A stretch of DNA of 64,000 bases from Paraphysomonas bandaiensis. Its lineage: Eukaryota; Protista; Chrysophyceae. The position numbers and the translations under genes were made by a program. Positions within the stretch are counted from its first letter, which is position 1. Each line of letters starts with the position of its first letter. Below are positions 1 through 64,000 of the stretch, piece after piece. Where the stretch lies: NCBI GenBank assembly GCA_965644295.1, contig CBFFRP010000219.1, positions 124,001 through 188,000 of the forward strand, in the 5' to 3' direction. The notes under the pieces were generated by a model, which saw nothing but the letters and a program-made list of their open reading frames with translations, had not been told where the DNA came from and made no database searches.

Positions 1-1349
1 AGAGCAGTCCACTACACATAGGTATTACAAAAATAAGTGTCGTATTGTTAAACGTAATCACTTGAACGTTGTCATGCTATGTAGTTATGATAGGTTCCTA
101 CATTGCTTAGCTGGCTTTACGCAAACTTCGAACTTCAAATTTGGGCGATCAAACCCACCACAAAACATACTGCAGTGTGGTATACGTAGAATTTTAGTTG
201 TGTCCTCCCATACCTGGTACGAAATAACATAAACTGTAATATTAAGCATTTCGAAATATAACACAGACGAGTTCTACAATTACTGTTGTCACGTTTGACA
301 TTTTTTTCTCCGTAAACATGAAAATGAATAAGATGCATCACTTACACTCTTTCTGGCAGTGGCGGTAAGAGCAACAATAGGAACGTCAGGAAATATTTCT
401 TTCAGAATCCCAAGCTGTATACTAATATCATGATACAGCAAATTGAATACAAGTTTACCATATATGACACGAGTGATTCGGCAAATGCCATATTTAATTC
501 AAGCAAATAATCATATACAATATAGTTATCACCAGATATGTATATAATAATATACAAAGTAGTGTTAAATAAAACTATCCTCCGCACCTGGCCATAGTCT
601 TTCCTAAAGTCATGACCCCTATATTGCGAGAATACGTTAAACAGCAAAAATAAAGTGTTAAGAGTTATATACTATGTTACTGTGTCTTGCATTGCAGATA
701 AACTACATGCTTACCATGATGACACACAATGAGCCTCGTCTATAATGAATCTTGCAAGCATTTCGTTATCGTAGAGGCTTTTAAGACAATTCTTGGTCTC
801 GAGTGACTTAACCATGCGTTCAGGTGTAAGATATAAAAGCTTCAAATAGGGTTCACTTGTAATAACTTTTATCATATAGATATAGTGGAGTAAGATAAAT
901 GCACTCACTCTCCAATATTGGACTGTCGAAGATCGTTGAAAACTGAACCTACCATAGTTTCAGTGGAGGAGCTGGATAGATAAGCTGCTGGAATCCCACC
1001 ACTAGGTAATTGTATTAGAGAAGAAACTTGGTCTTCAACAAGTGACAATAAAGGAGAAATCACAATAGTAACTCCCCGGGAAAGAATAGCAGGTAACTGG
1101 TAGCACAGAGATTTCCCTCCACCGGTTGGAAGGATTACGAACACATCCTTATTGTCCATAACAGCATCAATAATATCCTTCATCACATTAGTCCATAGGA
1201 ACGGCTCAATATCGACATACCTTCTGCATAGCCCGAAAAGAACTGTTTCCAAATATTTTACTATTAGCGAAGCTCATAAGCTGATCTCTTTCCCTCCTCT
1301 CTGCTGCGGCTTCACTGGAAGGATTCTTCGGTACCAGAAACTTATCCAT
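1..1349 (-). CDS. RecQ-family DEAH DNA helicase, multi-exon, 3' end beyond the window edge
   Basis: Manual splicing gives MDKFLVPKN...[12 protein letters not shown]|[30 protein letters not shown] (motif I), [30 protein letters not shown]|[16 protein letters not shown] and [10 protein letters not shown]. Short GT-AG introns separate these blocks. Confidence 0.93.
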
Positions 1350-1537
1350 CCTCTATTATCGATTAAATAATCAGAACAATAAAGTCATCAAGCAGTCGGC
1401 AACCACAGTGTGAAAAACTCTTGCATTGCAAAGGTGAATTTTCTAAACGCAACTACCTGAGAACAACTATGAGTTTGAATATTCGTATATCCACACCTTG
1501 TACACATACACAGTGTACAGCAGTACAGTACAGTACA

Positions 1538-1615
1538 ATGTATGTATGTATGTATGTATGTATGTATGTATGTATGTATGTATGTATGTATGTATGTATG
1601 TATGTATGTATGTAT
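1538..1615. repeat. (ATGT)n microsatellite, ~19 units, preceded by (CAGTA)x3
   Basis: Perfect tetranucleotide run in the 282-bp head-to-head spacer between the RecQ ATG (1349) and the BTB gene ATG (1632). Confidence 0.98.
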
Positions 1616-1631
1616 TGTATTAAGGTATCTC

Positions 1632-3137
1632 ATGGGTGACAGTGTCATTGAGTTTCTCGTAGGTGGTATTCGTTACACCGTGCTGCGGTGTAGCATAAAG
1701 GATGAGGTTATCAAGGACTCCTTCTTCGAGTGTTGCTTGAAGGATGTGTGGGCTCCCTCTGATGGTGGGCCTATAACCATTGGTCGGGATGGTGTTTTAT
1801 TTCAGTATGTGTTGGATTTTTTGAGGTATGGGAGCCTCCCGAGGAATAGATATGGTCAGTGTGAGCTGAGCACCTCAACACTCTTGCTCCTTCGAGAGGA
1901 GGCTTCCTTCTATACACTCCAGCAGCTGGAGTCCGAATGCGATGAGATTCTTACGTCAGATATGGGTGTGATTGGACTCTATTTTAAGGTTAAACGGTTT
2001 GTTCAGAAAGTGGATAGGCTGCCTCTGTATTGTGAGTTTGAGTCGACATGTGCTGGTGATTTGATGTGCATTTTGGAGAAGATAATGACTCCACTCTGTG
2101 TCTACGGCAGCATTGATAGCTCCAATTCTGACATTGCGAATCGTGTACTGTACAAGAGTTGTAGCCTCAATTGTATTAATGTAGAAGAGTTAGTTTGTGA
2201 CTCTCAGTCCTCTGCGATCGATCCATCAGTAGTAGAAATACGTGCGAGTGATCTCAATCAGTCCATGCTAAGAATGTTAGGGTACTCGTTTTCCTTCTCT
2301 GGGCTCTCCTGTACGTCGAATCCCACATCAACACCCTCGAAGTTGGTGGTTTACAAGGAAGGTAAACTCAGACAAGGAATTCATGGTAGATCGAATAACG
2401 GAAATGGTACATGCATTTTTATATGCAACACCATTTGCACAGGTGGTGCTCTAGAGGTATCGGCCGCAGATACGTCACATGTATTCACAGAACCGGGGAC
2501 ATGGATAGCCATCCCTGCAGACGGGGCATATTGCATTCACCCTGTGTTATCAGGATCTAGAGTTTTAGTTCTGTATGATATTGACATAGGCAGTTTGACT
2601 GATACCACTGTAGTGAGAGATGTGAAAATTCACTGTAACAGAAGGGTAATACATGACGGTTGGTGCACTCTCAGACGACGGGCTATTCCAGATCATACAG
2701 TAGGAGTTTTGCGATCTTCATTGGAAAAAGAGTTAAATGATTACAGCTCTGTTGGAATATGTCTGTCGCGTATGTATCCCGCGAGTCGCTGTCACCCACA
2801 AATTCTAGAGGGCACAGATCGTGTGCTCTTTGACGTTTTGTCTGAATTTTTTGTAGTAAAGGTCTGTCCCATGATAATTTATTCTTCATACGACCCCTCC
2901 CAGGATTCTGGGGTCGTGTCTGCAATAGAGTTTAATGTAGATATGGTATTTAATGAACATGCTCTGGATGCAGCTATACTACAAAAATCTGATATCAAAG
3001 TGGTCTTGCCTTGTCCATTGGACCCTAAGGGGCTTTTAAAGTGTCAATACGTGGAGGAGTGTAATTACGAGCTCAGCTTGGAATCATATGTATATGTAGT
3101 AACAGTTGTGCTAGTATCACGTATAGATACTAATTAG
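1632..3137 (+). CDS. BTB/POZ (KCTD/T1-type) protein with a degenerate 2OG-Fe(II) oxygenase-like domain; intronless
   Basis: BTB signatures IEFLVGGIRY, ITIGRDGVLFQYVLDFLRYG and LREEASFYTL. Downstream KLVVYKEG...GTCIF...TGGALEV...WIAIPAD...IHPVLSGSRVLVLYDI resembles a DSBH fold. Start taken at the first ATG after the microsatellite. Confidence 0.8.
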   Translation: MGDSVIEFLVGGIRYTVLRCSIKDEVIKDSFFECCLKDVWAPSDGGPITIGRDGVLFQYVLDFLRYGSLPRNRYGQCELSTSTLLLLREEASFYTLQQLESECDEILTSDMGVIGLYFKVKRFVQKVDRLPLYCEFESTCAGDLMCILEKIMTPLCVYGSIDSSNSDIANRVLYKSCSLNCINVEELVCDSQSSAIDPSVVEIRASDLNQSMLRMLGYSFSFSGLSCTSNPTSTPSKLVVYKEGKLRQGIHGRSNNGNGTCIFICNTICTGGALEVSAADTSHVFTEPGTWIAIPADGAYCIHPVLSGSRVLVLYDIDIGSLTDTTVVRDVKIHCNRRVIHDGWCTLRRRAIPDHTVGVLRSSLEKELNDYSSVGICLSRMYPASRCHPQILEGTDRVLFDVLSEFFVVKVCPMIIYSSYDPSQDSGVVSAIEFNVDMVFNEHALDAAILQKSDIKVVLPCPLDPKGLLKCQYVEECNYELSLESYVYVVTVVLVSRIDTN

Positions 3138-3518
3138 TCTTCTATAGTTCGTGACGTGTGATAGATATCTAGCTCGAAAGTAGAGTATTTTGAAGTCTTA
3201 TAGCCTGTTGCTCTGGGCTGGTGAATGTAAATATAGTGCTTGAGTCCGTTTGACAAATAAGGAAAATGTTTGCGTATTTTACAATTTTTTGGACACGTAC
3301 AATTTCCAGAGTCTTTAGAGTAACAGTGAAAGGCTGATATTGAAGCCTTTGTAAAACACTATATCTGCTTCGTGAGTGAAACTATTCATTCTTGGTTGAC
3401 TAAAATAGTAGGAGCTAGACAAAAAATTCAGATTTAGGACTATAACGGATACTTAAAATATACTGTACCAATCATTTTTGAATAGGAGAGCTGATAATAG
3501 CTATTAATTATTAATTAC

Positions 3519-3811
3519 TATTAGAATATGGACTGTATCCTAGTATATTCAATGTGGTACTTGAAGACAATGTACGAGAATACAGTGAAGTATGGTGATG
3601 TGTAGATGCTGTTATGATATTGAGAAAACTGAAATAGTTTGCTCTTTCAAGATATGTTTAGTAGCGAAAGGTCTACAGAAGTAGTGATTTATGCATGGCA
3701 CAAAACGAGCTTGTGTTGTTTAACACAATTCGTGTAAACGATATTAATAAATCTATCTAGTCTAACAACTTAATCTCTCTTTGATCTAAGTAAAATGAGC
3801 ATTTCCCAACA
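3519..3811 (+). repeat. 5' LTR (293 bp, TATTAG...CCAACA)
   Basis: No differences from 8681-8973 seen in a by-eye comparison. Confidence 0.97.
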
Positions 3812-6800
3812 TGGTAGCGAGCGAGGAGGAGAGAAGGAGGATAGAGGAGTAGTTCCTCAGTTCAACGAGACTAACGTTGAACAATGGATTGAGGACTTCG
3901 AGACATTCCTTATGAGGAAGGAACAAAGCGAGGTAGCGGTGGAACTGCCACCTAAGGAGAGCGACTTCGGGGAGCAGCCACTTACGTTGATGGAGGAGAA
4001 GGCGTACAGACAGGCTGTGAAGAGGTATTGGAAGGCGAACGCCATAGCTTATTCTTACTGCAGGGATGCGGTGCAGCATTCCCCGAAAGCGCTGCGTAAA
4101 TTCCATCTTACCCACAAAGCGTTCAAGGCAGAAGGGAGTGGTGTAAACAGGTTCAAAACACATGTAATGATTGATGAGTTGAAGAAGTGTTTTGCTGGAG
4201 GGAAGCAAAATAGGATCAGTGACCTCTTAACTCAATATGGTTCTTTCCGTATGCGTCCGGAGGAGACGGCGAAGGACTACGTACTACGGTTCGAACTACT
4301 GCTGAAGGAACTACAGGAGCAGCAGCAGGATATCTCGGAGGTATCAAAAACAAGTCGACTACGAGAAGGCTTGCTCAATGAAGAGTATGCTCAACTGAGA
4401 GTTGGATTATACTTGATGGATGATGATGTTAATTATGTAACTGTATCACGTAAGATAGAAGGCTATGATGATACTATGGCTGGGAAGGAAGCGTTGGAGA
4501 AGAAGCGTAAAAGAGTGGAGGAGCTGAACCTGATAGACAGTAAGAAACGATATCGCAGAGAGAGGGATCATCGTAAGAAGAACAACGGTAAGAAGAAGCC
4601 GATGAAGAAGGATACAGAGATTACAGGGCAGCGACCTGGAAGTGCCGAATATACTGGGTGCAGAAATTGTAAGTCAAAGGAACATCTTGCCATCGATTGT
4701 CCAGCATCGAAAAAGAAGTACTCGCAAAGCAAGAGCAAGGCTGTGAGGTTTCAAGATGGAAGGAAACCAGACAAAAGACTACTTACAGTTGAAAACATCA
4801 GGCGTGGAGAGCCAGCGGATTTGTCTGACGAAGACGAAGCAAATATGATCGAGCAACAGGAAGAGTATCATTTGTCATGTAATGTGTATGAGACGAATAT
4901 ATGCAGTAGTGTGCATGAGGATATTCACTATACATACATTGATACCTGTTGTTCGTCATCAATGTTTTTGATAAATGATGTGAATATACTTGATAGTCAT
5001 ATGCACACATCAAAGGTTATTAATGGTTCGAAAAAAGGGTCAGAGATATGCGTCACGAGTGTAGGTTCCCGTGGAGCATGGAAGAACATTGAGGTATCAA
5101 GTCAGATAAATCGGTGTCTTTGTTCTGGACGGAAGTTGAACGATATGGGATATCGATTTACTGTATGGTATGGTATACAGATATATGACAGAAATACGGA
5201 TGAGCTGGTGTTGGAGGGACCTATGAAGAATGGAATGACTGCTGTGCCAACACAGCAGTTATTGGAGCTTCCAGACGTATCGACATCCAGTGATTCAGAA
5301 GTAAATCTCAGTGACCGTACGGGTGAGGATGAACTGGAGCTGTTACATAGGAGAGCGGGTCATTTTAACAAGCATGCGTTGGTAGAAGCCCACAAAAGAA
5401 TGCTAATTATTGGGACTGGACTGAAACGAAAACATCTCTCGAAACGTGTTTCCAAAGAACAGTGTCTATGTGATGTATGCGCCAGGGCGAAGATCACCAG
5501 AGTAAGTTTTCGGACAAAGGATGAGGACTCCGTTCGTCCAAATTTCTCGGCCGATATAGCAGTATACTTAAATTGTCCAGCTCGAGGAGGGGAAATATAT
5601 GTGCTCAAACTAACACACCATGCCAGTCGGATGTTCTGGTCGGAAGGGCTTGTTCATAGGACTGGGTCATCGGTACTGCAGGTTTTCAAGAAGATTTTTG
5701 AAGGAGATGTGAAAAGGTACAAATTAGAAATGCATCATTACCATGCAGATGGAGCAGGGGAGCTAATATGTGATGAGCTGCGACAATATCTTAGGTCACA
5801 GGGTTGCTATCAACATACGTGGAGCTCTACGGACTCTCCTGAGATGAACGCGATTGAGGAGCGGAAATTCAGGACCTGTGGTGAGATGACATTAGCGATG
5901 CTGATTCAGTCAGGATTGCCTTCACAGTTTTGGCTAGATGCCTACATGGCAGCCAGGTACATATTAATTCGATTGCCTACAAAGACAGCGAAGGGGTATA
6001 TGTCCCCTCTTGAATTTTTGACTGGTGAGGCTCCCAACCTGAAATATCTCAGAGTATGGGGGTGTCGTGCGTATGTCCTCACTACAAAGGCGGATCGACG
6101 GAAAGACTGGGACGACAAGGCCCTTATCGGATATCTGATAGGATATTCAGATGAAAAGGTAGGATATGATGTATATCTACCTGCGACTGATAGGGTCGTC
6201 ACGTCGGTACATGTATTAACTGATGAGTCCATACCGTCACGCTCGGAGAGCTATTTCGCTGAGATAGATGCTCTTCGAGTGAAGGAGGCCGAGAGACCGA
6301 AAATTGTGTCTGACTATGCGGGCTTAGAAGGTACATATCATATTGATGATGAGGATGGTCTTCTCTACAAGACCACGAGAGTAGTAGAACGAAAGGGGGT
6401 AATAGTAGCCTATCGATCTCTGGTAACTGCAGGTCGGAAGCATATCGAGCACCGGGTGCCGATTCACGTCGAGGACGTAGTGCGAATGACTGCAGAAACT
6501 CCCGGGAATACCGGATATATAGGAAAGGGGGACGCCCTGAGTACTATGCCAGCCAGGGTGCTGGACCAGGGAAGACCTGGAGGGTTACAGGAGAGTCCTG
6601 ACCCAACCTGTCAGGAGACAGCTGTGAGGTTGCAGACCTCTGAAGACTATGAGTCTGGGGTTGTGAGCGGGGCTCCTCCCACAACGCACGATGTGCGTGC
6701 TCAGGATGAGCAAGGTACGGGTTCTTATATACCTCGTCGACCGATTGAACTAGATGGTGATGGTCGGGTCCGACGCAAACGGCTGCAGCGGAGACTGGCA

Positions 6801-8506
6801 AACGCGTCAGTTTTAGGAGAGATTAATATGGTTGAAGTACCGGATGCGCATAATATTGATCTTAACCATGCAGAGACAGAAGATATCAAGATACCAAATT
6901 CATATGCCGAGGCAGAGAGATCTCCACAGTATCAACAATGGAGAAAAGCTCGAATGGTGGAGAAGACATCATTGCTGAAAAGACGTGTCTTGAAGATCGT
7001 GAAAATTCCAAGCGGAGTGAAATTAGTTAGAGCGAAATATGTGCATACGGTGAAGCGAGACATACTAGGGAATATAGTAAAGTACAAGGCTCGGCTAGTG
7101 GCATTAGGAAATCTCCAAGAGAAGAAGGAGGAGGAGCCGTCCACTTTCGCTCCAGTGGTTAAGGGTATAACCATTAGACTAGTGTTAGCGATTGCGTTTA
7201 TGTTACAGATGCATGTGCATCAATTAGATGTATCATCCGCATTTTGCTATGCAGATCTGGAGGATGACGTGTATATGGCACCTCCACCAGATGAGGAATT
7301 ACTAGCTGGATGGTGTTTTCAACTAATCAAGGCATTGTATGGACTGCGATCTTCACCGCGACAGTGGAATAAACATATTGACAAGTTTATTAAATCATTG
7401 CATTTTACTCCGTGTATTTTGGATACGTGTTTGTATATGCGATGGAGTAACGGAAAACTGCATTTATTATTGATATATGTTGATGATATCATAATTGCAT
7501 CCGCTGATCTGACTTACTTGGAAAGCGTAAAGCGTAGGTTCTGTGAAACATTCGAGATGCATGATCTGGGAGTGTGTAAGCGATTTCTGAACATCAGGAT
7601 AACCAGAGGAGAAAATTGGTATATGTTAGATCAATCTGAGTATGCTAAGAATATTATCAAGAAATTCAGCTCAGTTATGGGAAAGAGTAGTAAGAATAAG
7701 GAGGCCCCACTACCTACTAATGTTCAGGATCTGTTGGCAGAGGAACGTGAACTTACGGAGGAGCAGAAGCAGTGGGTTGACTCATTTCCGTATCGGCAAA
7801 TTATTGGAGCAGTGTTGTATCTAGCAATGCATACTAGACCTGATCTGGCTTATGCAGTGGGGTTATTGTCTCGATTTAGTAGTTGTCCGACATATGCATC
7901 GTGCAAACTGGCGATTCACTTATTGAAATATTTGCGTGGAACAATTGATGAGGGCATCAGATTCAGTGGGAGTGAGTTCGACTTACATGTGTTCAGTGAT
8001 TCAGATTGGGCTGGTGATAGACTGACTCGGCGATCGACAACAGGATACATTGTGTTCTTATGTGCAGGCGCATTGGCCTGGCAGTCTAAACTACAGACCA
8101 CAGTTGCAACTTCGAGCATGGAATCTGAATATATGGCGGAGTATGCGGCTATGCAAGAACTGGTGTGGCTTCGGGGGTGTTCAAGGAGCTCGGGCTCTTA
8201 GTTGCGAAGCCGACTCCATTCTTTATGGATAGCAAGAGTGCGAAAGATCTCTCCGAGAATCCTGTGTATCATAAGAGGTCGAAGCATATAGACATCAAGT
8301 ATCACTGGGTGAGAGAGCATGTAAATGGAAAATTTCCTACGGCAAAGTTGATTCATGTGTCGACGGATGATATGGCGGCTGATATTTTCACGAAGGCATT
8401 GTCAACGAAACTTTTCAGTCGTCATGAGAAAACTATTACCGGGGTTAAGAGAAGTGTGTCAACCAGAGTTGAGGAGCAGCAGAAGAAGCGACCCCGAAGA
8501 GGTTAA
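3795..8506 (+). CDS. Copia Gag-Pol polyprotein with a 1-nt frameshift in RNase H at ~8173-8177
   Basis: Zn knuckle CRNCKSKEHLAIDC; protease YIDTCCS; integrase HRRAGH...CDVC, SADI, HADGAGE, NAIEER; RT KARLVALG, QLDVSSAF, YGLRSSPRQW, YVDD; RNase H FSDSDWAGD, continuing in another frame as FMDSKSA...KRSKHIDIKYHWVRE...MAADIFTKAL. Confidence 0.95.
3812..3823 (+). other. Primer-binding site (tRNA-iMet-like)
   Basis: TGGTAGCGAGCG directly follows the 5' LTR; TGG is complementary to tRNA CCA. The tRNA identity is inferred. Confidence 0.75.
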
Positions 8507-8680
8507 AGGTGTGTTTTAGTGGGTGAGAATCCCACATAACTATATATCTAGTTGACTGCTAGTTATATATGTATCTTGATAAGATTTCACATCTATTTTA
8601 CCTATGAGACTAGTTTATAGCATGAAGATCACTGTACTCATTGTTGTTTTCGTATCACTGCATTCTACATTGAGTGGGAG

Positions 8681-8973
8681 TATTAGAATATGGACTGTAT
8701 CCTAGTATATTCAATGTGGTACTTGAAGACAATGTACGAGAATACAGTGAAGTATGGTGATGTGTAGATGCTGTTATGATATTGAGAAAACTGAAATAGT
8801 TTGCTCTTTCAAGATATGTTTAGTAGCGAAAGGTCTACAGAAGTAGTGATTTATGCATGGCACAAAACGAGCTTGTGTTGTTTAACACAATTCGTGTAAA
8901 CGATATTAATAAATCTATCTAGTCTAACAACTTAATCTCTCTTTGATCTAAGTAAAATGAGCATTTCCCAACA
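8681..8973 (+). repeat. 3' LTR (293 bp)
   Basis: Matches 3519-3811, preceded by the purine-rich tract and followed by the TSD ATTAC. Confidence 0.97.
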
Positions 8974-10505
8974 ATTACTGAATGAGAAATATATTTTAAC
9001 CTAGTCAAATTAGTTGACAAGCCTAGTCACACTATTTTTGATGTAAATATCTAGTCAAATTACAACATGACTCAACCCAGTCAATTTTAGTTACTATAAA
9101 TCTAGCCATAATTTGTGCTTGTAGTACTGGATGTAGTGCATGTCATACAGTACAATGAAGTGAAACCAACGCAGCATAGATATATAGTAGATACATAGCA
9201 AAGCTAAAGAACAGAGAAAAGATATATTGTACAATAGACTGGACTCCCCCGCTAAAGTAGTTATGAATATAGACCTTTCGTTCTCTCAACAAAATATTCA
9301 TGTATTTCCTTAAGTCCCTTTCAAACATGAAATCTTGCTGTCTGGAGGGTTATCAGTGTAACTTATGTTTACATCAATTGGAAAGCACAGATATGACAAC
9401 AAAACGCAGCAACATCTCACTCCCAAAACAACATACTGAAAATGGTTGGTTACAAAATTAACCCCATCTTGTTAACAGAATATCATGTAGAGTAAAGATT
9501 ATGTAAAATTCAACGACGATTTCCAACTTACATATATATTGCCTTATCCCCATTTTGTCTAGAAACAATTGTGTTTTTACCTGAACTCTGAATCGGGTTT
9601 TAACAGAATGCTTAAAATAGCACCGGGCTAAAAGAGACATTTACCTTCTTCGATATTCGGTTCGCCAAACAGAAACTATATCTTCTATATCTTAATAATG
9701 ATATTTTGACAGTCTTTAATTTATATGTGACTTGTGTGTAGGAAGCACAACGATGAGTCATTCAAAATCAAATATCCACCGACCACTCCAAGTGATCTAT
9801 TATCCTTTGTCTGACGTAGAAAGCCAGAAAGATTATTAGTGTAATTGATCTATTGTTGTAACTGGGACTTCGAAGAAACAATTCATATCAAAAATGTTGT
9901 ATATTTTCCTGATTAACTTAATATTAAGTAACAAATTAAAAAAGTCAAAGTATTGATTCTAATATCAATTATGGTATCTACACACAAGCTTTTAGGGAGT
10001 AGCAATTGCGAACTATAGATTTTAACTCATAACAATATATTCCTAAATTTCAATAACAGCTACAACATATAATATACAATATATACCTAACACAGCAAAG
10101 AGGATACAGAGGGATAATAGCTAAACTGTGTGGTATTGAAATTCGTGCATAGATGTAATGATGAGTATGAAAAATTGTAGTCGACGACGAGGCTTCTTGT
10201 TGGCATCATCATCACATTTATGTGCTACATCACGCTTAACCCTTGCTAGTGAACCTCTGACTCGAATGCTGTGTGTGTGATATGACACAAACAAGCCTAC
10301 TAATAATGACGTGACCCAAAACTTGGAAGGGCTGAGTGCCACTTCTCCTATAAACCACCTTCAGCATCAGATGTGCCATTTTAACGCTCCAGTAATATTC
10401 TTGAAGTTGTTGCGAAGTCCTGGTTAAGAGTATAGATTGCTTGCATATTGTCATTTGATTGGCGATGAATGACGCATCATTGTGGCTTCCCTACAATTGT
10501 GTATT

Positions 10506-10788
10506 CGGTGTCATTCTTATAATATCTACTAAACTTTTTCCTATTGTTCTTACTAAATTTAAAAGATGTTACTAATATAAACTAAAATTGTCAGTTGAGC
10601 CGTATTAAAATATAGTAGAATCAATAAAATAACTTTTAGTAGGAATAACATGTCTGCAAATTTAGTAGGCCCAGAGATGCCATTTTCAATTTAACAGAAC
10701 GTCCGCAAAAATTTGGTAGGAACAAATTGCACTTTTTCGTTTTTTTTCGTAGAACCGTCAGATAAATCTTAATAGTAGGACAAATCTG
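10506..10788. mobile_element. Putative degenerate MITE (Mutator-like) with a 10-bp flanking direct repeat
   Basis: ATTGTGTATT occurs at 10496-10505 and 10789-10798. Inside, TACTAA motifs on the left face TAGTAG(G) motifs on the right. TIRs are weak. Confidence 0.4.
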
Positions 10789-10860
10789 ATTGTGTATTAC
10801 AATGAAATACATTCAAATGACTGTCAATTTCATAACGATAGAAGATAGTTTCTGTTCCCT

Positions 10861-11290
10861 CAACAAAGTCGGACTCGCACCTTTTCGTGGTGTTCTGGGG
10901 GATAAGTACCGGAGATATTACTCCTTGAAACTAACGTGAGCCGCAAACATAGTCAGCAGATAACGTTATTCCCACTCATAGCCAAATAAATGCTTTTGTG
11001 GTACAAGGGACACTATTTTTTAATGTCATTTGTGTAGACGCCTTGGGTCTAGACGAATAAACAAGCATCCGGCGAATGGGCCCACCTCAAGAGCATCCGG
11101 GGTATTGGGCTGCCGAAGCCACGCATCCGGGCTGTTCACCTTAACGACAGGGAGCGAAAGTGGTTGCACATTGGTGCTTGCGGTGACGCACAAGCAGCTT
11201 TCGTAGCGCCTATAATATAGTAGAATAGTAGGATATCAGAGTTAAGCTCTAGTTACTAGTTAAATAGTTTTGCTACATTAGTTCTGCCTC
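10861..11290 (+). repeat. Dispersed non-coding repeat, copy 1 (candidate structured RNA or non-autonomous element)
   Basis: Colinear conserved blocks shared with 57703-58170: CAACAAAGTCGGACTCGCACC, ACTAACGTGAGCC, TGGTACAAGGGACACTA, GTCATTTGTGTAGACG, CGGGCTGTT, GGTGACGCA, GGATATCAGAGTTAAGC, ATTAGTTCTG. Confidence 0.9.
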
Positions 11291-12126
11291 GTACACGCAT
11301 ATTGCAAATAATCAGACATTCACTATATTTTCTGTTCAAACCGAATATTGAAGTTGAATTACCATATAGTTGCCCGGTGCTAATATGAGTGTTCTGTTGA
11401 ACAATATTCAGGTCAAAATTGGGCTAATACTATTACAAGAACTTAAACCGATATCACATATACATGCTAATACTGTTGAGTTTTGCTGTTTGAGCAATTA
11501 AAAGCTGTAATTCTAAGGTGTTGGAATTATGGCCGGTAGTCGTAGAATACAGTAGTAATGAGCTGTATTATGAGAAGTGATATCATGACGATGTAAGATC
11601 GTACTAGAAATGAGTGGTAGTAGAGATAATGTGATATATTGCTTATTATATTTATTATAATCTTCTCTTATCTTAACTTGTTTAATGAGTAAATACACAT
11701 CCAGTTAACTTAGTAAATCATCCAATTGTGTCATATCTTGACAAATACCTAAATACACTTATTCGTACCATTTATAGGTCACGGCTTATTTGTTGTTACG
11801 ACTTCTTCTAATTAATACCTAATCTGAACAAGAAGCAAGTGTCAAAATTACATTCATTACGAATTAAATATTTCAGTGACAAAAAAATTCTAATGATATT
11901 GTAATTGAAATTACAACCACATTTTCATTCACACTAACACCTTGTTGTACTAAGAGAAAATTCACATTTTCGGTCTGAAAACTATTATTGTCCAGACAGC
12001 GTAACACAATACATGTAGCAACTTCCATGCTATATCCCACTACCATATGTCATGTCGTATCCATATGATATCAATAACATCCTTGAACCCATGGATGGGT
12101 CATTTCTTATAGAACTATTTCTCTGT

Positions 12127-15100
12127 TTACTGCGTGTCCTTGTTCCGAAAACGGTATATACATTTCTCTACATCGTCAACAGAGAGAGGTTTCGGCAGGA
12201 CCGCATTTGCTCCAGACATCTCGAATGTTTCTACATCATCTGGCATGACGTTTCCAGTGACACCAATAATAAGGCCAGTGTAGCCAGCTCGTCGAAGGAT
12301 AGCAGTACATGTGGGACCATCAATATTCGGCATTATATAGTCCATCAAGATAACATCATAGTGTTTCAGATTGATATGAGATGCACCTTCTGAACCTTGT
12401 AATGACGAAACGTCGGCATTTTTTACGTCGCACACCTTACAAAGCACCGCATTGCCATCTTCAGCAGGTTCACATATGGCACCTTTAGCGGATAATACAC
12501 GAGTAATAACTTTCCTTATCATGGCCGCATCATCTGCAACAAGTATTGTAAGCTCGTTCAGAACATTCGACGACTTCAGAACCACTTTATCGCAAGACAA
12601 ACGGTGACGGCTACCGAAGTGCTTTGAATTCATTGACAGTGAACTTTCTGTATCTCCACTGAATGAGATCTCCGTTTGGGCTTCAGTGAACGTATCCTCC
12701 TCGATGTTTAGCGCAGGAGAGGTAGTTTTCGCACGATCCATTCTAGAAATCACTGGTCGGTAGGCCGAAAGTTCAACGTAAAAAGTGCAACCGTGGCCCT
12801 CTCCTTCTGATGTTACCCCGATAACGCCTTCATGAAGACTAACAATTCCTTGGGAAACTGAGAACATCAATGTTAGAAAAAGTTGAATCCCACGCTAGCT
12901 ACAATATTCTACAGATACATACAACTGACGTCAATAGTAACTTACTCCATAATCCAAGTCCAGAGCCTCCCCCGCCTTGCAGAACATCTGGTGAAAATTG
13001 TACTATCTCCTTGAAAACCCTTTCTTGATTTTCCTTCGACAAACCAACCCCCGTGTCGGAGACTTCAATTCTAGCTCGGCCACATTGATAATACTGGCCA
13101 TTGCTCACCTTAGCGGACTCTTTCTCATGTAGAAAATTTGGAATAAAAGAAACAGAGACTGACACATTTCCACCTTCTGGAGTGAACTTAAGGGCATTTG
13201 ACACCAAGTTCCGCAGCACCTATACGAAGGAGCTCTTAGGATATTATATGTCACAAATGCGGTAAAGTATATATTCCTCATACTAATATACTTCAACTAT
13301 AGCTGGTAACATAAAATATGTTACCTGACTCATTTTATGACCATCAATCTCAAGAAGTACATTCTCACAACACTTATCCACACACTGAACCCCAAAAGTA
13401 ATATTTTTTTGTTTCGCCTGCATAAAGCGATTAAGGTTTAATTCACAATGAAACTAATCGCGAAATTACCTGCAGTGAAAAAGGTCCCATTGTTCTGTCA
13501 ACGAATGGCATTGCCGGTAGCATGTCACAATATAGCTGCAGAATACCGGATTCTAGCTTCTCGTAAGATAACAAGTCACTGACAATTGTAACAGCAATGT
13601 CTATGGCTTCCTGGCAGTCCGTGATGTTGTTCCGACTCTCAGCTGAGGATTCACCTTCTGCCATGTCTTTTTCAAGCAAGTCGAGACCCAACTTAGCCAC
13701 CATTAATGGGGTGCGAATTTCATGACTACAGACATATCCCAAAATCAATATATATATCAATTTATCAAGCATTGCAACTATTTTCGATTTATGGAATTTG
13801 ATTCAACCACAGTAATCTAAAGATCTATAAAACGCACCTAACATGTCGAACGAAAGCTTTCTTCGTCACAAGCATATTCTCTGCATGCTCAGCAGATTCC
13901 TTCATCAGTGCCATTGATACTTCTCTCTCTCTCTCAAGTTGTCGACTCATTGTCGCTAGTCTGTACCCAGCCTCCGTCTCTGAATGCAAGTGCTCTGAGG
14001 CGAGAATCATCTTAAGCCGACAATCGTGCTTGGAGAGATCGTTTACAGTGATTCCTTGATGGGTCATATCCGATAAGTTGGAAACGTTAGGTGTGCATAA
14101 AAAAGTAGCCACACACTCGTCACGAGAAAACAAAACTTGTCCGACTAGTTTCAGTCGCGATATGTTGGACTGTATTTCCAGTGAATGCCCACTTACAGTA
14201 AAAACAAAGTCTGGCCAACTTAACCACGTTGTTTTGGGTTTCTCCAGATTAAACAAGCGATCCATATTAAGTCCTTTTAAATCACTTCCTATATATTCTA
14301 CAAGTGTCTGTCCGGTTTGAAGAATGATTAGGTCACGATTAAACACAATGTGAAAAGGGAAAACATCATTGAGCTGCGCTCCGGATAGTCCGAAATTAGG
14401 CCCGGAAGCTCTGACAGCTGGCTTTCGACTTGTAAGCCGGTTCCTTCGACTACTGCTAGTATCTATAGAATGAGGGATGTCACCTGCAGAAACCTTCGCA
14501 TGTTCTTTGCCAATCCCCATACGGCTGAAAAATGAAGATAGACACTGCCGAAGTGTTCTTTTGGATGATGGTTTAGGGCTATCAGGATTTTCAAGGACTG
14601 TACTTTGGACGTGTGGTGATGGACATGAGTCAGCATAGTCACTGTTATGCCGTGCGAAGACCCGACTCCTACTCGATTCTTCAAGGGCTTGACGCCATAT
14701 GCTAGAGTAGAGCATTGCACTGGAGTTAGTGGTATTGGTATGACTACTATTGTCACTCATACACCGATCTGAAAAACTCCGACCCAATATATGACCTGAG
14801 TTACGCCCGGAATTTCGAACAGAATGCAAACTACTATATCTACCAGAGTGAAGACCTTGTCGAGCCGAATTGCGCAAAGAAATCCGACCGGATTGTTCCA
14901 CATTCTGTTCAACACCCAATTCCTCGCGAAGCTTCAGTCGATGCACTTCGGAAACACTCTTCCGCAGATCTGGAACCATAGAAACAATACCAACTTGCTT
15001 AATCGACCAAATCGTATATGACGCGTCGTCAATGCCTTGAGTGGTCAGTCTATCCATACGTACATCACACCCGAAGTATTCTTTCGCTACCTCCGTAACG

Positions 15101-15620
15101 AGTCCTTGCAAAGCTGGTGCGAATCGCGGCCCTTGAGGGCTTTGATAAAATAGTGTGATTTCATCTTCTTTTGTTTCTTTACATTTAATTTCGGGTGGCA
15201 CTAGCTTCGGTAATGCACTGGAGATATTTTCATGCAAAGCATTGACATTGCTTAACCACGAAAGCAAATCGGCACCCAGACAACGAAGGAGATTGTCATA
15301 TCCTTCGTCCTTCAAGTGCTGTAGGGCAAACTTGCCATACATTTCCAGTATCTCCGCCTCATTCAAGCCTGTTTTGTCAGAAGTCTTCGATATCAAATCA
15401 TAAGTCCACTCATCTGAAACACAACTCACACAAATCTCCCATGAGTGACCACCTTACCTGGATAATACTCATACCGGACCCAATTCACACTGGTAACGGC
15501 TTCCCATGTCTCGACTCCTGTGAACAATTACATCAATATGATACAATTATATCAACAATGAATCACACCGAAGTTAGCCAGCACCATGCTCTCGAAGCTG
15601 GCGTTAATAAGACCGTACAT
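12127..15620 (-). CDS. Hybrid histidine kinase, HNOB(H-NOX)-HNOBA-HisKA-HATPase_c-REC, multi-exon
   Basis: Spliced N-terminus MYGLINASFESMVLANF|GVETWE...YP|DEWTYDL (sGC-beta-like). Also NVNALHENI, FYQSPQG; HNOBA VFPFHIVFNRDL, FLCTP, DLSKHD; H-box SHEIRTPL; N-box RNLVSNALKFT; DTGVGL; GGGSGLGL; receiver VADD, ILMDYIMP, VTG, LPKP. Introns include 15518-15568 and 15414-15457. Confidence 0.93.
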
Positions 15621-16145
15621 CCTAACAACTCAATTCACTAAAGAACCTTCATCTTATATGATTCTAATCACTAGCACAGTCCGGCAATATAATGGTTGTC
15701 TATGTCTGGTAAGTGGAGTTCATATGCCATTGAGTCGCACTGATCATCGCACATGAGAAGATACGACACCACGAGCTCTTCTTTCAACATTCGCCACCCT
15801 CACTTCGTACTTCCCTTCATGTGGACGCACCACACGCCCCCCTCTCCCTCTTCGTTTCACTGTATTTTTTTGTATTTTTGTGTCCATCAAGTCGGTCACA
15901 ACACTCACGAGCAGCAGATTACTGAGAATTTTTCTCTTGTACCAAAATTTCAGTGAACATTTGGACAGACCCGCCCCACCAGCTGCTGCATATCCGCCCC
16001 ATCTGAAGGATTGGTACATTAGGAACGGAATCATTCTCATTCCGTGGTTATCGTGCACTACAACAGGGTTAATTCCACCTAATAAGATTAATACGTGTAC
16101 CAAGAAGGAGTTGGTGCCCAGTTCGCCCTGCTTCCACTTATCAGA

Positions 16146-16613
16146 ATGGGAAATGTGTTCTACTCAGTCTCATGCATTCACAACGACGACATAGTATATA
16201 ACAAGCGACTCTCCAACCCTTTTTTCAATCATGAAGGCGTATGTCTCGATCTCATCGTGTCTAGTGAGTCTACTATTTGTGTCAGGGTTCGCTATAGTGT
16301 CAAACGGAAGCAATTTTTGGTACAGGAGTGCAAGGAATATGCCAACGACACAGCTTCTAAAGAACAAGTAGTCCTGAAGTTCAGTGTTAACGACATCGAA
16401 AAAGTATGTCGTCTTGCAGATTTGGATACTAAGCCATGTAGTACACCCAAACCAACAAATATTCTTATCAAAGTACATAAGAAAGGCTGCTTGACGCTGT
16501 CAAGTCAAGACTCTAAACTTGCTGATTTTGCGTTGCTTTGCCTCCAAGAAATATTTTATGATGAAGTCATATCTCAACCAGTTGCGTTTGAAAATGATGT
16601 GACTTTTGGTTAG
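16146..16613 (+). CDS. Hypothetical 155-aa protein with an MGN start (possible N-myristoylation)
   Basis: Open ATG-initiated frame with protein-like composition, divergent from the kinase gene. No family recognised. Confidence 0.5.
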   Translation: MGNVFYSVSCIHNDDIVYNKRLSNPFFNHEGVCLDLIVSSESTICVRVRYSVKRKQFLVQECKEYANDTASKEQVVLKFSVNDIEKVCRLADLDTKPCSTPKPTNILIKVHKKGCLTLSSQDSKLADFALLCLQEIFYDEVISQPVAFENDVTFG

Positions 16614-17302
16614 CTTTATTCTTCAATCTCATAATGATTCGCTGATATATTTTGTTTTTTGTATTTCCCCTGTTGATAGAACCCAATTTGGCAACACTTA
16701 AGTGGAATAATATCATTACACTAAAGTAATAATAAACCTATATTATTAAGCATTAAGACACGATCCCTCGGAATGGGACATGTTTCATTGACGATAACAT
16801 GACAACCGAATTTGTACTGCTGTCTCTTCTAAATGTATGCTCTAATTTCCTGCGGTAAAGGAGAGGAAGTTTGGTGAGTGTTAAAACGAAATAGAATCTG
16901 TGTCAAGAACATTGAAAATATTTTATAATCTCACACTGAGTAGAGCCAATTGTTGTGGTATATTGTAGTTTTTAGTTTACTATCTAAAAATGAAAGAAAT
17001 GTACCCCTGTAGGCCTTCGGGTATTCATGTAAAACAGTCAGTAGCATAGATATGGCAATATGTGTACACAGTAACTATGGTAGTGTGTGTGTGATTCATT
17101 ATGTAATATGTAAGATACCTTAATACTACGTCAGTCAATGAGACACTGGGCAGAATAGATAGCCCTCCGCTAACATTGAGATAAAATTCACCATATAAAC
17201 ATATTGTCTACTTAAATTTAATACCTAGTCACTACAGCTGTCAAAGATAAACATCACTATTAATATAATTCTGAGTCTAGCTCGATGATAATAACTACAA
17301 CG

Positions 17303-17960
17303 CTAGGACAATGTTTCTTCAGAGGAATTTGATGAAAATATATCACGTTTACGAGTTATTGTTTTGCCTTCACCACAACTTGTCCCAAGTTCGCCTGCAG
17401 TAAGTAGATTGGATATCTCGTGGATAGCCCCCATGTAATATTCCCATAAAAAATTAGCCAAGGGACGTATATATTTATCTCGGTCAGTAATGTGTGGGAA
17501 ATCGAAGTATTCAGCTTTGTTTGCTTGACTGACAGCGACGGGTGGTAATCCTAGTGTACATAAAGGCAGCGCTGATATGACACGTGCCACTGCCATCGGC
17601 AAAAGGATGGATGCGCAAGAATGCCCACTGCAGCCAGTCGCGTTGTTATCCAGCACATGTCGAGCAAGGGTACAGTGTCTTGACATCTCTGGGCCAATTT
17701 CAGAATTGTGTAACCTCTGCGTTGTTCTTGTGTTTGGTGACACAACCCTCCCGTCGATAATGGCCGGTGGGTATCAACATGAACATTGTGTACACGTCGC
17801 CTCTGGGATCTTCACACTGTTCTTCCACAAAGTTATCGTCTTGGAACAAGGTGGAATGGAAATTTTTGATAAATTCCTCTGTAAACGAATTGTTATCATC
17901 AAAGCATTGTGAGAGCAATACCAAACTTTGCTGAGTGATATTTTAGAATTCGAAATATGG
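17303..17960 (-). pseudogene. Fic-domain (AMPylase-like) pseudogene
   Basis: Fragments in different frames: FTEEFIKNFHSTL...IPTGHYRRE; WLQWAFLRIHPFADGSG (motif at 17586-17609); ARVISALPLCTLGLPPVAVSQANKAEYF. Frameshifts and stops interrupt them. Confidence 0.8.
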
Positions 17961-18439
17961 TTTTCTTTTTCTTCTGTTTGCTGAGTACTGATATCCCATC
18001 GATAGAGTTGGCATAAAATCCTCGGCGAATGAGACGTGGCCATGACTGTCCAGTCACAAGTACGAATACCGGAGTAATCTATCAAGTTCACTACCGTCGA
18101 TGCTCATTATATATATAGTTGGCCTCAAATTTCTTGAATCCGTTTAACATGTGTCTGAAAGCACTCTAAAATCATCATTCCAATATCCATACCCTCAACA
18201 GAGGGTTGCTCGCAGTTATAATCAAACCAGCAGGTTGTATCTGATCACTGGAGTATCTGACTGGAGGGCTGGCAGGCCGTCACGGTCGGTCATGACAATG
18301 AACTCTGCAATCCAAATTTCATGCCCATATGTGGACACCTCGTCACAAGGACTGTTTTTTCATTCTTTTTTCATCATTTTGGAGTTTTGGACTGTGGGGT
18401 TGCGCCAAAAATCACTGATAATCCTGATGCAATGAGACC

Positions 18440-19300
18440 ATGCACTGCTGTACAAGCGACGGAACATGGCAGTGTTGCCCTGAGGGCTTCAGCGAGACCA
18501 GCGCAAGACTCTGCCAGGCTTCCGAGACATCTATGTTTGATTCCCCTGCAACACCCAATAAGTCGATACCTAGCAGCAAAGCGCTCGCTCCCGAAAAACT
18601 AGAGGCTTATGCCCTATTTTCCTCTGCCTATCAGGCCTGCTGCGGCGACACTCAGGCCTTTTTAGTTCAAAGCGTAGAGGAAACTTGTGATTACTTCAGT
18701 CTTTTTAGCGTATTAGAGACGGCAAGCGCTGATGAAATCACAGAAGCAGCTGCTTTCCTAGCTCAAAACTTGGAAACTAATAATGAACTCCACTGGGGTT
18801 TTCTCTCTGAATGTCCAGACTGCGCAAAAAGACTGGAGGATTTTTGGCTTGCCTCTCACAATGCCCACCCAAGCAAAGAGAAAAGCAGCGGCTACTCTGC
18901 CCTGGGCTCCAGCCTCATGGCCCATTATCAGTTCTTTGCCTCCTCTTTAAGCGCCTGTCATCCATGTCGGAGTGAGTTTGAGTGCCTTGTGAAGCCGCTC
19001 GAATGGGAGGAAGAGGATGCCAAGCTTGTGGACGCCAACTCGAGGCTAAGTCCTGCGGCCAATAGGATAGTCGCTTACTTCATCCCAGAGCGTTTCCAAG
19101 GTTCGATGACAGCCCCAGGCCATTGATTAAAGGGAGGGCTAGCTCAAACGATACATACGCTCTTCTGGCTCCGTCTCCTCAGCGCTAATGCTAAGCTTAT
19201 GCGTGGGTCTTAGAAAGTCGACCCCAGTCGACTTCTCTGGCCATTCGATCAGCAGGCCGGCATAGGAGAGATCGGGGTGTTTTACCGGTATATGTATTCT
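18440..19300 (+). pseudogene. Unknown GC-richer intronless ORF (228 aa); the frame stays protein-like through two in-frame stops
   Basis: ORF 18440-19126, after which the same frame reads *LKGGLAQTIHTLFWLRLLSANAKLMRGS*KVDPSRLLWPFDQQAGIGEIGVF. Visibly more GC-rich than the flanks. Confidence 0.4.
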
Positions 19301-19942
19301 GAAAATTTTATCTGATTGGAGAATGGTGGAGGTAAAGTAGGCAAGATTCGCCTGGTATATTACAGAAATTCGGGATGCCAATGTCATCTACCAGATCACT
19401 CAGTGGATAATAATCATGGTTAATTAATTGTAGAAATGATATTTCAATAGAAACCAGCGCTGATGAAACATATCATTTCGCTACTGGTGATATGGATTTC
19501 ATCGGCTACAACAACTCACTGGTGTTTGTCTGGTATCAGTGAAAACGCCTTCACCTCGTGCTTTAATTGTTTTTTCAAAAGACAAGAAGAGTTGCTACCC
19601 CGTTTATTTTCTCCTTCGACGGCCTCATCCATACGGAATGAATCTACTTTTGTGATGGATATATCCTCCAGTGTGTCTATACTTAGCTAACTAGCTACTT
19701 ATGTCACCTTTTTACATTAATATCACAAAATGCTTTATTTAATGTCTATATGTGATATATATTTATTGCTTATCATATAATCACAGTACGAGTGACGCCA
19801 TGGAAGTTCGCAAATAATATTTACTTAAAATGAATAAATTATGTTTTATGAACAGTTTAAAAACACATTCAGCAATAAAATTAATCATTGGTTATGCCTC
19901 GTCATGAATAAAATATTTATCAAGTTGAGATTAATACTCTCT

Positions 19943-20197
19943 TTACTGTTCCTTGTGAATAATGCACCCATATACCTGTATTATATACCAGAAGCACCAA
20001 AAGCTATTGCGCGGCGCGCCGTTACGGTCCTCAAACGGATGAATATTCAAAAACTCTGTAATGAACAAAACGGGTGCAATTACTGGTTGAAGAGATGCAA
20101 TACGTGACTGTAATGATAAGCAACTAATTTGCCATTGCTGCGGGGATTTCATGGGGACATGGGGTATAGCTTGACGACTCAGATGGAAGGATATCAC
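19943..20197 (-). pseudogene. Second Fic-domain relic
   Basis: APVLFITEFLNIHPFEDRNG (motif at 20018-20041), a degenerate HPFxDGNGR. Confidence 0.6.
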
Positions 20198-20731
20198 AAT
20201 AATATGCAGTATTGTGTACCAATAAGTTCTACTAGAAATATAGTGGTGACTTCGTACGTTTCCCAGAATTCGTTGTATTATTGTTAGAGGAAAATGTGAT
20301 AAAATCCAAAATAATTCTTAAAGAATTATTTGTCTGTGCTGTGAGATATGGCCTCGTTTGGTGGAGATAAAGGAGACTGCAATGCAAGAAGAGACTTAAA
20401 AGACGCTTTCTTCTAGTTCTGAAGCACAAGGACGTGTTTATTAATAAACCTTTAGGTATACTATCTAACTTTTAATAATTAAGGGGCTACTAGTAGCATA
20501 TAAGTGAATGATATGGCTACGACATAATGTTATAGAAATAATTTAGACTAGGTCACCCATCATTGTAACTAAGCCTGAACAGCGTAAAGAAGCAACTGAT
20601 ATAACAATATTATTAGAGAAGTGGAAAGCCGATTCAATATTAAACACGGACACAAGATAGGGTAATACACTGACAGAGTGGTATATGTCAGTTAGATGAT
20701 ATCTTGAAAATGTTGATATATCGGATATGAC

Positions 20732-22950
20732 TCATGTCGAACGACTTTTCCGCAATGAAGAAGCCTCTCCAATCCATTTCTTGATGTGATTAGTCTCAAG
20801 CTGACGTACATACCTGTGTAGAAACATGTTTTTAGGCACACAACACAAATCAAAGTATGATAAAGGGTTACAATTGCCATGTAATAGGAGTGAAATGTAG
20901 TCAACATACCGGACACTTTCAGGATCTTGTTCAGATGGCCAGAAGAGATCTAAGTGATGACCTCCCATATCAATGGTCATGGAAACAACGCTGCCGTCTT
21001 TCGATAATTGCCTTGGCTCATATTTCTTTTTAATGTTTTCATTATGAAGAAGGTTTGTAGTATTATGGTGTGAAGTGTCAGTTACACCAGCCGGTGACCA
21101 AGGGTCAAGATTTCCATTCGAGAAGAAAATGTTAGATGCATACTGTAAACGAAGCCCACCATACGCTGTATCCATCCAGACACTCCAGTCGTCCGCCTTT
21201 TCGGGGATGCCATATAGGCCCATACCCTTCAGGTACGCGCAGTAAGCGAGCGAACCCGGCACCATTGATTCAAGAGTAGACCCTTTTGGTTGGTTGGGAG
21301 GCCAATATAGATCGTTGCCCATGCCTTGTGCCCACCAGTTCACCAGGTTAATCCCTTCGTTGCACACCAAAGCATTCCATGCTGTCATAACATCCATCTC
21401 GCTGGCGGACAGGGTGCATACACCGTCATTCTTCTCCGGGGATTGAGATCTTGTTTCAATAGTACTGGACAGGGAGACATGACGAGCGGCTTTGGAAAGT
21501 GGATTGGGTCGACTGTGAATCGGTTTCAGCTTAGTATCAGGGCTCGGTGTATTTGGTGCAGCTCCACTTTCCCAGTCAATGCAATCTGATAAGGTTCCAG
21601 TGACATTGTACCAGACCTGAATCGCTTGTCCAACAGCATTGGCCAGCTCAAGAGCCCCTGATGATTCGAGGTCCTCCATGGAATACCCGTTGTTACTCGT
21701 TCTATCCCAATCAACGTACACCTCAACATCACCCACAGTAACAGTAAACTTCACATTTTTCGGCTCCCCATGTACTTTGACGCCAAAATCTTCTCCGAGA
21801 GGCTCGCACATAACCTGCATGGCCCATGGGGGAAGAGGTGCATCCGTACCCGTCAGCGCAAAAGTAATGTAGTCTGTTGGGAACGGGTAAGAACCCTCCG
21901 CCAGGTCAAAGAGAGGAGTCTGCAAGTAAGCCAAAAGGCTCGCAATATCGCGTTCTGTGTTGAGCGGGGTACACAAATTCATCGCAGAGGACAGTACCTT
22001 GCGACCATCCTCTGTCGACGCTATATCACTCATGAGAACGTAACTCGATTTCAAGTTATCCGCACACAAAGGGGCAGCTCCGGCTTCAGCAGATGCAGCA
22101 AACGTAACCACACTTGCAGACGAGTCAACTGCACAAGAATCCAAAGGAAACCCCCAGACAGGAGCAGATGCAGATAACGCTGCACTCACACACCATATTA
22201 GTATTACACGTAGGTACAGCGAAATATACGGAACTATGAATGTCAATGTGATATGTAAGCTCACATAATCATCACCTAAGCTAATAGTATATATATTATA
22301 TATGCTATTTTACATGAGCTATGAGCTAGCGTAATATAGGGCACTACATAATTGTCTATCTGAAAGAAAGAAAAAGGTTTACCTCCATCAATCGCACTGG
22401 GATATAGAATCCTCATCCAAGCAGCTAGCATACCACCATAACTTCCACCAAAAGCAATAATTGCGCTGTCTTCAGCCCCCCACTCTCTTCTTAGTCGATT
22501 GGCAAAAGACGCATAGTCAGCTAGGGCCTCCTCCGACGATAAGTAAGAAAGGCACTGTGGCATCCCTTCGATATCGGGTACACTCTCGCCGAAGTATCGA
22601 TGTTCAGCAAATATAACTAGAGCGTTTAGAGATTCTGCCAGATCCCACATTAAACCCGTGTTGTTAACATATTCCTCTACGGGGCTTTCCTACAGCAGCA
22701 GTTATAGAAAAGCATATCTTATAATGGCACTCACATTTCCTGTATAAAACAGAACAGGAAGACCCTTATGAGGCTCCCAGTATCCATCGTACGAACATAT
22801 TCGCTGCTTGTAAGTACCCGCATTTCCTCTAGCAAAGTGAGACAGAGGCTGTTCGATGTATGTCCAGGTGCAGTCCGCGGATGACGGGTGATCCGCCTGG
22901 CCTCCTTTCAGGGCGTTTATTAGTAACAGAGCGATGAATTCAGCTCTCAT
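20732..22950 (-). CDS. Peptidase S28 family lysosomal Pro-X carboxypeptidase-like, multi-exon
   Basis: Signal peptide MRAEFIALLLINAL; EQPLSHF; LFYTGN|ESPVEEYVNNTGLMWDLA; AEHRYFGES; nucleophile GGSYGG; SNGNLDPWS; GGHHLDL. Confidence 0.93.
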
Positions 22951-23430
22951 TATCACACTGCAGACTCTAATACTGCTGAAGGAATAGAACGTCCACCGTG
23001 GTAAATGGAATGGAATATTGTTGAGTCGTTCGAGGGCTGCTGTGGATGTCCAGTGCAGCTGTTTGTATAGAGACCGTGTTCTCTGTGCTGGCTCCTTCAC
23101 TACCGGTGCAGCCGTATACATATCCGGATATACTGTACATGTACCGTGGAGGTATACTGCTGCTGTACACTCTCTTTCGTTGTATTCTATCATAGTATTC
23201 CATTGTACTACGGAAGTATAGAGATGAGTCTGCTCTTTTCAGTTTTTAGCAACTAGACGTATAAAACCCCCACTATTTGACAGCGATAACTTTGAATGCT
23301 GTTGGTGAGCAAGAAGTAGATGAAAGTTGTTGCAAGTTACTATTGCAACATACCTCGTCCAAGAGGTGCAGTATCACTTGTGTGATATGTTGGACTCAAC
23401 AGTTCATGACTAGCAGTAGATTAACAGGTA

Positions 23431-24345
23431 ATGCTGTTTTCGAGTAAATCAAGGAGCACTCGACCGCGCTCACCTTTCAAACGTGGAACCCTCCTTCTAA
23501 TCTTTGTATTGATTGTTACCGTGTATGTTATCATTGGATATGAGCAATCCACCGATAAAATACGTTTGAGGGGGCCTCAGAGAGAGTTTCCTGTATTTGA
23601 TACCCCAGCTACTGCCAAGAAGTACAACCATGCAGTTATTGTAGCGGGACATGCTGTAATGAAACCAAACGAAATGGCCACATCCGCTGTCAATGAGGAT
23701 GCCTGGAACCTTTTGGACTACCAACGTGGGCAGGGTTTCCCTCAGATTATTTCTTCTCATATAGAAGCAGGGGTGCGTGTGGCCAGAGCCGACTCAAAAG
23801 CAGTGCTCATATTTTCAGGTGGTCAAACAAGGCGGGATGCTGGACCTACTAGTGAAGCGGCTTCTTACTTTTATCTTGCACAACAACTTGGTATGCTTTC
23901 TAGTGAGCACAGTATTGAAGTTGCACTCGAGGAATTTGCGCGAGACTCTTTTGAGAATGTTTTGTTTTCAATATGTCGTTTCCACGAGGTCACCGGGGAA
24001 TACCCAGATAAAATTACAGTAGTTGGTTTCGACTTTAAGCGTAGGCGGTTTGTTGATATAATTCGATCCGCGATAGAATTTCCATTAGAGAGTTTTGAAT
24101 ATGTAGGGGTTAGACCAGAAGGGGTAGGTTTTAACTACGACCGCGCAGTCAAAGGGGAGGCTGATGTTTATGAGGAACTCGAAAACGATATGTACGGGTG
24201 CAATAACCCTGCACTCCGGGATAAACGTCACAAGCGTGATCCCTTTAAACGGACTATTCCGTATGAGCTGTCATGTACAGAGCTAGTTGGTATATTAAGG
24301 TGGTGCGGACCAACGGCATACACCGGAAACTTGCCATGGAAATGA
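23431..24345 (+). CDS. DUF218/YdcF-like protein (yeast YOR238W-like) with an N-terminal membrane anchor; intronless
   Basis: AVIVAGH, LIFSGGQT, SEAASY, EEFARDSFENVLFSICRF, ITVVGFDFKRRRF, RDPFKRTIPY; hydrophobic LLLIFVLIVTVYVIIG. Confidence 0.82.
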   Translation: MLFSSKSRSTRPRSPFKRGTLLLIFVLIVTVYVIIGYEQSTDKIRLRGPQREFPVFDTPATAKKYNHAVIVAGHAVMKPNEMATSAVNEDAWNLLDYQRGQGFPQIISSHIEAGVRVARADSKAVLIFSGGQTRRDAGPTSEAASYFYLAQQLGMLSSEHSIEVALEEFARDSFENVLFSICRFHEVTGEYPDKITVVGFDFKRRRFVDIIRSAIEFPLESFEYVGVRPEGVGFNYDRAVKGEADVYEELENDMYGCNNPALRDKRHKRDPFKRTIPYELSCTELVGILRWCGPTAYTGNLPWK

Positions 24346-25075
24346 TCTCGAAATAGAAATGATCTCGAAAGTATAGTTATAGCAAGTCACTGTTACATGT
24401 TCAATTGTAAAGATTAATCGATAGATAATAAAGTTAGTAGGTTGGTATACGATAATCTGATACTATCACTTTTTGGTATCAACAATCACTATAAGCATAC
24501 AATGTGCATTAGTCGGTGTTGCCCGCATAGGTAGCAAGGTAGAGCACGATTCAAAATGCCAAAATTAGGCTGGCTTTATTCTAAGAAAAATTCAATTAGG
24601 GTCTACCATTTATAGTAACATATAACATAGTAACCTATCTCTAGTCTAAAGTTAAATACCAAAAAGAAAAACAGTCAAAACTAACTTATTGTGGTTAGTA
24701 TTGTCATTATTTTTAGAAGGTATTATCAGTATATAATATGGCATTCCCAAAAAGCGAATATTCAACATTGACTATCAAGCAATACCTACATTTTTCAAAA
24801 ACTGTCATACGGCGGACAACTTAACACTCTGAAATTCAGCTTTTAGTATAGTTATAAATAGGGAACGTTATGTTAGACTCTATCAGTAAAGTGTGTAACC
24901 GCTAGCCACTTCACACACTTTGGGCAGAAAAGTAATCCTTACACGGCCTATATATGAAGAAATACACGCTATGATATGAATAATAACAAAGCATAATAAT
25001 ACTTCAATATTACTAATCTGAGAAGTGTCCTATTCCTCAGACAATACATACAAGACACCTATTTGCTATAATATA

Positions 25076-26531
25076 TTAAGCCTTATCATCAACATCTATG
25101 GCACCATATGAACTCCTAGTTTTTGGTGCAATACTATCCAGAAATTTTGTGAAACTGCTACTAATAGCAGTAAAGTGATGATTGGATATTTCACTGTTAG
25201 ACCGTTCTCTGTGCACACGATGCTGTGGAATTTGTATTGGACCCGCTGATGACTCAGAGTGTGATACGCTCAATGACCGAGGCCTCACTGGAACTACATG
25301 CGCAGGAAAATGAATTGTACGACAAGGGGACCCTGTTGTTGGTAATAAAGGAATGAGCGCTGCTCCATCCTCTGACTCTCTTTCTTTCTCTTCCACGGGG
25401 GTAGAATATATAAGTGTACCTATTTAAAATTTTCATGTGATGTGGTATCAAAAAATGTCGTGGCGTGTTGCCAACGCGCATTGATAGATATGACAGCATA
25501 CACAGGAATGGTGTATTATTGCTACCTGTCAGCATTAGAGCGCAACCAAACAATTCTCGAGGTGTCAGTAATTCCCCAAGTAAAACATATCCCAGCAAGC
25601 ATGTGGCCACACCTTCAAGACCGAAAAGCAAGCTAGCTCTGTGGGGAGGTATATACATCTGTCCAATGGTACCAAGTGTAAATCCAAACCCTTCGGTGAT
25701 CCCAACGCACACCACCATCGGCCAGCCCACCTGAGTTTACGAATTACATAAATAGAGCATGTGTCACGGTGGCTACGTTAATATTTCAACACCCACCTGC
25801 AACGCAATCAACGGCCACTGCCACATTTCCGGCTCCATGATCAGTGACACAATTATATTCATGACTGCACATGTGGTTAGTTCCACGATGGTCAGATCGA
25901 CACAATCTACTCTCTTTGCCCCCGCATCGGCTGCTAGAATACTTAGACAACAGCAGAGCATAGCCAACACCAACAATATCTCTCCCGTTCCATCTCCTGA
26001 AGATACAGTCCCAGAGAGAAAGTATGTCCCAATTCCACTAACAAATACAGCTATCCAAGTAATAGGTGTAATAGAACTGTTATAGCAAGGCAACAGTGCT
26101 TCGGCAAATGGGGTGACGACTACAAACAGGCCATTGATGAAAGCAGCCTTTCCTGCAGTCACTGTTCGGAGACCATACTGTTGAAAAGCTGAAAGGGAAA
26201 AATTAAGGACACCTAGTACTACGCCCCATATATAAAGGTCGAATGCGTAATTACTAACTGTGCAAGGTAGCAAGGATTTAATTCTCACAAGCAGTGCGTT
26301 GCTCTCTTCAGTAGAATCTTGTGTATCAGTATGCAGTGTGGATTGTATTCTCCTTCTAATAGAAAACACAACGACAACAGACACAATATATCGCCATGCA
26401 TTGTAAGTCAGTGGTCCAGCATCATCATCTGTGGCTCGTCTTTGGCCAACAAAAGACAAACCGAACAGAATAGTGGCAAGTACAACCTGCATCTCGCACA
26501 CAAATTCTCTGGACAGATTAGCACAATTCAT
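25076..26531 (-). CDS. EamA/DMT-family transporter, multi-exon, with a Ser-rich C-terminal tail
   Basis: ILFGLSFVGQ, GPLTYNAWRY, QQYGLRTVTAGKAAFINGLFVVVTP, GQMYIPPHRASLLFGLE, LGELLTPRELFGCALML. Start codon uncertain. Confidence 0.88.
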
Positions 26532-26956
26532 ATTACAATAACACCTGAGTCAAGTTAAGGATCATGGGGTTAAGAAGAGATGAGATTGTGGAGAATGCAT
26601 GCGACAAATGAACAGAGGAGGACATGTATGTATCCGGCCCTTTTGTCCATTCACTCTCTTTATTGGGGGAAAGCGCGTCTTCATGTTTGCACAACGGTGT
26701 ACACAGCAATACAGTGCTTTTTGTGTGTATTGATTGAGGAAAAGCAGCACACTGCTCAAATACCAGTGATTTTCCTATAAATATGGGTTTTCATACCACA
26801 CATCTATAAAGTCACGATCTGGTGAACGACACATTGCCGTCTAATGCGTGATGATAGGCTGGGATCGATCAGACACGGTGAGTATTCCAGTCGCATATAT
26901 ATCAATTACATTAAGGTCAAGCGTGAGTGTTCTTTCCTGTCTAATAATCCAACATT

Positions 26957-29900
26957 ATGGACGAAGCGACCTACAATCAAGTCATCGCGGCTCTGTCGAT
27001 TATTCAAGACTCGAAATCTGAAAATTCGTCTCGTCAGGAGTGCACAGCGGTAACAACTCACTGATGCTCTCTGTGCACCTCATTAGCCGCTCATGTAATA
27101 CATTGTAGTGGTTGGAAGAGTTTATAACCAGATCGGATTGTGTGGAATATCTCTACTATATATTAACCACACAGCATCCAGGTAACCCGCGCTGTTGAGT
27201 TCTTCACATCTTACTGAATGCTCCGTAACTATAGCGCACACTCCGACAGCCCAATTCTTATGCTTGAAACTTATTGAGGACTGGGTTATTAATAGATGGA
27301 ACAGCATAGGGATTGATGAAAGAGTTCGTATCCGAGTATCTGTTCTCGAATTACTCGATAATATTCCGATATATGACAATAGTTCACCAGTCCGAACACG
27401 GTATACTAACTTGTCAAGGATATTTCGTTGAAATAATATACTATACGTAATAGGTTGGCTAAAATAATCGTAGAGATAGCAGAACGAGAGTATCCACAAC
27501 AGTGGCCGTCATTTCTTGATGATATTGTTTCTCAGCACTGGTCCCAAGACCACGTCTCTAAGTCGAAGGTAAGTACTTGCCCTTATGCGCAGATATACAA
27601 ATTTATTGATGTTGGAGGTGTGTATGATGGTATTTGAGTTTCTGGCCGAGGACTGCGTGGATCCAGACTTCAATTCGTCACTTCCTTCCAAGCGTAGAGA
27701 CGAAATTATTACTGGACTTCAAGGGGGGATGCATGACCTTCTTGTTTTCGCGTTCACGTGGTTGTGTAAAGTGGTACAAGCTCCACCTTCTGGTGGAGGG
27801 CAAAGTAAGTAATTTAGTAACGGTTTCTTAGTCTGAAAAGGAAATGCAGATACAGTAGAGACCCTGATAGCACCAGCACTCCAAATGCTTTCGAAGCTCG
27901 TGCTGATTGCTAAACCTGACTTGCTATGTGAGGAACCACACGACTTTACGCAGGCAAAGCAGATGATATGACTTTTAATCTATCTATGCATAGTAACAGT
28001 ACCATATTCAGATTGCAGTACATTTATTATCTCCGGTTCCGAGTGTGTGTGCGGACGAGATACAACAAGCCGCCGCTGCCTTCTTACACAAGTAAGAATC
28101 GAGTTTCAGCACTCATAGTACTCTGTATGCTGATTATAGTGCAACATTTTTGGTGTACTAATGCAGGTTATGTCATATGAAAACTTCCCCTGAACTCTTT
28201 TGGTCTCTTCTTCGGTCAATTCCTCCTGCTGTCTCTCGCCTTCCAACCCTCGACCACGACACCATGTCCGCACCTGAGACAATGCAGGTGCCCCTACCTT
28301 AGTTTTTGTATGGTCTTGATCCATTGTTTCCGTGCTTGTACATAGTGTGGCGAACTGTATTATCATCGTGGTTTGAATGAGATATGAATAACTGTTGTTT
28401 TGTAGGTGTATCGATGCATGGGAGAAGCTTTCTCGAACCTCCTGTCGGGCCATGTTGACACAATTGTGGAGGTGTTCAAAGCTGTGCAGGAGTTCAATAG
28501 AATGCGCAAAAAGGTGAATATATATGCTATTATGTTGTCGTTTGTTTGTTAGTGTGCTTTATGTGCGTATGTCATTGGATTGGAAGATCGGTAACGTTCG
28601 TACAGCACATATCAGGTGCAATGCGTCAGAAGCACCAAGATGATGAACAGCACATGAATGAAGTGTCAGAATACATCAAGATGTTGGCCGATTTTAGTGC
28701 TCATCCGTCTAGAAGATTGGCCGCAGTTATGTCTAAAGATTGGCTAAGGGTAGGTATATCTTACATGCATGTGATTATGTCAGAGTGTATTAGTGTATGC
28801 AAACATTCTTGCAGTACGTTACGTCGTTGTGATGTTAGTGACGTGTTAGGTACTTAAAGAACCTGAGATGGCCCGAGCTGACTGGTTCCAACCTCTGTGT
28901 ACCCACATTTTATCAAGTAAGATGTTCTTTTCATTACAGTGCTGCCTTCTTTTGGCAGTAATTGTCACACGGGCACGTTGTGTATATTTTAACTTGGAGA
29001 GTTTATTTTAAGAATACACATTCGTGATGAAATTCTATATACTTTCAGTGCTTGCAACGTCTAGTAATCTGAATTTTGTACCGCAGTTAATTTCCCAAAA
29101 TCTATGAAAGCCCAGTGGGGTGATGGTACCGATACTTGTTCTGGAGAGGCACTAGATGACTTTGTAGCTGCTGAGTTTATGGATTATGACGAGTACATAG
29201 AGTTTCATGGGCAGTTTAGGTATGTTTAGTATGCTTACATTTACCCGCGCAGTTATGTTGAGACTTTTCACTGACGTTTGTGTGAATAAAATACTAATCT
29301 GTGAGTAGGTGGTATTTCAACGCACTTTGCCAAGCCGTGTCAACTGCCTCGCCACATACCGCTGCTACTCTATTTCGACAGAAGGCTGAGGAATTGATAG
29401 GGGTCAGTAGCTATCCTTATTAATTCGATGTGCGCTATCTATGAAAATGAAACCACGACCTGCAGACGTAGATTGAAATTGAATTGTGTTTTCGATACCC
29501 GTGGCCTAATTCTTTCGTTATAGGGAGACGTTTCACAAATGCCGTGCACTTTTTCCGAAGAGGAGAAGCGCATGATGACTACGTATGTGTTGAAGTGGGA
29601 AGGTGAGTTGAGTATCGACACTATATCTGTGGAATTATGCACTACCTCACTCGCTTTGAGGTGTATATACCACAAAATCGCGATATTTTTATGCTTCAAA
29701 CGTTCAAGTAAATGTGTAATCGCCTCCTCTCTATATTGCTACAGCTTTTGTTTCCTTTGTGGAAAACATTTTAGTGGGTATGCCAACGGCTTGCTTCCCT
29801 GGACAGAAGCCTGACCCTAACCAGCCGGACCTTGGAGATATATTCCCAAGTTTGGTCACAACGGCTGATATGATTCTGAACTGGTGTCCAAGTGATGGGT

Positions 29901-32900
29901 CTTTGCTGCTCAATTGCGTTAGAGCTATTCAGGTATGTCCTACTGAGGCTTGTGATATGTTTCTCAGTGTATATTAGAACTTGAATCCGATACTAAAGCA
30001 CTCAACCGACCTCTTGGGACGCGCTTATGGTCGCCTATTCGACAGTATGAACTTCTCTGGTTTGAGTTACGGCGACACAGCACCTGCATCTCGAGCCGGA
30101 GGTTTGGAAACAGAAAATCTTACGGATATTGCTCTCCAGGTACCGTTGGAATGGCTGCCGCTCCATTAGGATGAGGATTTTAAAGTGGATGTCTTTGTAG
30201 GTGCGCCGCCGGGCGGGTAGTGCGATATCGGTAATATCGTTTGAGTGCTCGGATATAATTATTTCATCGGGAATGCTCGGAACGCTGTGCACAACTGTCC
30301 AAAGTATGTCTTTGTCATTTCTAGCGCTGCTCTTCCGGTTCTTCACGAAATTATTTTATTAATTTGTTGTCTGGTAGGTATGATGCAAACAGGTCGCTTG
30401 ATTCCATCTCAATACTCCAGCATGCTTGAGGCACTTGTATCGGTCAGTGAAAAGGTGATACTTTGTGTCATTATCTGTACATTCTGGTTCTTAATTCAAC
30501 TGATACTAGATACCGGATATGGCCGAGAGACAACAACTACTTTACGATATTCTTGGAGATACGGTGACCCAATTTGCTTTGCACTTGAAAAAATGGCTGT
30601 AACCTTGCACACTGTCAGATATCCTCCCTCCAGTCAGATACTGTGAATTCTATATTTTCTTCTTCCAAGGTGCGGGTAATATTCATTCCGTATATTGCTT
30701 TGATGTATAGTGCTACATGCAGAATCTTCTCGATGCGTGTCCCGACTTCGTATCTCAACGTGCTGAGTCGTTATTTGGTACGCATTGTACTCTGTTGTGC
30801 TCAGTGCCAATAAAATAGAAGGGTATATGCTCATTTCAGCCGTAACTATTTAGGAAAAGCTGTATCGGCATTGTCTACCGTGATAAACATCTCTCGACGT
30901 TCACCATATGTTACGCTTCCCAATGAGGTTGGACGGTGTAGCATTTCTATGTCGTAATTGGTATGAAACACTTTTGCAGGTATGGGTGAGAGGGGATTGC
31001 TACTCCCTAGATGACCTCTCTCGGTTGACGCCATTTTGCGCCGTGTGGACAGCGATCTTGCCTACTGTTATTACCGCAATACATTCGCTACATAAGTAAG
31101 TGGTTTGTGTTCACGAATGAATAGTTTTGAAGTATATATATTCTATTGTTGTGTAGTATGTGGAGCCCCAAGTTCAGGACTGATCTGTGCGCTTTGAGCG
31201 AAGAAGGAAGGGATGTGTTCAGAGAACCAGAGTCGGAGTTACTTGGTCTCATTGGTACGAAAGCTGGTCTCGATACATCATTCAAGCAGGGGCCACATCC
31301 TGTTACCTGGAGAAGCGTTCTGAATGATCTGAGATTGCAGTTGTATCAACTCATCGGTAAGATTTTTTGACAATAGATAGGAATATCGTAATTGTGCTGT
31401 AGGACAAGCTTGTATTCACAAAGTTTTCTATGCGACTCCGTACGAGTTTCTGGGTATGTTCAACAACAGTATCGAGGATCTAATGACTGGAATGGAAAAT
31501 AGGCATGAATATCTTCACAACCTGTCTGTACGTAAATGATGTCTATGTTTTTGTTCGCAGACATCTCAGCATGCTATTCAAGTATGTGTTGGAGCCAATG
31601 GTTCTGAATTGCCCACCGGCATGTGGCCCCCAGGTATATTTGGTACAGTTCTTGATATTTAGTAACGGTGGTTCGTTGATCCAGGTGTCCCTAATGCTAG
31701 CACAAGCTCTAAAGGGTGGTACAGAGCGCTTAGGGTTCATATGGTCTCCTAATGATGCGGATCCAGCCTCCAGATGGAGTCCATATTCTCAATGGAACTC
31801 GAGCATGGAAAATTTTTGCCATTTTGTGTACTGGCAGTGCAGTCTTTCCGTCGAACGTGACCTGTGTAATGTATGATTTTTGCTTTATATTTGTCATGAA
31901 ACTAATAAGCTGCCTAGATTCCTCAGTCTGGTGTCATGCTTGATGTAGTCCGCGAAAAGATATCCTTTGACATATCACGGTCTATATCTGATGTTATAGG
32001 TGAGCATAAGACGATTTCTGATAAAGTTACGAAATGTCGCTTATTCCACGATAGGGTCATGCTGTTTATGCCGCGGGTTCTTGGCTATTCAGCCGGGAGA
32101 AATTCAATCCAAAGCGAAGGGTTCAGGAGGAAACGGAATGGCATCGAATTATGAATCAGACTCTGGAGATGAAAAACATGTAATGTTGATCTGCTCGTAA
32201 GTTCTGAAAACTCACTCGTACATTAAACTATCTAGGCGCAGCTGTCAATTCGACGTGCAGCATTGCGAAGAGTTGTATTTGGGTCCCCGTTAAGTTCATG
32301 GGATAACTCCTGTATTAGCGATTCACCATTGACGGAGTCGTTCCTGTCAACAGTGCTGATGATGGTTCAGATACCCCACTCAGTAATATGTCAGAAAGCT
32401 ATAACGGTGGGGTTATTGTGGACACATTGTTGCTCATTTTTGCATATATTGATGTGTTAACATTTAACATATGATATATATTACTATTCAGGCCTGTCAC
32501 TACATATTACAACTGGCTCTGGATGAGGGATATTCAAATTTTGTACCATTTATTTCTAAGGAAGTGTATGGCCATGCTCTACTAGTTGTTGTTCGTCAGG
32601 TACGTCTACTTCCCACAGCCGTATTGAGAGTGGCAGTATGTAACATCTCAGTTACATTTTGTAGGAGAAATGGACCAATGACAACTTGTTGTGGGATATA
32701 ATTAGTCTGTTAGAAGAGTCCTACACGGCCCTGGTGCTTGGTGTACATCCCACACAGCTACATGCGGATAACGGAGATGGAGGTACGAAGTTCACCATTC
32801 GGTCTGACTATCCCCGGCAGGTACTTTTCGGCTGTCAGTATAGTAGTTGTGTGGTGGTCACATCTTTTATCTTTGCTAGATTCTTTTGTCTCCTGAGTTA

Positions 32901-33248
32901 GGCATTCCTCAAGAAAATATTCAATCATTAGAAGCGCAAATTCTTGAGGCAAAGGTATTAATATGTACTTGTCGTGACGCATTTGGTGATAGCAAGAATG
33001 TTTAGGGGAAAAAGAAACGCCGAGATGTGTTTAAAGACTTTATTAAGTGGATTAGCGGGAAAAACTCAGGACAGAAGTCGTCGCGCAAAATGGTACTCGA
33101 TATCCCAGGCTCGTTGCAAAGGTCAGATACGGGAATGTTGTAGACGATTCTATATGACGTAATTCGTTTAATTTGCATTTACTATAGGACTTCCAAGTCA
33201 ACTACAGATTCTATAACTGCAGATTTAAGATCGTTTTTTGATATATAG
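26957..33248 (+). CDS. Exportin-5-like karyopherin (importin-beta family), highly intron-rich
   Basis: MDEATYNQVIAALSII; LKLIEDWVINRWN; LAKIIVEIAEREYPQQWPSFL (Xpo1 domain); FLAED; RRDEIITGL; HPSRRLA; C-terminal KKKRRDVFKDFIKWI and RSFFDI*. Many ~50-nt introns. Confidence 0.8.
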
Positions 33249-34780
33249 CAGTTTGCAGTTCACTTATTTGCTTGACACTATGTATTTAACTAAAACATGC
33301 AGTGATCTTGTTAATTTTTATGTAGCTTACCTTTCTTGTTAATTTTTATGAGATCATGGTGTTGATATTTGCCATTGTGACGTATCCTTGTAGGCAATGT
33401 TAACGTAAACTATGCACCCAGTAGCTGCAACTATTTAATAAACACATAGTATGATACTTTCGGGTGTAAACTCTGAGAAATGTGAAAGGGGTAGGTGGTA
33501 AGTTGTATGTTCCATACCATCACCTTGGACAGAATGTTTACTGGTTGGTATATCAGATCAGATACATATTAAAAGCAGGCTAGTTGTTATGATGGTTGGA
33601 ATGTTAGTTTCCCTACCAAGGCCGAGTCCAACATGATACCCCACTCTATCATGTACCCATGATGTTATAATTTATCATATATATCATGAGGTGAGAGCAC
33701 AGTCACAACTTTAGTGCGATTACTAGAAAGATGTAGTGGGTACTCAATTTAAAGAATCTACTGATCACGGAGTAGTCTAGGAATGGTCTATTGAAATATT
33801 CACATAGCCCCCGAAACGTAAACTCTATTCTGTGAAATATGTTTCGGCAAATATGAGGAAAATATAGGCAGTGTCCCAGTTCCTGCTATACTATATTTTC
33901 CTTTATACACAGTACGCAGTTATCTCAGCTGTATTCTTCTATTTATATAAATAGCTCGTTCTTGTTGTCGTTGTGGATCCCTTAATTAACATTATCGCTC
34001 GAAAATTCTTATCGTCAGCACGAAGACGAAAAAGAATTCGTTCTGCATTTGTTTCTGTCTCAGTTGCAATAATACCGCTACTGTATTAATACTAATGCCG
34101 CTGTCATATCAATGTGTATCAGCTTTACTCTAATTAGCACTTGTACGTGATTCATAGTTGCTCCTGGAGGAAGCTCTCAGTTCCGGTCCGATATACGGGT
34201 GAATACTGTGTCTATATGAGAGATAGAAAGCGTTTGAAGCAGATCAAAAATACAATAATAAGAATAAATGCGTCTAAGCAGTGAAGACTGACTGTACCTG
34301 GCTCACTGTTGGTGTCTGTATTAAGTGGACTGTCATGTCCTCTTCTCTGTATACCGGTATACCGTATATTTCATAGATAGGGATTTTCAGTTTGAGGTTT
34401 TTTTCCCACCCATATTCATGTACTGCACAGCAGTGTATATCTAGATATCCGGATATTCAGCACAGATATCCACAGCTGCGGACAAGCAAAGAAGTTTAGA
34501 ACAGAATCAATACAATGTTCGTAGTCAACACTTCAACGAAGTATTACCCCTTTACCCAATGACATCGCGTACATAACTAATACGATTTATTTATTTGACG
34601 AAGCGATTGTTCTTTTGTTTGTTGAGTTTACTTCATGTGAATAAACAGATCTAGAGATTATGTATATGTATACACATACACATACATGCCACCATATATC
34701 TAGTTATGATATAGCGTCCACAGCGATATCTTATACGATACTGATCGACCAGCACCAGCAGCTGCGAGGATATATTAACG

Positions 34781-35585
34781 ATGCCACCTCATGGGCCTGG
34801 TATGTTAACGATGTTGTGAGATGTCACATGTAACTGTCTATTGCAGGGATGACAGGAGCCACTCACTCTCATGATCCAGGTAACTTATACATATGGTTAT
34901 ACACCTATCAAGCTATCTAGTATATGGAAAGCGTATTATATCTTCTGTAATGTATAGAATATCCTGATGATGAGTGGAACCTTTACACTCAGCTGGATCC
35001 AGAGGGAACCACTGCACTTAATTGTACTCATCCCTCCGATGCTCTTGGAATATTTAAGGTGAGATCTGGGCCCCATTAGGTTCCTATGCCTGATATGTTC
35101 TGTAGCCGAGTGCGTTAAAACACGATCCTAATCCGACACTCTTCAGTGATACAGACGAGGAGTTAATGGTAATCGCTAAATTTGTGTCACCAGTGCATGT
35201 AAGAAAGATATGTGTAATCGGCGGCGGGTCCAATCAAATGCAGCACCCAAGTGTATTGAAGTGTTTCGTCAATCACGATGAAATAGACTTCACATCTGTT
35301 CAGGAAATGACACCCGCTCAGCAGTTTGATTTAGCTATCAACACAGATGGATCAGTTGAGCTAATTACGGCTATACACCCCTTCACCAATGTTATGTCGC
35401 TTGCATTCTTTTTCTCCTCTAATCATGGAGACGAGCACACAGCTGTTAAGTACATAGGCATGCAAGGGGAGCACACACACTTTAGGAGAGAAGCAGTAAA
35501 CACAACATATGAGGTGCTACGAACTGGAGAGGATGTGGAGCAGCAAACCAGCCCACTAGAAGGAGCCGCGGGGTACTTGCGTTAA
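34781..35585 (+). CDS. PITH domain-containing protein (PITHD1-like), 4 exons
   Basis: Spliced MPPHGP|GMTGATHSHDP|EYPDDEWNLY...TALN...IFK|...SDTDEELMVIAKF...FVNHDEIDF...QQFDL...FTNV...NHGDEHT...YIGMQGE...AVNTTYE. Confidence 0.9.
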
Positions 35586-35866
35586 TATCCAGTATAGTAT
35601 GTATTAAGCCTTTGCATAAAGACTATATTTTTGGTTGTTATATGAGTTATGACAAAGCTATTCCATACCGTGATGTATTCCTATAAATATATACAAAACT
35701 ATGTACTATTCATTCTGAAAAGGTACTACCCAAAGGACTGTAGTAGAGTATTTCACCAGAATGTTATCTGTAGTGCATCCCTCAGGATGATTCTATACTG
35801 ATCAGGCCATGATCGGACACATGTGATTCTGCACTTTTGCATTAGTTAGTTAAATGTACTATTTGG

Positions 35867-36651
35867 CAGGGCTAGGAAACAATATATTGCAATACTATTG
35901 TTAGATAGCGTTCAATCAATACTATTGATGGAGATTTTAAACAGGCCCAACAATACAATTACAATATATTGCAATATATTGTCAATGTATTGCAATATAT
36001 TAGAATGACTAATCAGTAAGTAAACACATCAGTAGCTTCCATTTTTAGTGTTAGTCATTAAGATCACATGACAACCAAACCAACTACTGCTTATAGCTAA
36101 TAAAAATCCACCTCGTCCTCATCCTCTGAGCCATCATCGGTGACGTCAACATCACCATATTCATCCACAAAATTTTTTGAAATATGCTAGTATTCGGCCA
36201 CAACTGTCGAATCTCTTTCAGAAACAACAGCATATTAAGTAGGATGGATACTTTTCGAAACACTGATATTATATGTTTAGCTGCGCTGAACAGACGCTCC
36301 CATGTATTGGAAGTACATACCAGGGCCTGGTAACCGTTAATGACTCGTGGACCTGTACGCTTCTTAAGTTTTTGAGCTGACTGAAGATTTTTAGTCGCAT
36401 ACTCAACATCAGCTTCATCATCCTCTGTAATGTTGTAATCAATTTCTCGGTTATTTATATCCATTTTGCACCCTACAGTTGAGAATCATAATATATGACT
36501 ATCATAATATTGATTGCAATATATTGTGAGATACTTTAACAGAAACAATATTGATGGGATTTTTGGCCGGTCGACCAATCAATATATTTTACAATATATT
36601 GCAATATATTGTACAATGTATTGCAATTCAATATATTGTTTCCTAGCCCTG
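35867..36651 (-). mobile_element. Non-autonomous hAT DNA transposon (785 bp) with a transposase C-terminal relic
   Basis: Perfect 23-bp TIRs CAGGGCTAGGAAACAATATATTG. 8-bp TSD CTATTTGG (35859-35866, 36652-36659). Subterminal CAATATATTG repeats. ORF 36084-36464 contains TSNTWERLFSAAK...MLLFLK (hAT dimerisation domain). Confidence 0.95.
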
Positions 36652-37170
36652 CTATTTGGCACTCCTTCTGATACAACTACGCGGAAACTACACACATACA
36701 ATGTTTATTTCGTGACACGGAGAATGATCAAATTGACAAGTATGTATTGAACTATAACCAACTCCTACATGCGTACTTGAAGCTTGTTGAAGCCTATTTC
36801 TAGTACGTAGCTATCCTGTATTCTATGTAGTTCCAGTACACTGTATGTTGTGTACCTAGAGCAAAGAAAAAGAGATGGAGGACGGGCCTTGCTTTTATTA
36901 GCGTCAATAACATGTAGATCCCCTGGAACCTGGAAGTGTAATGGAAGATGTGTTATAAGGACACGTGATAAAGTAAAAAGTAAATCAGAGATGATGCGAA
37001 AGCTTAGCTATAAACGGCATGCGTTTCAAAAAGTGAACGAAACTACTTCAATACTTTAACAAAATCATTATAACAGCTTATCGAGTGGACGCAAAACGCA
37101 AAAATATAGCAATTTAGTACGCTCAAATTCACACAAATGTCACTTACACTCAATACGCAATACCCTAACA

Positions 37171-39157
37171 CTATGAGGAAAGTGATGATATTTGACTCTG
37201 TACTGTTTCCATCCAACCATTCATGTCGTCACCAGTTTCAAAACCTACTTCAACTGTCACAACTCCTGTCTCCGACATTATATGAAGTTCGGAATCCTGC
37301 GATCCAATTGACTCATTGGGATCACCGTGTGGCGAAGTGCTATTGTCTATTAGATCTTCGAATATTAGAGTGTGGGCACCCAATACGAAGTTACTTGTCA
37401 CCCGAACACTACTCGAGCGAGTCACCAAAGCGTCAATATGAACTTTGGATCCTAGTTCTGAGGTTTTGCGAATGAAAAGCCTATTCTGATTAATACCCAA
37501 CCACACCTATATAGAACAAGTAACGTTACCACAAATTCTGACAGCTGTTTAAGATACCAAGGGGAAAAAACATTGAAAAACAGAGATCATACCTTCTTCT
37601 TTACATTCTGCTTCGAAATGAGCCCCCTTCTACCCCTCATCACGAAGACATTTGACGATTTTTCTGCAGGTGGTATAGGAGTGCAATTTTTCAACGAAAG
37701 GGATCTCTCTGAAGGGGGTGTGGGTGTACGGAGGGGAGACGTACGGGCCGTCCGCGATGGACTTTCTGGACATGGAGAACTAGATTTGGGATGGGCTTCC
37801 GCTAAAATATTACATATTAAATATTAACGTAGTATTCAACATAGCATACGCTCTCAGCAGTGTACGCAATATAACGAGAGACATGAAACAAAATCACCTA
37901 AATCGTGTACAACATCGTTACCTTCAGCTTGTACGAAATCTCCGAATTCAAAGTCATCATCATTCTCCGAATTAGTACAGCCCACTACAACTTCATCAGT
38001 CGAGGGCGGAATCGGAGCTGCGACTACTTTCTTTTTAGCAGGGAGTGATTCAGCGGCTTGCTTCTGAGGAGGCAGAGGCGGATCGGATTTAGCTTGCTCC
38101 TCAGTGTGCTGCGAAAAGTGATTAAAATCAGCGAAAGTCCCAAAAGATTCCGGTTCGGCGATAACGCCTTGAATTCCAGTACCGGCAGTATTTAGAACAC
38201 GGGTATACAACTCCGGTTCTGGAAGCATATTGACTAGCAAGATCAGATCATCAATGGATAGTCGCTGGGAAGGGTCCGGGCGGAGGCAGGCAGCAATAAG
38301 AGTGTGAAACTCGGGAGGCCAGGGAGAGGACTCGGGGACGTGAAAAGACCCCGACAAAACAGCTAATGTAGAAAGGCCATCTATAGGGCTTTCGAATGGA
38401 GTGCGGGAAAATAACATCGAAAATATGGTGCACCCTATGCCCCATACATCTGTTTTCCCATCGACAGTGCACTGGCTCGGTGTGTCGAAGAGCTCGGGAG
38501 CACGAAACGAAGCAGTAGTATTGCTTGCCGCATCCTCTTGCACAAGCAGGGCCTGACTACGGCTTGTAATTTCCGTCACAAGTGGCTGTGCACTTCCAAA
38601 ATCAGTAATGACTGGTGTCATATTTCTATCCAATAAGATGTTCGCTGGCTTGAAATCTCCGTGGCGATAACCAGCGCTATGAATCGCCTTGGTACCATTC
38701 ACGCACCCAGATATAATTCTATTCGCAAGAGACCGTTTTGAAAGACCACACTCAGGAAATCCTGGACCTTTCTCAATAACATCTTGAAGAGACATACCAA
38801 GCAACGGCAAAACAAGAAAAGCAACGTACTGGTTCGACTTATTTGTACTGAATGAACTTTCAATCAATGCGAGAACGTTTTCATGCTTAATCATGGATAA
38901 AAGTTGTATCTCCTTTTTAGCTTCTTCGATCTGGCTCTCAGTTTGGCATATCATTTTCTTTAGTGCAAAGTGCTCACTCTGGCCGGAGCGTTTTATTTTG
39001 TACACATAAGCAAAAGCCCCTTCGCCAATTTGCTCCTTTGCATAACAGGTCAGTCATATGAGATCAAAACAACTAAAAAAGAACTAACCTCAATCAAATA
39101 CTTTCCACCGTTAACATCCACAGTGCGTGACTTCTTCAGTAAGTGATTGATCAACAT
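37171..39157 (-). CDS. NAK-family (STK16-like) Ser/Thr kinase with a C-terminal PH-like domain, multi-exon
   Basis: QIGEGAFAYVY, FALKKM, HGDFKPANILL, ITDFGS, NAK-type activation segment SRSQALLVQEDAASNTTASFRAPELF, KTDVWGIGC. C-terminal VMRGRRGLISK...KVWLGINQNRLFIRK...GWMETV. Confidence 0.9.
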
Positions 39158-39851
39158 GTTGGATACAACAATATAACAAAATCTCGCTGAAAATGATTAC
39201 TGCTTACTACTCATGGGTACGACAAGTGTCTTGTAAATACACGCAATGGCAAACAAGTCAGATATTCCAGTTATTGAAGTATCTGGTACAATCTCGTGAG
39301 CAAGTAAGCATAATGTAGAGTGTAGTGGTGAATATATACATACACACAGAGCTTGTACAGTTGCATTATAAAATTTTTCGCTCCAAGTACACACCCTACG
39401 CACTCTGTATACCATATATCTATGTGGTATTCCTATTGTAGCACAGACTGAAAATACACTACAATATATACTGTGTATATTGTACGAACGAGAAGTAAGG
39501 ATTTACTATGTAAACTACGTACCGTATCGTAAGTATTCCTACTGTGATATCCACATGGATATAAACATTTTTTTGATTTTGTGTTGTATTCTCGACAAAA
39601 AAATTATTTTGCTTTTCCTGAACTGTTCTTTGTATGGGTCAGGAAATGGTACGAATAAGGGTTCATGTATGTACATGTATCTGGTATCCGGGTGGAATCT
39701 ATACTCATATGCGAAGTCAATCATATATTAGTTAGTTAGGAGTGAACACTCATATATATAAACAACTAATTTAATATATAGGTACGGTTGATATATATCT
39801 ATATGTAATTTATATCTATCTGCTTATATGTTCGACAGGATCATACTCGCC

Positions 39852-42800
39852 ATGAATTCGTTTACAGATTGGCCGAATAATCCGGAATTATTAGTGAACA
39901 AGCGAGTGGAGGTCGCGTGGAAAAATAATCGTATGTACAAGGGGTGGGTGATGGGGTATAGTAGAGAGACTAAAATGCATAGTGTTCTGTTCGAAGACGG
40001 ACAGGAGAAACACTACAACATGTTCACCAAAACATTTCGAATAGTAAGGCGTATCATATATCTGCTTATAAATAGGGTTGATATGTATGGCAGGAAGGAG
40101 AAGCCAGACGTTGGAAGCCGGAGGACTCAAAGGCAGCAGTGCGACATTCAGTACCTCAAACATCTCGAAACCCCCTGCACACTGGGTACGGATACTCTTC
40201 TGGTGTAGGTGGAACAGCACTGACGACAAGTGCATACTCAACGGCACCGTATATGTCTAGGTATAATAAATGTTAGTCTTCAAATATCACGATATGAGCT
40301 ATTTGTTTTAGGACACCAGGATCCCAAACTTCCGTCGTATTTCATGTTCTGTTGGATCCACATTGCGTAGATGAGAACGATAGGGTTGTAATAAACGGAA
40401 ATCTTCCAACACTGAGTGGATGGGGTGCTGGGATAGATATGGTTCAGTCTGCTACGAATCCCAGTATTTGGTCAATATCTTTGAACGTTCCATTCAGTAT
40501 GACAGACTCTTGTGTTTATGGCATATTCAAACATCGCTACGAAATTGTGACTGCAGATGGAAACATTGTGGAAGGAAAGGCCGACAGATCTGAACAGACG
40601 CTTCGACATCAGTACTTTCATATATTTCGACCTAATTATCGTCATTCAAGAGTACGTTTGCATATATATGTTAATTTCACAGTATGAGTTGTTTTCAGTT
40701 CCGCGGAATGGTGGAACCTACCGGCAAAAGTGCTTATCAGCAATTCTGCAGCGAGTTAATAGCACTATACACAACTGACCAGATTAGTATACGCGAGGCC
40801 TTTACGTATCATAGAAACCTGACTGCATGTGTCACTAATGCACGACGGGTACACGCGGAGGAGATATTCGAGGACGCCCTCGAGGAGGTGAGATATTTAT
40901 ATCACCAGAGAAGATGGATTCATATTTACACTAGGCGGAGCTGTCCACGAATATTTCCGCATTGTATATAGGATTGATTGGTTCATTTGGATTAACCTCT
41001 GAGGAAAATGTGTATAGCACAGGTCAAGGAGGCATGGGGACATTCGGTACGTCTTACACGTATGTAAACGGGATCAAGGTTGAGAATCCCAGAGTCGGTG
41101 CATATGGAGTATCAACTAACATTACCAAGCGGCGTCCGCCAAAACCAACTGTATGGGTTTTTCACTGTGCTAATAATTTGGATGTTGCTGCTCTATATCA
41201 ATTGCATTGGGAAGAAGAATTTGGACCTAATTATCGCTGGGTAAGTCGTGGAGTTGCCGAAGCCATTGAGCGTCTGTCTGAGCATGGTTTCTATGAATGG
41301 TTGAAACTGATTCCACTGGCCACGAAATGTAACGTCAATCCTCATATTGCGTGTAATATTAAAGATTACGGGGAAAGAGAGCGTAAGTTCATGGCAACAA
41401 CAGACAATTTGATATCATTGATAGTGGACCAGCATAGTCTCATCACCACAGAAAGGATGCGGGTGTTACCCCTCACGGGAACAACACCTGTTTGTGCGGA
41501 TTCTAGTTGTGGTGATGTGATTGGTTTTGGAGGAAAACTTGGAGCAGAAAATGAATTCTCTGTGTTCAAGATGGAAACACTAGCTCGTGGTTGGTTGCAA
41601 GCTCTTATCGTTCACGCCCCGTCGTTGAATATAGTGTCTGAAATTGTTCGTCGAGGTTTGATCGAGACCACCAACGAGATCCTACAGCATGATCTTCTTG
41701 CTGCAATTTCTCTCAGAGTTGAGGAAGAAGAATGGTCTAAACTTGGATTTGAATCACTTGAGTGTATGCTACAGCAAATGAACTTCCTGTGCTGTCCTGA
41801 GATCGCCGTTGGACTGCTGAAAAATTCTGCTGTCGATAATGAAACCGAAACTCTCGTTCACCTTATAGATTTATGCGTCCGAGAAAAGAAATGGAAAACA
41901 GAGACTGCTCCCGACTCGAACGAAAGTAAAGTCAGTCACGAAGATAGTCACAAATCTTTAGGAATGGGTAATTTATTAACAGGCCTAGTGGGTATATGGC
42001 ATGAACTAAATTGCGCGGCCAAAGAGTGGATCTGTAGAAAGCACAACGCTGAACCGGCCCCTGAAATGGTTACTGTTGAAGAGCGCCGAGATAATAATCC
42101 GTACAATTGGGCTTTTAATGCTTGGGGCACTATGTACAGCGGCGAAAAACGACCGAAAAAACTAACAGAGAGTGAGAAGAGAGAGCAACTTCGTGTGCAT
42201 ATGGAGCTGGCTTTATATGATATCAACTCCCTCATGCATGTTCCTTTCTTCTCATCTAACCCTACTGGGCTGCTGTTCGAGCTTGGAAGATGCTGGTTTA
42301 TGCGAGCTTCGAATGTTCAGCAAGCAACATTGGAATTAGATGCGCTGTGTTTTATTGGGAGCAAAGACATCTCACGCGCTTTTGCTATATATATACCTCC
42401 CCTTGCAGCTTTCCTGGAATCAGCAACCCTCAAACTAATTAGAGCACTTGTATCGCTAGGATCAACCTACATCGATTCACTCCGTACTGTGACTAGCACT
42501 TTGAATTCTCGTTCTGCTTTAGGTCATCTTCTAATTTATCATTTGGCTCAAACAATGTGGTCCGGTGAGGCAGAACCGACGTTGTCTCTACCCACTGATT
42601 TTCAACCCCCTCTAAACTCTGTTCTTGAACAGTGTGTGTTTTGGCACGAAATATCAATATGGATCGAAAACGGCATCGAAGACAGTATTCTACGAAGTCT
42701 TTTTGCATCTGTCAAAGGTCTTATATTTGAGTGTGTGAATAGTATTATGAATGGATCCTGCACGCTTCGGTGCATGCACATCATTATCCAGAACGAGTCA

Positions 42801-45800
42801 GCTTTTTTTTTTCTGTTGCGTGAGTTTGGATGTGTTGTGAGTGGCATGCAGGGAAGTGATGACCTCCAACCTTATGTGAAGAGTGTTCATGAGTTCGATA
42901 ATTCATTAGGGCAATTACAAACTTATGCGTCTTTCTTTTGTTCGTGTGGAATACGTGTTGAAGCGGCGAGTGTGAGGTCATTAGTTGAAAATTTAAGAAT
43001 TCGTTATGATTCTATTCAGTGGAATGAACTCCAAGGGGCTTTTGATGGAGTCCTGGCGATGAAATACGTTGGATGGCTGTATCAGCTGCGTGGTAGTGAG
43101 TTATTTTTACAGCAGTGGAGGTTAATTGGACGCGATATATGCATCGATGCTGTGGAAGGAGCTCGAACGGTTCTGATGGAAGGAGAAAACAGCAACGACA
43201 CTTCTCAACAAGATGTGACAGAAAGTGTAATGGCGGATCTGGCAGCACTGCAACGGGAAGAAGATGAGGACGAGGGAGCTTTTGCCGCACGAGTTGCCTT
43301 AGTAGCGGAAGAAATGCAGGATAGAGTGCAGGCTCAGTTCGATGTTCAAGATCGAAGAAATGATATTCTTTCACAGGGTGAGTGTAAATTGTCAAGATTT
43401 TGTAAATGCTTGATATATGTAATCGCAGTTGACGAAGTTGAACTATCTCAAGATGTTGTTGTCAATAAGTTAATACCGGAAGTGTATACTGCGTGGAGAA
43501 AATTGGCTGTGGACACATTTTCAGGAGCTTTGGGTATAAAGGAATTGGAGAACTATTTCATAGATTTAAAAACAGATGCACAAATACTGGAGGAATTGTC
43601 ACTGCTCTCAACATGTGATTTTTCAGGCACCCCAATGGACAGTATGTCTTCTTCTGTTTTTCTGCAGCAAACACTTACCCGTTTAAAGGATTATCACTTT
43701 CTCTGCAAACTTCATACATGGCTGCCGTCATTAATTAAGCTTCATCAACAGTTACAATCACTGTTCGCTAATTCAGTGAATGAAGATTCGTTTCATATCA
43801 CGATGCAGCGCGCTTTGGTTGATATTCAGTTACGAATTAAAACTTTGGACTTGCAGTCTATTTCTGGAGTTGTTTTCTCCTTGAAAGATGTTTTCTCCCG
43901 CTACACTGCTGATCGATTGGACTTTTTGTCTGTTCTGAGTAGCTCACCAAACTTAATTGCCTGGCTACTGCAGAGAAGTAGCACCGAAGAATTCAACCGC
44001 CTTCTCCAAGTTGTGAGGCCTTGTACAGATGAGCCCAGGATGCTGAGTGCCATTGCTTCTTTGGTACATATTCGAACAATTCTTATACAAACTCTGTACG
44101 TCTATCCTCCTTACGAATCGCTGGAAAATTTCTTGGATTCTGTCAGCACTAATTTAGACTTGGAAGATCCCACGGTATCTGGTAATGCATTGTGGCACCT
44201 CAACAATATTATCAGTAGCTTCGAAGGCCTGATGGAGGTATTTGAAAAACAGACAAGAAGTCCTGGCGTCAAATCTTGTTATGACCTTAAAGAGATTCTC
44301 GACCATGGTACTTTCGTTTTAAAGGCCTCATCGAATCATGATTCTGTGCTCACTGTTGAGTTAGCTGCGAAAATGACCCTGGATGACCCCAAAATGGATG
44401 ATATACCACCTGGTGTCACTGTTGAGTCCATGGAGTATCTGTTGGATTTGCGTAGCAAGTTACTAATGACTGAAATCCCAGCTGAGCTTGAAGCTCAATT
44501 GAATGCTTCGGTTATGGTTGATGCCTTTGTCCAGCAATTGCAAGTGATGGCAGAACTCAGCGATGTGCTGGTGAATTTGTGTTCTACCGGCCATGTTGGA
44601 TATCAAAAAGGTGTGAATATGATTTTGCAGTAAAATAGTCTTTATTGTAACATCTTTCTAGGTTTCGAATTAAAGGTGAAATTTACCCTGGATAGTGACT
44701 TGTTTCTGCGCAAAGAGTTAATGAGGTTGCAACGCGAGTCATCAAATTGGGCAATAGAAGTTAAAGAATGCAGAACAAAGTATTTCTATCTCAACTTTTA
44801 TAGCATGCGCGAAATACTGCGATTGCGCTCGCTTTTGGAGACTGTAGTCCATCAGGAAAAAGAGGAGATGGATCATATGTGTGAGACGCCATCACCGTGC
44901 AATGCACCTTCAGATGTTCCTGAAGAACCCCCCCGAGGATTACCCCAATGTGATACCTCCGTTAATAACATATATCTTATCATAGACTCTATGGAACAAT
45001 TGGGATTTCAAAGGTAACTTGCATGATTTTTCACAATACTCCTTACGCTTCCTAGGGACTGGTGCTACGCGTCGTTGAGACGTACTGGATATAATTTAGA
45101 GGATGCAATTGAATTTTGCTTTTCGAATTCACAAATGATGGATCGTTTCGTAGTTGAAGACTCCACACAATTGTTAGAAGGGTTTTATACAGGGGATGAA
45201 CACTGCGATATATGTCATGATCCCGATGACACAGCAGCGTACAACGAAGGAGATATTGCTAATCCAGTGGATGAAATTCTTGGCTTGTTGCATTTAATTA
45301 GTTCTTCTGTTGACGTACTTCATGCTCTCAGGATGGTGCAGCTATGGAAAGATACGATGGATGATGAGAAATCACTTCTTAGTCGACTTGGCTCTATATT
45401 ATCCACCCTTTTTGACAGTACAGTACAGAAACCTCGTAAAATTGATGTTCCTGTTGATGGCACTGCAAATAAAGCCGACATGCTTATTCTCTTGAATGAT
45501 GATTCAGAAAAGCAACTTCCTGTATTTGTTGCGTGCACTGAAGATCCACTCTTGGTTATTGACACTGTGCTGTCTGTGTACATCCGGCGTGGTCGCCTAC
45601 CTGAACCAGGGGAAGTTATATTTTGCACACCAGAGACAACATCGGAGGAGATTAATATAATACTACTTCGATTTATACTAGCGAAGAAGTATGATAAGCA
45701 TGAATCTATAATGTGTATAGCGGATTTACACTCGCTGCCATATACTTTGCAATGTTTTCTTGTTGAAAAAATGAAAGCATTGTTCACGGAATTTGGCCAG

Positions 45801-48800
45801 GAGTATGCATCAACACTAGTTATTATCAGTGGCTTGCCACGCCAGGTGGCTTTGAATGCACTGTCATCTCACTCAGTAGACTTACCTCCATTACCTGTTA
45901 CACAACTCCGTAGGAGCTGTGCGGAAGCATTTGAAAAGCATATGGGTGACACAATATGCGTGGCAAGTCGTATCAATGGTGGAGGTAAGACTCACTTCAT
46001 TCAGAATGACATTGCCCAGAGGCAGATGTGCGGTGAATTGATTCTCTACAAAAAGGTGCCCTTGAGGGAGTCTACTACGTCGAAACACTTAGTTGCGTTG
46101 CTCTCTGCGGACTGTGCACTACGAAAAATGGTTTCCTCGCCTGAAACTGCCCATGCAAAGCTTGCATTTCACATCGACATTTCCCACATTATACCATCTG
46201 CAGCCAATACGATGTTGTTTCAGGTATATTTTTATTTGTGTATGTATTGGTTGATATAATATACCAGTTGCTGTTGGTGGGTGTGTTGAGAGACTCTGAA
46301 TCGTGTCGAGTTTACTATCGGAATCCTGTAGATATTGTCAGGATTGAACTTCCGAATTCACCAAGGAATAAGACGACGGAAGCACTTCGATTATGTAACC
46401 TTTTTCCGCAACAGATATTGGAAGTAAATTCAGAAAACTTATCATTTACGAGACCTGTTGTGCAGAAACAAGCAACTGACATGTACCCTTCTCCAGGAAC
46501 CAAGATCTCGCTTGAAGACTACGTCGAGCTGCAACATGTGTGCAAGTGGCTACGTGCGGTGCGAGGGGGAAAGGTTGAGTACGGTATGTGAAATGAGCAC
46601 TGCTCTGTATATTGTCATTGTTTTCTTCTTCAGGCGGTAGTATGTACAACCCTACATATTCGCCGTGGACTGACGATAATATAACTGCCGAGGAATGTTT
46701 TGCACTGTTGTCTGCTGAATGTTGTAAACAGGATGGCCCTGCGCCTTATCCGTCTTGGGCGATCTTTCACTCATTTATTTTATTTATGCATATGCAATTC
46801 AATGCTTTGGAGAAGTACCCCTTGTTGCAAGGCGAAGTTTTGTGTGGTATTGATGGGTTAGAAAATTTCAAGCACGTTTTTGTCGGACTATTAATTGAGA
46901 CATCAACAGATTTTTCCCTCCGATCAGTCCCTCAAGTCGATAGAGTGGGTCCTTTGCCAGGTTCACACTTTGCGTCTGGAGACGAGTTTGAAATTGCATT
47001 AGATATCATGCCTGAAAATGATATCGCCGAACTTCCCCCGCCGCCATCAGTGGTACTGGAAACGAGTCGTGAGGTTCGGAAGGGTGCCCAGCTGTCGGGT
47101 TCGCTTAACCCACCTGCTCTGGTGCAGCAATCCAGTGAAGAAGTGGCACGAAGATTTCAGAATATGGTTTCTTGGGAAGATAGCGATCATCCTGTTGTTG
47201 CTTTTAAAATGGACAGATATCAAGAAGTGTTAGGAGTTGATATACTTAGCTTGAATTCGAGATTTGTTGATCGATATATTCAGGGGCAATTGAAGCGTAG
47301 TCTAGAAGAAAACCGCTTTGACTTCAACAGAGACTGGACTAAAATAACGAATGAAGAGGGGGTCCTTAAACTACGACAAATAGAAGGGTTGTCTGAGCAC
47401 CACAGAGGCGGAGTTATGGCTCTCGAGTCTGGCTATGTCATGACTGTTGACAACATGCTCAAGATGTTGAGCATTCAGCTTCGCATGCGATTTAACTTAC
47501 CGGTAGTAATAATGGGAGAAACAGGATGCGGGTATGCAGTATGCTGATATTTTTAACATTTGATAATATTTCTTTCGTTTAGGAAGAGTACGTTAATTAG
47601 AAATATGTGTGCTATTTTAGGCAGCTCACTGCACATCTTGAACATTCACGGTGGTATGCAAGATACCGATATCATTGGTTGGATGAGACAGAAAATCGAC
47701 ATTGCTTTACGTATGAGAGACCCGACTGAAAGACTTGTCATACTCCTGGATGAAATCAACACGTGCAATTGTATGGGTCTCTTCAAAGAAATTGTATGCG
47801 ATCGTACACTTAACGGTCAACCATTTCCCTCTAAAATGAAAATCATTGCAGCATGTAACCCATATCGACTCCGTACCACTACAAACCTTTATGGTGGTGA
47901 AGAAATGGCTGGATTGGTATTTGACAACGCACAACATTTTAATTCCTCTAAAATGGAAAACGTTGGTACTGGTATCAAGGACCCTCTCAGAAATCTTGTG
48001 TACCGCGTACATCCTTTACCAGAGTCACTTATAGATCATATATTTGACTTCGGCTCTCTCTCCAGTGATACAGAGAGCTTATATATCAAAGCGATGCTTC
48101 GGAAACAGTTGGAGATGTACACTGAAAATTCTGATGCCGAATCTCGAGCGTCTCCTCAGGAAAGACGAGAACAGCCGTTGTATCAATTCTACTCCCGTAT
48201 GTCTCAATTTGATGAGTTTGTAGAGGTGTTTTCTACGCTAATATGTGAAGCTCAAGAGTGCATTCGGCAATTGGCTGATGGGGAAAGGTCGTCTGCATCA
48301 CTAAGAGATGTTGCACGCTGCATTAAAGTGTTTATATGGTTCGGTGAGCACCTCGCAAGTACTGTCGGCTCAAAGGAACAGTGGTCGCGTGAAGAGTTTT
48401 TTAATATTAAACCTCGAGCTCAGAAATATGTTCGTAGGGCTGTCATCCTCTCTCTGAGCTATTGCTATCATGCGCGACTGGTATGTATTGCGCAGAATAT
48501 GATCCCTTAACCGTATTTTAACTTTTATGGTGTAGCCACGTGCAGAACGGCGAATATTAATCAACACCATAACCAATACATGGAGGTCATTTCAAGTTAC
48601 AGCTACACCGGGAGCTTATAGTGGCCTGTATAGTCAAGGCTATGCACATTACTTTCGAGCGAGTTGTCGTTGGCTTAACCTGGACTACAGCAGTTTCATA
48701 AGTATACTAGAAGAGACGCAAAGAGAGTTTGTATCCGTCATGAACTTAGGGGACGGTATTGCCCTTAACGAAGCTCTATGTGAAAATCTTTTCATGATAT

Positions 48801-51800
48801 TATGCTCCATTCTGAATCAAATTCCTATTTTTGTAATTGGAAAACCAGGCTCATCAAAGTCACTTGCAATGGGACTTATCCAGGCCAATCTTAATGGAGA
48901 TGCATCTGATAATGAATTTTTAAAATCGTTACCAGCAGTTGAAGTGTTTTCCTATCAATGCTCTCCTCTGTCTACGTCCGCCGGAATCGAACAGGCTTTT
49001 GAATCTGCTCGTCGGTACAAACGTGAGGCTTCTAACACAGTTGTGGTCGTACTTCTTGATGAAGTGGGATTGGCGGAACAGAGTCCTCATCTACCATTGA
49101 AAGTATTGCACAAGGTTCTGGATGAGGCTGGAGGAAGAGAGGCGGTGGTCGGTATATCTAACTGGTCACTTGATCCGGCGAAAATGAATCGAGCTGTACA
49201 TTTGTATCGTCCAGCTCCCACTGTGGAAGATCTCTCACTTACTGCAGAGGGTATGGTACGTTCTGCTAATCTCAAAGGTTACCTCCAAGAAATTGCGAGG
49301 GCTTATAATGAAATATATCACAAACAAGAACATCCGGATTTTTGGGGATTACGAGAGTTCTACAGCACCGTACGAGCTATCAACAACTCCTTAACTCGAA
49401 AGAAGGAAACATCTTGCATCGAGGCTGTCGCGTTAGATGGAGAAATGTTGATGCGTGCGATATTACGAAATTATGGCGGAAGACCTAATGAAATGGAAAG
49501 TATTGTGAAATGTTTCTTCAGGCGTCTGGGACTTCCAGTGTCGGAGTCTTGGAGGGAAACAACGATAGAGTCCTTAGTTCGGAGCAATTTACAGGAGCCA
49601 GAGGCTCGTCATCTTATGTTGTTGACGAAAAACAATGCTGCGCTCAGTCTGTTGTTGGATCGAAATATTTTACATCAGGAGGATACAGAAATAATATTTG
49701 GATCAGACTTCCCATTAGATCAGAATGACTTACAAGTTTGCGTGAATATTCAGCGCGTAAAGCTTTGTATGGCTGAAGGAATCACTGTTGTTCTAGTGCA
49801 TTGTGAATCACTATACGAATCTTTGTATGACCTGTTAAATCAGCATTATGTGGAGTATGGAGGTCAGATTTACGTCAGACTTGCTTTTGGGACTTACACA
49901 CGTCTCTGTCCTATTCATCGGATGTTTCGTGTAGTTGTAGTTGTAGAGAAAGAAGAGGCCTACACTAAACTCGCCCCTCCGCTGTTAAATAGGTTTGAAA
50001 AACAAGTATGAAATGAGCATTTTGTGCTGTTTGTAAGCTGAACTTTGTGTTTCAGGTTTTCGAGAGGTCAGATGTGCTTAGAGCGTCTCACGACACAGTT
50101 TTGACGCGACTTTATAAGTTTGTGTCAGCGTTTGCTTCTGCTGGTAGTTCATTGAACTCCACATTGATGAAAACAAATGTGTCCTGGACCGCTCTCCGCA
50201 GTGCGTTTTGTGGTTTCCATTCTGATATGCTCAGTTCACTCATAATAGCTACCGAATCACAGTATGCAAATAACCCCCTTCACGCAGATAATGAAGAACT
50301 CAGTGACGAAGAAGTTTTGTTTTGTGAATGTGTGAGGCGGTTGCTTTGGATCGCAACTCCGGAGGCTACTTGCAAGCTGATAACAACCGATGGTGGTTGT
50401 AGATTAGCAGACTTAAATCGGGAATTTGGAATTGACTGTCGTAGCGAATACTTTAACTATCAGTTTCATTCATCTCTCCCTGGGTTTTCGACGGCAATGC
50501 TTGACCAGTGGAGCGATAAATTGGGGTCACAAATTATTCTAATGACCTATTCAGCACTTACTAATGATGCAGCCTCTATAATTCGTGATCAGGGGTTTGC
50601 TGTCACGCACGTTGTTTTGCATGAGCTGGACCAGGAAAGAGAGTTGCGACAGTCTGTTTCAGATTTTTTTAAAAAATCGGTGTCAGGTAGCACGCTTTTG
50701 GTGCAATGTGATCCTCTGGCAACTTCTCGAAGACGAATCGAGCATGCAAAATTTATGATTGAGTTAATAAGAGCAAAGAAGATAAAGCAGATGGAGGCGG
50801 AAAACAAATTTCTTTTTGAAAAAGGTGATGAGCATTATAGAGACGGGCATGAGTTTAAAGCTAGTTCAAACGACGGAATAGATCAGAAACTTCAACCGCC
50901 AGCTGATGTATGTGAGGACTTGGATCGGCATGGGTATGAAAGATCTGGTGAATCTCATGGAATTCATGTTGTTTTGCTTGTACATTTGCCTCGTGGGGAA
51001 ACCAGTGACGAATCAACTTACTCTGTAGACTTTGACACAAGGTGGAGAGTTGCTTTTGTCGATTCGATATCATCTGCGGATGAAAGTGGGTTGCCTGATG
51101 CAGTGTGTATGATTGGCAAAACTATTATTGACGTGTTCAATGAGCTTGATGTACAGAAAGTTTTAGTCAAGACGTTTAGGACTGCGTTGTCCCGTATGCG
51201 ATGCGCATATGACAGGTCTAATGACGATGTGAGGCGGCAAATTTTAAATGTAACCAAATGCTTAAGGAACTCAGAATTTGTAGAAATTATCAAACGAACT
51301 ATTCATAGCCTCCTTCAATACCAGTTTGGATGCAGTAAAGTCAATTGTATCACTGATGCGGCTCTAAATGAACGTGAGCTGCAGCTGGGAGGTTCATTTC
51401 AGGGTGCCCTTCATCGTCAAATATTAGGCACTATATCATCCTTGTTTGCTGTCGCGTTAAGTCATATGGACAGAAATGAAAACCTGGCCTTGTACTTAGA
51501 GGATGAATTGCGTGACTTATGGATCTATTTGTGCAGTCAATCTCTCAATGAATCGTCATTGATGTTGCAGTTAAAGACAAGATCAAAAAATATATATCGT
51601 GCACATCGTTCCACTTCCGTGCAAAATGTTGAGGACATTGTGGAAGTTAAAAACGATTCATTTGGCTCATGTGGAACGTTTATCTCACAGTTTCCGTACA
51701 GTTTCTTTATTATTCCTATTATTGACACGATGCGGAAAGTAAGTGAAGGAAGAGGGGAATCCCAATTAGTGAGTCAGTTTTCGACTTTGTGTCTTCAGTG

Positions 51801-54800
51801 TGGGTTGTCTGACGAACTCTCCCCCGTACTCATCGCGCGCTATACTTATGATTTGGTATGCATGAAATGTCATCATGTAAAAAGCTTAGATAGAACTCGT
51901 CAATCCGAAGTGGTTTTGCACATTCTGAACAGAGTTTCGGGACGAGAAATTGACATTTCGACGGATGAGTTTGAAGTTGACATTGACGAACAAAGTTTCT
52001 CATTGAATGCAGACTCGTCTATTGGTGGTGTGACTCGACTTCCACAAATTCACTATCGTTTTTGGAAATACGAACGCATTCTGGAATTATATTTTGATAT
52101 TATGGATACTGGAGTGGTTCCTATTGACAACTGCGTTGCTTTTATGATGAATATTGAATCTGAATTGGATAATAGCATCCACATGAAAATGATGTACATG
52201 GTACTGGATAGCTTGGACCCATCTAAATTTCCTCCATTAAGTTTGCAATTGTGGAAATCCTGGTTTACCAAGCTTGCTGCTATTAGACCATCATTGATGT
52301 CTCTTGTTGATTTGTTAGAGAGTGACAGCGACAGACTTCTGGTAATTAAAACGTGGCACAAGTATCATTTCTACCAGATTTACGTTCGAAGTGTGGCTAT
52401 TCCGTTTGATTTGCCGGCAGCAAGTATCAATGAATTTGTATCTCACTTGAACAACATGCCATTGACATGTCCTGCTACGCTTCGTACGCTGTTAGCTCAC
52501 CTCGGACAGCTCTGTCTTAATAATTGGGATGAAGATGGCGGAATTCCTGGTGATTTTTTGTGTCCAATTACGCTCGAGCGTATGCAGGACCCTGTAGTTG
52601 CTGCTGATGGACATACTTACGAACGTGTTGCAATCCAGGAATGGTTTGCCAGAGGAATGAAAACTTCTCCCACAACTAACGAAGTTCTGACAACACAAAA
52701 CCTTCATCCCAATACTAATTTACGACGACGCCTTATTACTTCAAGAGGACAAGATTTAAAGCGATTTCTAGAGTATTTCATACTCGAAGTGCTATTGTCA
52801 CCGGTTTTTAGAAAAGATCTAGGACATAATATTATTGAAGATATTATTTGCATTGCCTCTGGCGGAACACTACATGGCCTTCCTGATAATGTGAAGCACA
52901 TCAAGAGTGTTTTTCCGTCTGATAAAAGCGTTGAATATATCTTAAAGGAGTTGTTCAAACTCCAAACCACTTCATGTTATGATAACGTAATTGAGGCAAA
53001 TATTGAGAAGAGACTCGTGGAGTTGTTTTCAACATGTAAATATATGGACTCTCCATTTAGCATTGCATATGTGGCCCTACAAGAAGATATTATTCGTGGT
53101 CATGAATCTCTGGCTGATATCACATTCGAGCATGTTGTAAAAATCAATAATGACAGAGAGATCTCATCAATATGCAATGCATTGCATGCCATAGGTCTGT
53201 ATAATACTTATTATTCGGCTTATATAACATTTATTTGATATAGCTTTGTGGCGTGTTCATCTGGAGTACCTGGCAAATATGACTACGAGATATAACGATG
53301 GTAGTATATCTGGAATCGCATTGTCGACAATTCAGGAAGTATGTGCTAGAGTGAGGCCTCTGCTTGAAGATAGACCTGATGAAATACCTGTGAGATCTGC
53401 TCGTCTATATTTTCTAAAGTTATTAGAGCGCCAGAGAGGTGTTTCCTTTGTACGAAATTCTCTTATGGTGGGGCCTATTTCTCATGAAGTATGGTTGAAA
53501 CAGTGGAAGGAATCGGATATCGGTTTTGCAAGGTTTTTGGGATCTAGTCGGTTGCCGAATTTAAATCCCTTTGTTGAAAATGCATTATTCAAAGAGGTTC
53601 ATGGAGTGCTTATGGATTACATGCAAACCGGAAATTTATCTTCCTTTGGTTTGTTTATATCTGAGTTCTTTTCGTCTCACACCAGTGGCGAAGTCTGCGG
53701 GGCACTTTTGTTATCGTGCTTTCATGAAATTTCATTGCTGGCATTGCTTCCCCTTGATTCCACAACACGAGTCAGAGAGCGTTCAGTTGCGCTTCAGAGA
53801 TGGTTACAGTCTGATGAAAACATGTGCAGTGCCAATGTGATGCACAAAAAAGCGATAATTATTTTCGGTCTGGGAAGCCTTCGTACACAGATGGAAAGCG
53901 CCTCCGCAACTATAAATGAGAAGCCATATGTAGGCCTGACCGAAAGTAGTTCCACTGCACAGATCTTTAACTTGCGACTATTAGTACACGTAGTAGCCAG
54001 TGTCATTGCATGTGAAGAATTAGAGCACCCATTTGGATTTTTCCATAGCCTAATGTTTCAACCCAGCAGTCTGAGTAACTCCTATTTCCCAACTATGCCA
54101 GAAGATGACACCAAGATGGCACAGAGTGTATTGGGAGGGAGGTGGTACGCTTGCCCGAATAATCACCCATTTTATGTGGATCGGTGTGGTACGTATATTT
54201 TGTAATTGTATGTGAAGTAACGAATATATATATGTCACTAGGTCGTCCAACAGTCATTCAAACTTGTGCGGCCTGTGGAGCTCGAATAGGAGGAGAAGAT
54301 CACAACCTTCTGAGTGATAACAAGGATCTCAACGGAGTTGGTTCTGGATACTACAAAAAGACAGAGCTGGAGGACAAATCAGAAAAGAATTACTGCGTTC
54401 GTACTGCAGAAGAAGAGCTTGAAAAATCGTTTTACACAACACGCACGCTGACCTCTTCTTCGGTTCGGGTGCTTCGAATATTAATGCACTCTGCGATGCT
54501 TGCAGGTCTATGTCTCGGAGGGAGTTCTTGGGAAAATGGGGCGAAGGCGATGCTTAATAAGGGATATTGTGATCCTACAGATTGGGGCACATTTCTGTAT
54601 GACAATTTGGTGTCTGATTGGGATATGTTGCGCGTATATTTGATGCGCTCAGTGGATGATGTGGCTCTCGTGATGCATACGATAGTGACGCAATGCAGTC
54701 ACGCCAAGTTTGTTAAACGCGACTGCGATATTGTGCCAGTTCCTGCGACACCATTGCCTAACGGAATACGGTTGCCAAATATTGAATCCTGTGATAATAG

Positions 54801-56731
54801 CAGGAGGTTTTTTACAAGTTTCTTCAAACCCATTGTTCGAGATTATTGGGAGGAGTATATAGATAAGGTTCACATAAAACCATTTACTTCGGAAAGCGAA
54901 AGTGGCCTCTCGAAAAAACTTGAAGAGATACAACGGCAATTTGAAGAAGACAAAGTTGATAGTGCTGCCGAACTCTTTGTCGCAGAACTCTTGGAGAAGG
55001 TTCCATATGTGGATATTTCCATCGAGGACAGGTGTGTGTCTTATCCAGGACTTTGGCGCATTCGCAAGCCATTTTGTTTTGAAGAATTTATAGTCGCCTT
55101 AAAGCAGATGCCGGGATCGCAAGATAGATTTCCTCTCCTATCTATGCTAGCAAACCAAGATGAAGAACAACTTGCTGCGTTGCGCCATATCCCTGAAGTG
55201 CTTCAATGGTTTAGATTGCTGCATGCACAGTATAATAGTCATATTGATCGTGAAACAGCGAGAAATAAGACAAATTCAGTTGCCATACTTGAAATATCTG
55301 GAGAGTCACCGGCAAAAGCGAGATGTGTTCAAATGGCTTTTGATGGCTTTTGTTCAGCTTGGAATAGTAGCTGGAGTGATGTACGAAGACATGGTTGTAT
55401 TCAATTTTCTTCGGAGTTCAATAGCCTGCGTATGACTCCATCTGTGCCTATTTCGTTTTCCTTACCCAATGAAATGGATGAGGGGAACTGTCCACTTGCC
55501 TTGATTCATTTTCTCATTGAAAAGCACAACGCATTTGCGCAGCTTGTTGACGAAGCATACTTAATGAGGGCACGCGAAACAAAGTCTCGGTGTAGTTCAC
55601 AATTAGCAATGGAGGAGAAATGTGCTCGTGTGCCTATCATTTCATCACGATTCTTGACCAATGTGCACACAATAAGATGTAGCATTGCGGAAGATCTAAT
55701 ACCCGTTCTAGAGAAGTATTGTATGCTGTCAGGAGATGGAGCCGATATGCGTCACAGTGAAAATCGTGGGGTATATGGCGGATATGATTTCGCCAAAGCT
55801 GAGGGTATTGTACTGGACAGGTACGACTGTTCATTGCATCAGTACGAGATGAAATGATATGAATGAGTATAGGTTTCTGGCTGACATTCCAGCTGTTGAT
55901 CTTGAGATGCAAGGTTTTACGTATTCTCAGGAACAGCATTTGCAGGTACTCGCACTATTGCCGGTGTTTCATGTAATAAATAGTTTTACATAGGGTGGCA
56001 TGGCACCTTTGCGACAAAAAATTAGCCAAGAACAGCTTTCTCCAGATGTTATACGTGCAATTCAGAGAGACGTGTCAACTCCTGCTCAAGCCCAGAAAAT
56101 TTTAGAGATTATTGAACAAGTCGTATCGTTTGTGAGTGCGACTGGGGGGTCGTTGGTACAGTCTTTAAGCGAAGATGTTGGTGATATGTTGCTCGAGAAG
56201 TATATGAGAAGTGTGTTACTGATTGACGAAGTTGTTGGCAGCAGAACGGTACTCCAACATGTAAGTTCATACTATGCTTATCACAGTTTTCTTACAATTT
56301 AGTAGACGGCATTGAAGCACTTGGAGTCTCTATGGGAGGTATTGTCAGATATCACTTGTTGTGATGCATTTAGTAAAGTTCATGCTGCATACAAAAAACC
56401 TATAAGCGAAAGGTAAATCACATGCGATGCTACTGTAAGTTTGTCAAGTGGTTTATGTTGCAGTGCAAGGGAGGACCTTATCAGTGCCTTTTCTAACCCA
56501 TCCTTCAATTCGAGTAAAATTTTATCGGTACTGAAGTCTTTTATACTGGAGTCGCTTCAGGAAAAAATAATGGCGGAAAACACACCTGTATTTGAATGTC
56601 TCGTGAACCTTGAGGTAGATGGTGTATTTCTAGCTGATGCAGAATGGTTTGTAAATAGCTTTCCATATTCGATTACAATCGCTGAAGTTGTCGATGCATT
56701 TGATATTATCAAAGAAAGTCGTAAGATTTAA
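39852..56731 (+). CDS. RNF213/mysterin-like giant AAA+ ATPase / E3 ligase (Tudor-CBM20-UBA-AAA+-U-box-RZ finger), multi-exon, roughly 5,200 aa by estimate
   Basis: RNF213-type motifs YFYLNFYSMREI, SRINGGGKT, YVMTVDNMLKMLSI, IMGETGCG|KST, LLDEINT, AACNPYR, LVYRVHPLP, IALNEALCEN, IGKPGSSKSLA, QCSPLST, LLDEVGLAEQSPHLPLKVLH, GISNWSLDPAKMNRA, FGSDFP, YESLYDLLNQ, PPLLNRFEK; RZ finger WYACPNNHPFYVDRC|GRP...CAACGARIGGEDH. Confidence 0.95.
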
Positions 56732-57702
56732 TACTTGAGTTAAGATAATTCATATTTGATCCACTTACTTGTGAGTAGTTTTCCGTACCAGCAAGCTAGA
56801 TGCAGAACACAATTGTAAGGAAACGTATGGAAATGACTTCGCAACAAGAATATTACTTGAGAGTTCAAATACTACATCTGATGCTTAATATGATTAGAAG
56901 TAGTGGTACCCAGTTCTTTCAGGGTTATTCACGTCGTATCATACACATAGCATTCTAGTCAGTTGCGCCAGCAGCGGTTAAGTATGATGTATATAAACCT
57001 CGTGCGACCACATTCATCATCACATATATGTACGAATTTCAATACCTAGCAGCTGCTATTCTCTCAGCATCCTTCTGTGGTAGGTGTACATTTGTTGTAG
57101 TCATTATTAATATATATAAAGATCCCATTTAATATTCTTTTTATTCTTAATCTTAATCAGGGAGCACCTATTTTTTCTTACAGTAATCAAGCCAAAGGTA
57201 GCTATACAATCTTGATACTTGGCTTTCAACAGCATGAGGAGGAGCTATAATTTATCCGAAGGATAAGGAGTATCGTCCCTTGTCCAAGTTTAATATAGCG
57301 TTTTCAAAATTTTGAGCGCTGGACGGTATAGCCTCCTTATTACCTGGGTTTACATGTAACTATATAGTAATGAGCAAGGGGAAGGACCCCTATTTACCCT
57401 CTCTCCCCTTGTTTTTAGGTTTTTCATAGAATAAATCAAATTAAACATACACTTGAAAATTACCCTTTACTGGTGAATTCAAGGAAAGGAAATATATTGT
57501 AAATAATTTACTGACAGGGTATATTTAGGGTTAGAATTATATATTTTAAAGATATAGTAATAATAAATTTCATACTTATAAAAGGCCTCAACAAAGTCGG
57601 ATAATAGTTTTCTCGTGAAAATTGGGATGAGATTATAGTACAGAAAGTTATTCTAAAATCTAGCAATAGATTTGACGGCAATTGATTGTCCTGTTGAACT
57701 TT

Positions 57703-58170
57703 CAACAAAGTCGGACTCGCACCTCTTCGTGGTGTACTGGGAGTACCGGATATATTTCTCGGGGACACTAACGTGAGCCACATATATAGTCTGCAGCCAA
57801 TTTTCTGCTCAATGTACCCTTGTATGGTACAAGGGACACTAATAAGAGTCATTTGTGTAGACGTCTTTAGGCCTTGACGAATAGACAGGTATCCTGGAAT
57901 GAGGTGCATCTAGGGTATTATACTGCCTGCTGAAGTCAAGCATTCGGGCTGTTTACCTTAAGGACTCAAAAATTCTAATGTGAGCAGATGTCAGATGTCA
58001 GGTATATCGACATTCTGCTTGCTCACTGCTGCGTTTGCTTTGAGTGCTAAAACAAACGTGGGTGCACCTTGGTGCTGTGGTGACGCAAAAACAGCTTGTA
58101 GTGTTAAACAGTTGGATATCAGAGTTAAGCACCAGTCAGTTAAATTGCAATGCTAAATTAGTTCTGACTC
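57703..58170 (+). repeat. Dispersed non-coding repeat, copy 2, with an extra stem-loop at 57964-58045
   Basis: Same conserved blocks in the same order and orientation as 10861-11290. Confidence 0.9.
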
Positions 58171-59018
58171 TTAAAAAGCATTTTGTATTTTAGTCCTTCT
58201 ATAGTAGCAGTTGTCTTTTTTTGGAATCTCATTGCATCAAAAGATGGATCTCTGACTGCGCTAAATATAAGCTAGTACTATTTTTTTACTTAACGTAGTG
58301 TTAGATCAAATTTAGTGAGTGTGCAGGCGACTTCAAGAAGTTTTAGTATTACAAGTATATGAACTAATGGTATGATAGAGTTATAGTTGTGAAACTGAAA
58401 TATGTTGACGGCTAAGTGTCGTGTCTAGCTAAGATCTGATTATATTGCTTGGTAGTTTACAGAATACAATTGTAGCGAATGTCAATAAATGATGAGATAT
58501 GTTGATTATGGTTTTACTAATTGTGTGAGTTAAAGTTCAGCTACTAAAGCTTTTCACTATCCAAATATGAAATTCGGAAAGAGAAGGACGAAGTGGAAGC
58601 CGGCTTATGGTTCATTGGTAAAAATCCTCTATTGTTGTCTTTCTCGCTTTGCCGGCTGGATTAGTAATTAAGGGAGCACCAGACCATCTACTATGAGCGG
58701 TATTATCTACTTAGTAGGTATTAATGGCAATTATAATTACCGGGAACAAGTAGTTGTTACCAGGTCCTGGGCTGGATAGATCTATCGGCTCTATTTTCAG
58801 CTATAATTTCCCCACTGACTCATATTTCGACTGCAATACCACTAAACTAGGAACCCTCACTGAGGAGAGAAAAGGTTTAACAGTAACATTGTCAATATCT
58901 ATTAATATTGTTACTGTTTTCAATTCTACCCTTTCGCTATTTCCACAATTATTTAAATAGTATACATGCTCTGTTTGTAACTTGAAGTTACAGAATGCGC
59001 TAACACTTTCATGAAATA

Positions 59019-61664
59019 TCATGGTCTACTGCTCGAATATACTTTTGGTCTGTTTTTAACACAAGATATCATGGCCACAACTCCAGCACCAAGTAAAGGT
59101 ACGGTTGTATACTGAACCACTTTAGATTGAAAATCGGATATTTTTTCACCCAGCTCGAGTTCTGTCGCAATACTTGCAAAGTGAATACTTTTCGCAAGTT
59201 GATGTAGAGTATTTATTAGCGCAATAACCTAGAACACGATTCATGAATGTATAGTATTCGCAATTAATATATACGACTACCTCTTGACGCGACAAAAACT
59301 CCTTTAGTGGAACTTTTCCAAATTCTTCTTCTGGGGTAAGTAGAATTTTAATAGCTGTTCCAAGGCCAAGAATTTCCAGTTTTCCCCATACGCGACACTT
59401 TTCACATGTCACGCAGTCCATAATTCGACTGATGTTACGAAATCTGAAACGATGTAAAAATGTAATCAAAATTCACATAATGTGTAGCGGTAAACAAAAC
59501 CAGTCAAAAACACAGCAGTTCAGACAATGCTAGAAAGAGGATAATATTTGCGCTGTCTCACCTTTGTCTAAACTCTTCTCGAAGATCCAGAGGGTTCACT
59601 TCTTTCCAATACATTCCGTCGCTGCTGTATTTGTTTGAAGCCTAGAATGTCAACAAAATTATACCGAACCATCGCACAGATGTTAGCGGTCATGTTCACC
59701 ACACTTATCCGGAAAGGGCTTGAAAGTAAGCGCTTACCTGGAATAACGCTGACTCGTCAAATCCAGTTCTACATTGAGCAGCTGCTTCCAATGCCTGGTA
59801 AGGCAATTGGCTATTACCCCACCCCTGCAGATCATCCACGCCACTGCTCTTCCATACAGTCCTTGCTCCACCAGGATGCGGAGAATCAGAGGTCATACTT
59901 GTTTCCTTTAAGGAGGGAAGAGCCACAAGCTGCTTGATAAGATTTTCAACGACAGTCTTTTCCATGTCATCGCCAATAGAATAATCGTACTGAATAAGCA
60001 CATCAGAAGCCTTGGCAACAGCCCTTGCAACGAATAGAAACGCGAAATACAGGTTAGAAAGACGCTGAGGGTGAGCACCGACGGCCTTGATGAACATTGG
60101 AATATTGGGACCCCAGCGACCGGAACCACTGTAATCATATTCTGTACAAGAATGATGTAGAAAGTGAATAAAGCGAAAAGAATATCATACAGATATTGTC
60201 CTAAGATTCCAGGGAAAATATAAACATATTAAAAATACATACCATCAGGAGGATAATAGTAGTCGCGCGCAATTTGTGTAGAAATCGAACTTTGGAGACC
60301 ACTAATTAATCTAAACACAACAACATATTATGAGTGCCCCTTGTAATAAGTCAAGAGTGACGGTGTAGCAATGAAAATAGCGTTAAACAATATCCACGAC
60401 CGCAATGAAAGATTACTATAACCTGTAAAATGTCCGTTTTTCAAGGCATGTGTCCGTATCACCTCCACCGAAACAGTTTTCCTCCTGAATTGCTCTCCAC
60501 ACAAGTCTAGCTGATGGGCCTGAGTAGCCTAGGTACATATTATACAAAGAAATCAAGGTATAAATCTCTCGACAAAATACCAGTAAACTTCTCAGGATTC
60601 TTTACAAGGTTAACATATACACTGGTATTAGAATACGCAGTCTCTTCGGACATTTCTGTCCACTCCCAACGATCGGCCCACTGCTGAGCCGGGGTAACTA
60701 TCAGATGTTTAATACACAAGAATAAATTAGAAAACAAGACAGCAACCATGTAGCAGAACAACACACTATTTCAATAGCAATACGCAAAACAACAAACGAA
60801 TACTCTGTTACAGATATAGCATAGATACCACGAGTTCCATGTGCAGACGAATTAAAAATTGCTACACTGATAGCTTCGTTTCAGATACCTTCTTGCCGCC
60901 AACTTTCGGTTGGTCCATAGGCGGCTTCAGATATGCTACTCGTACTCTCTGGACTCACTTTTCCTAATCTGCCACTATTCGCTTTACCCCCTTCCTTGCC
61001 ATGATCCCCCGCTAATGATATCCACCCGTACTCGTCATCATCACTGCGCCCTTCGCCCCCTGACCCGATAATTTTTTGCTGTTCTTCAAGCCATGCTTTT
61101 GGGATCTCATCCTCCTCGCAAGGGCAGATAGAACATCCTTCATTGGTACACATTCCCCCATCGGTATCCCAGAATGGACAGGGCTTATCGAGATCAATTC
61201 GAAAATAGCGAAAAAATGGCCTACAGATAAAAACATAATTTAATAAAAGAGAAAAATGTCTGACAGAATGGTATGCACGATGCAACACGATATGCACAAT
61301 CTTGAAACAAGAAGCATGTCACAAACACAACACCCATAAGAAGAGAGGTGCCTTATGTGCATGTATGTGTATGTACGTGTAGCAATAGAGGCACCTTTCA
61401 GTTATATTTTGCAGCAAAGGAATAAAAAAATTCGCCACTGCGTCATCGACAGTCTCATACTCACAATTGCAGTCTGTAATCTGTCCATCTAACTTCTTCG
61501 TCTGCGGCATACAGCATATGATGAGAGTGTGTCGGCAGGTGTTTCTATGCAGTTACCTCACACAGCTGACACTTTAAGAAATCATACACTCCTGAGCTGC
61601 CGGCACCACTCATGCACAGCACAAGAATCAACTGAGTAATGCTATAAAGATTAGGTCGTCGCAT
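59019..61664 (-). CDS. ERO1: ER oxidoreductin 1, multi-exon
   Basis: Signal peptide; [16 protein letters not shown]; [16 protein letters not shown]; [13 protein letters not shown]; [10 protein letters not shown]; FDESALF; [22 protein letters not shown] (CxxCxxC); [10 protein letters not shown]. Confidence 0.96.
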
Positions 61665-61820
61665 GGTGTGTATTGGAAGTATATGGCGGGTGGAACAGAG
61701 TGCGTTGTGTCGTCATATCTAGAGCTGACTGCTGCGCTGCTGACACGTTGCGACGTACTTAACATACATACATACGGCTGTACGCCACTATACGGTCCAG
61801 TGCTGGATTCTTCTAGATTA

Positions 61821-61908
61821 TACCTGTAGAAATACCCTATAGGAATACCTGTAGAAATACCCTATAGGAATACCTGTAGAAATACCCTATAGGAATACCT
61901 GTAGAAAT
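61821..61908. repeat. 25-bp minisatellite (TACCTGTAGAAATACCCTATAGGAA) x ~3.5
   Basis: Perfect tandem units start at 61821, 61846 and 61871, plus a partial unit at 61896. Lies in the divergent ERO1/BIN4-like spacer. Confidence 0.95.
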
Positions 61909-62221
61909 GACCTATTGGAGAAACACGGTGAATTATATTGGGCTTTGGCTTGTCCGCTGACTGCACTTTTTATACAGGTTTTGAAACCCAGGGATTTTAG
62001 GAGCGAGTTTGTGTTTTTGGGGTATCTGACGATGGAAAGAATTGGAGTATACTGGTATTGTAGTATCTGCCTGTTGCCCTCTTGTGAAGGAGGAGCGAGT
62101 CCATGTCCAATGCACGACATGCTACTACTTCTACTTGTCGCGTTGTAATACGAAACACTCCAATCCCTGCAGCACTCTTGAGGTATAACGTGCCAGCTAA
62201 ACAATTCGCGTGTCTGCAGCA

Positions 62222-63427
62222 ATGGATTCAGAGAGAAGCAGCGCTGGAGCATCCAGATACAAGCAGTCTCCCGCCCGAGTCAAAACACTTGACATACTTG
62301 CGAAAACCACCCCGCTGCAAGAGCAGTCCGTGAAGAACCTCATAAAATATTGCGAACTTGCGAGAGAGGAATGCGGTGAGGCCGCCACTATGACTGACGG
62401 TATTCAGTTTCTTGCCGCTCGGTATGAATGGGATGTCGATTCAAGGGAATCTGATTTCAAGGAAGCATGGCTCGCGTCAGAATCACCTCTAAAGCCGAAA
62501 ACTTCTGTTAGCAAGGAGCTGGGCAATTCTGTGGATATTGACGTGATGTCTGAGAATACTATTGACAGTAATAGGGTTAGTGCCCCGGTGTCATCAGTCG
62601 TAGAATGTGTAATTCAACGTGTTCTAGATATACCTTACCTTAAAGAAAGATAGTTTCACGAAGAACACTCTCCTTTGCCAAGTGAACGACCCTGGACTGC
62701 AAGTATTAGGTGATACGGGGGCTATTGGGCGACTCACAACAAGTGGTGACAAAAAGTCCATTACTGTTGACTTAAAAGGTAGATATTTGTATTTTGTCCT
62801 CTGTTGTATATATTAACAGTGATTTAATATTGTTTAGGGCGACAGTACACTGGGCAGTTGTATCCTGGTCCGACAGTTATGTTTATGAACACATCGCAAA
62901 TAGGCGCTAAAACAAGTAGCTCTGACAACAAGGTGAGAATATTACTTTCATGATGTGGCGTATTTTATGGGGTTGGTTGGACGGGAATGATATACAGGTG
63001 ACGGCAAAGATTGAAACTTTTACGAATGAATTCTGCCATTTAAAGTTCGATAGAGATCTAATGATAGATCTAGTTGGTACATATTCAGGTGATTACGTGG
63101 TTTCTTTTGCTTGGTGGATTGATATTGTTGGGCCCTTGAGGAAACACGCTATACTATGTAGAAAGTGTTTATTTTTTATACATTTCAGGTGACATGGAAT
63201 ATATACGTGGGCAAGATGATAGTGCTATGGACGCAAATTTGAGAACACCAAGTTCAACTCGTAAACGAAAGGGGAAAAATGAGGACGACGAAGGTAGTGA
63301 TGAAGAGCAATCTACTTCCAAGAGAAAAGTGAAGTCGAAGAACAATAATCCCAAAATTTCCACGATTACTCAAAAAGTTAAGAAAGGAAAGGGGCCTACT
63401 AAGAAGAGAAAGAGCACAAAGAAGTAG
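62222..63427 (+). CDS. BIN4/MIDGET-like DNA-binding protein (topoisomerase VI accessory subunit), multi-exon
   Basis: GDTGAIGRL...ITVDLK|GRQYTGQLYP...TAKIETFTNEFCHL resembles the plant BIN4 C-terminal core as I recall it (GDxGAxGR...LDLKG..Y...AKIE...NDF). Lys-rich tail. Start and splice sites are uncertain. Confidence 0.7.
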
Positions 63428-64000
63428 GTGTAGTATTGTGTAGTTGTGTCATAGCCAATATTCTTTAATGTGTATCAAGTCAAAGACGACCTTTGCATAT
63501 TTGTGCGTAAAAAATATAACTATTAATAATAAGCTTTGAGCTAGTTGCGTATTCTGATGGGTATTTGCTGGCTTGTGTTTGACTTGCGACATTGTTGTGC
63601 TGTGCGTATGTGCAGCAAAGTAATAGTGTGCATCTTACGATCTTACGTCCTGTCTAGAATCGTATAGTTGTTCCTGGTGGACAAAATAGGTGTAATTGCA
63701 GAAATATTTCTCACTGCAATTTGTAGATTTGTAGCAGCAGTATTGTACTTCGTCGTCATACTCGGACCACTAAGATAAAAACTAAAAACCATAGATTCAT
63801 GTTGTCCCATTGAATGTTTTATTCTTGATATGGCAAGTCTGGGAGTTAATACATTTGATGTAGCCTACCAACGTATGGATTAAAAAAAATTATTTGTATA
63901 GGACAAATGCTTAATTAGTCCTGACTCTTCAACGCCTATTGCTAATAATAAGACATTCACTACTACTGTGCTGTCATGTGGATGTTAATATAGTTTCTTC

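What the first reader, a model, noticed from the sequence alone, without database searches (positions are those of the whole stretch)
12127..15620. Eukaryotic gas-sensing two-component receptor: the sGC sensor module (H-NOX+HNOBA) wired to a hybrid histidine kinase instead of a cyclase
Seen: two small 5' exons (15569-15620, 15458-15517), missed by the ORF track, restore an sGC-beta-like start, MYGLINASFE. The proximal heme His is present (NALH, codon 15232-15234), followed by HNOBA, a coiled coil, an intact HisKA (SHEIRTPL), HATPase and REC. Established: animal HNOB+HNOBA drives guanylate cyclase, while bacterial H-NOX proteins usually regulate separately encoded histidine kinases. Inference: a single-chain, intron-containing NO/heme-gas or redox sensor feeding a phosphorelay in a protist. 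It is a plausible under-described alternative to NO-cGMP signalling.
Basis: partly seen in the sequence, partly recalled or inferred. Interest (0 to 1): 0.85.

Follow-up and report, generated by a model that had tools for sequence, protein, structure and literature searches.

The report
Gas-sensor domain wired to histidine kinase
A colourless marine protist expresses one protein that joins the heme gas-sensing front end of the animal nitric-oxide receptor to a bacterial-style histidine kinase; related algae have made this cyclase-to-kinase swap more than once, and this copy has a remodelled heme pocket, so its ligand is uncertain.

Summary
Observation confirmed. A 7-exon, 1013-codon gene (minus strand 15620-12127) encodes H-NOX, HNOBA/PAS, coiled coil, HisKA, HATPase and REC. 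All six introns are spliced in two RNA assemblies, and the intron-3 joint links sensor to kinase in frame. Kinase and receiver catalytic residues are intact. The genome has four such genes, two HPt genes, a divergent NOS and no H-NOX cyclase. About 25 sensor relatives share the layout (only named one: the chrysophyte Epipyxis). Their sensors nest among diatom-type sGC-like cyclases and are not one clade. One diatom-type protein is a recent chimera: 91% identical to a cyclase up to residue 431, 92% to a PAS kinase after it. None of 120 H-NOX matches in 1,604 bacterial genomes is fused to a histidine kinase, and no searchable paper describes the fusion. Nearly all changes are shared with one paralog under purifying selection. 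Heme and gas binding are untested. The scan reported this architecture before on two other loci of this genome.

The parts
15569..15620 (-). Exon 1 (start codon at 15620; H-NOX helix A). RNA contigs reach about 15728 upstream
15458..15517 (-). Exon 2 (H-NOX helix B and the shortened loop after it)
14988..15413 (-). Exon 3, first part: rest of H-NOX. Proximal His98 (15234-15232, = sGC beta1 H105), Pro111, Tyr127, Ser129, Gln131 (15135-15133, = R139), Tyr63 (= F70), Ala67 (= F74), Ala138 (= I145); hinge glycines kept
14401..14987 (-). Ser/Arg-rich linker, about 195 residues, probably disordered (58% identity to the paralog against 80% in H-NOX)
   Evidence: the matching linker of relative P0111 has pLDDT under 50
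14000..14400 (-). HNOBA / PAS dimerisation domain
13838..13999 (-). Coiled coil (signalling helix) running into the kinase H-box; 68 residues from the HNOBA Asp (14040) to the phospho-His
13470..13725 (-). Exon 4: HisKA, phospho-acceptor His564 (13724-13722)
13325..13417 (-). Exon 5: start of the ATP-binding domain
12946..13219 (-). Exon 6: HATPase_c with N box, G1 and G2 boxes intact
12127..12857 (-). Exon 7: end of HATPase, linker, receiver domain (Asp879/880, phospho-acceptor Asp943 at 12342-12340, Thr971, Lys993), stop at 12129-12127. RNA contigs run on to about 11918

Best explanation
A soluble, dimeric hybrid histidine kinase whose input is an sGC-type H-NOX/PAS/coiled-coil module. Shown: one spliced chain, intact kinase and receiver residues, H-NOX fold with proximal His. 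Inferred: b-type heme sits on His98; binding of a diatomic gas (NO or CO; O2 possible in this altered pocket) or a heme redox change shifts the His-bearing helix and straightens or rotates the coiled coil as in sGC. Because that helix runs straight into the DHp helix, autophosphorylation of His564 changes. Phosphate passes to Asp943, then to one of two HPt proteins and a response regulator. The family arose by replacing the cyclase of a stramenopile sGC-like protein with a kinase, more than once. This gene and its closest paralog are a sub-type with a retuned pocket. The direction of regulation is unknown; bacterial NO-bound H-NOX proteins usually inhibit their kinase (own knowledge).
For: Splicing and single frame. 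Domains. Best solved relatives of both sensor parts are sGC beta1; the fold of the exon-3 H-NOX part matches sGC beta1 at Z 19.4, rmsd 1.4 over 139 residues. His, Pro, Tyr, Ser and both hinge glycines kept. H-NOX 80% identical to the paralog with pN 0.11 and saturated pS 0.84. One continuous predicted helix from HNOBA to the phospho-His in relative P0111. Sensor-to-His linkers cluster at 50, 57, 60, 65 and 68 residues, close to whole helical turns. sGC signals by coiled-coil straightening and rotation (PMC8196705). Two HPt genes with the phospho-His. Trees and chimera.
Against: Arg of YxSxR replaced by Gln; the Y135A/R139A double mutant of sGC is heme-free (PMC3157391), although only the Arg is changed here and another Arg lies three residues later in both Gln copies. 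F120 to Ile, F74 to Ala and I145 to Ala enlarge the pocket. The genome's only NOS is divergent in its substrate loop. No biochemical data.
Confidence: 0.6

Rival explanations
1. This copy binds heme weakly or not at all and works like an sGC alpha subunit: it pairs through PAS and coiled coil with a canonical paralog (C363 or C123), which supplies the gas-sensing heme, or it is a kinase set by other inputs.
For: Loss of the propionate-binding Arg, a shortened distal-subdomain loop and three distal changes. Moth sGC alpha lacks YxSxR and binds no heme (PMC8196705). Two paralogs with intact YxSxR are in the same genome.
Against: Proximal His, Pro118, Tyr135, Ser137 and both hinge glycines are kept in both Gln copies despite saturated synonymous sites. 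There is no alpha-type N-terminal extension; the protein starts with a beta-like MYG.
Confidence: 0.2
2. The remodelled pocket senses something other than NO: O2 through the Tyr at position 70, labile heme itself, or a larger hydrophobic ligand in the opened cavity.
For: F70Y with F74A/T and I145A is shared by two paralogs under purifying selection, which looks like retuning and not decay. A distal Tyr is the known O2 discriminator (bioRxiv 10.1101/2022.02.14.480389).
Against: The canonical O2 Tyr is at position 145 (140 in the bacterial numbering), where this protein has Ala. That position 70 faces the gas site rests on my memory of H-NOX structures; no docking was possible. Tyr70 also occurs in a few canonical relatives.
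Confidence: 0.15
3. Sensor and kinase are two genes or an assembly chimera.
For: Unspliced, the exon-3 frame stops at 13825, a few codons past the donor site.
Against: The intron-3 joint is in three RNA runs and in frame; one contig spans 5' UTR to HATPase, another spans H-NOX to 3' UTR. The paralog's transcript is one ORF with all five domains. Many relatives have the same layout.
Confidence: 0.02

Closest known systems
Soluble guanylate cyclase beta subunit (animals, choanoflagellate Cf-sGC1, chlorophyte sGCs)
   Same: H-NOX, PAS/HNOBA and coiled coil in the same order; proximal His; best sequence and fold match.
   Different: Output is HisKA-HATPase-REC, with no cyclase. YxSxQ in place of YxSxR. 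Long low-complexity linker between H-NOX and PAS.
Bacterial H-NOX / histidine kinase systems, in particular the cyanobacterial-type operon of stand-alone H-NOX followed by an HNOBA-kinase (Nostoc STHK PAS, PDB 2p04)
   Same: Same domains and the same logic, a heme gas sensor controlling a histidine kinase. Two of four fetched bacterial loci have H-NOX directly upstream of an HNOBA-kinase gene.
   Different: Two genes acting in trans. None of 120 H-NOX matches in 1,604 genomes of four phyla is fused to a histidine kinase. The eukaryotic sensor groups with stramenopile cyclases (that tree has no bacterial rows).
Diatom sGC-like proteins (HNOB-HNOBA-cyclase, some with a phosphodiesterase), e.g. 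Chaetoceros debilis, Cylindrotheca, Seminavis
   Same: Nearest non-kinase relatives of the sensor; same 100/99 clade.
   Different: Cyclase output. Database entries, not characterised as far as I found.
Eukaryotic hybrid histidine kinases (Kabbara et al., PMC6324907; review PMC6944256)
   Same: HisKA-HATPase-REC layout and HPt phosphorelay.
   Different: Neither text mentions HNOB, H-NOX or nitric oxide for any eukaryotic kinase, and the survey does not mention chrysophytes.
Acanthamoeba castellanii H-NOX proteins (PMC4053784)
   Same: Eukaryotic H-NOX proteins reported without a guanylyl cyclase.
   Different: The paper does not describe them as fused to a kinase.

Membership tests
H-NOX heme domain | H-NOX fold | tested here: met
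   Pfam HNOB 2.5e-24; model of the exon-3 part pLDDT 96, Z 19.4 to sGC beta1
H-NOX heme domain | Proximal His (beta1 H105) and Pro118 | tested here: met
   His98, Pro111
H-NOX heme domain | YxSxR heme-propionate motif | tested here: not met
   Tyr and Ser kept, Arg is Gln in this gene and paralog C291; no other letter in RNA or DNA runs at that codon
H-NOX heme domain | Binds b-type heme and NO/CO/O2 | not testable with these tools
   needs spectroscopy
O2-binding H-NOX | Distal Tyr at beta1 position 145 (Tyr140) | tested here: not met
   Ala138; a Tyr stands at position 70 instead
Soluble guanylate cyclase | H-NOX + PAS/HNOBA + coiled coil | tested here: met
Soluble guanylate cyclase | Class III cyclase domain | tested here: not met
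   none in the gene; none of 42 genomic cyclase hits lies beside any of the 5 HNOB loci
Hybrid histidine kinase | H box His, N/G1/G2 boxes, receiver Asp-Asp/Asp/Thr/Lys in one chain | tested here: met
Hybrid histidine kinase | HPt partner available | tested here: met
   two HPt genes with the phospho-His; pairing with this kinase not tested
Hybrid histidine kinase | Autophosphorylation and His-to-Asp transfer | not testable with these tools
   needs assay
Bacterial H-NOX/HK two-component system | Stand-alone H-NOX regulating a separately encoded kinase | tested here: not met
   single spliced chain

The most novel reading that the evidence does not exclude
Stramenopiles have repeatedly moved the sGC sensor between a cyclase and a histidine kinase. 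In this protist, heme-gas signalling runs wholly through a His-Asp phosphorelay, and the paralogs have diverged in ligand: canonical pockets for NO and this YxSxQ/Tyr70 pair for O2 or another ligand by an undescribed pocket arrangement.
Probability: 0.3. Interest if true: 0.85.

Novelty: new variant of a known kind. Interest (0 to 1): 0.68.

Why it matters
In eukaryotes H-NOX sensing is tied almost wholly to cGMP, and eukaryotic histidine kinases have no described heme-gas sensor in the reviews I could read. This family joins the two. It offers a candidate NO/O2 receptor for bacterivorous marine flagellates and other chrysophytes. The natural swaps, above all the recent diatom-type chimera with a mapped crossover, allow a direct test of whether the sGC coiled-coil movement is a portable signal that can drive an unrelated enzyme. 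The YxSxQ pair is a natural test of how much of the heme motif is needed.

Tried and rejected
The word-indexed homolog search with the H-NOX part of exon 3 was blank; this is a sensitivity and length-window limit, since the HMMER search found 1,024 relatives. The scan of bacterial genomes with the same piece found nothing; two alignments were too diverse to scan with. Plasmid searches with the H-NOX and HNOBA pieces were blank. The 18S search failed, so the genus is not established here. Iyer et al. 2003 on HNOB/HNOBA was not held. The Atlas holds no cluster with this architecture among its hits, but it covers only clusters of 50 or more. Rejected: sequencing error at the Arg codon (same in all runs and in the paralog); decay of the sensor (purifying selection); bacterial contamination (spliced introns, eukaryotic neighbours, kinase in a 100/100 clade with 15 of 20 sampled host kinases); a single origin of the fusion (p-AU 8.6e-5).

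Full report
Gene model. Seven exons on the minus strand (15620-15569, 15517-15458, 15413-13838, 13725-13470, 13417-13325, 13219-12946, 12857-12127) give 3042 nt and 1013 codons with no internal stop; all introns are GT-AG, 44-112 nt. Assembled runs X1 and X3 skip all six introns, a marine polyA metatranscriptome (X5) skips four, and run X18 is unspliced throughout. X1 is labelled 'probably DNA' by the tool, but its contigs lack the introns. One contig spans the 5' UTR to HATPase and another spans H-NOX to the 3' UTR; the intron-3 joint restores the H box in frame. The joined model was not sent to any search or folding tool; it was used only inside local scripts for frame checks, alignments and trees. 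The database's own near-full-length copy (P0001) came back as a hit and was not used as a query.

Domains. Pfam gives HNOB, HNOBA, HisKA, HATPase_c and Response_reg in that order. The best solved relatives of both sensor parts are sGC beta1 subunits; the Nostoc kinase PAS 2p04 is weaker. The exon-3 part of the H-NOX folds at pLDDT 96 and matches human sGC beta1 at Z 19.4, rmsd 1.4. His564, the N, G1 and G2 boxes, and receiver Asp879/880, Asp943, Thr971 and Lys993 are all present.

Host. The genome is 62.6 Mb, the gene is found in marine metatranscriptomes of several studies, and no light-harvesting protein was found. The only named relative with the same fusion is from Epipyxis, a chrysophyte. 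I read the host as a colourless marine chrysophyte. Earlier scan notes say Paraphysomonas, and one says diatom; I could not test the genus.

Genome context. There are five HNOB loci, all with HNOBA. Four continue into a kinase and receiver (C219, C291, C123, C363). C363 has a public transcript that is one ORF with all five domains. C408 ends inside the PAS domain, with no kinase found in the 5 kb downstream. None lies beside any of 42 cyclase hits, so no canonical sGC was found. There are two HPt genes with the phospho-His, at least 40 HATPase_c hits (some may be non-kinase GHKL ATPases) and 51 receiver hits, and one NOS with flavodoxin and FAD domains. Its heme Cys is kept but its substrate loop is divergent.

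Family and origin. Of the best 150 relatives of exon 3, about 25 carry a kinase H box after HNOBA and about 50 a cyclase motif; a profile search added more with all five domains. In a tree of H-NOX plus HNOBA rooted on animal beta1-like rows, all 25 kinase-fused sensors fall in a 100/99 clade with 17 cyclase-fused proteins, among them diatom ones. Monophyly of the kinase-fused set is rejected (p-AU 8.6e-5). Without P0028 it is still rejected, weakly and post hoc (0.015). The sensor tree has no bacterial rows, used LG+G4, and includes only relatives found with this query. In the kinase tree this gene sits in a 100/100 clade with 15 of 20 other host kinases sampled, while the kinase of P0028 lies outside it (the tool warned of long branches at the root of that clade). 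P0028 is a recent chimera: residues 1-431 are 91% identical to an HNOB-HNOBA-cyclase-phosphodiesterase (P0293), and residues 433-825 are 92% identical to a kinase without H-NOX (P0343). Diverged copies from other assemblies (P0292, P0295, P0153) break at the same point. So the cyclase-to-kinase swap happened at least twice.

Bacteria. Four fetched loci have stand-alone H-NOX genes directly followed by HNOBA proteins, two of them histidine kinases. In 1,604 genomes from four phyla there were 120 H-NOX matches. The ten in long frames are fused to MCP, Ser/Thr kinase or unassigned regions, none to HisKA. This is a sample; Pseudomonadota and Bacillota were not covered.

Mechanism. sGC signals by a shift of the His-bearing helix followed by straightening and rotation of the coiled coil (PMC8196705). 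In the model of relative P0111, one helix (429-500) runs from the HNOBA through the phospho-His. The distance from the HNOBA Asp to the phospho-His clusters at 50, 57, 60, 65 and 68 residues (68 here), close to whole helical turns. The rows are not independent and I ran no formal test, so this is suggestive only. Together these support coupling through helical phase.

The pocket of this copy. His98, Pro111, Tyr127, Ser129 and both hinge glycines are kept. The YxSxR Arg is Gln131, whereas 31 of 31 other full-length kinase-type and 29 of 29 aligned cyclase-type sensors keep Arg (the wider set has one further exception, a fragment). Positions 70, 74, 120 and 145 are Tyr, Ala, Ile and Ala in place of Phe, Phe, Phe and Ile, and the loop after helix B is 5-8 residues shorter than in most relatives. 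Paralog C291 shares these changes (Thr at 74) and the first three intron positions. The two H-NOX domains are 80% identical with pN 0.11 against saturated pS 0.84, so this is a maintained sub-type. The sGC double mutant Y135A/R139A is heme-free (PMC3157391). Here only the Arg is changed, and both Gln copies have an Arg three residues later that might compensate (inference).

Literature. Ten full-text searches found no description of this fusion. The eukaryotic kinase survey and review do not mention HNOB or nitric oxide. A 2022 preprint names chlorophytes as the only protists previously known with animal-like sGC. The Acanthamoeba genome paper reports H-NOX proteins without cyclases but not kinase fusions. 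Subscription papers were not searchable, and automated domain databases already carry the architecture.

Verdict. Real and expressed; a new single-chain arrangement of known modules, working most likely like a bacterial H-NOX/kinase pair with sGC-type coupling. It is not an sGC. Gas sensing is likely for the family and about 60% for this copy. Interest 0.68.

Noticed in passing
P0028 / L016:2551-5073, with P0292, P0295, P0153, P0155: Recent natural chimera in a diatom-like lineage: sGC-type sensor 91% identical to a cyclase-phosphodiesterase joined at residue 432 to a kinase 92% identical to a non-H-NOX kinase.
   Followed up: partly
L014 (G000:C280:192000-201000, minus strand): NOS-like gene: globin-like upstream frames, oxygenase with heme Cys but a divergent substrate loop, flavodoxin, FAD domain, then a long repetitive tail with a villin-headpiece-like end.
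   Followed up: partly
L012 (G000:C408:72552-71050, minus strand): Fifth H-NOX locus ends inside the PAS domain with no kinase found downstream: truncated copy or stand-alone regulator.
   Followed up: partly
L046, L047, L048, L050, L051 (phylum of an Isosphaeraceae genome): Bacterial H-NOX domains fused to Ser/Thr protein kinases, two with TPR repeats; I did not check whether this is described.
   Followed up: no
L044, L045, L049: Bacterial H-NOX at the C-terminus of 467-687-residue frames with no other Pfam family; L044 and L045 lie directly upstream of a histidine kinase gene.
   Followed up: no
P0293, P0296, P0298, P0307: Diatom-type HNOB-HNOBA-cyclase-phosphodiesterase proteins: sensor, cGMP synthesis and breakdown in one chain.
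   Followed up: no
window 3795-8201 (+): Copia-like retrotransposon ORF (RVT_2, retroviral SH3), 1468 codons.
   Followed up: no
window 11600-11745: Short high-copy repeat just past the gene's 3' end (very high depth in all runs).
   Followed up: no
window 16036-16300+: A separate, abundant transcript begins about 300 bases upstream of the kinase's 5' end.
   Followed up: no
window 40962-55857 (+): Run of long ORFs, probably one very large gene, with U-box and RZ-type zinc finger matches.
   Followed up: no

Follow-up and report, generated by a model that had tools for sequence, protein, structure and literature searches.

The window, a stretch of 64,000 nucleotides of the Paraphysomonas bandaiensis genome (contig CBFFRP010000219.1), encodes a full-length, genuine relative of RNF213 (mysterin), 5,330 residues long. 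RNF213, a major human immunity and disease (Moyamoya) gene, is named after its zinc-binding C4HC3 RING. We class the protein encoded here as a variant of the RNF213 family rather than a typical member, because a U-box without zinc ligands occupies the RING position. It is very probably an RNF213-family ligase composed, in order, of a Tudor domain, a linker, a CBM20 domain, an N-arm, a UBA domain, a ring of six AAA units, an E3 module with the U-box, an RZ finger and a C-terminal domain; its working mode we infer. Other genomes share the combination of UBA, U-box and RZ, which is shown to mark a clade that includes brown algae. HSP90 of this genome, at 100% identity to an MMETSP transcript, 86% to Ectocarpus and 85% to Ochromonas, places the host among the marine ochrophyte stramenopiles.

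The coding region at 39852-56731 is one transcribed gene, in which introns 1-7 are seen and the later ones are predicted (Table 1). From the ATG at 39852 to the stop at 56729-56731 the spliced model of 19 exons has no internal stop, and its 18 introns are all GT..AG and 42-55 nt long. Introns 1-7 coincide with GT..AG skips in RNA contigs: two of about 14.2 kb (runs X1 and X3) and five of 313-2,121 nt (run X4). X4 is a confirmed marine metatranscriptome, and X1 and X3 are RNA by the tool's guess only. These spliced introns are absent from the contigs of X11, a DNA-like run. By length arithmetic, a 14.2-kb spliced contig spans the gene between the Tudor exon and about 54.7 kb, and so covers the RZ finger. 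The introns 3' of 45350 are predicted on the basis that the exon ends abut in orthologues, namely the near-intronless L001 and L006 and a protein of the brown alga Ectocarpus fasciculatus (CAM9257784.1). Because an intron in the 5' UTR is spliced out, the ATG at 39852 is the first start codon left; L001 likewise begins with a methionine directly 5' of the conserved DWPN motif. The in-frame stop at 55855 was rejected as the gene end: four short 3' exons follow it, the first a micro-exon of 73 nt, and all four line up in order with the L001 ORF and with Ectocarpus residues 4744-4952. The limits that the preliminary description assigned to the gene thus hold, and the first seven introns of the spliced model are confirmed by RNA contigs.

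Table 1. Coordinates of the gene and its predicted domains in the window
Feature	Position	Strand	Remarks
Whole RNF213-type coding region	39852-56731	+	19 exons, 5,330 aa
5' UTR intron	39782-39838	+	57 nt; spliced in one marine metatranscriptome contig (run X4), joint 39779>39837 (cut +2)
Exons 1-7	39852-40043, 40094-40260, 40312-40651, 40699-40887, 40935-43377, 43429-44610, 44662-45013	+	
Exons 8-13	45056-46223, 46268-46583, 46634-47531, 47583-48480, 48536-50005, 50056-53194	+	
Exons 14-19	53244-54188, 54242-55820, 55873-55945, 55994-56260, 56306-56412, 56464-56731	+	
Tudor domain, aa 13-64	39888-40043	+	entirely within exon 1
CBM20-fold domain, aa 127-229	40331-40639	+	exon 3
UBA domain, aa 1607-1647	44967-45013 and 45056-45131	+	split by intron 45014-45055
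AAA2-like P-loop INGGGKTH	45972-45995	+	AAA2 assigned by position only
AAA3 Walker A GETGCGKS	47515-47531 and 47583-47589	+	split by predicted intron
AAA3 Walker B VILLDE	47737-47754	+	intact
AAA4 Walker A GKPGSSKS	48839-48862	+	intact
AAA4 Walker B VVVLLDE	49043-49063	+	intact
Exon 13: rear of AAA ring, hinge, E3 module (E3-back/shell) with U-box	50056-53194	+	
U-box, aa 4035-4098	52543-52734	+	zinc-free; PF04564 60.8 bits
RZ finger, aa 4552-4587	54143-54188 and 54242-54303	+	split by predicted intron 54189-54241
C-terminal domain	54304-56731	+	includes the four short 3' exons past the in-frame stop at 55855

Membership of the RNF213 family is indicated by homology in the AAA core, the E3 module, the RZ finger and the C-terminal domain. 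In a PDB sequence search successive exons match RNF213 collinearly, with E values of 1e-8, 5e-31, 4e-86, 1e-6 and 3e-5, of which the first three cover AAA2-AAA4. The AAA3 exon matches human RNF213 residues 2485-2645 at 5e-31, the AAA4 exon matches mouse and human RNF213 at 4e-86 and 1.7e-82, respectively, and the C-terminal domain, also a family feature, matches human residues 4709-4940 at 3e-5. The front of exon 13 resembles dynein AAA5/6 in a fold search with the model (Z about 10). The protein thus has the dynein-like six-AAA ring of the family with intact Walker A/B pairs in AAA3 and AAA4, the two units for which the earlier claim of an intact core is borne out. No Walker B was found near the GGGKT P-loop of the AAA2-like site, which fits mouse AAA2, a unit that binds ATP without hydrolysing it (PMC7311170).

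The RZ finger is recognized by PF20173 in each of its halves at about 27 bits, and is unsplit in L006. All six Cys/His residues are kept in the spacing C-x3-H-x6-C-x8-C-x2-C-x8-H, which equals that of RNF213 and ZNFX1 (numbering from bioRxiv 10.1101/2025.10.14.682297). Read from the translated sequence, the set of four zinc ligands and catalytic Cys and His is shown to be intact, and the RZ finger named in the preliminary description is borne out.

Exon 13, single-copy in the genome, contains the E3 module; no other RNF213-like gene of this genome has such a module with a U-box. A profile of this exon from 27 homologues matches RNF213 at E 1e-55, and its AlphaFold model (pLDDT 82) matches RNF213 cryo-EM structures over about 1,150 columns (E 7e-21, TM 0.53-0.58). 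Profile and fold therefore agree that the module is of the RNF213 type; we know of no other counterpart in the PDB to the E3-back, shell and core of RNF213. Within it lies the U-box, which scores 60.8 bits against a PF04564 cut-off of 21.4 (E 1.5e-16). It matches the U-boxes of plant PUB ligases at E 1e-13 with 47% identity, and its fold matches the OsCIE1 U-box with Z 13.5 and an rmsd of 1.9 A over 74 residues. Identity to other U-box loci of the same genome is 34-57% across all nine matches, the best being 48-57%. The Miz-type model PF11789 is also matched, weakly (23.2 bits). The E3-exon profile alignment sets the U-box against the human RING, CSICLGDAKDPVCLPCDH, column by column. The domain has one cysteine and lacks the zinc ligands, and the E3-back of this protein carries a U-box where animal RNF213 has a zinc-binding C4HC3 RING. 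Whether the U-box sits at the RING position was a question raised at the outset; it sits exactly there.

The animal RING is inserted between two E3-back helices (PMC7311170). At the linchpin position of its counterpart here, as placed by comparison with the CHIP and E4B U-boxes rather than by a tool alignment, six out of the seven long members of the clade in the tree described below have Asn instead of Arg or Lys. The RNF213 RING itself has no linchpin residue; nonetheless, patients have mutations in it and a Shigella effector targets it. A contribution of the U-box to ligase function is conjecture, because the animal RING is dispensable for RZ-dependent activity (PMC7311170; PMC12440826).

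The N-terminal modules are more divergent, and their recognition depends on orthologues and models. In the window the Tudor domain scores 19.2 and 17 bits with Pfam Tudor models (PF21743, PTM/DIR17-like; PF18104), both below cut-off (27.2 for the higher score), but its counterpart in L001, 54% identical, reaches 29.0 bits against the same cut-off. A profile of the two sequences finds the solved Tudor structure 7de9_A at E 2.3e-6 and KDM4A/B/C at 4e-4 to 3e-3, and we judge the domain to be real from these comparisons. The CBM20 domain, which human RNF213 also has (PMC12440826), likewise scores below its cut-off (17.5 against 23.3 bits). The AlphaFold model of this region (pLDDT 78.7) matches CBM20 starch-binding domains only (E 3e-6, TM 0.6-0.7), so that the domain is real as far as its modelled fold can tell; a conserved counterpart is present in L001 (55%) and opens the Ectocarpus protein (40%). 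As for the UBA domain, an intron that is spliced in the X1 and X3 contigs splits it, and only its second half scored (13.7 bits, PF00627). In orthologues, where the domain is unsplit, L001 reaches 22.7 and Ectocarpus 28.3 bits against a cut-off of 22.4. The domain is conserved in four organisms, and the profile built from them finds the UBA of USP5 at E 3.6e-7, together with those of USP13 and RAD23A. Taken together, these matches indicate a real UBA domain. The preliminary description had proposed all three domains, and had regarded Tudor and UBA as additions to the RNF213 plan. This view stands: the UBA lies in the linker ahead of the AAA ring, where none is detectable in mouse RNF213, and the Tudor domain takes up the N-terminus, which in human RNF213 comprises 398 unstructured residues (PMC12440826).

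A search of the kind suggested earlier recovered U-box-bearing relatives of RNF213. L001, L006 and the Ectocarpus protein share the layout. The same E3 module bears a U-box in at least 16 sequence clusters as well as in the two metagenomic orthologues. Identity to L001 is 47-80% in nearly all exons and 39-41% in two N-terminal ones. In a tree built without the U-box columns the bearers form one clade; the tree is unrooted with several long outgroup branches, and a change in the direction from RING to U-box is not proven by it. The sister lineages P0008 and P0073 have Cys-rich, RING-like inserts in the U-box columns. A literature search found no paper describing a UBA-U-box-RZ variant of RNF213. 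The layout may thus be called uncharacterised, as the preliminary description had it, but not unique, since database entries from Ectocarpus and metagenomic eukaryotes contain it. Nor is it limited to single-celled eukaryotes: Ectocarpus is a multicellular brown alga, and its protein has UBA, AAA, U-box and RZ.

Two alternatives concern the make-up of the gene. Several genes, or a decayed one, could have been joined merely by reading across ORFs; a bacterial-style ORF list splits the region into about 15 pieces, and the in-frame stop at 55855 at first resembled a gene end. This is extremely improbable, given the open 19-exon model, a single spliced contig that runs from 39780 to beyond 45350 and continues for 9,002 nt, and the collinearity of every piece with one Ectocarpus protein of 4,958 residues. 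One spliced transcript joins the Tudor domain and the U-box to the AAA core. The other alternative is that the U-box arose in place, the ancestral RNF213 RING having lost its zinc ligands with no swap from another gene. The profile alignment passes unbroken through the U-box onto the human RING, and the inserts of P0008 and P0073 in the same columns also speak for such an origin, which we consider possible but doubtful. The match to the U-box consensus is near-perfect, and the identities to plant PUBs and to the best U-boxes of the same genome are above expectation for independent decay of a divergent RING; the RING insert site between two helices should, in addition, tolerate a swap (PMC7311170). 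On these sequence grounds, an ordinary, genuine U-box probably took the place of the RING insert.

RNF213 ligases act by transthiolation that depends on the E2 UBE2L3, and ubiquitylate non-protein substrates. If the protein works like RNF213, the RZ cysteine of an ATP-gated machine would accept ubiquitin from a Cys-reactive E2 and hand it on to a substrate. The U-box may provide a second docking site, of the conventional kind, for E2~ubiquitin, the UBA may bind ubiquitin already deposited, and CBM20 and Tudor may help to select or hold the target. What such a ligase would serve can be read in several ways. By analogy, it might be a cell-autonomous antimicrobial or antiviral ligase that tags bacteria, viruses or non-protein surfaces via RZ, a tentative reading that fits the intact RZ set, the CBM20 glycan-binding fold, expression of the gene in the sea and the presence in the genome of several diverged RNF213-like paralogues, a pattern common among immune gene families. 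Animal RNF213 ubiquitylates LPS via its RZ finger, and ZNFX1 ubiquitylates RNA (PMC12440826; bioRxiv 10.1101/2025.10.14.682297). The sequence is, however, silent on the target, and a single-copy orthologue conserved across algae fits housekeeping as well as arms-race immunity. A role in lipid-droplet, organelle or protein quality control instead of defence is an equally tentative reading; animal RNF213 acts at lipid droplets too. One-to-one orthology, a core strongly conserved across distant algae, a copy number of one and a steady presence in culture-derived contigs and marine metatranscriptomes agree with it, but the sensor-like CBM20, Tudor and UBA domains indicate no particular housekeeping substrate. 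Bolder, and improbable as it stands, is an ancient, clade-wide redesign in which the RING site became a fully competent E2~ubiquitin dock and, with a ubiquitin-reading UBA, would yield a two-site, self-amplifying ligase; as an algal innate-immune effector it would bind bacterial, viral or glycan surfaces via CBM20 and Tudor and coat these non-protein targets. Were it true, RNF213-type defence would predate animals, and the purpose of the "elusive" animal RING would be revealed.

The RNF213-family variant described here, already deposited in public databases without a name, shows that photosynthetic stramenopiles, which are far removed from animals, have full-length machines of the RNF213 type whose RZ finger is intact. 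That a lineage keeps a textbook U-box exactly at the RING site speaks for selection on E2 docking there, and the U-box offers a simpler, zinc-free module for the study of what this site does. Recent work has found that ubiquitin binding controls RZ-type ligases, a picture into which the extra UBA fits.

Among known systems, animal RNF213 (human and mouse; cryo-EM structures 6TAX, 7OIK, 8S24 and 9G08) has the same order of CBM20, N-arm, six-AAA ring, E3 module, RZ and C-terminal domain, and agrees in the AAA3/AAA4 Walker motifs, the RZ Cys/His spacing and the E3-module fold. It differs in its C4HC3 RING and, in mouse, in having no detectable UBA, and identity is low outside the AAA3-AAA4 region (16% over the E3 exon). 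The Ectocarpus protein ("unnamed protein product, partial", 4,958 aa) follows exons 3-19 collinearly at 27-74% identity per exon, from a CBM20-like start onwards; its record is without the N-terminus, so that Tudor cannot be compared. In ZNFX1, too, one protein unites an RZ finger and a further E2-binding domain, which is U-box/RING-like, and ubiquitin binding is important to the activity (bioRxiv 10.1101/2025.10.14.682297). ZNFX1 is, however, an SF1 helicase with no AAA ring, and the further domain is a Miz hybrid with one zinc rather than a canonical U-box. The U-box itself matches those of the plant PUB ligases OsCIE1/PUB12, GmPUB13 and AtPUB14 in sequence and fold (rmsd 0.7-1.9 A). Those ligases are small ARM-repeat proteins with no catalytic module but the U-box, whereas the U-box here is inserted into a giant RNF213-type ligase that would, by analogy, act by transthiolation.

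The central feature of the RNF213-type ligase gene is a U-box in its exon 13 (E3 exon; Table). The domain passes Pfam (PF04564, 60.8 bits, E 1.5e-16), matches plant PUB U-boxes at E 1e-13 and gives a U-box fold match with Z 13.5 and an rmsd of 1.9 Å over 74 residues. The preliminary description had placed it where animals have a RING, and a profile alignment agrees: its columns fall directly on human CSICLGDAKDPVCLPCDH..., where the RING starts, and the conserved blocks on both sides run on unbroken. The U-box thus occupies the RING site. Since the domain contains one cysteine alone, it is zinc-free. At ~52680 (TSPTTNEVL) it has Asn at what we take to be the linchpin position, which is Arg or Lys in the U-boxes of CHIP and E4B; of seven long clade members compared, six have Asn at this assumed position and P0023 has Arg.

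The human RNF213 RING is itself without a linchpin residue, and its role is stated as unknown (PMC12440826). A RING could have decayed in place to this form, or the RING insert could have been replaced by a true U-box. The window U-box shares 47% identity with plant U-boxes and 34-57% with nine further U-box loci in the same genome (48-57% for the four closest), and these sequence identities favor replacement over decay in place. In an unrooted tree with long outgroup branches, made without the U-box columns, the bearers of the domain group as a single clade; in the sister lineages of this clade the site is empty or holds a Cys-rich insert. In P0008 and P0073, long RNF213-like proteins outside the clade, such an insert lies in the columns of the U-box or RING (~2855-2920 and ~3700-3760, respectively) and contains several CxxC pairs. 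Pfam makes no RING call for either insert, and a strict C3HC4 regular expression, too strict a pattern given these two inserts, found a RING in no long homologue. In P0003, a closely related metagenomic member of the U-box clade with 1,918 aa, both flanks are kept and ~50 residues of the U-box core are cleanly absent at ~1376-1378, either through true loss of the U-box or because the gene caller missed an exon.

Membership in the RNF213 family is evident along much of the gene. In PDB sequence searches, successive exons match solved RNF213 chains in collinear order (Table). The 1,073-aa U-box frame as a single PDB query matched U-boxes and did not find RNF213; a 27-homologue profile of the E3 exon matches RNF213 at E 1e-55, and the AlphaFold model of this exon (pLDDT 82, pTM 0.68) matches RNF213 cryo-EM structures at E 7e-21 to 8e-18 with TM 0.53-0.58. 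Exon 5, in the N-arm, had no PDB match in a single-sequence search. The AAA+ core and RZ finger initially read from the sequence both hold up. AAA3 (GETGCGKS and VILLDE) and AAA4 (GKPGSSKS and VVVLLDE) have intact Walker A/B pairs, and an AAA2-like P-loop is present. Mouse RNF213 has the same Walker pattern, with AAA3 and AAA4 intact and a P-loop in AAA2 (PMC7311170). The RZ finger has the full Cys/His set with the spacing C-x3-H-x6-C-x8-C-x2-C-x8-H, which is that reported for ZNFX1 and RNF213, where four of the residues bind zinc and the other two, a Cys and a His, are catalytic (bioRxiv 10.1101/2025.10.14.682297). It is split by a predicted intron in the window; of the metagenomic orthologue loci L001 and L006, the former has a break in the same region and the latter has none.

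The plus strand at 39.8-56.7 kb is a series of long open frames with very short gaps between them. The final model has 19 exons and 18 introns of 42-55 nt, encodes 5,330 aa without internal stop, and reproduces exactly the gene limits first proposed. Public contigs aligned to 39400-45350 (5,951 nt) gave seven GT..AG skips of 42-51 nt. These introns (1-7) are spliced in two ~14.2-kb contigs from runs only guessed to be RNA (X1, X3) and also in contigs of a confirmed marine metatranscriptome (X4); the DNA-like run X11 contains an unspliced stretch, in which the skips are absent. Marine metatranscriptomes contain the RNF213-type gene. A 57-nt 5' UTR intron is also spliced in X4, and with it removed the start is the ATG at 39852. 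Contig X1 extends from 39780 to past 45350 and for 9,002 nt more. By length arithmetic, less the predicted introns, it ends at ~54.7 kb, beyond the U-box and the RZ finger. Intron 5 (51 nt) is in frame, without a stop codon, within a 1,232-aa open frame, and is visible in RNA contigs alone. The introns 3' of 45350 are predicted: neighboring exon ends meet, or almost meet, in L001 and L006, which served as almost intron-free comparison loci, and in the partial Ectocarpus fasciculatus protein CAM9257784.1 (4,958 aa).

Two elements of earlier models were dropped. An intron 1 at 40205-40311 gave way to the two introns that the RNA contigs show there, and a gene end at the in-frame stop 55855-55857 was abandoned because the downstream frames are collinear with the L001 open reading frame and with Ectocarpus residues 4744-4952. 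Comparison with L001 adds a 73-nt micro-exon and a further three exons, which restore the frame past 55855. Searches and folds were run exon by exon, so that the UBA and RZ of the window gene, each interrupted by an intron, were scored in pieces; the joined translation served for length, stop check and motif positions. A protein kinase gene lies just upstream on the opposite strand, and the window also holds what is probably an LTR retrotransposon polyprotein.

Table. Positions of the ligase gene, its parts and neighboring features in the window
Feature	Position	Strand	Match or remark
Open frame, 1,468 aa	3795-8201	+	Ty1/copia-type reverse transcriptase (RVT_2, E 7e-55); retroviral polymerase SH3-like domain
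Protein kinase gene	37854-39005	-	Pkinase, E 8e-35
RNF213-type ligase gene	39852-56731	+	
5' UTR intron	39782-39838	+	
Intron 1	40044-40093	+	
Intron 2	40261-40311	+	
Intron 3	40652-40698	+	
Intron 4	40888-40934	+	
Intron 5	43378-43428	+	
Intron 6	44611-44661	+	
Intron 7	45014-45055	+	
Exon frame	46597-47544	+	human RNF213 2370-2466, E 1e-8
Exon frame	47557-48507	+	human RNF213 2485-2645, E 5e-31
Exon frame	48536-50008	+	human RNF213 2743-3212, E 1.7e-82 (mouse 4e-86)
Exon 13 (E3 exon)	50056-53194	+	U-box
Exon frame	53228-54202	+	human RNF213 4484-4558, E 1e-6
Exon frame	54163-55854	+	human RNF213 4709-4940, E 3e-5
Micro-exon	55873-55945	+	
Stop codon	56729-56731	+	

The Tudor-like N-terminus, CBM20-like domain and UBA of the preliminary description were all recovered by profile or fold. 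The Tudor, contained in exon 1, scores 19.2 bits in the window, below the Pfam cut-off, and 29.0 in L001 against a cut-off of 27.2; a two-sequence profile matches solved Tudors (7de9_A at E 2.3e-6, also KDM4A/B/C). The CBM20 does not reach its Pfam cut-off in the window, and the matches of the exon-3 model (pLDDT 78.7) are limited to CBM20 starch-binding domains. The UBA is split by an RNA-confirmed intron and conserved in four organisms. The Pfam cut-off is exceeded both in Ectocarpus (28.3 bits) and in L001 (22.7 bits), and the UBA profile matches the USP5 UBA at E 3.6e-7. Against mouse RNF213 the same profile aligns with the two flanks alone, and thus no UBA is detectable at this site in animals.

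Searched exhaustively, the E3 exon matches 52 cluster representatives at E < 1e-30, with 49% identity for the best, and at least 16 of the 52 have a U-box inside the matching E3-module sequence. CAM9257784.1 falls within one U-box-bearing cluster and is collinear with exons 3-19. A length-matched search from this protein returned only four full-length relatives, all unnamed, and in a synteny comparison the genes next to the window gene were shared with neither L001 nor L006. The genome spans 62.6 Mb, and its HSP90, 100% identical to an MMETSP transcript and 86% and 85% identical to those of Ectocarpus and Ochromonas, places the organism, together with the marine metatranscriptome matches, among the marine ochrophyte algae. 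The E3 module is single-copy in the genome, and other RNF213-like genes are present elsewhere in it. Diverged RNF213-like AAA cores lie on other contigs, at G000:C108:132880-133470 (-), C298:636970-638286 (+) and C186:28837-30398 (-). They are 34-54% identical over parts, and none matches the E3 module of the window gene; the C108 core is part of a 5,389-aa open frame that has no interruption.

The architecture was not known to have been characterized, and a literature search for a U-box, algal or protist RNF213 found no paper. It is nevertheless shared: UBA, AAA, U-box and RZ are common to CAM9257784.1, L001 and L006, and L001 has the Tudor and CBM20-like domains as well. By analogy with animals, the ligase may have an antimicrobial role. 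Its nearest parallel is ZNFX1, in which the RZ finger pairs with a Miz-type U-box/RING hybrid.
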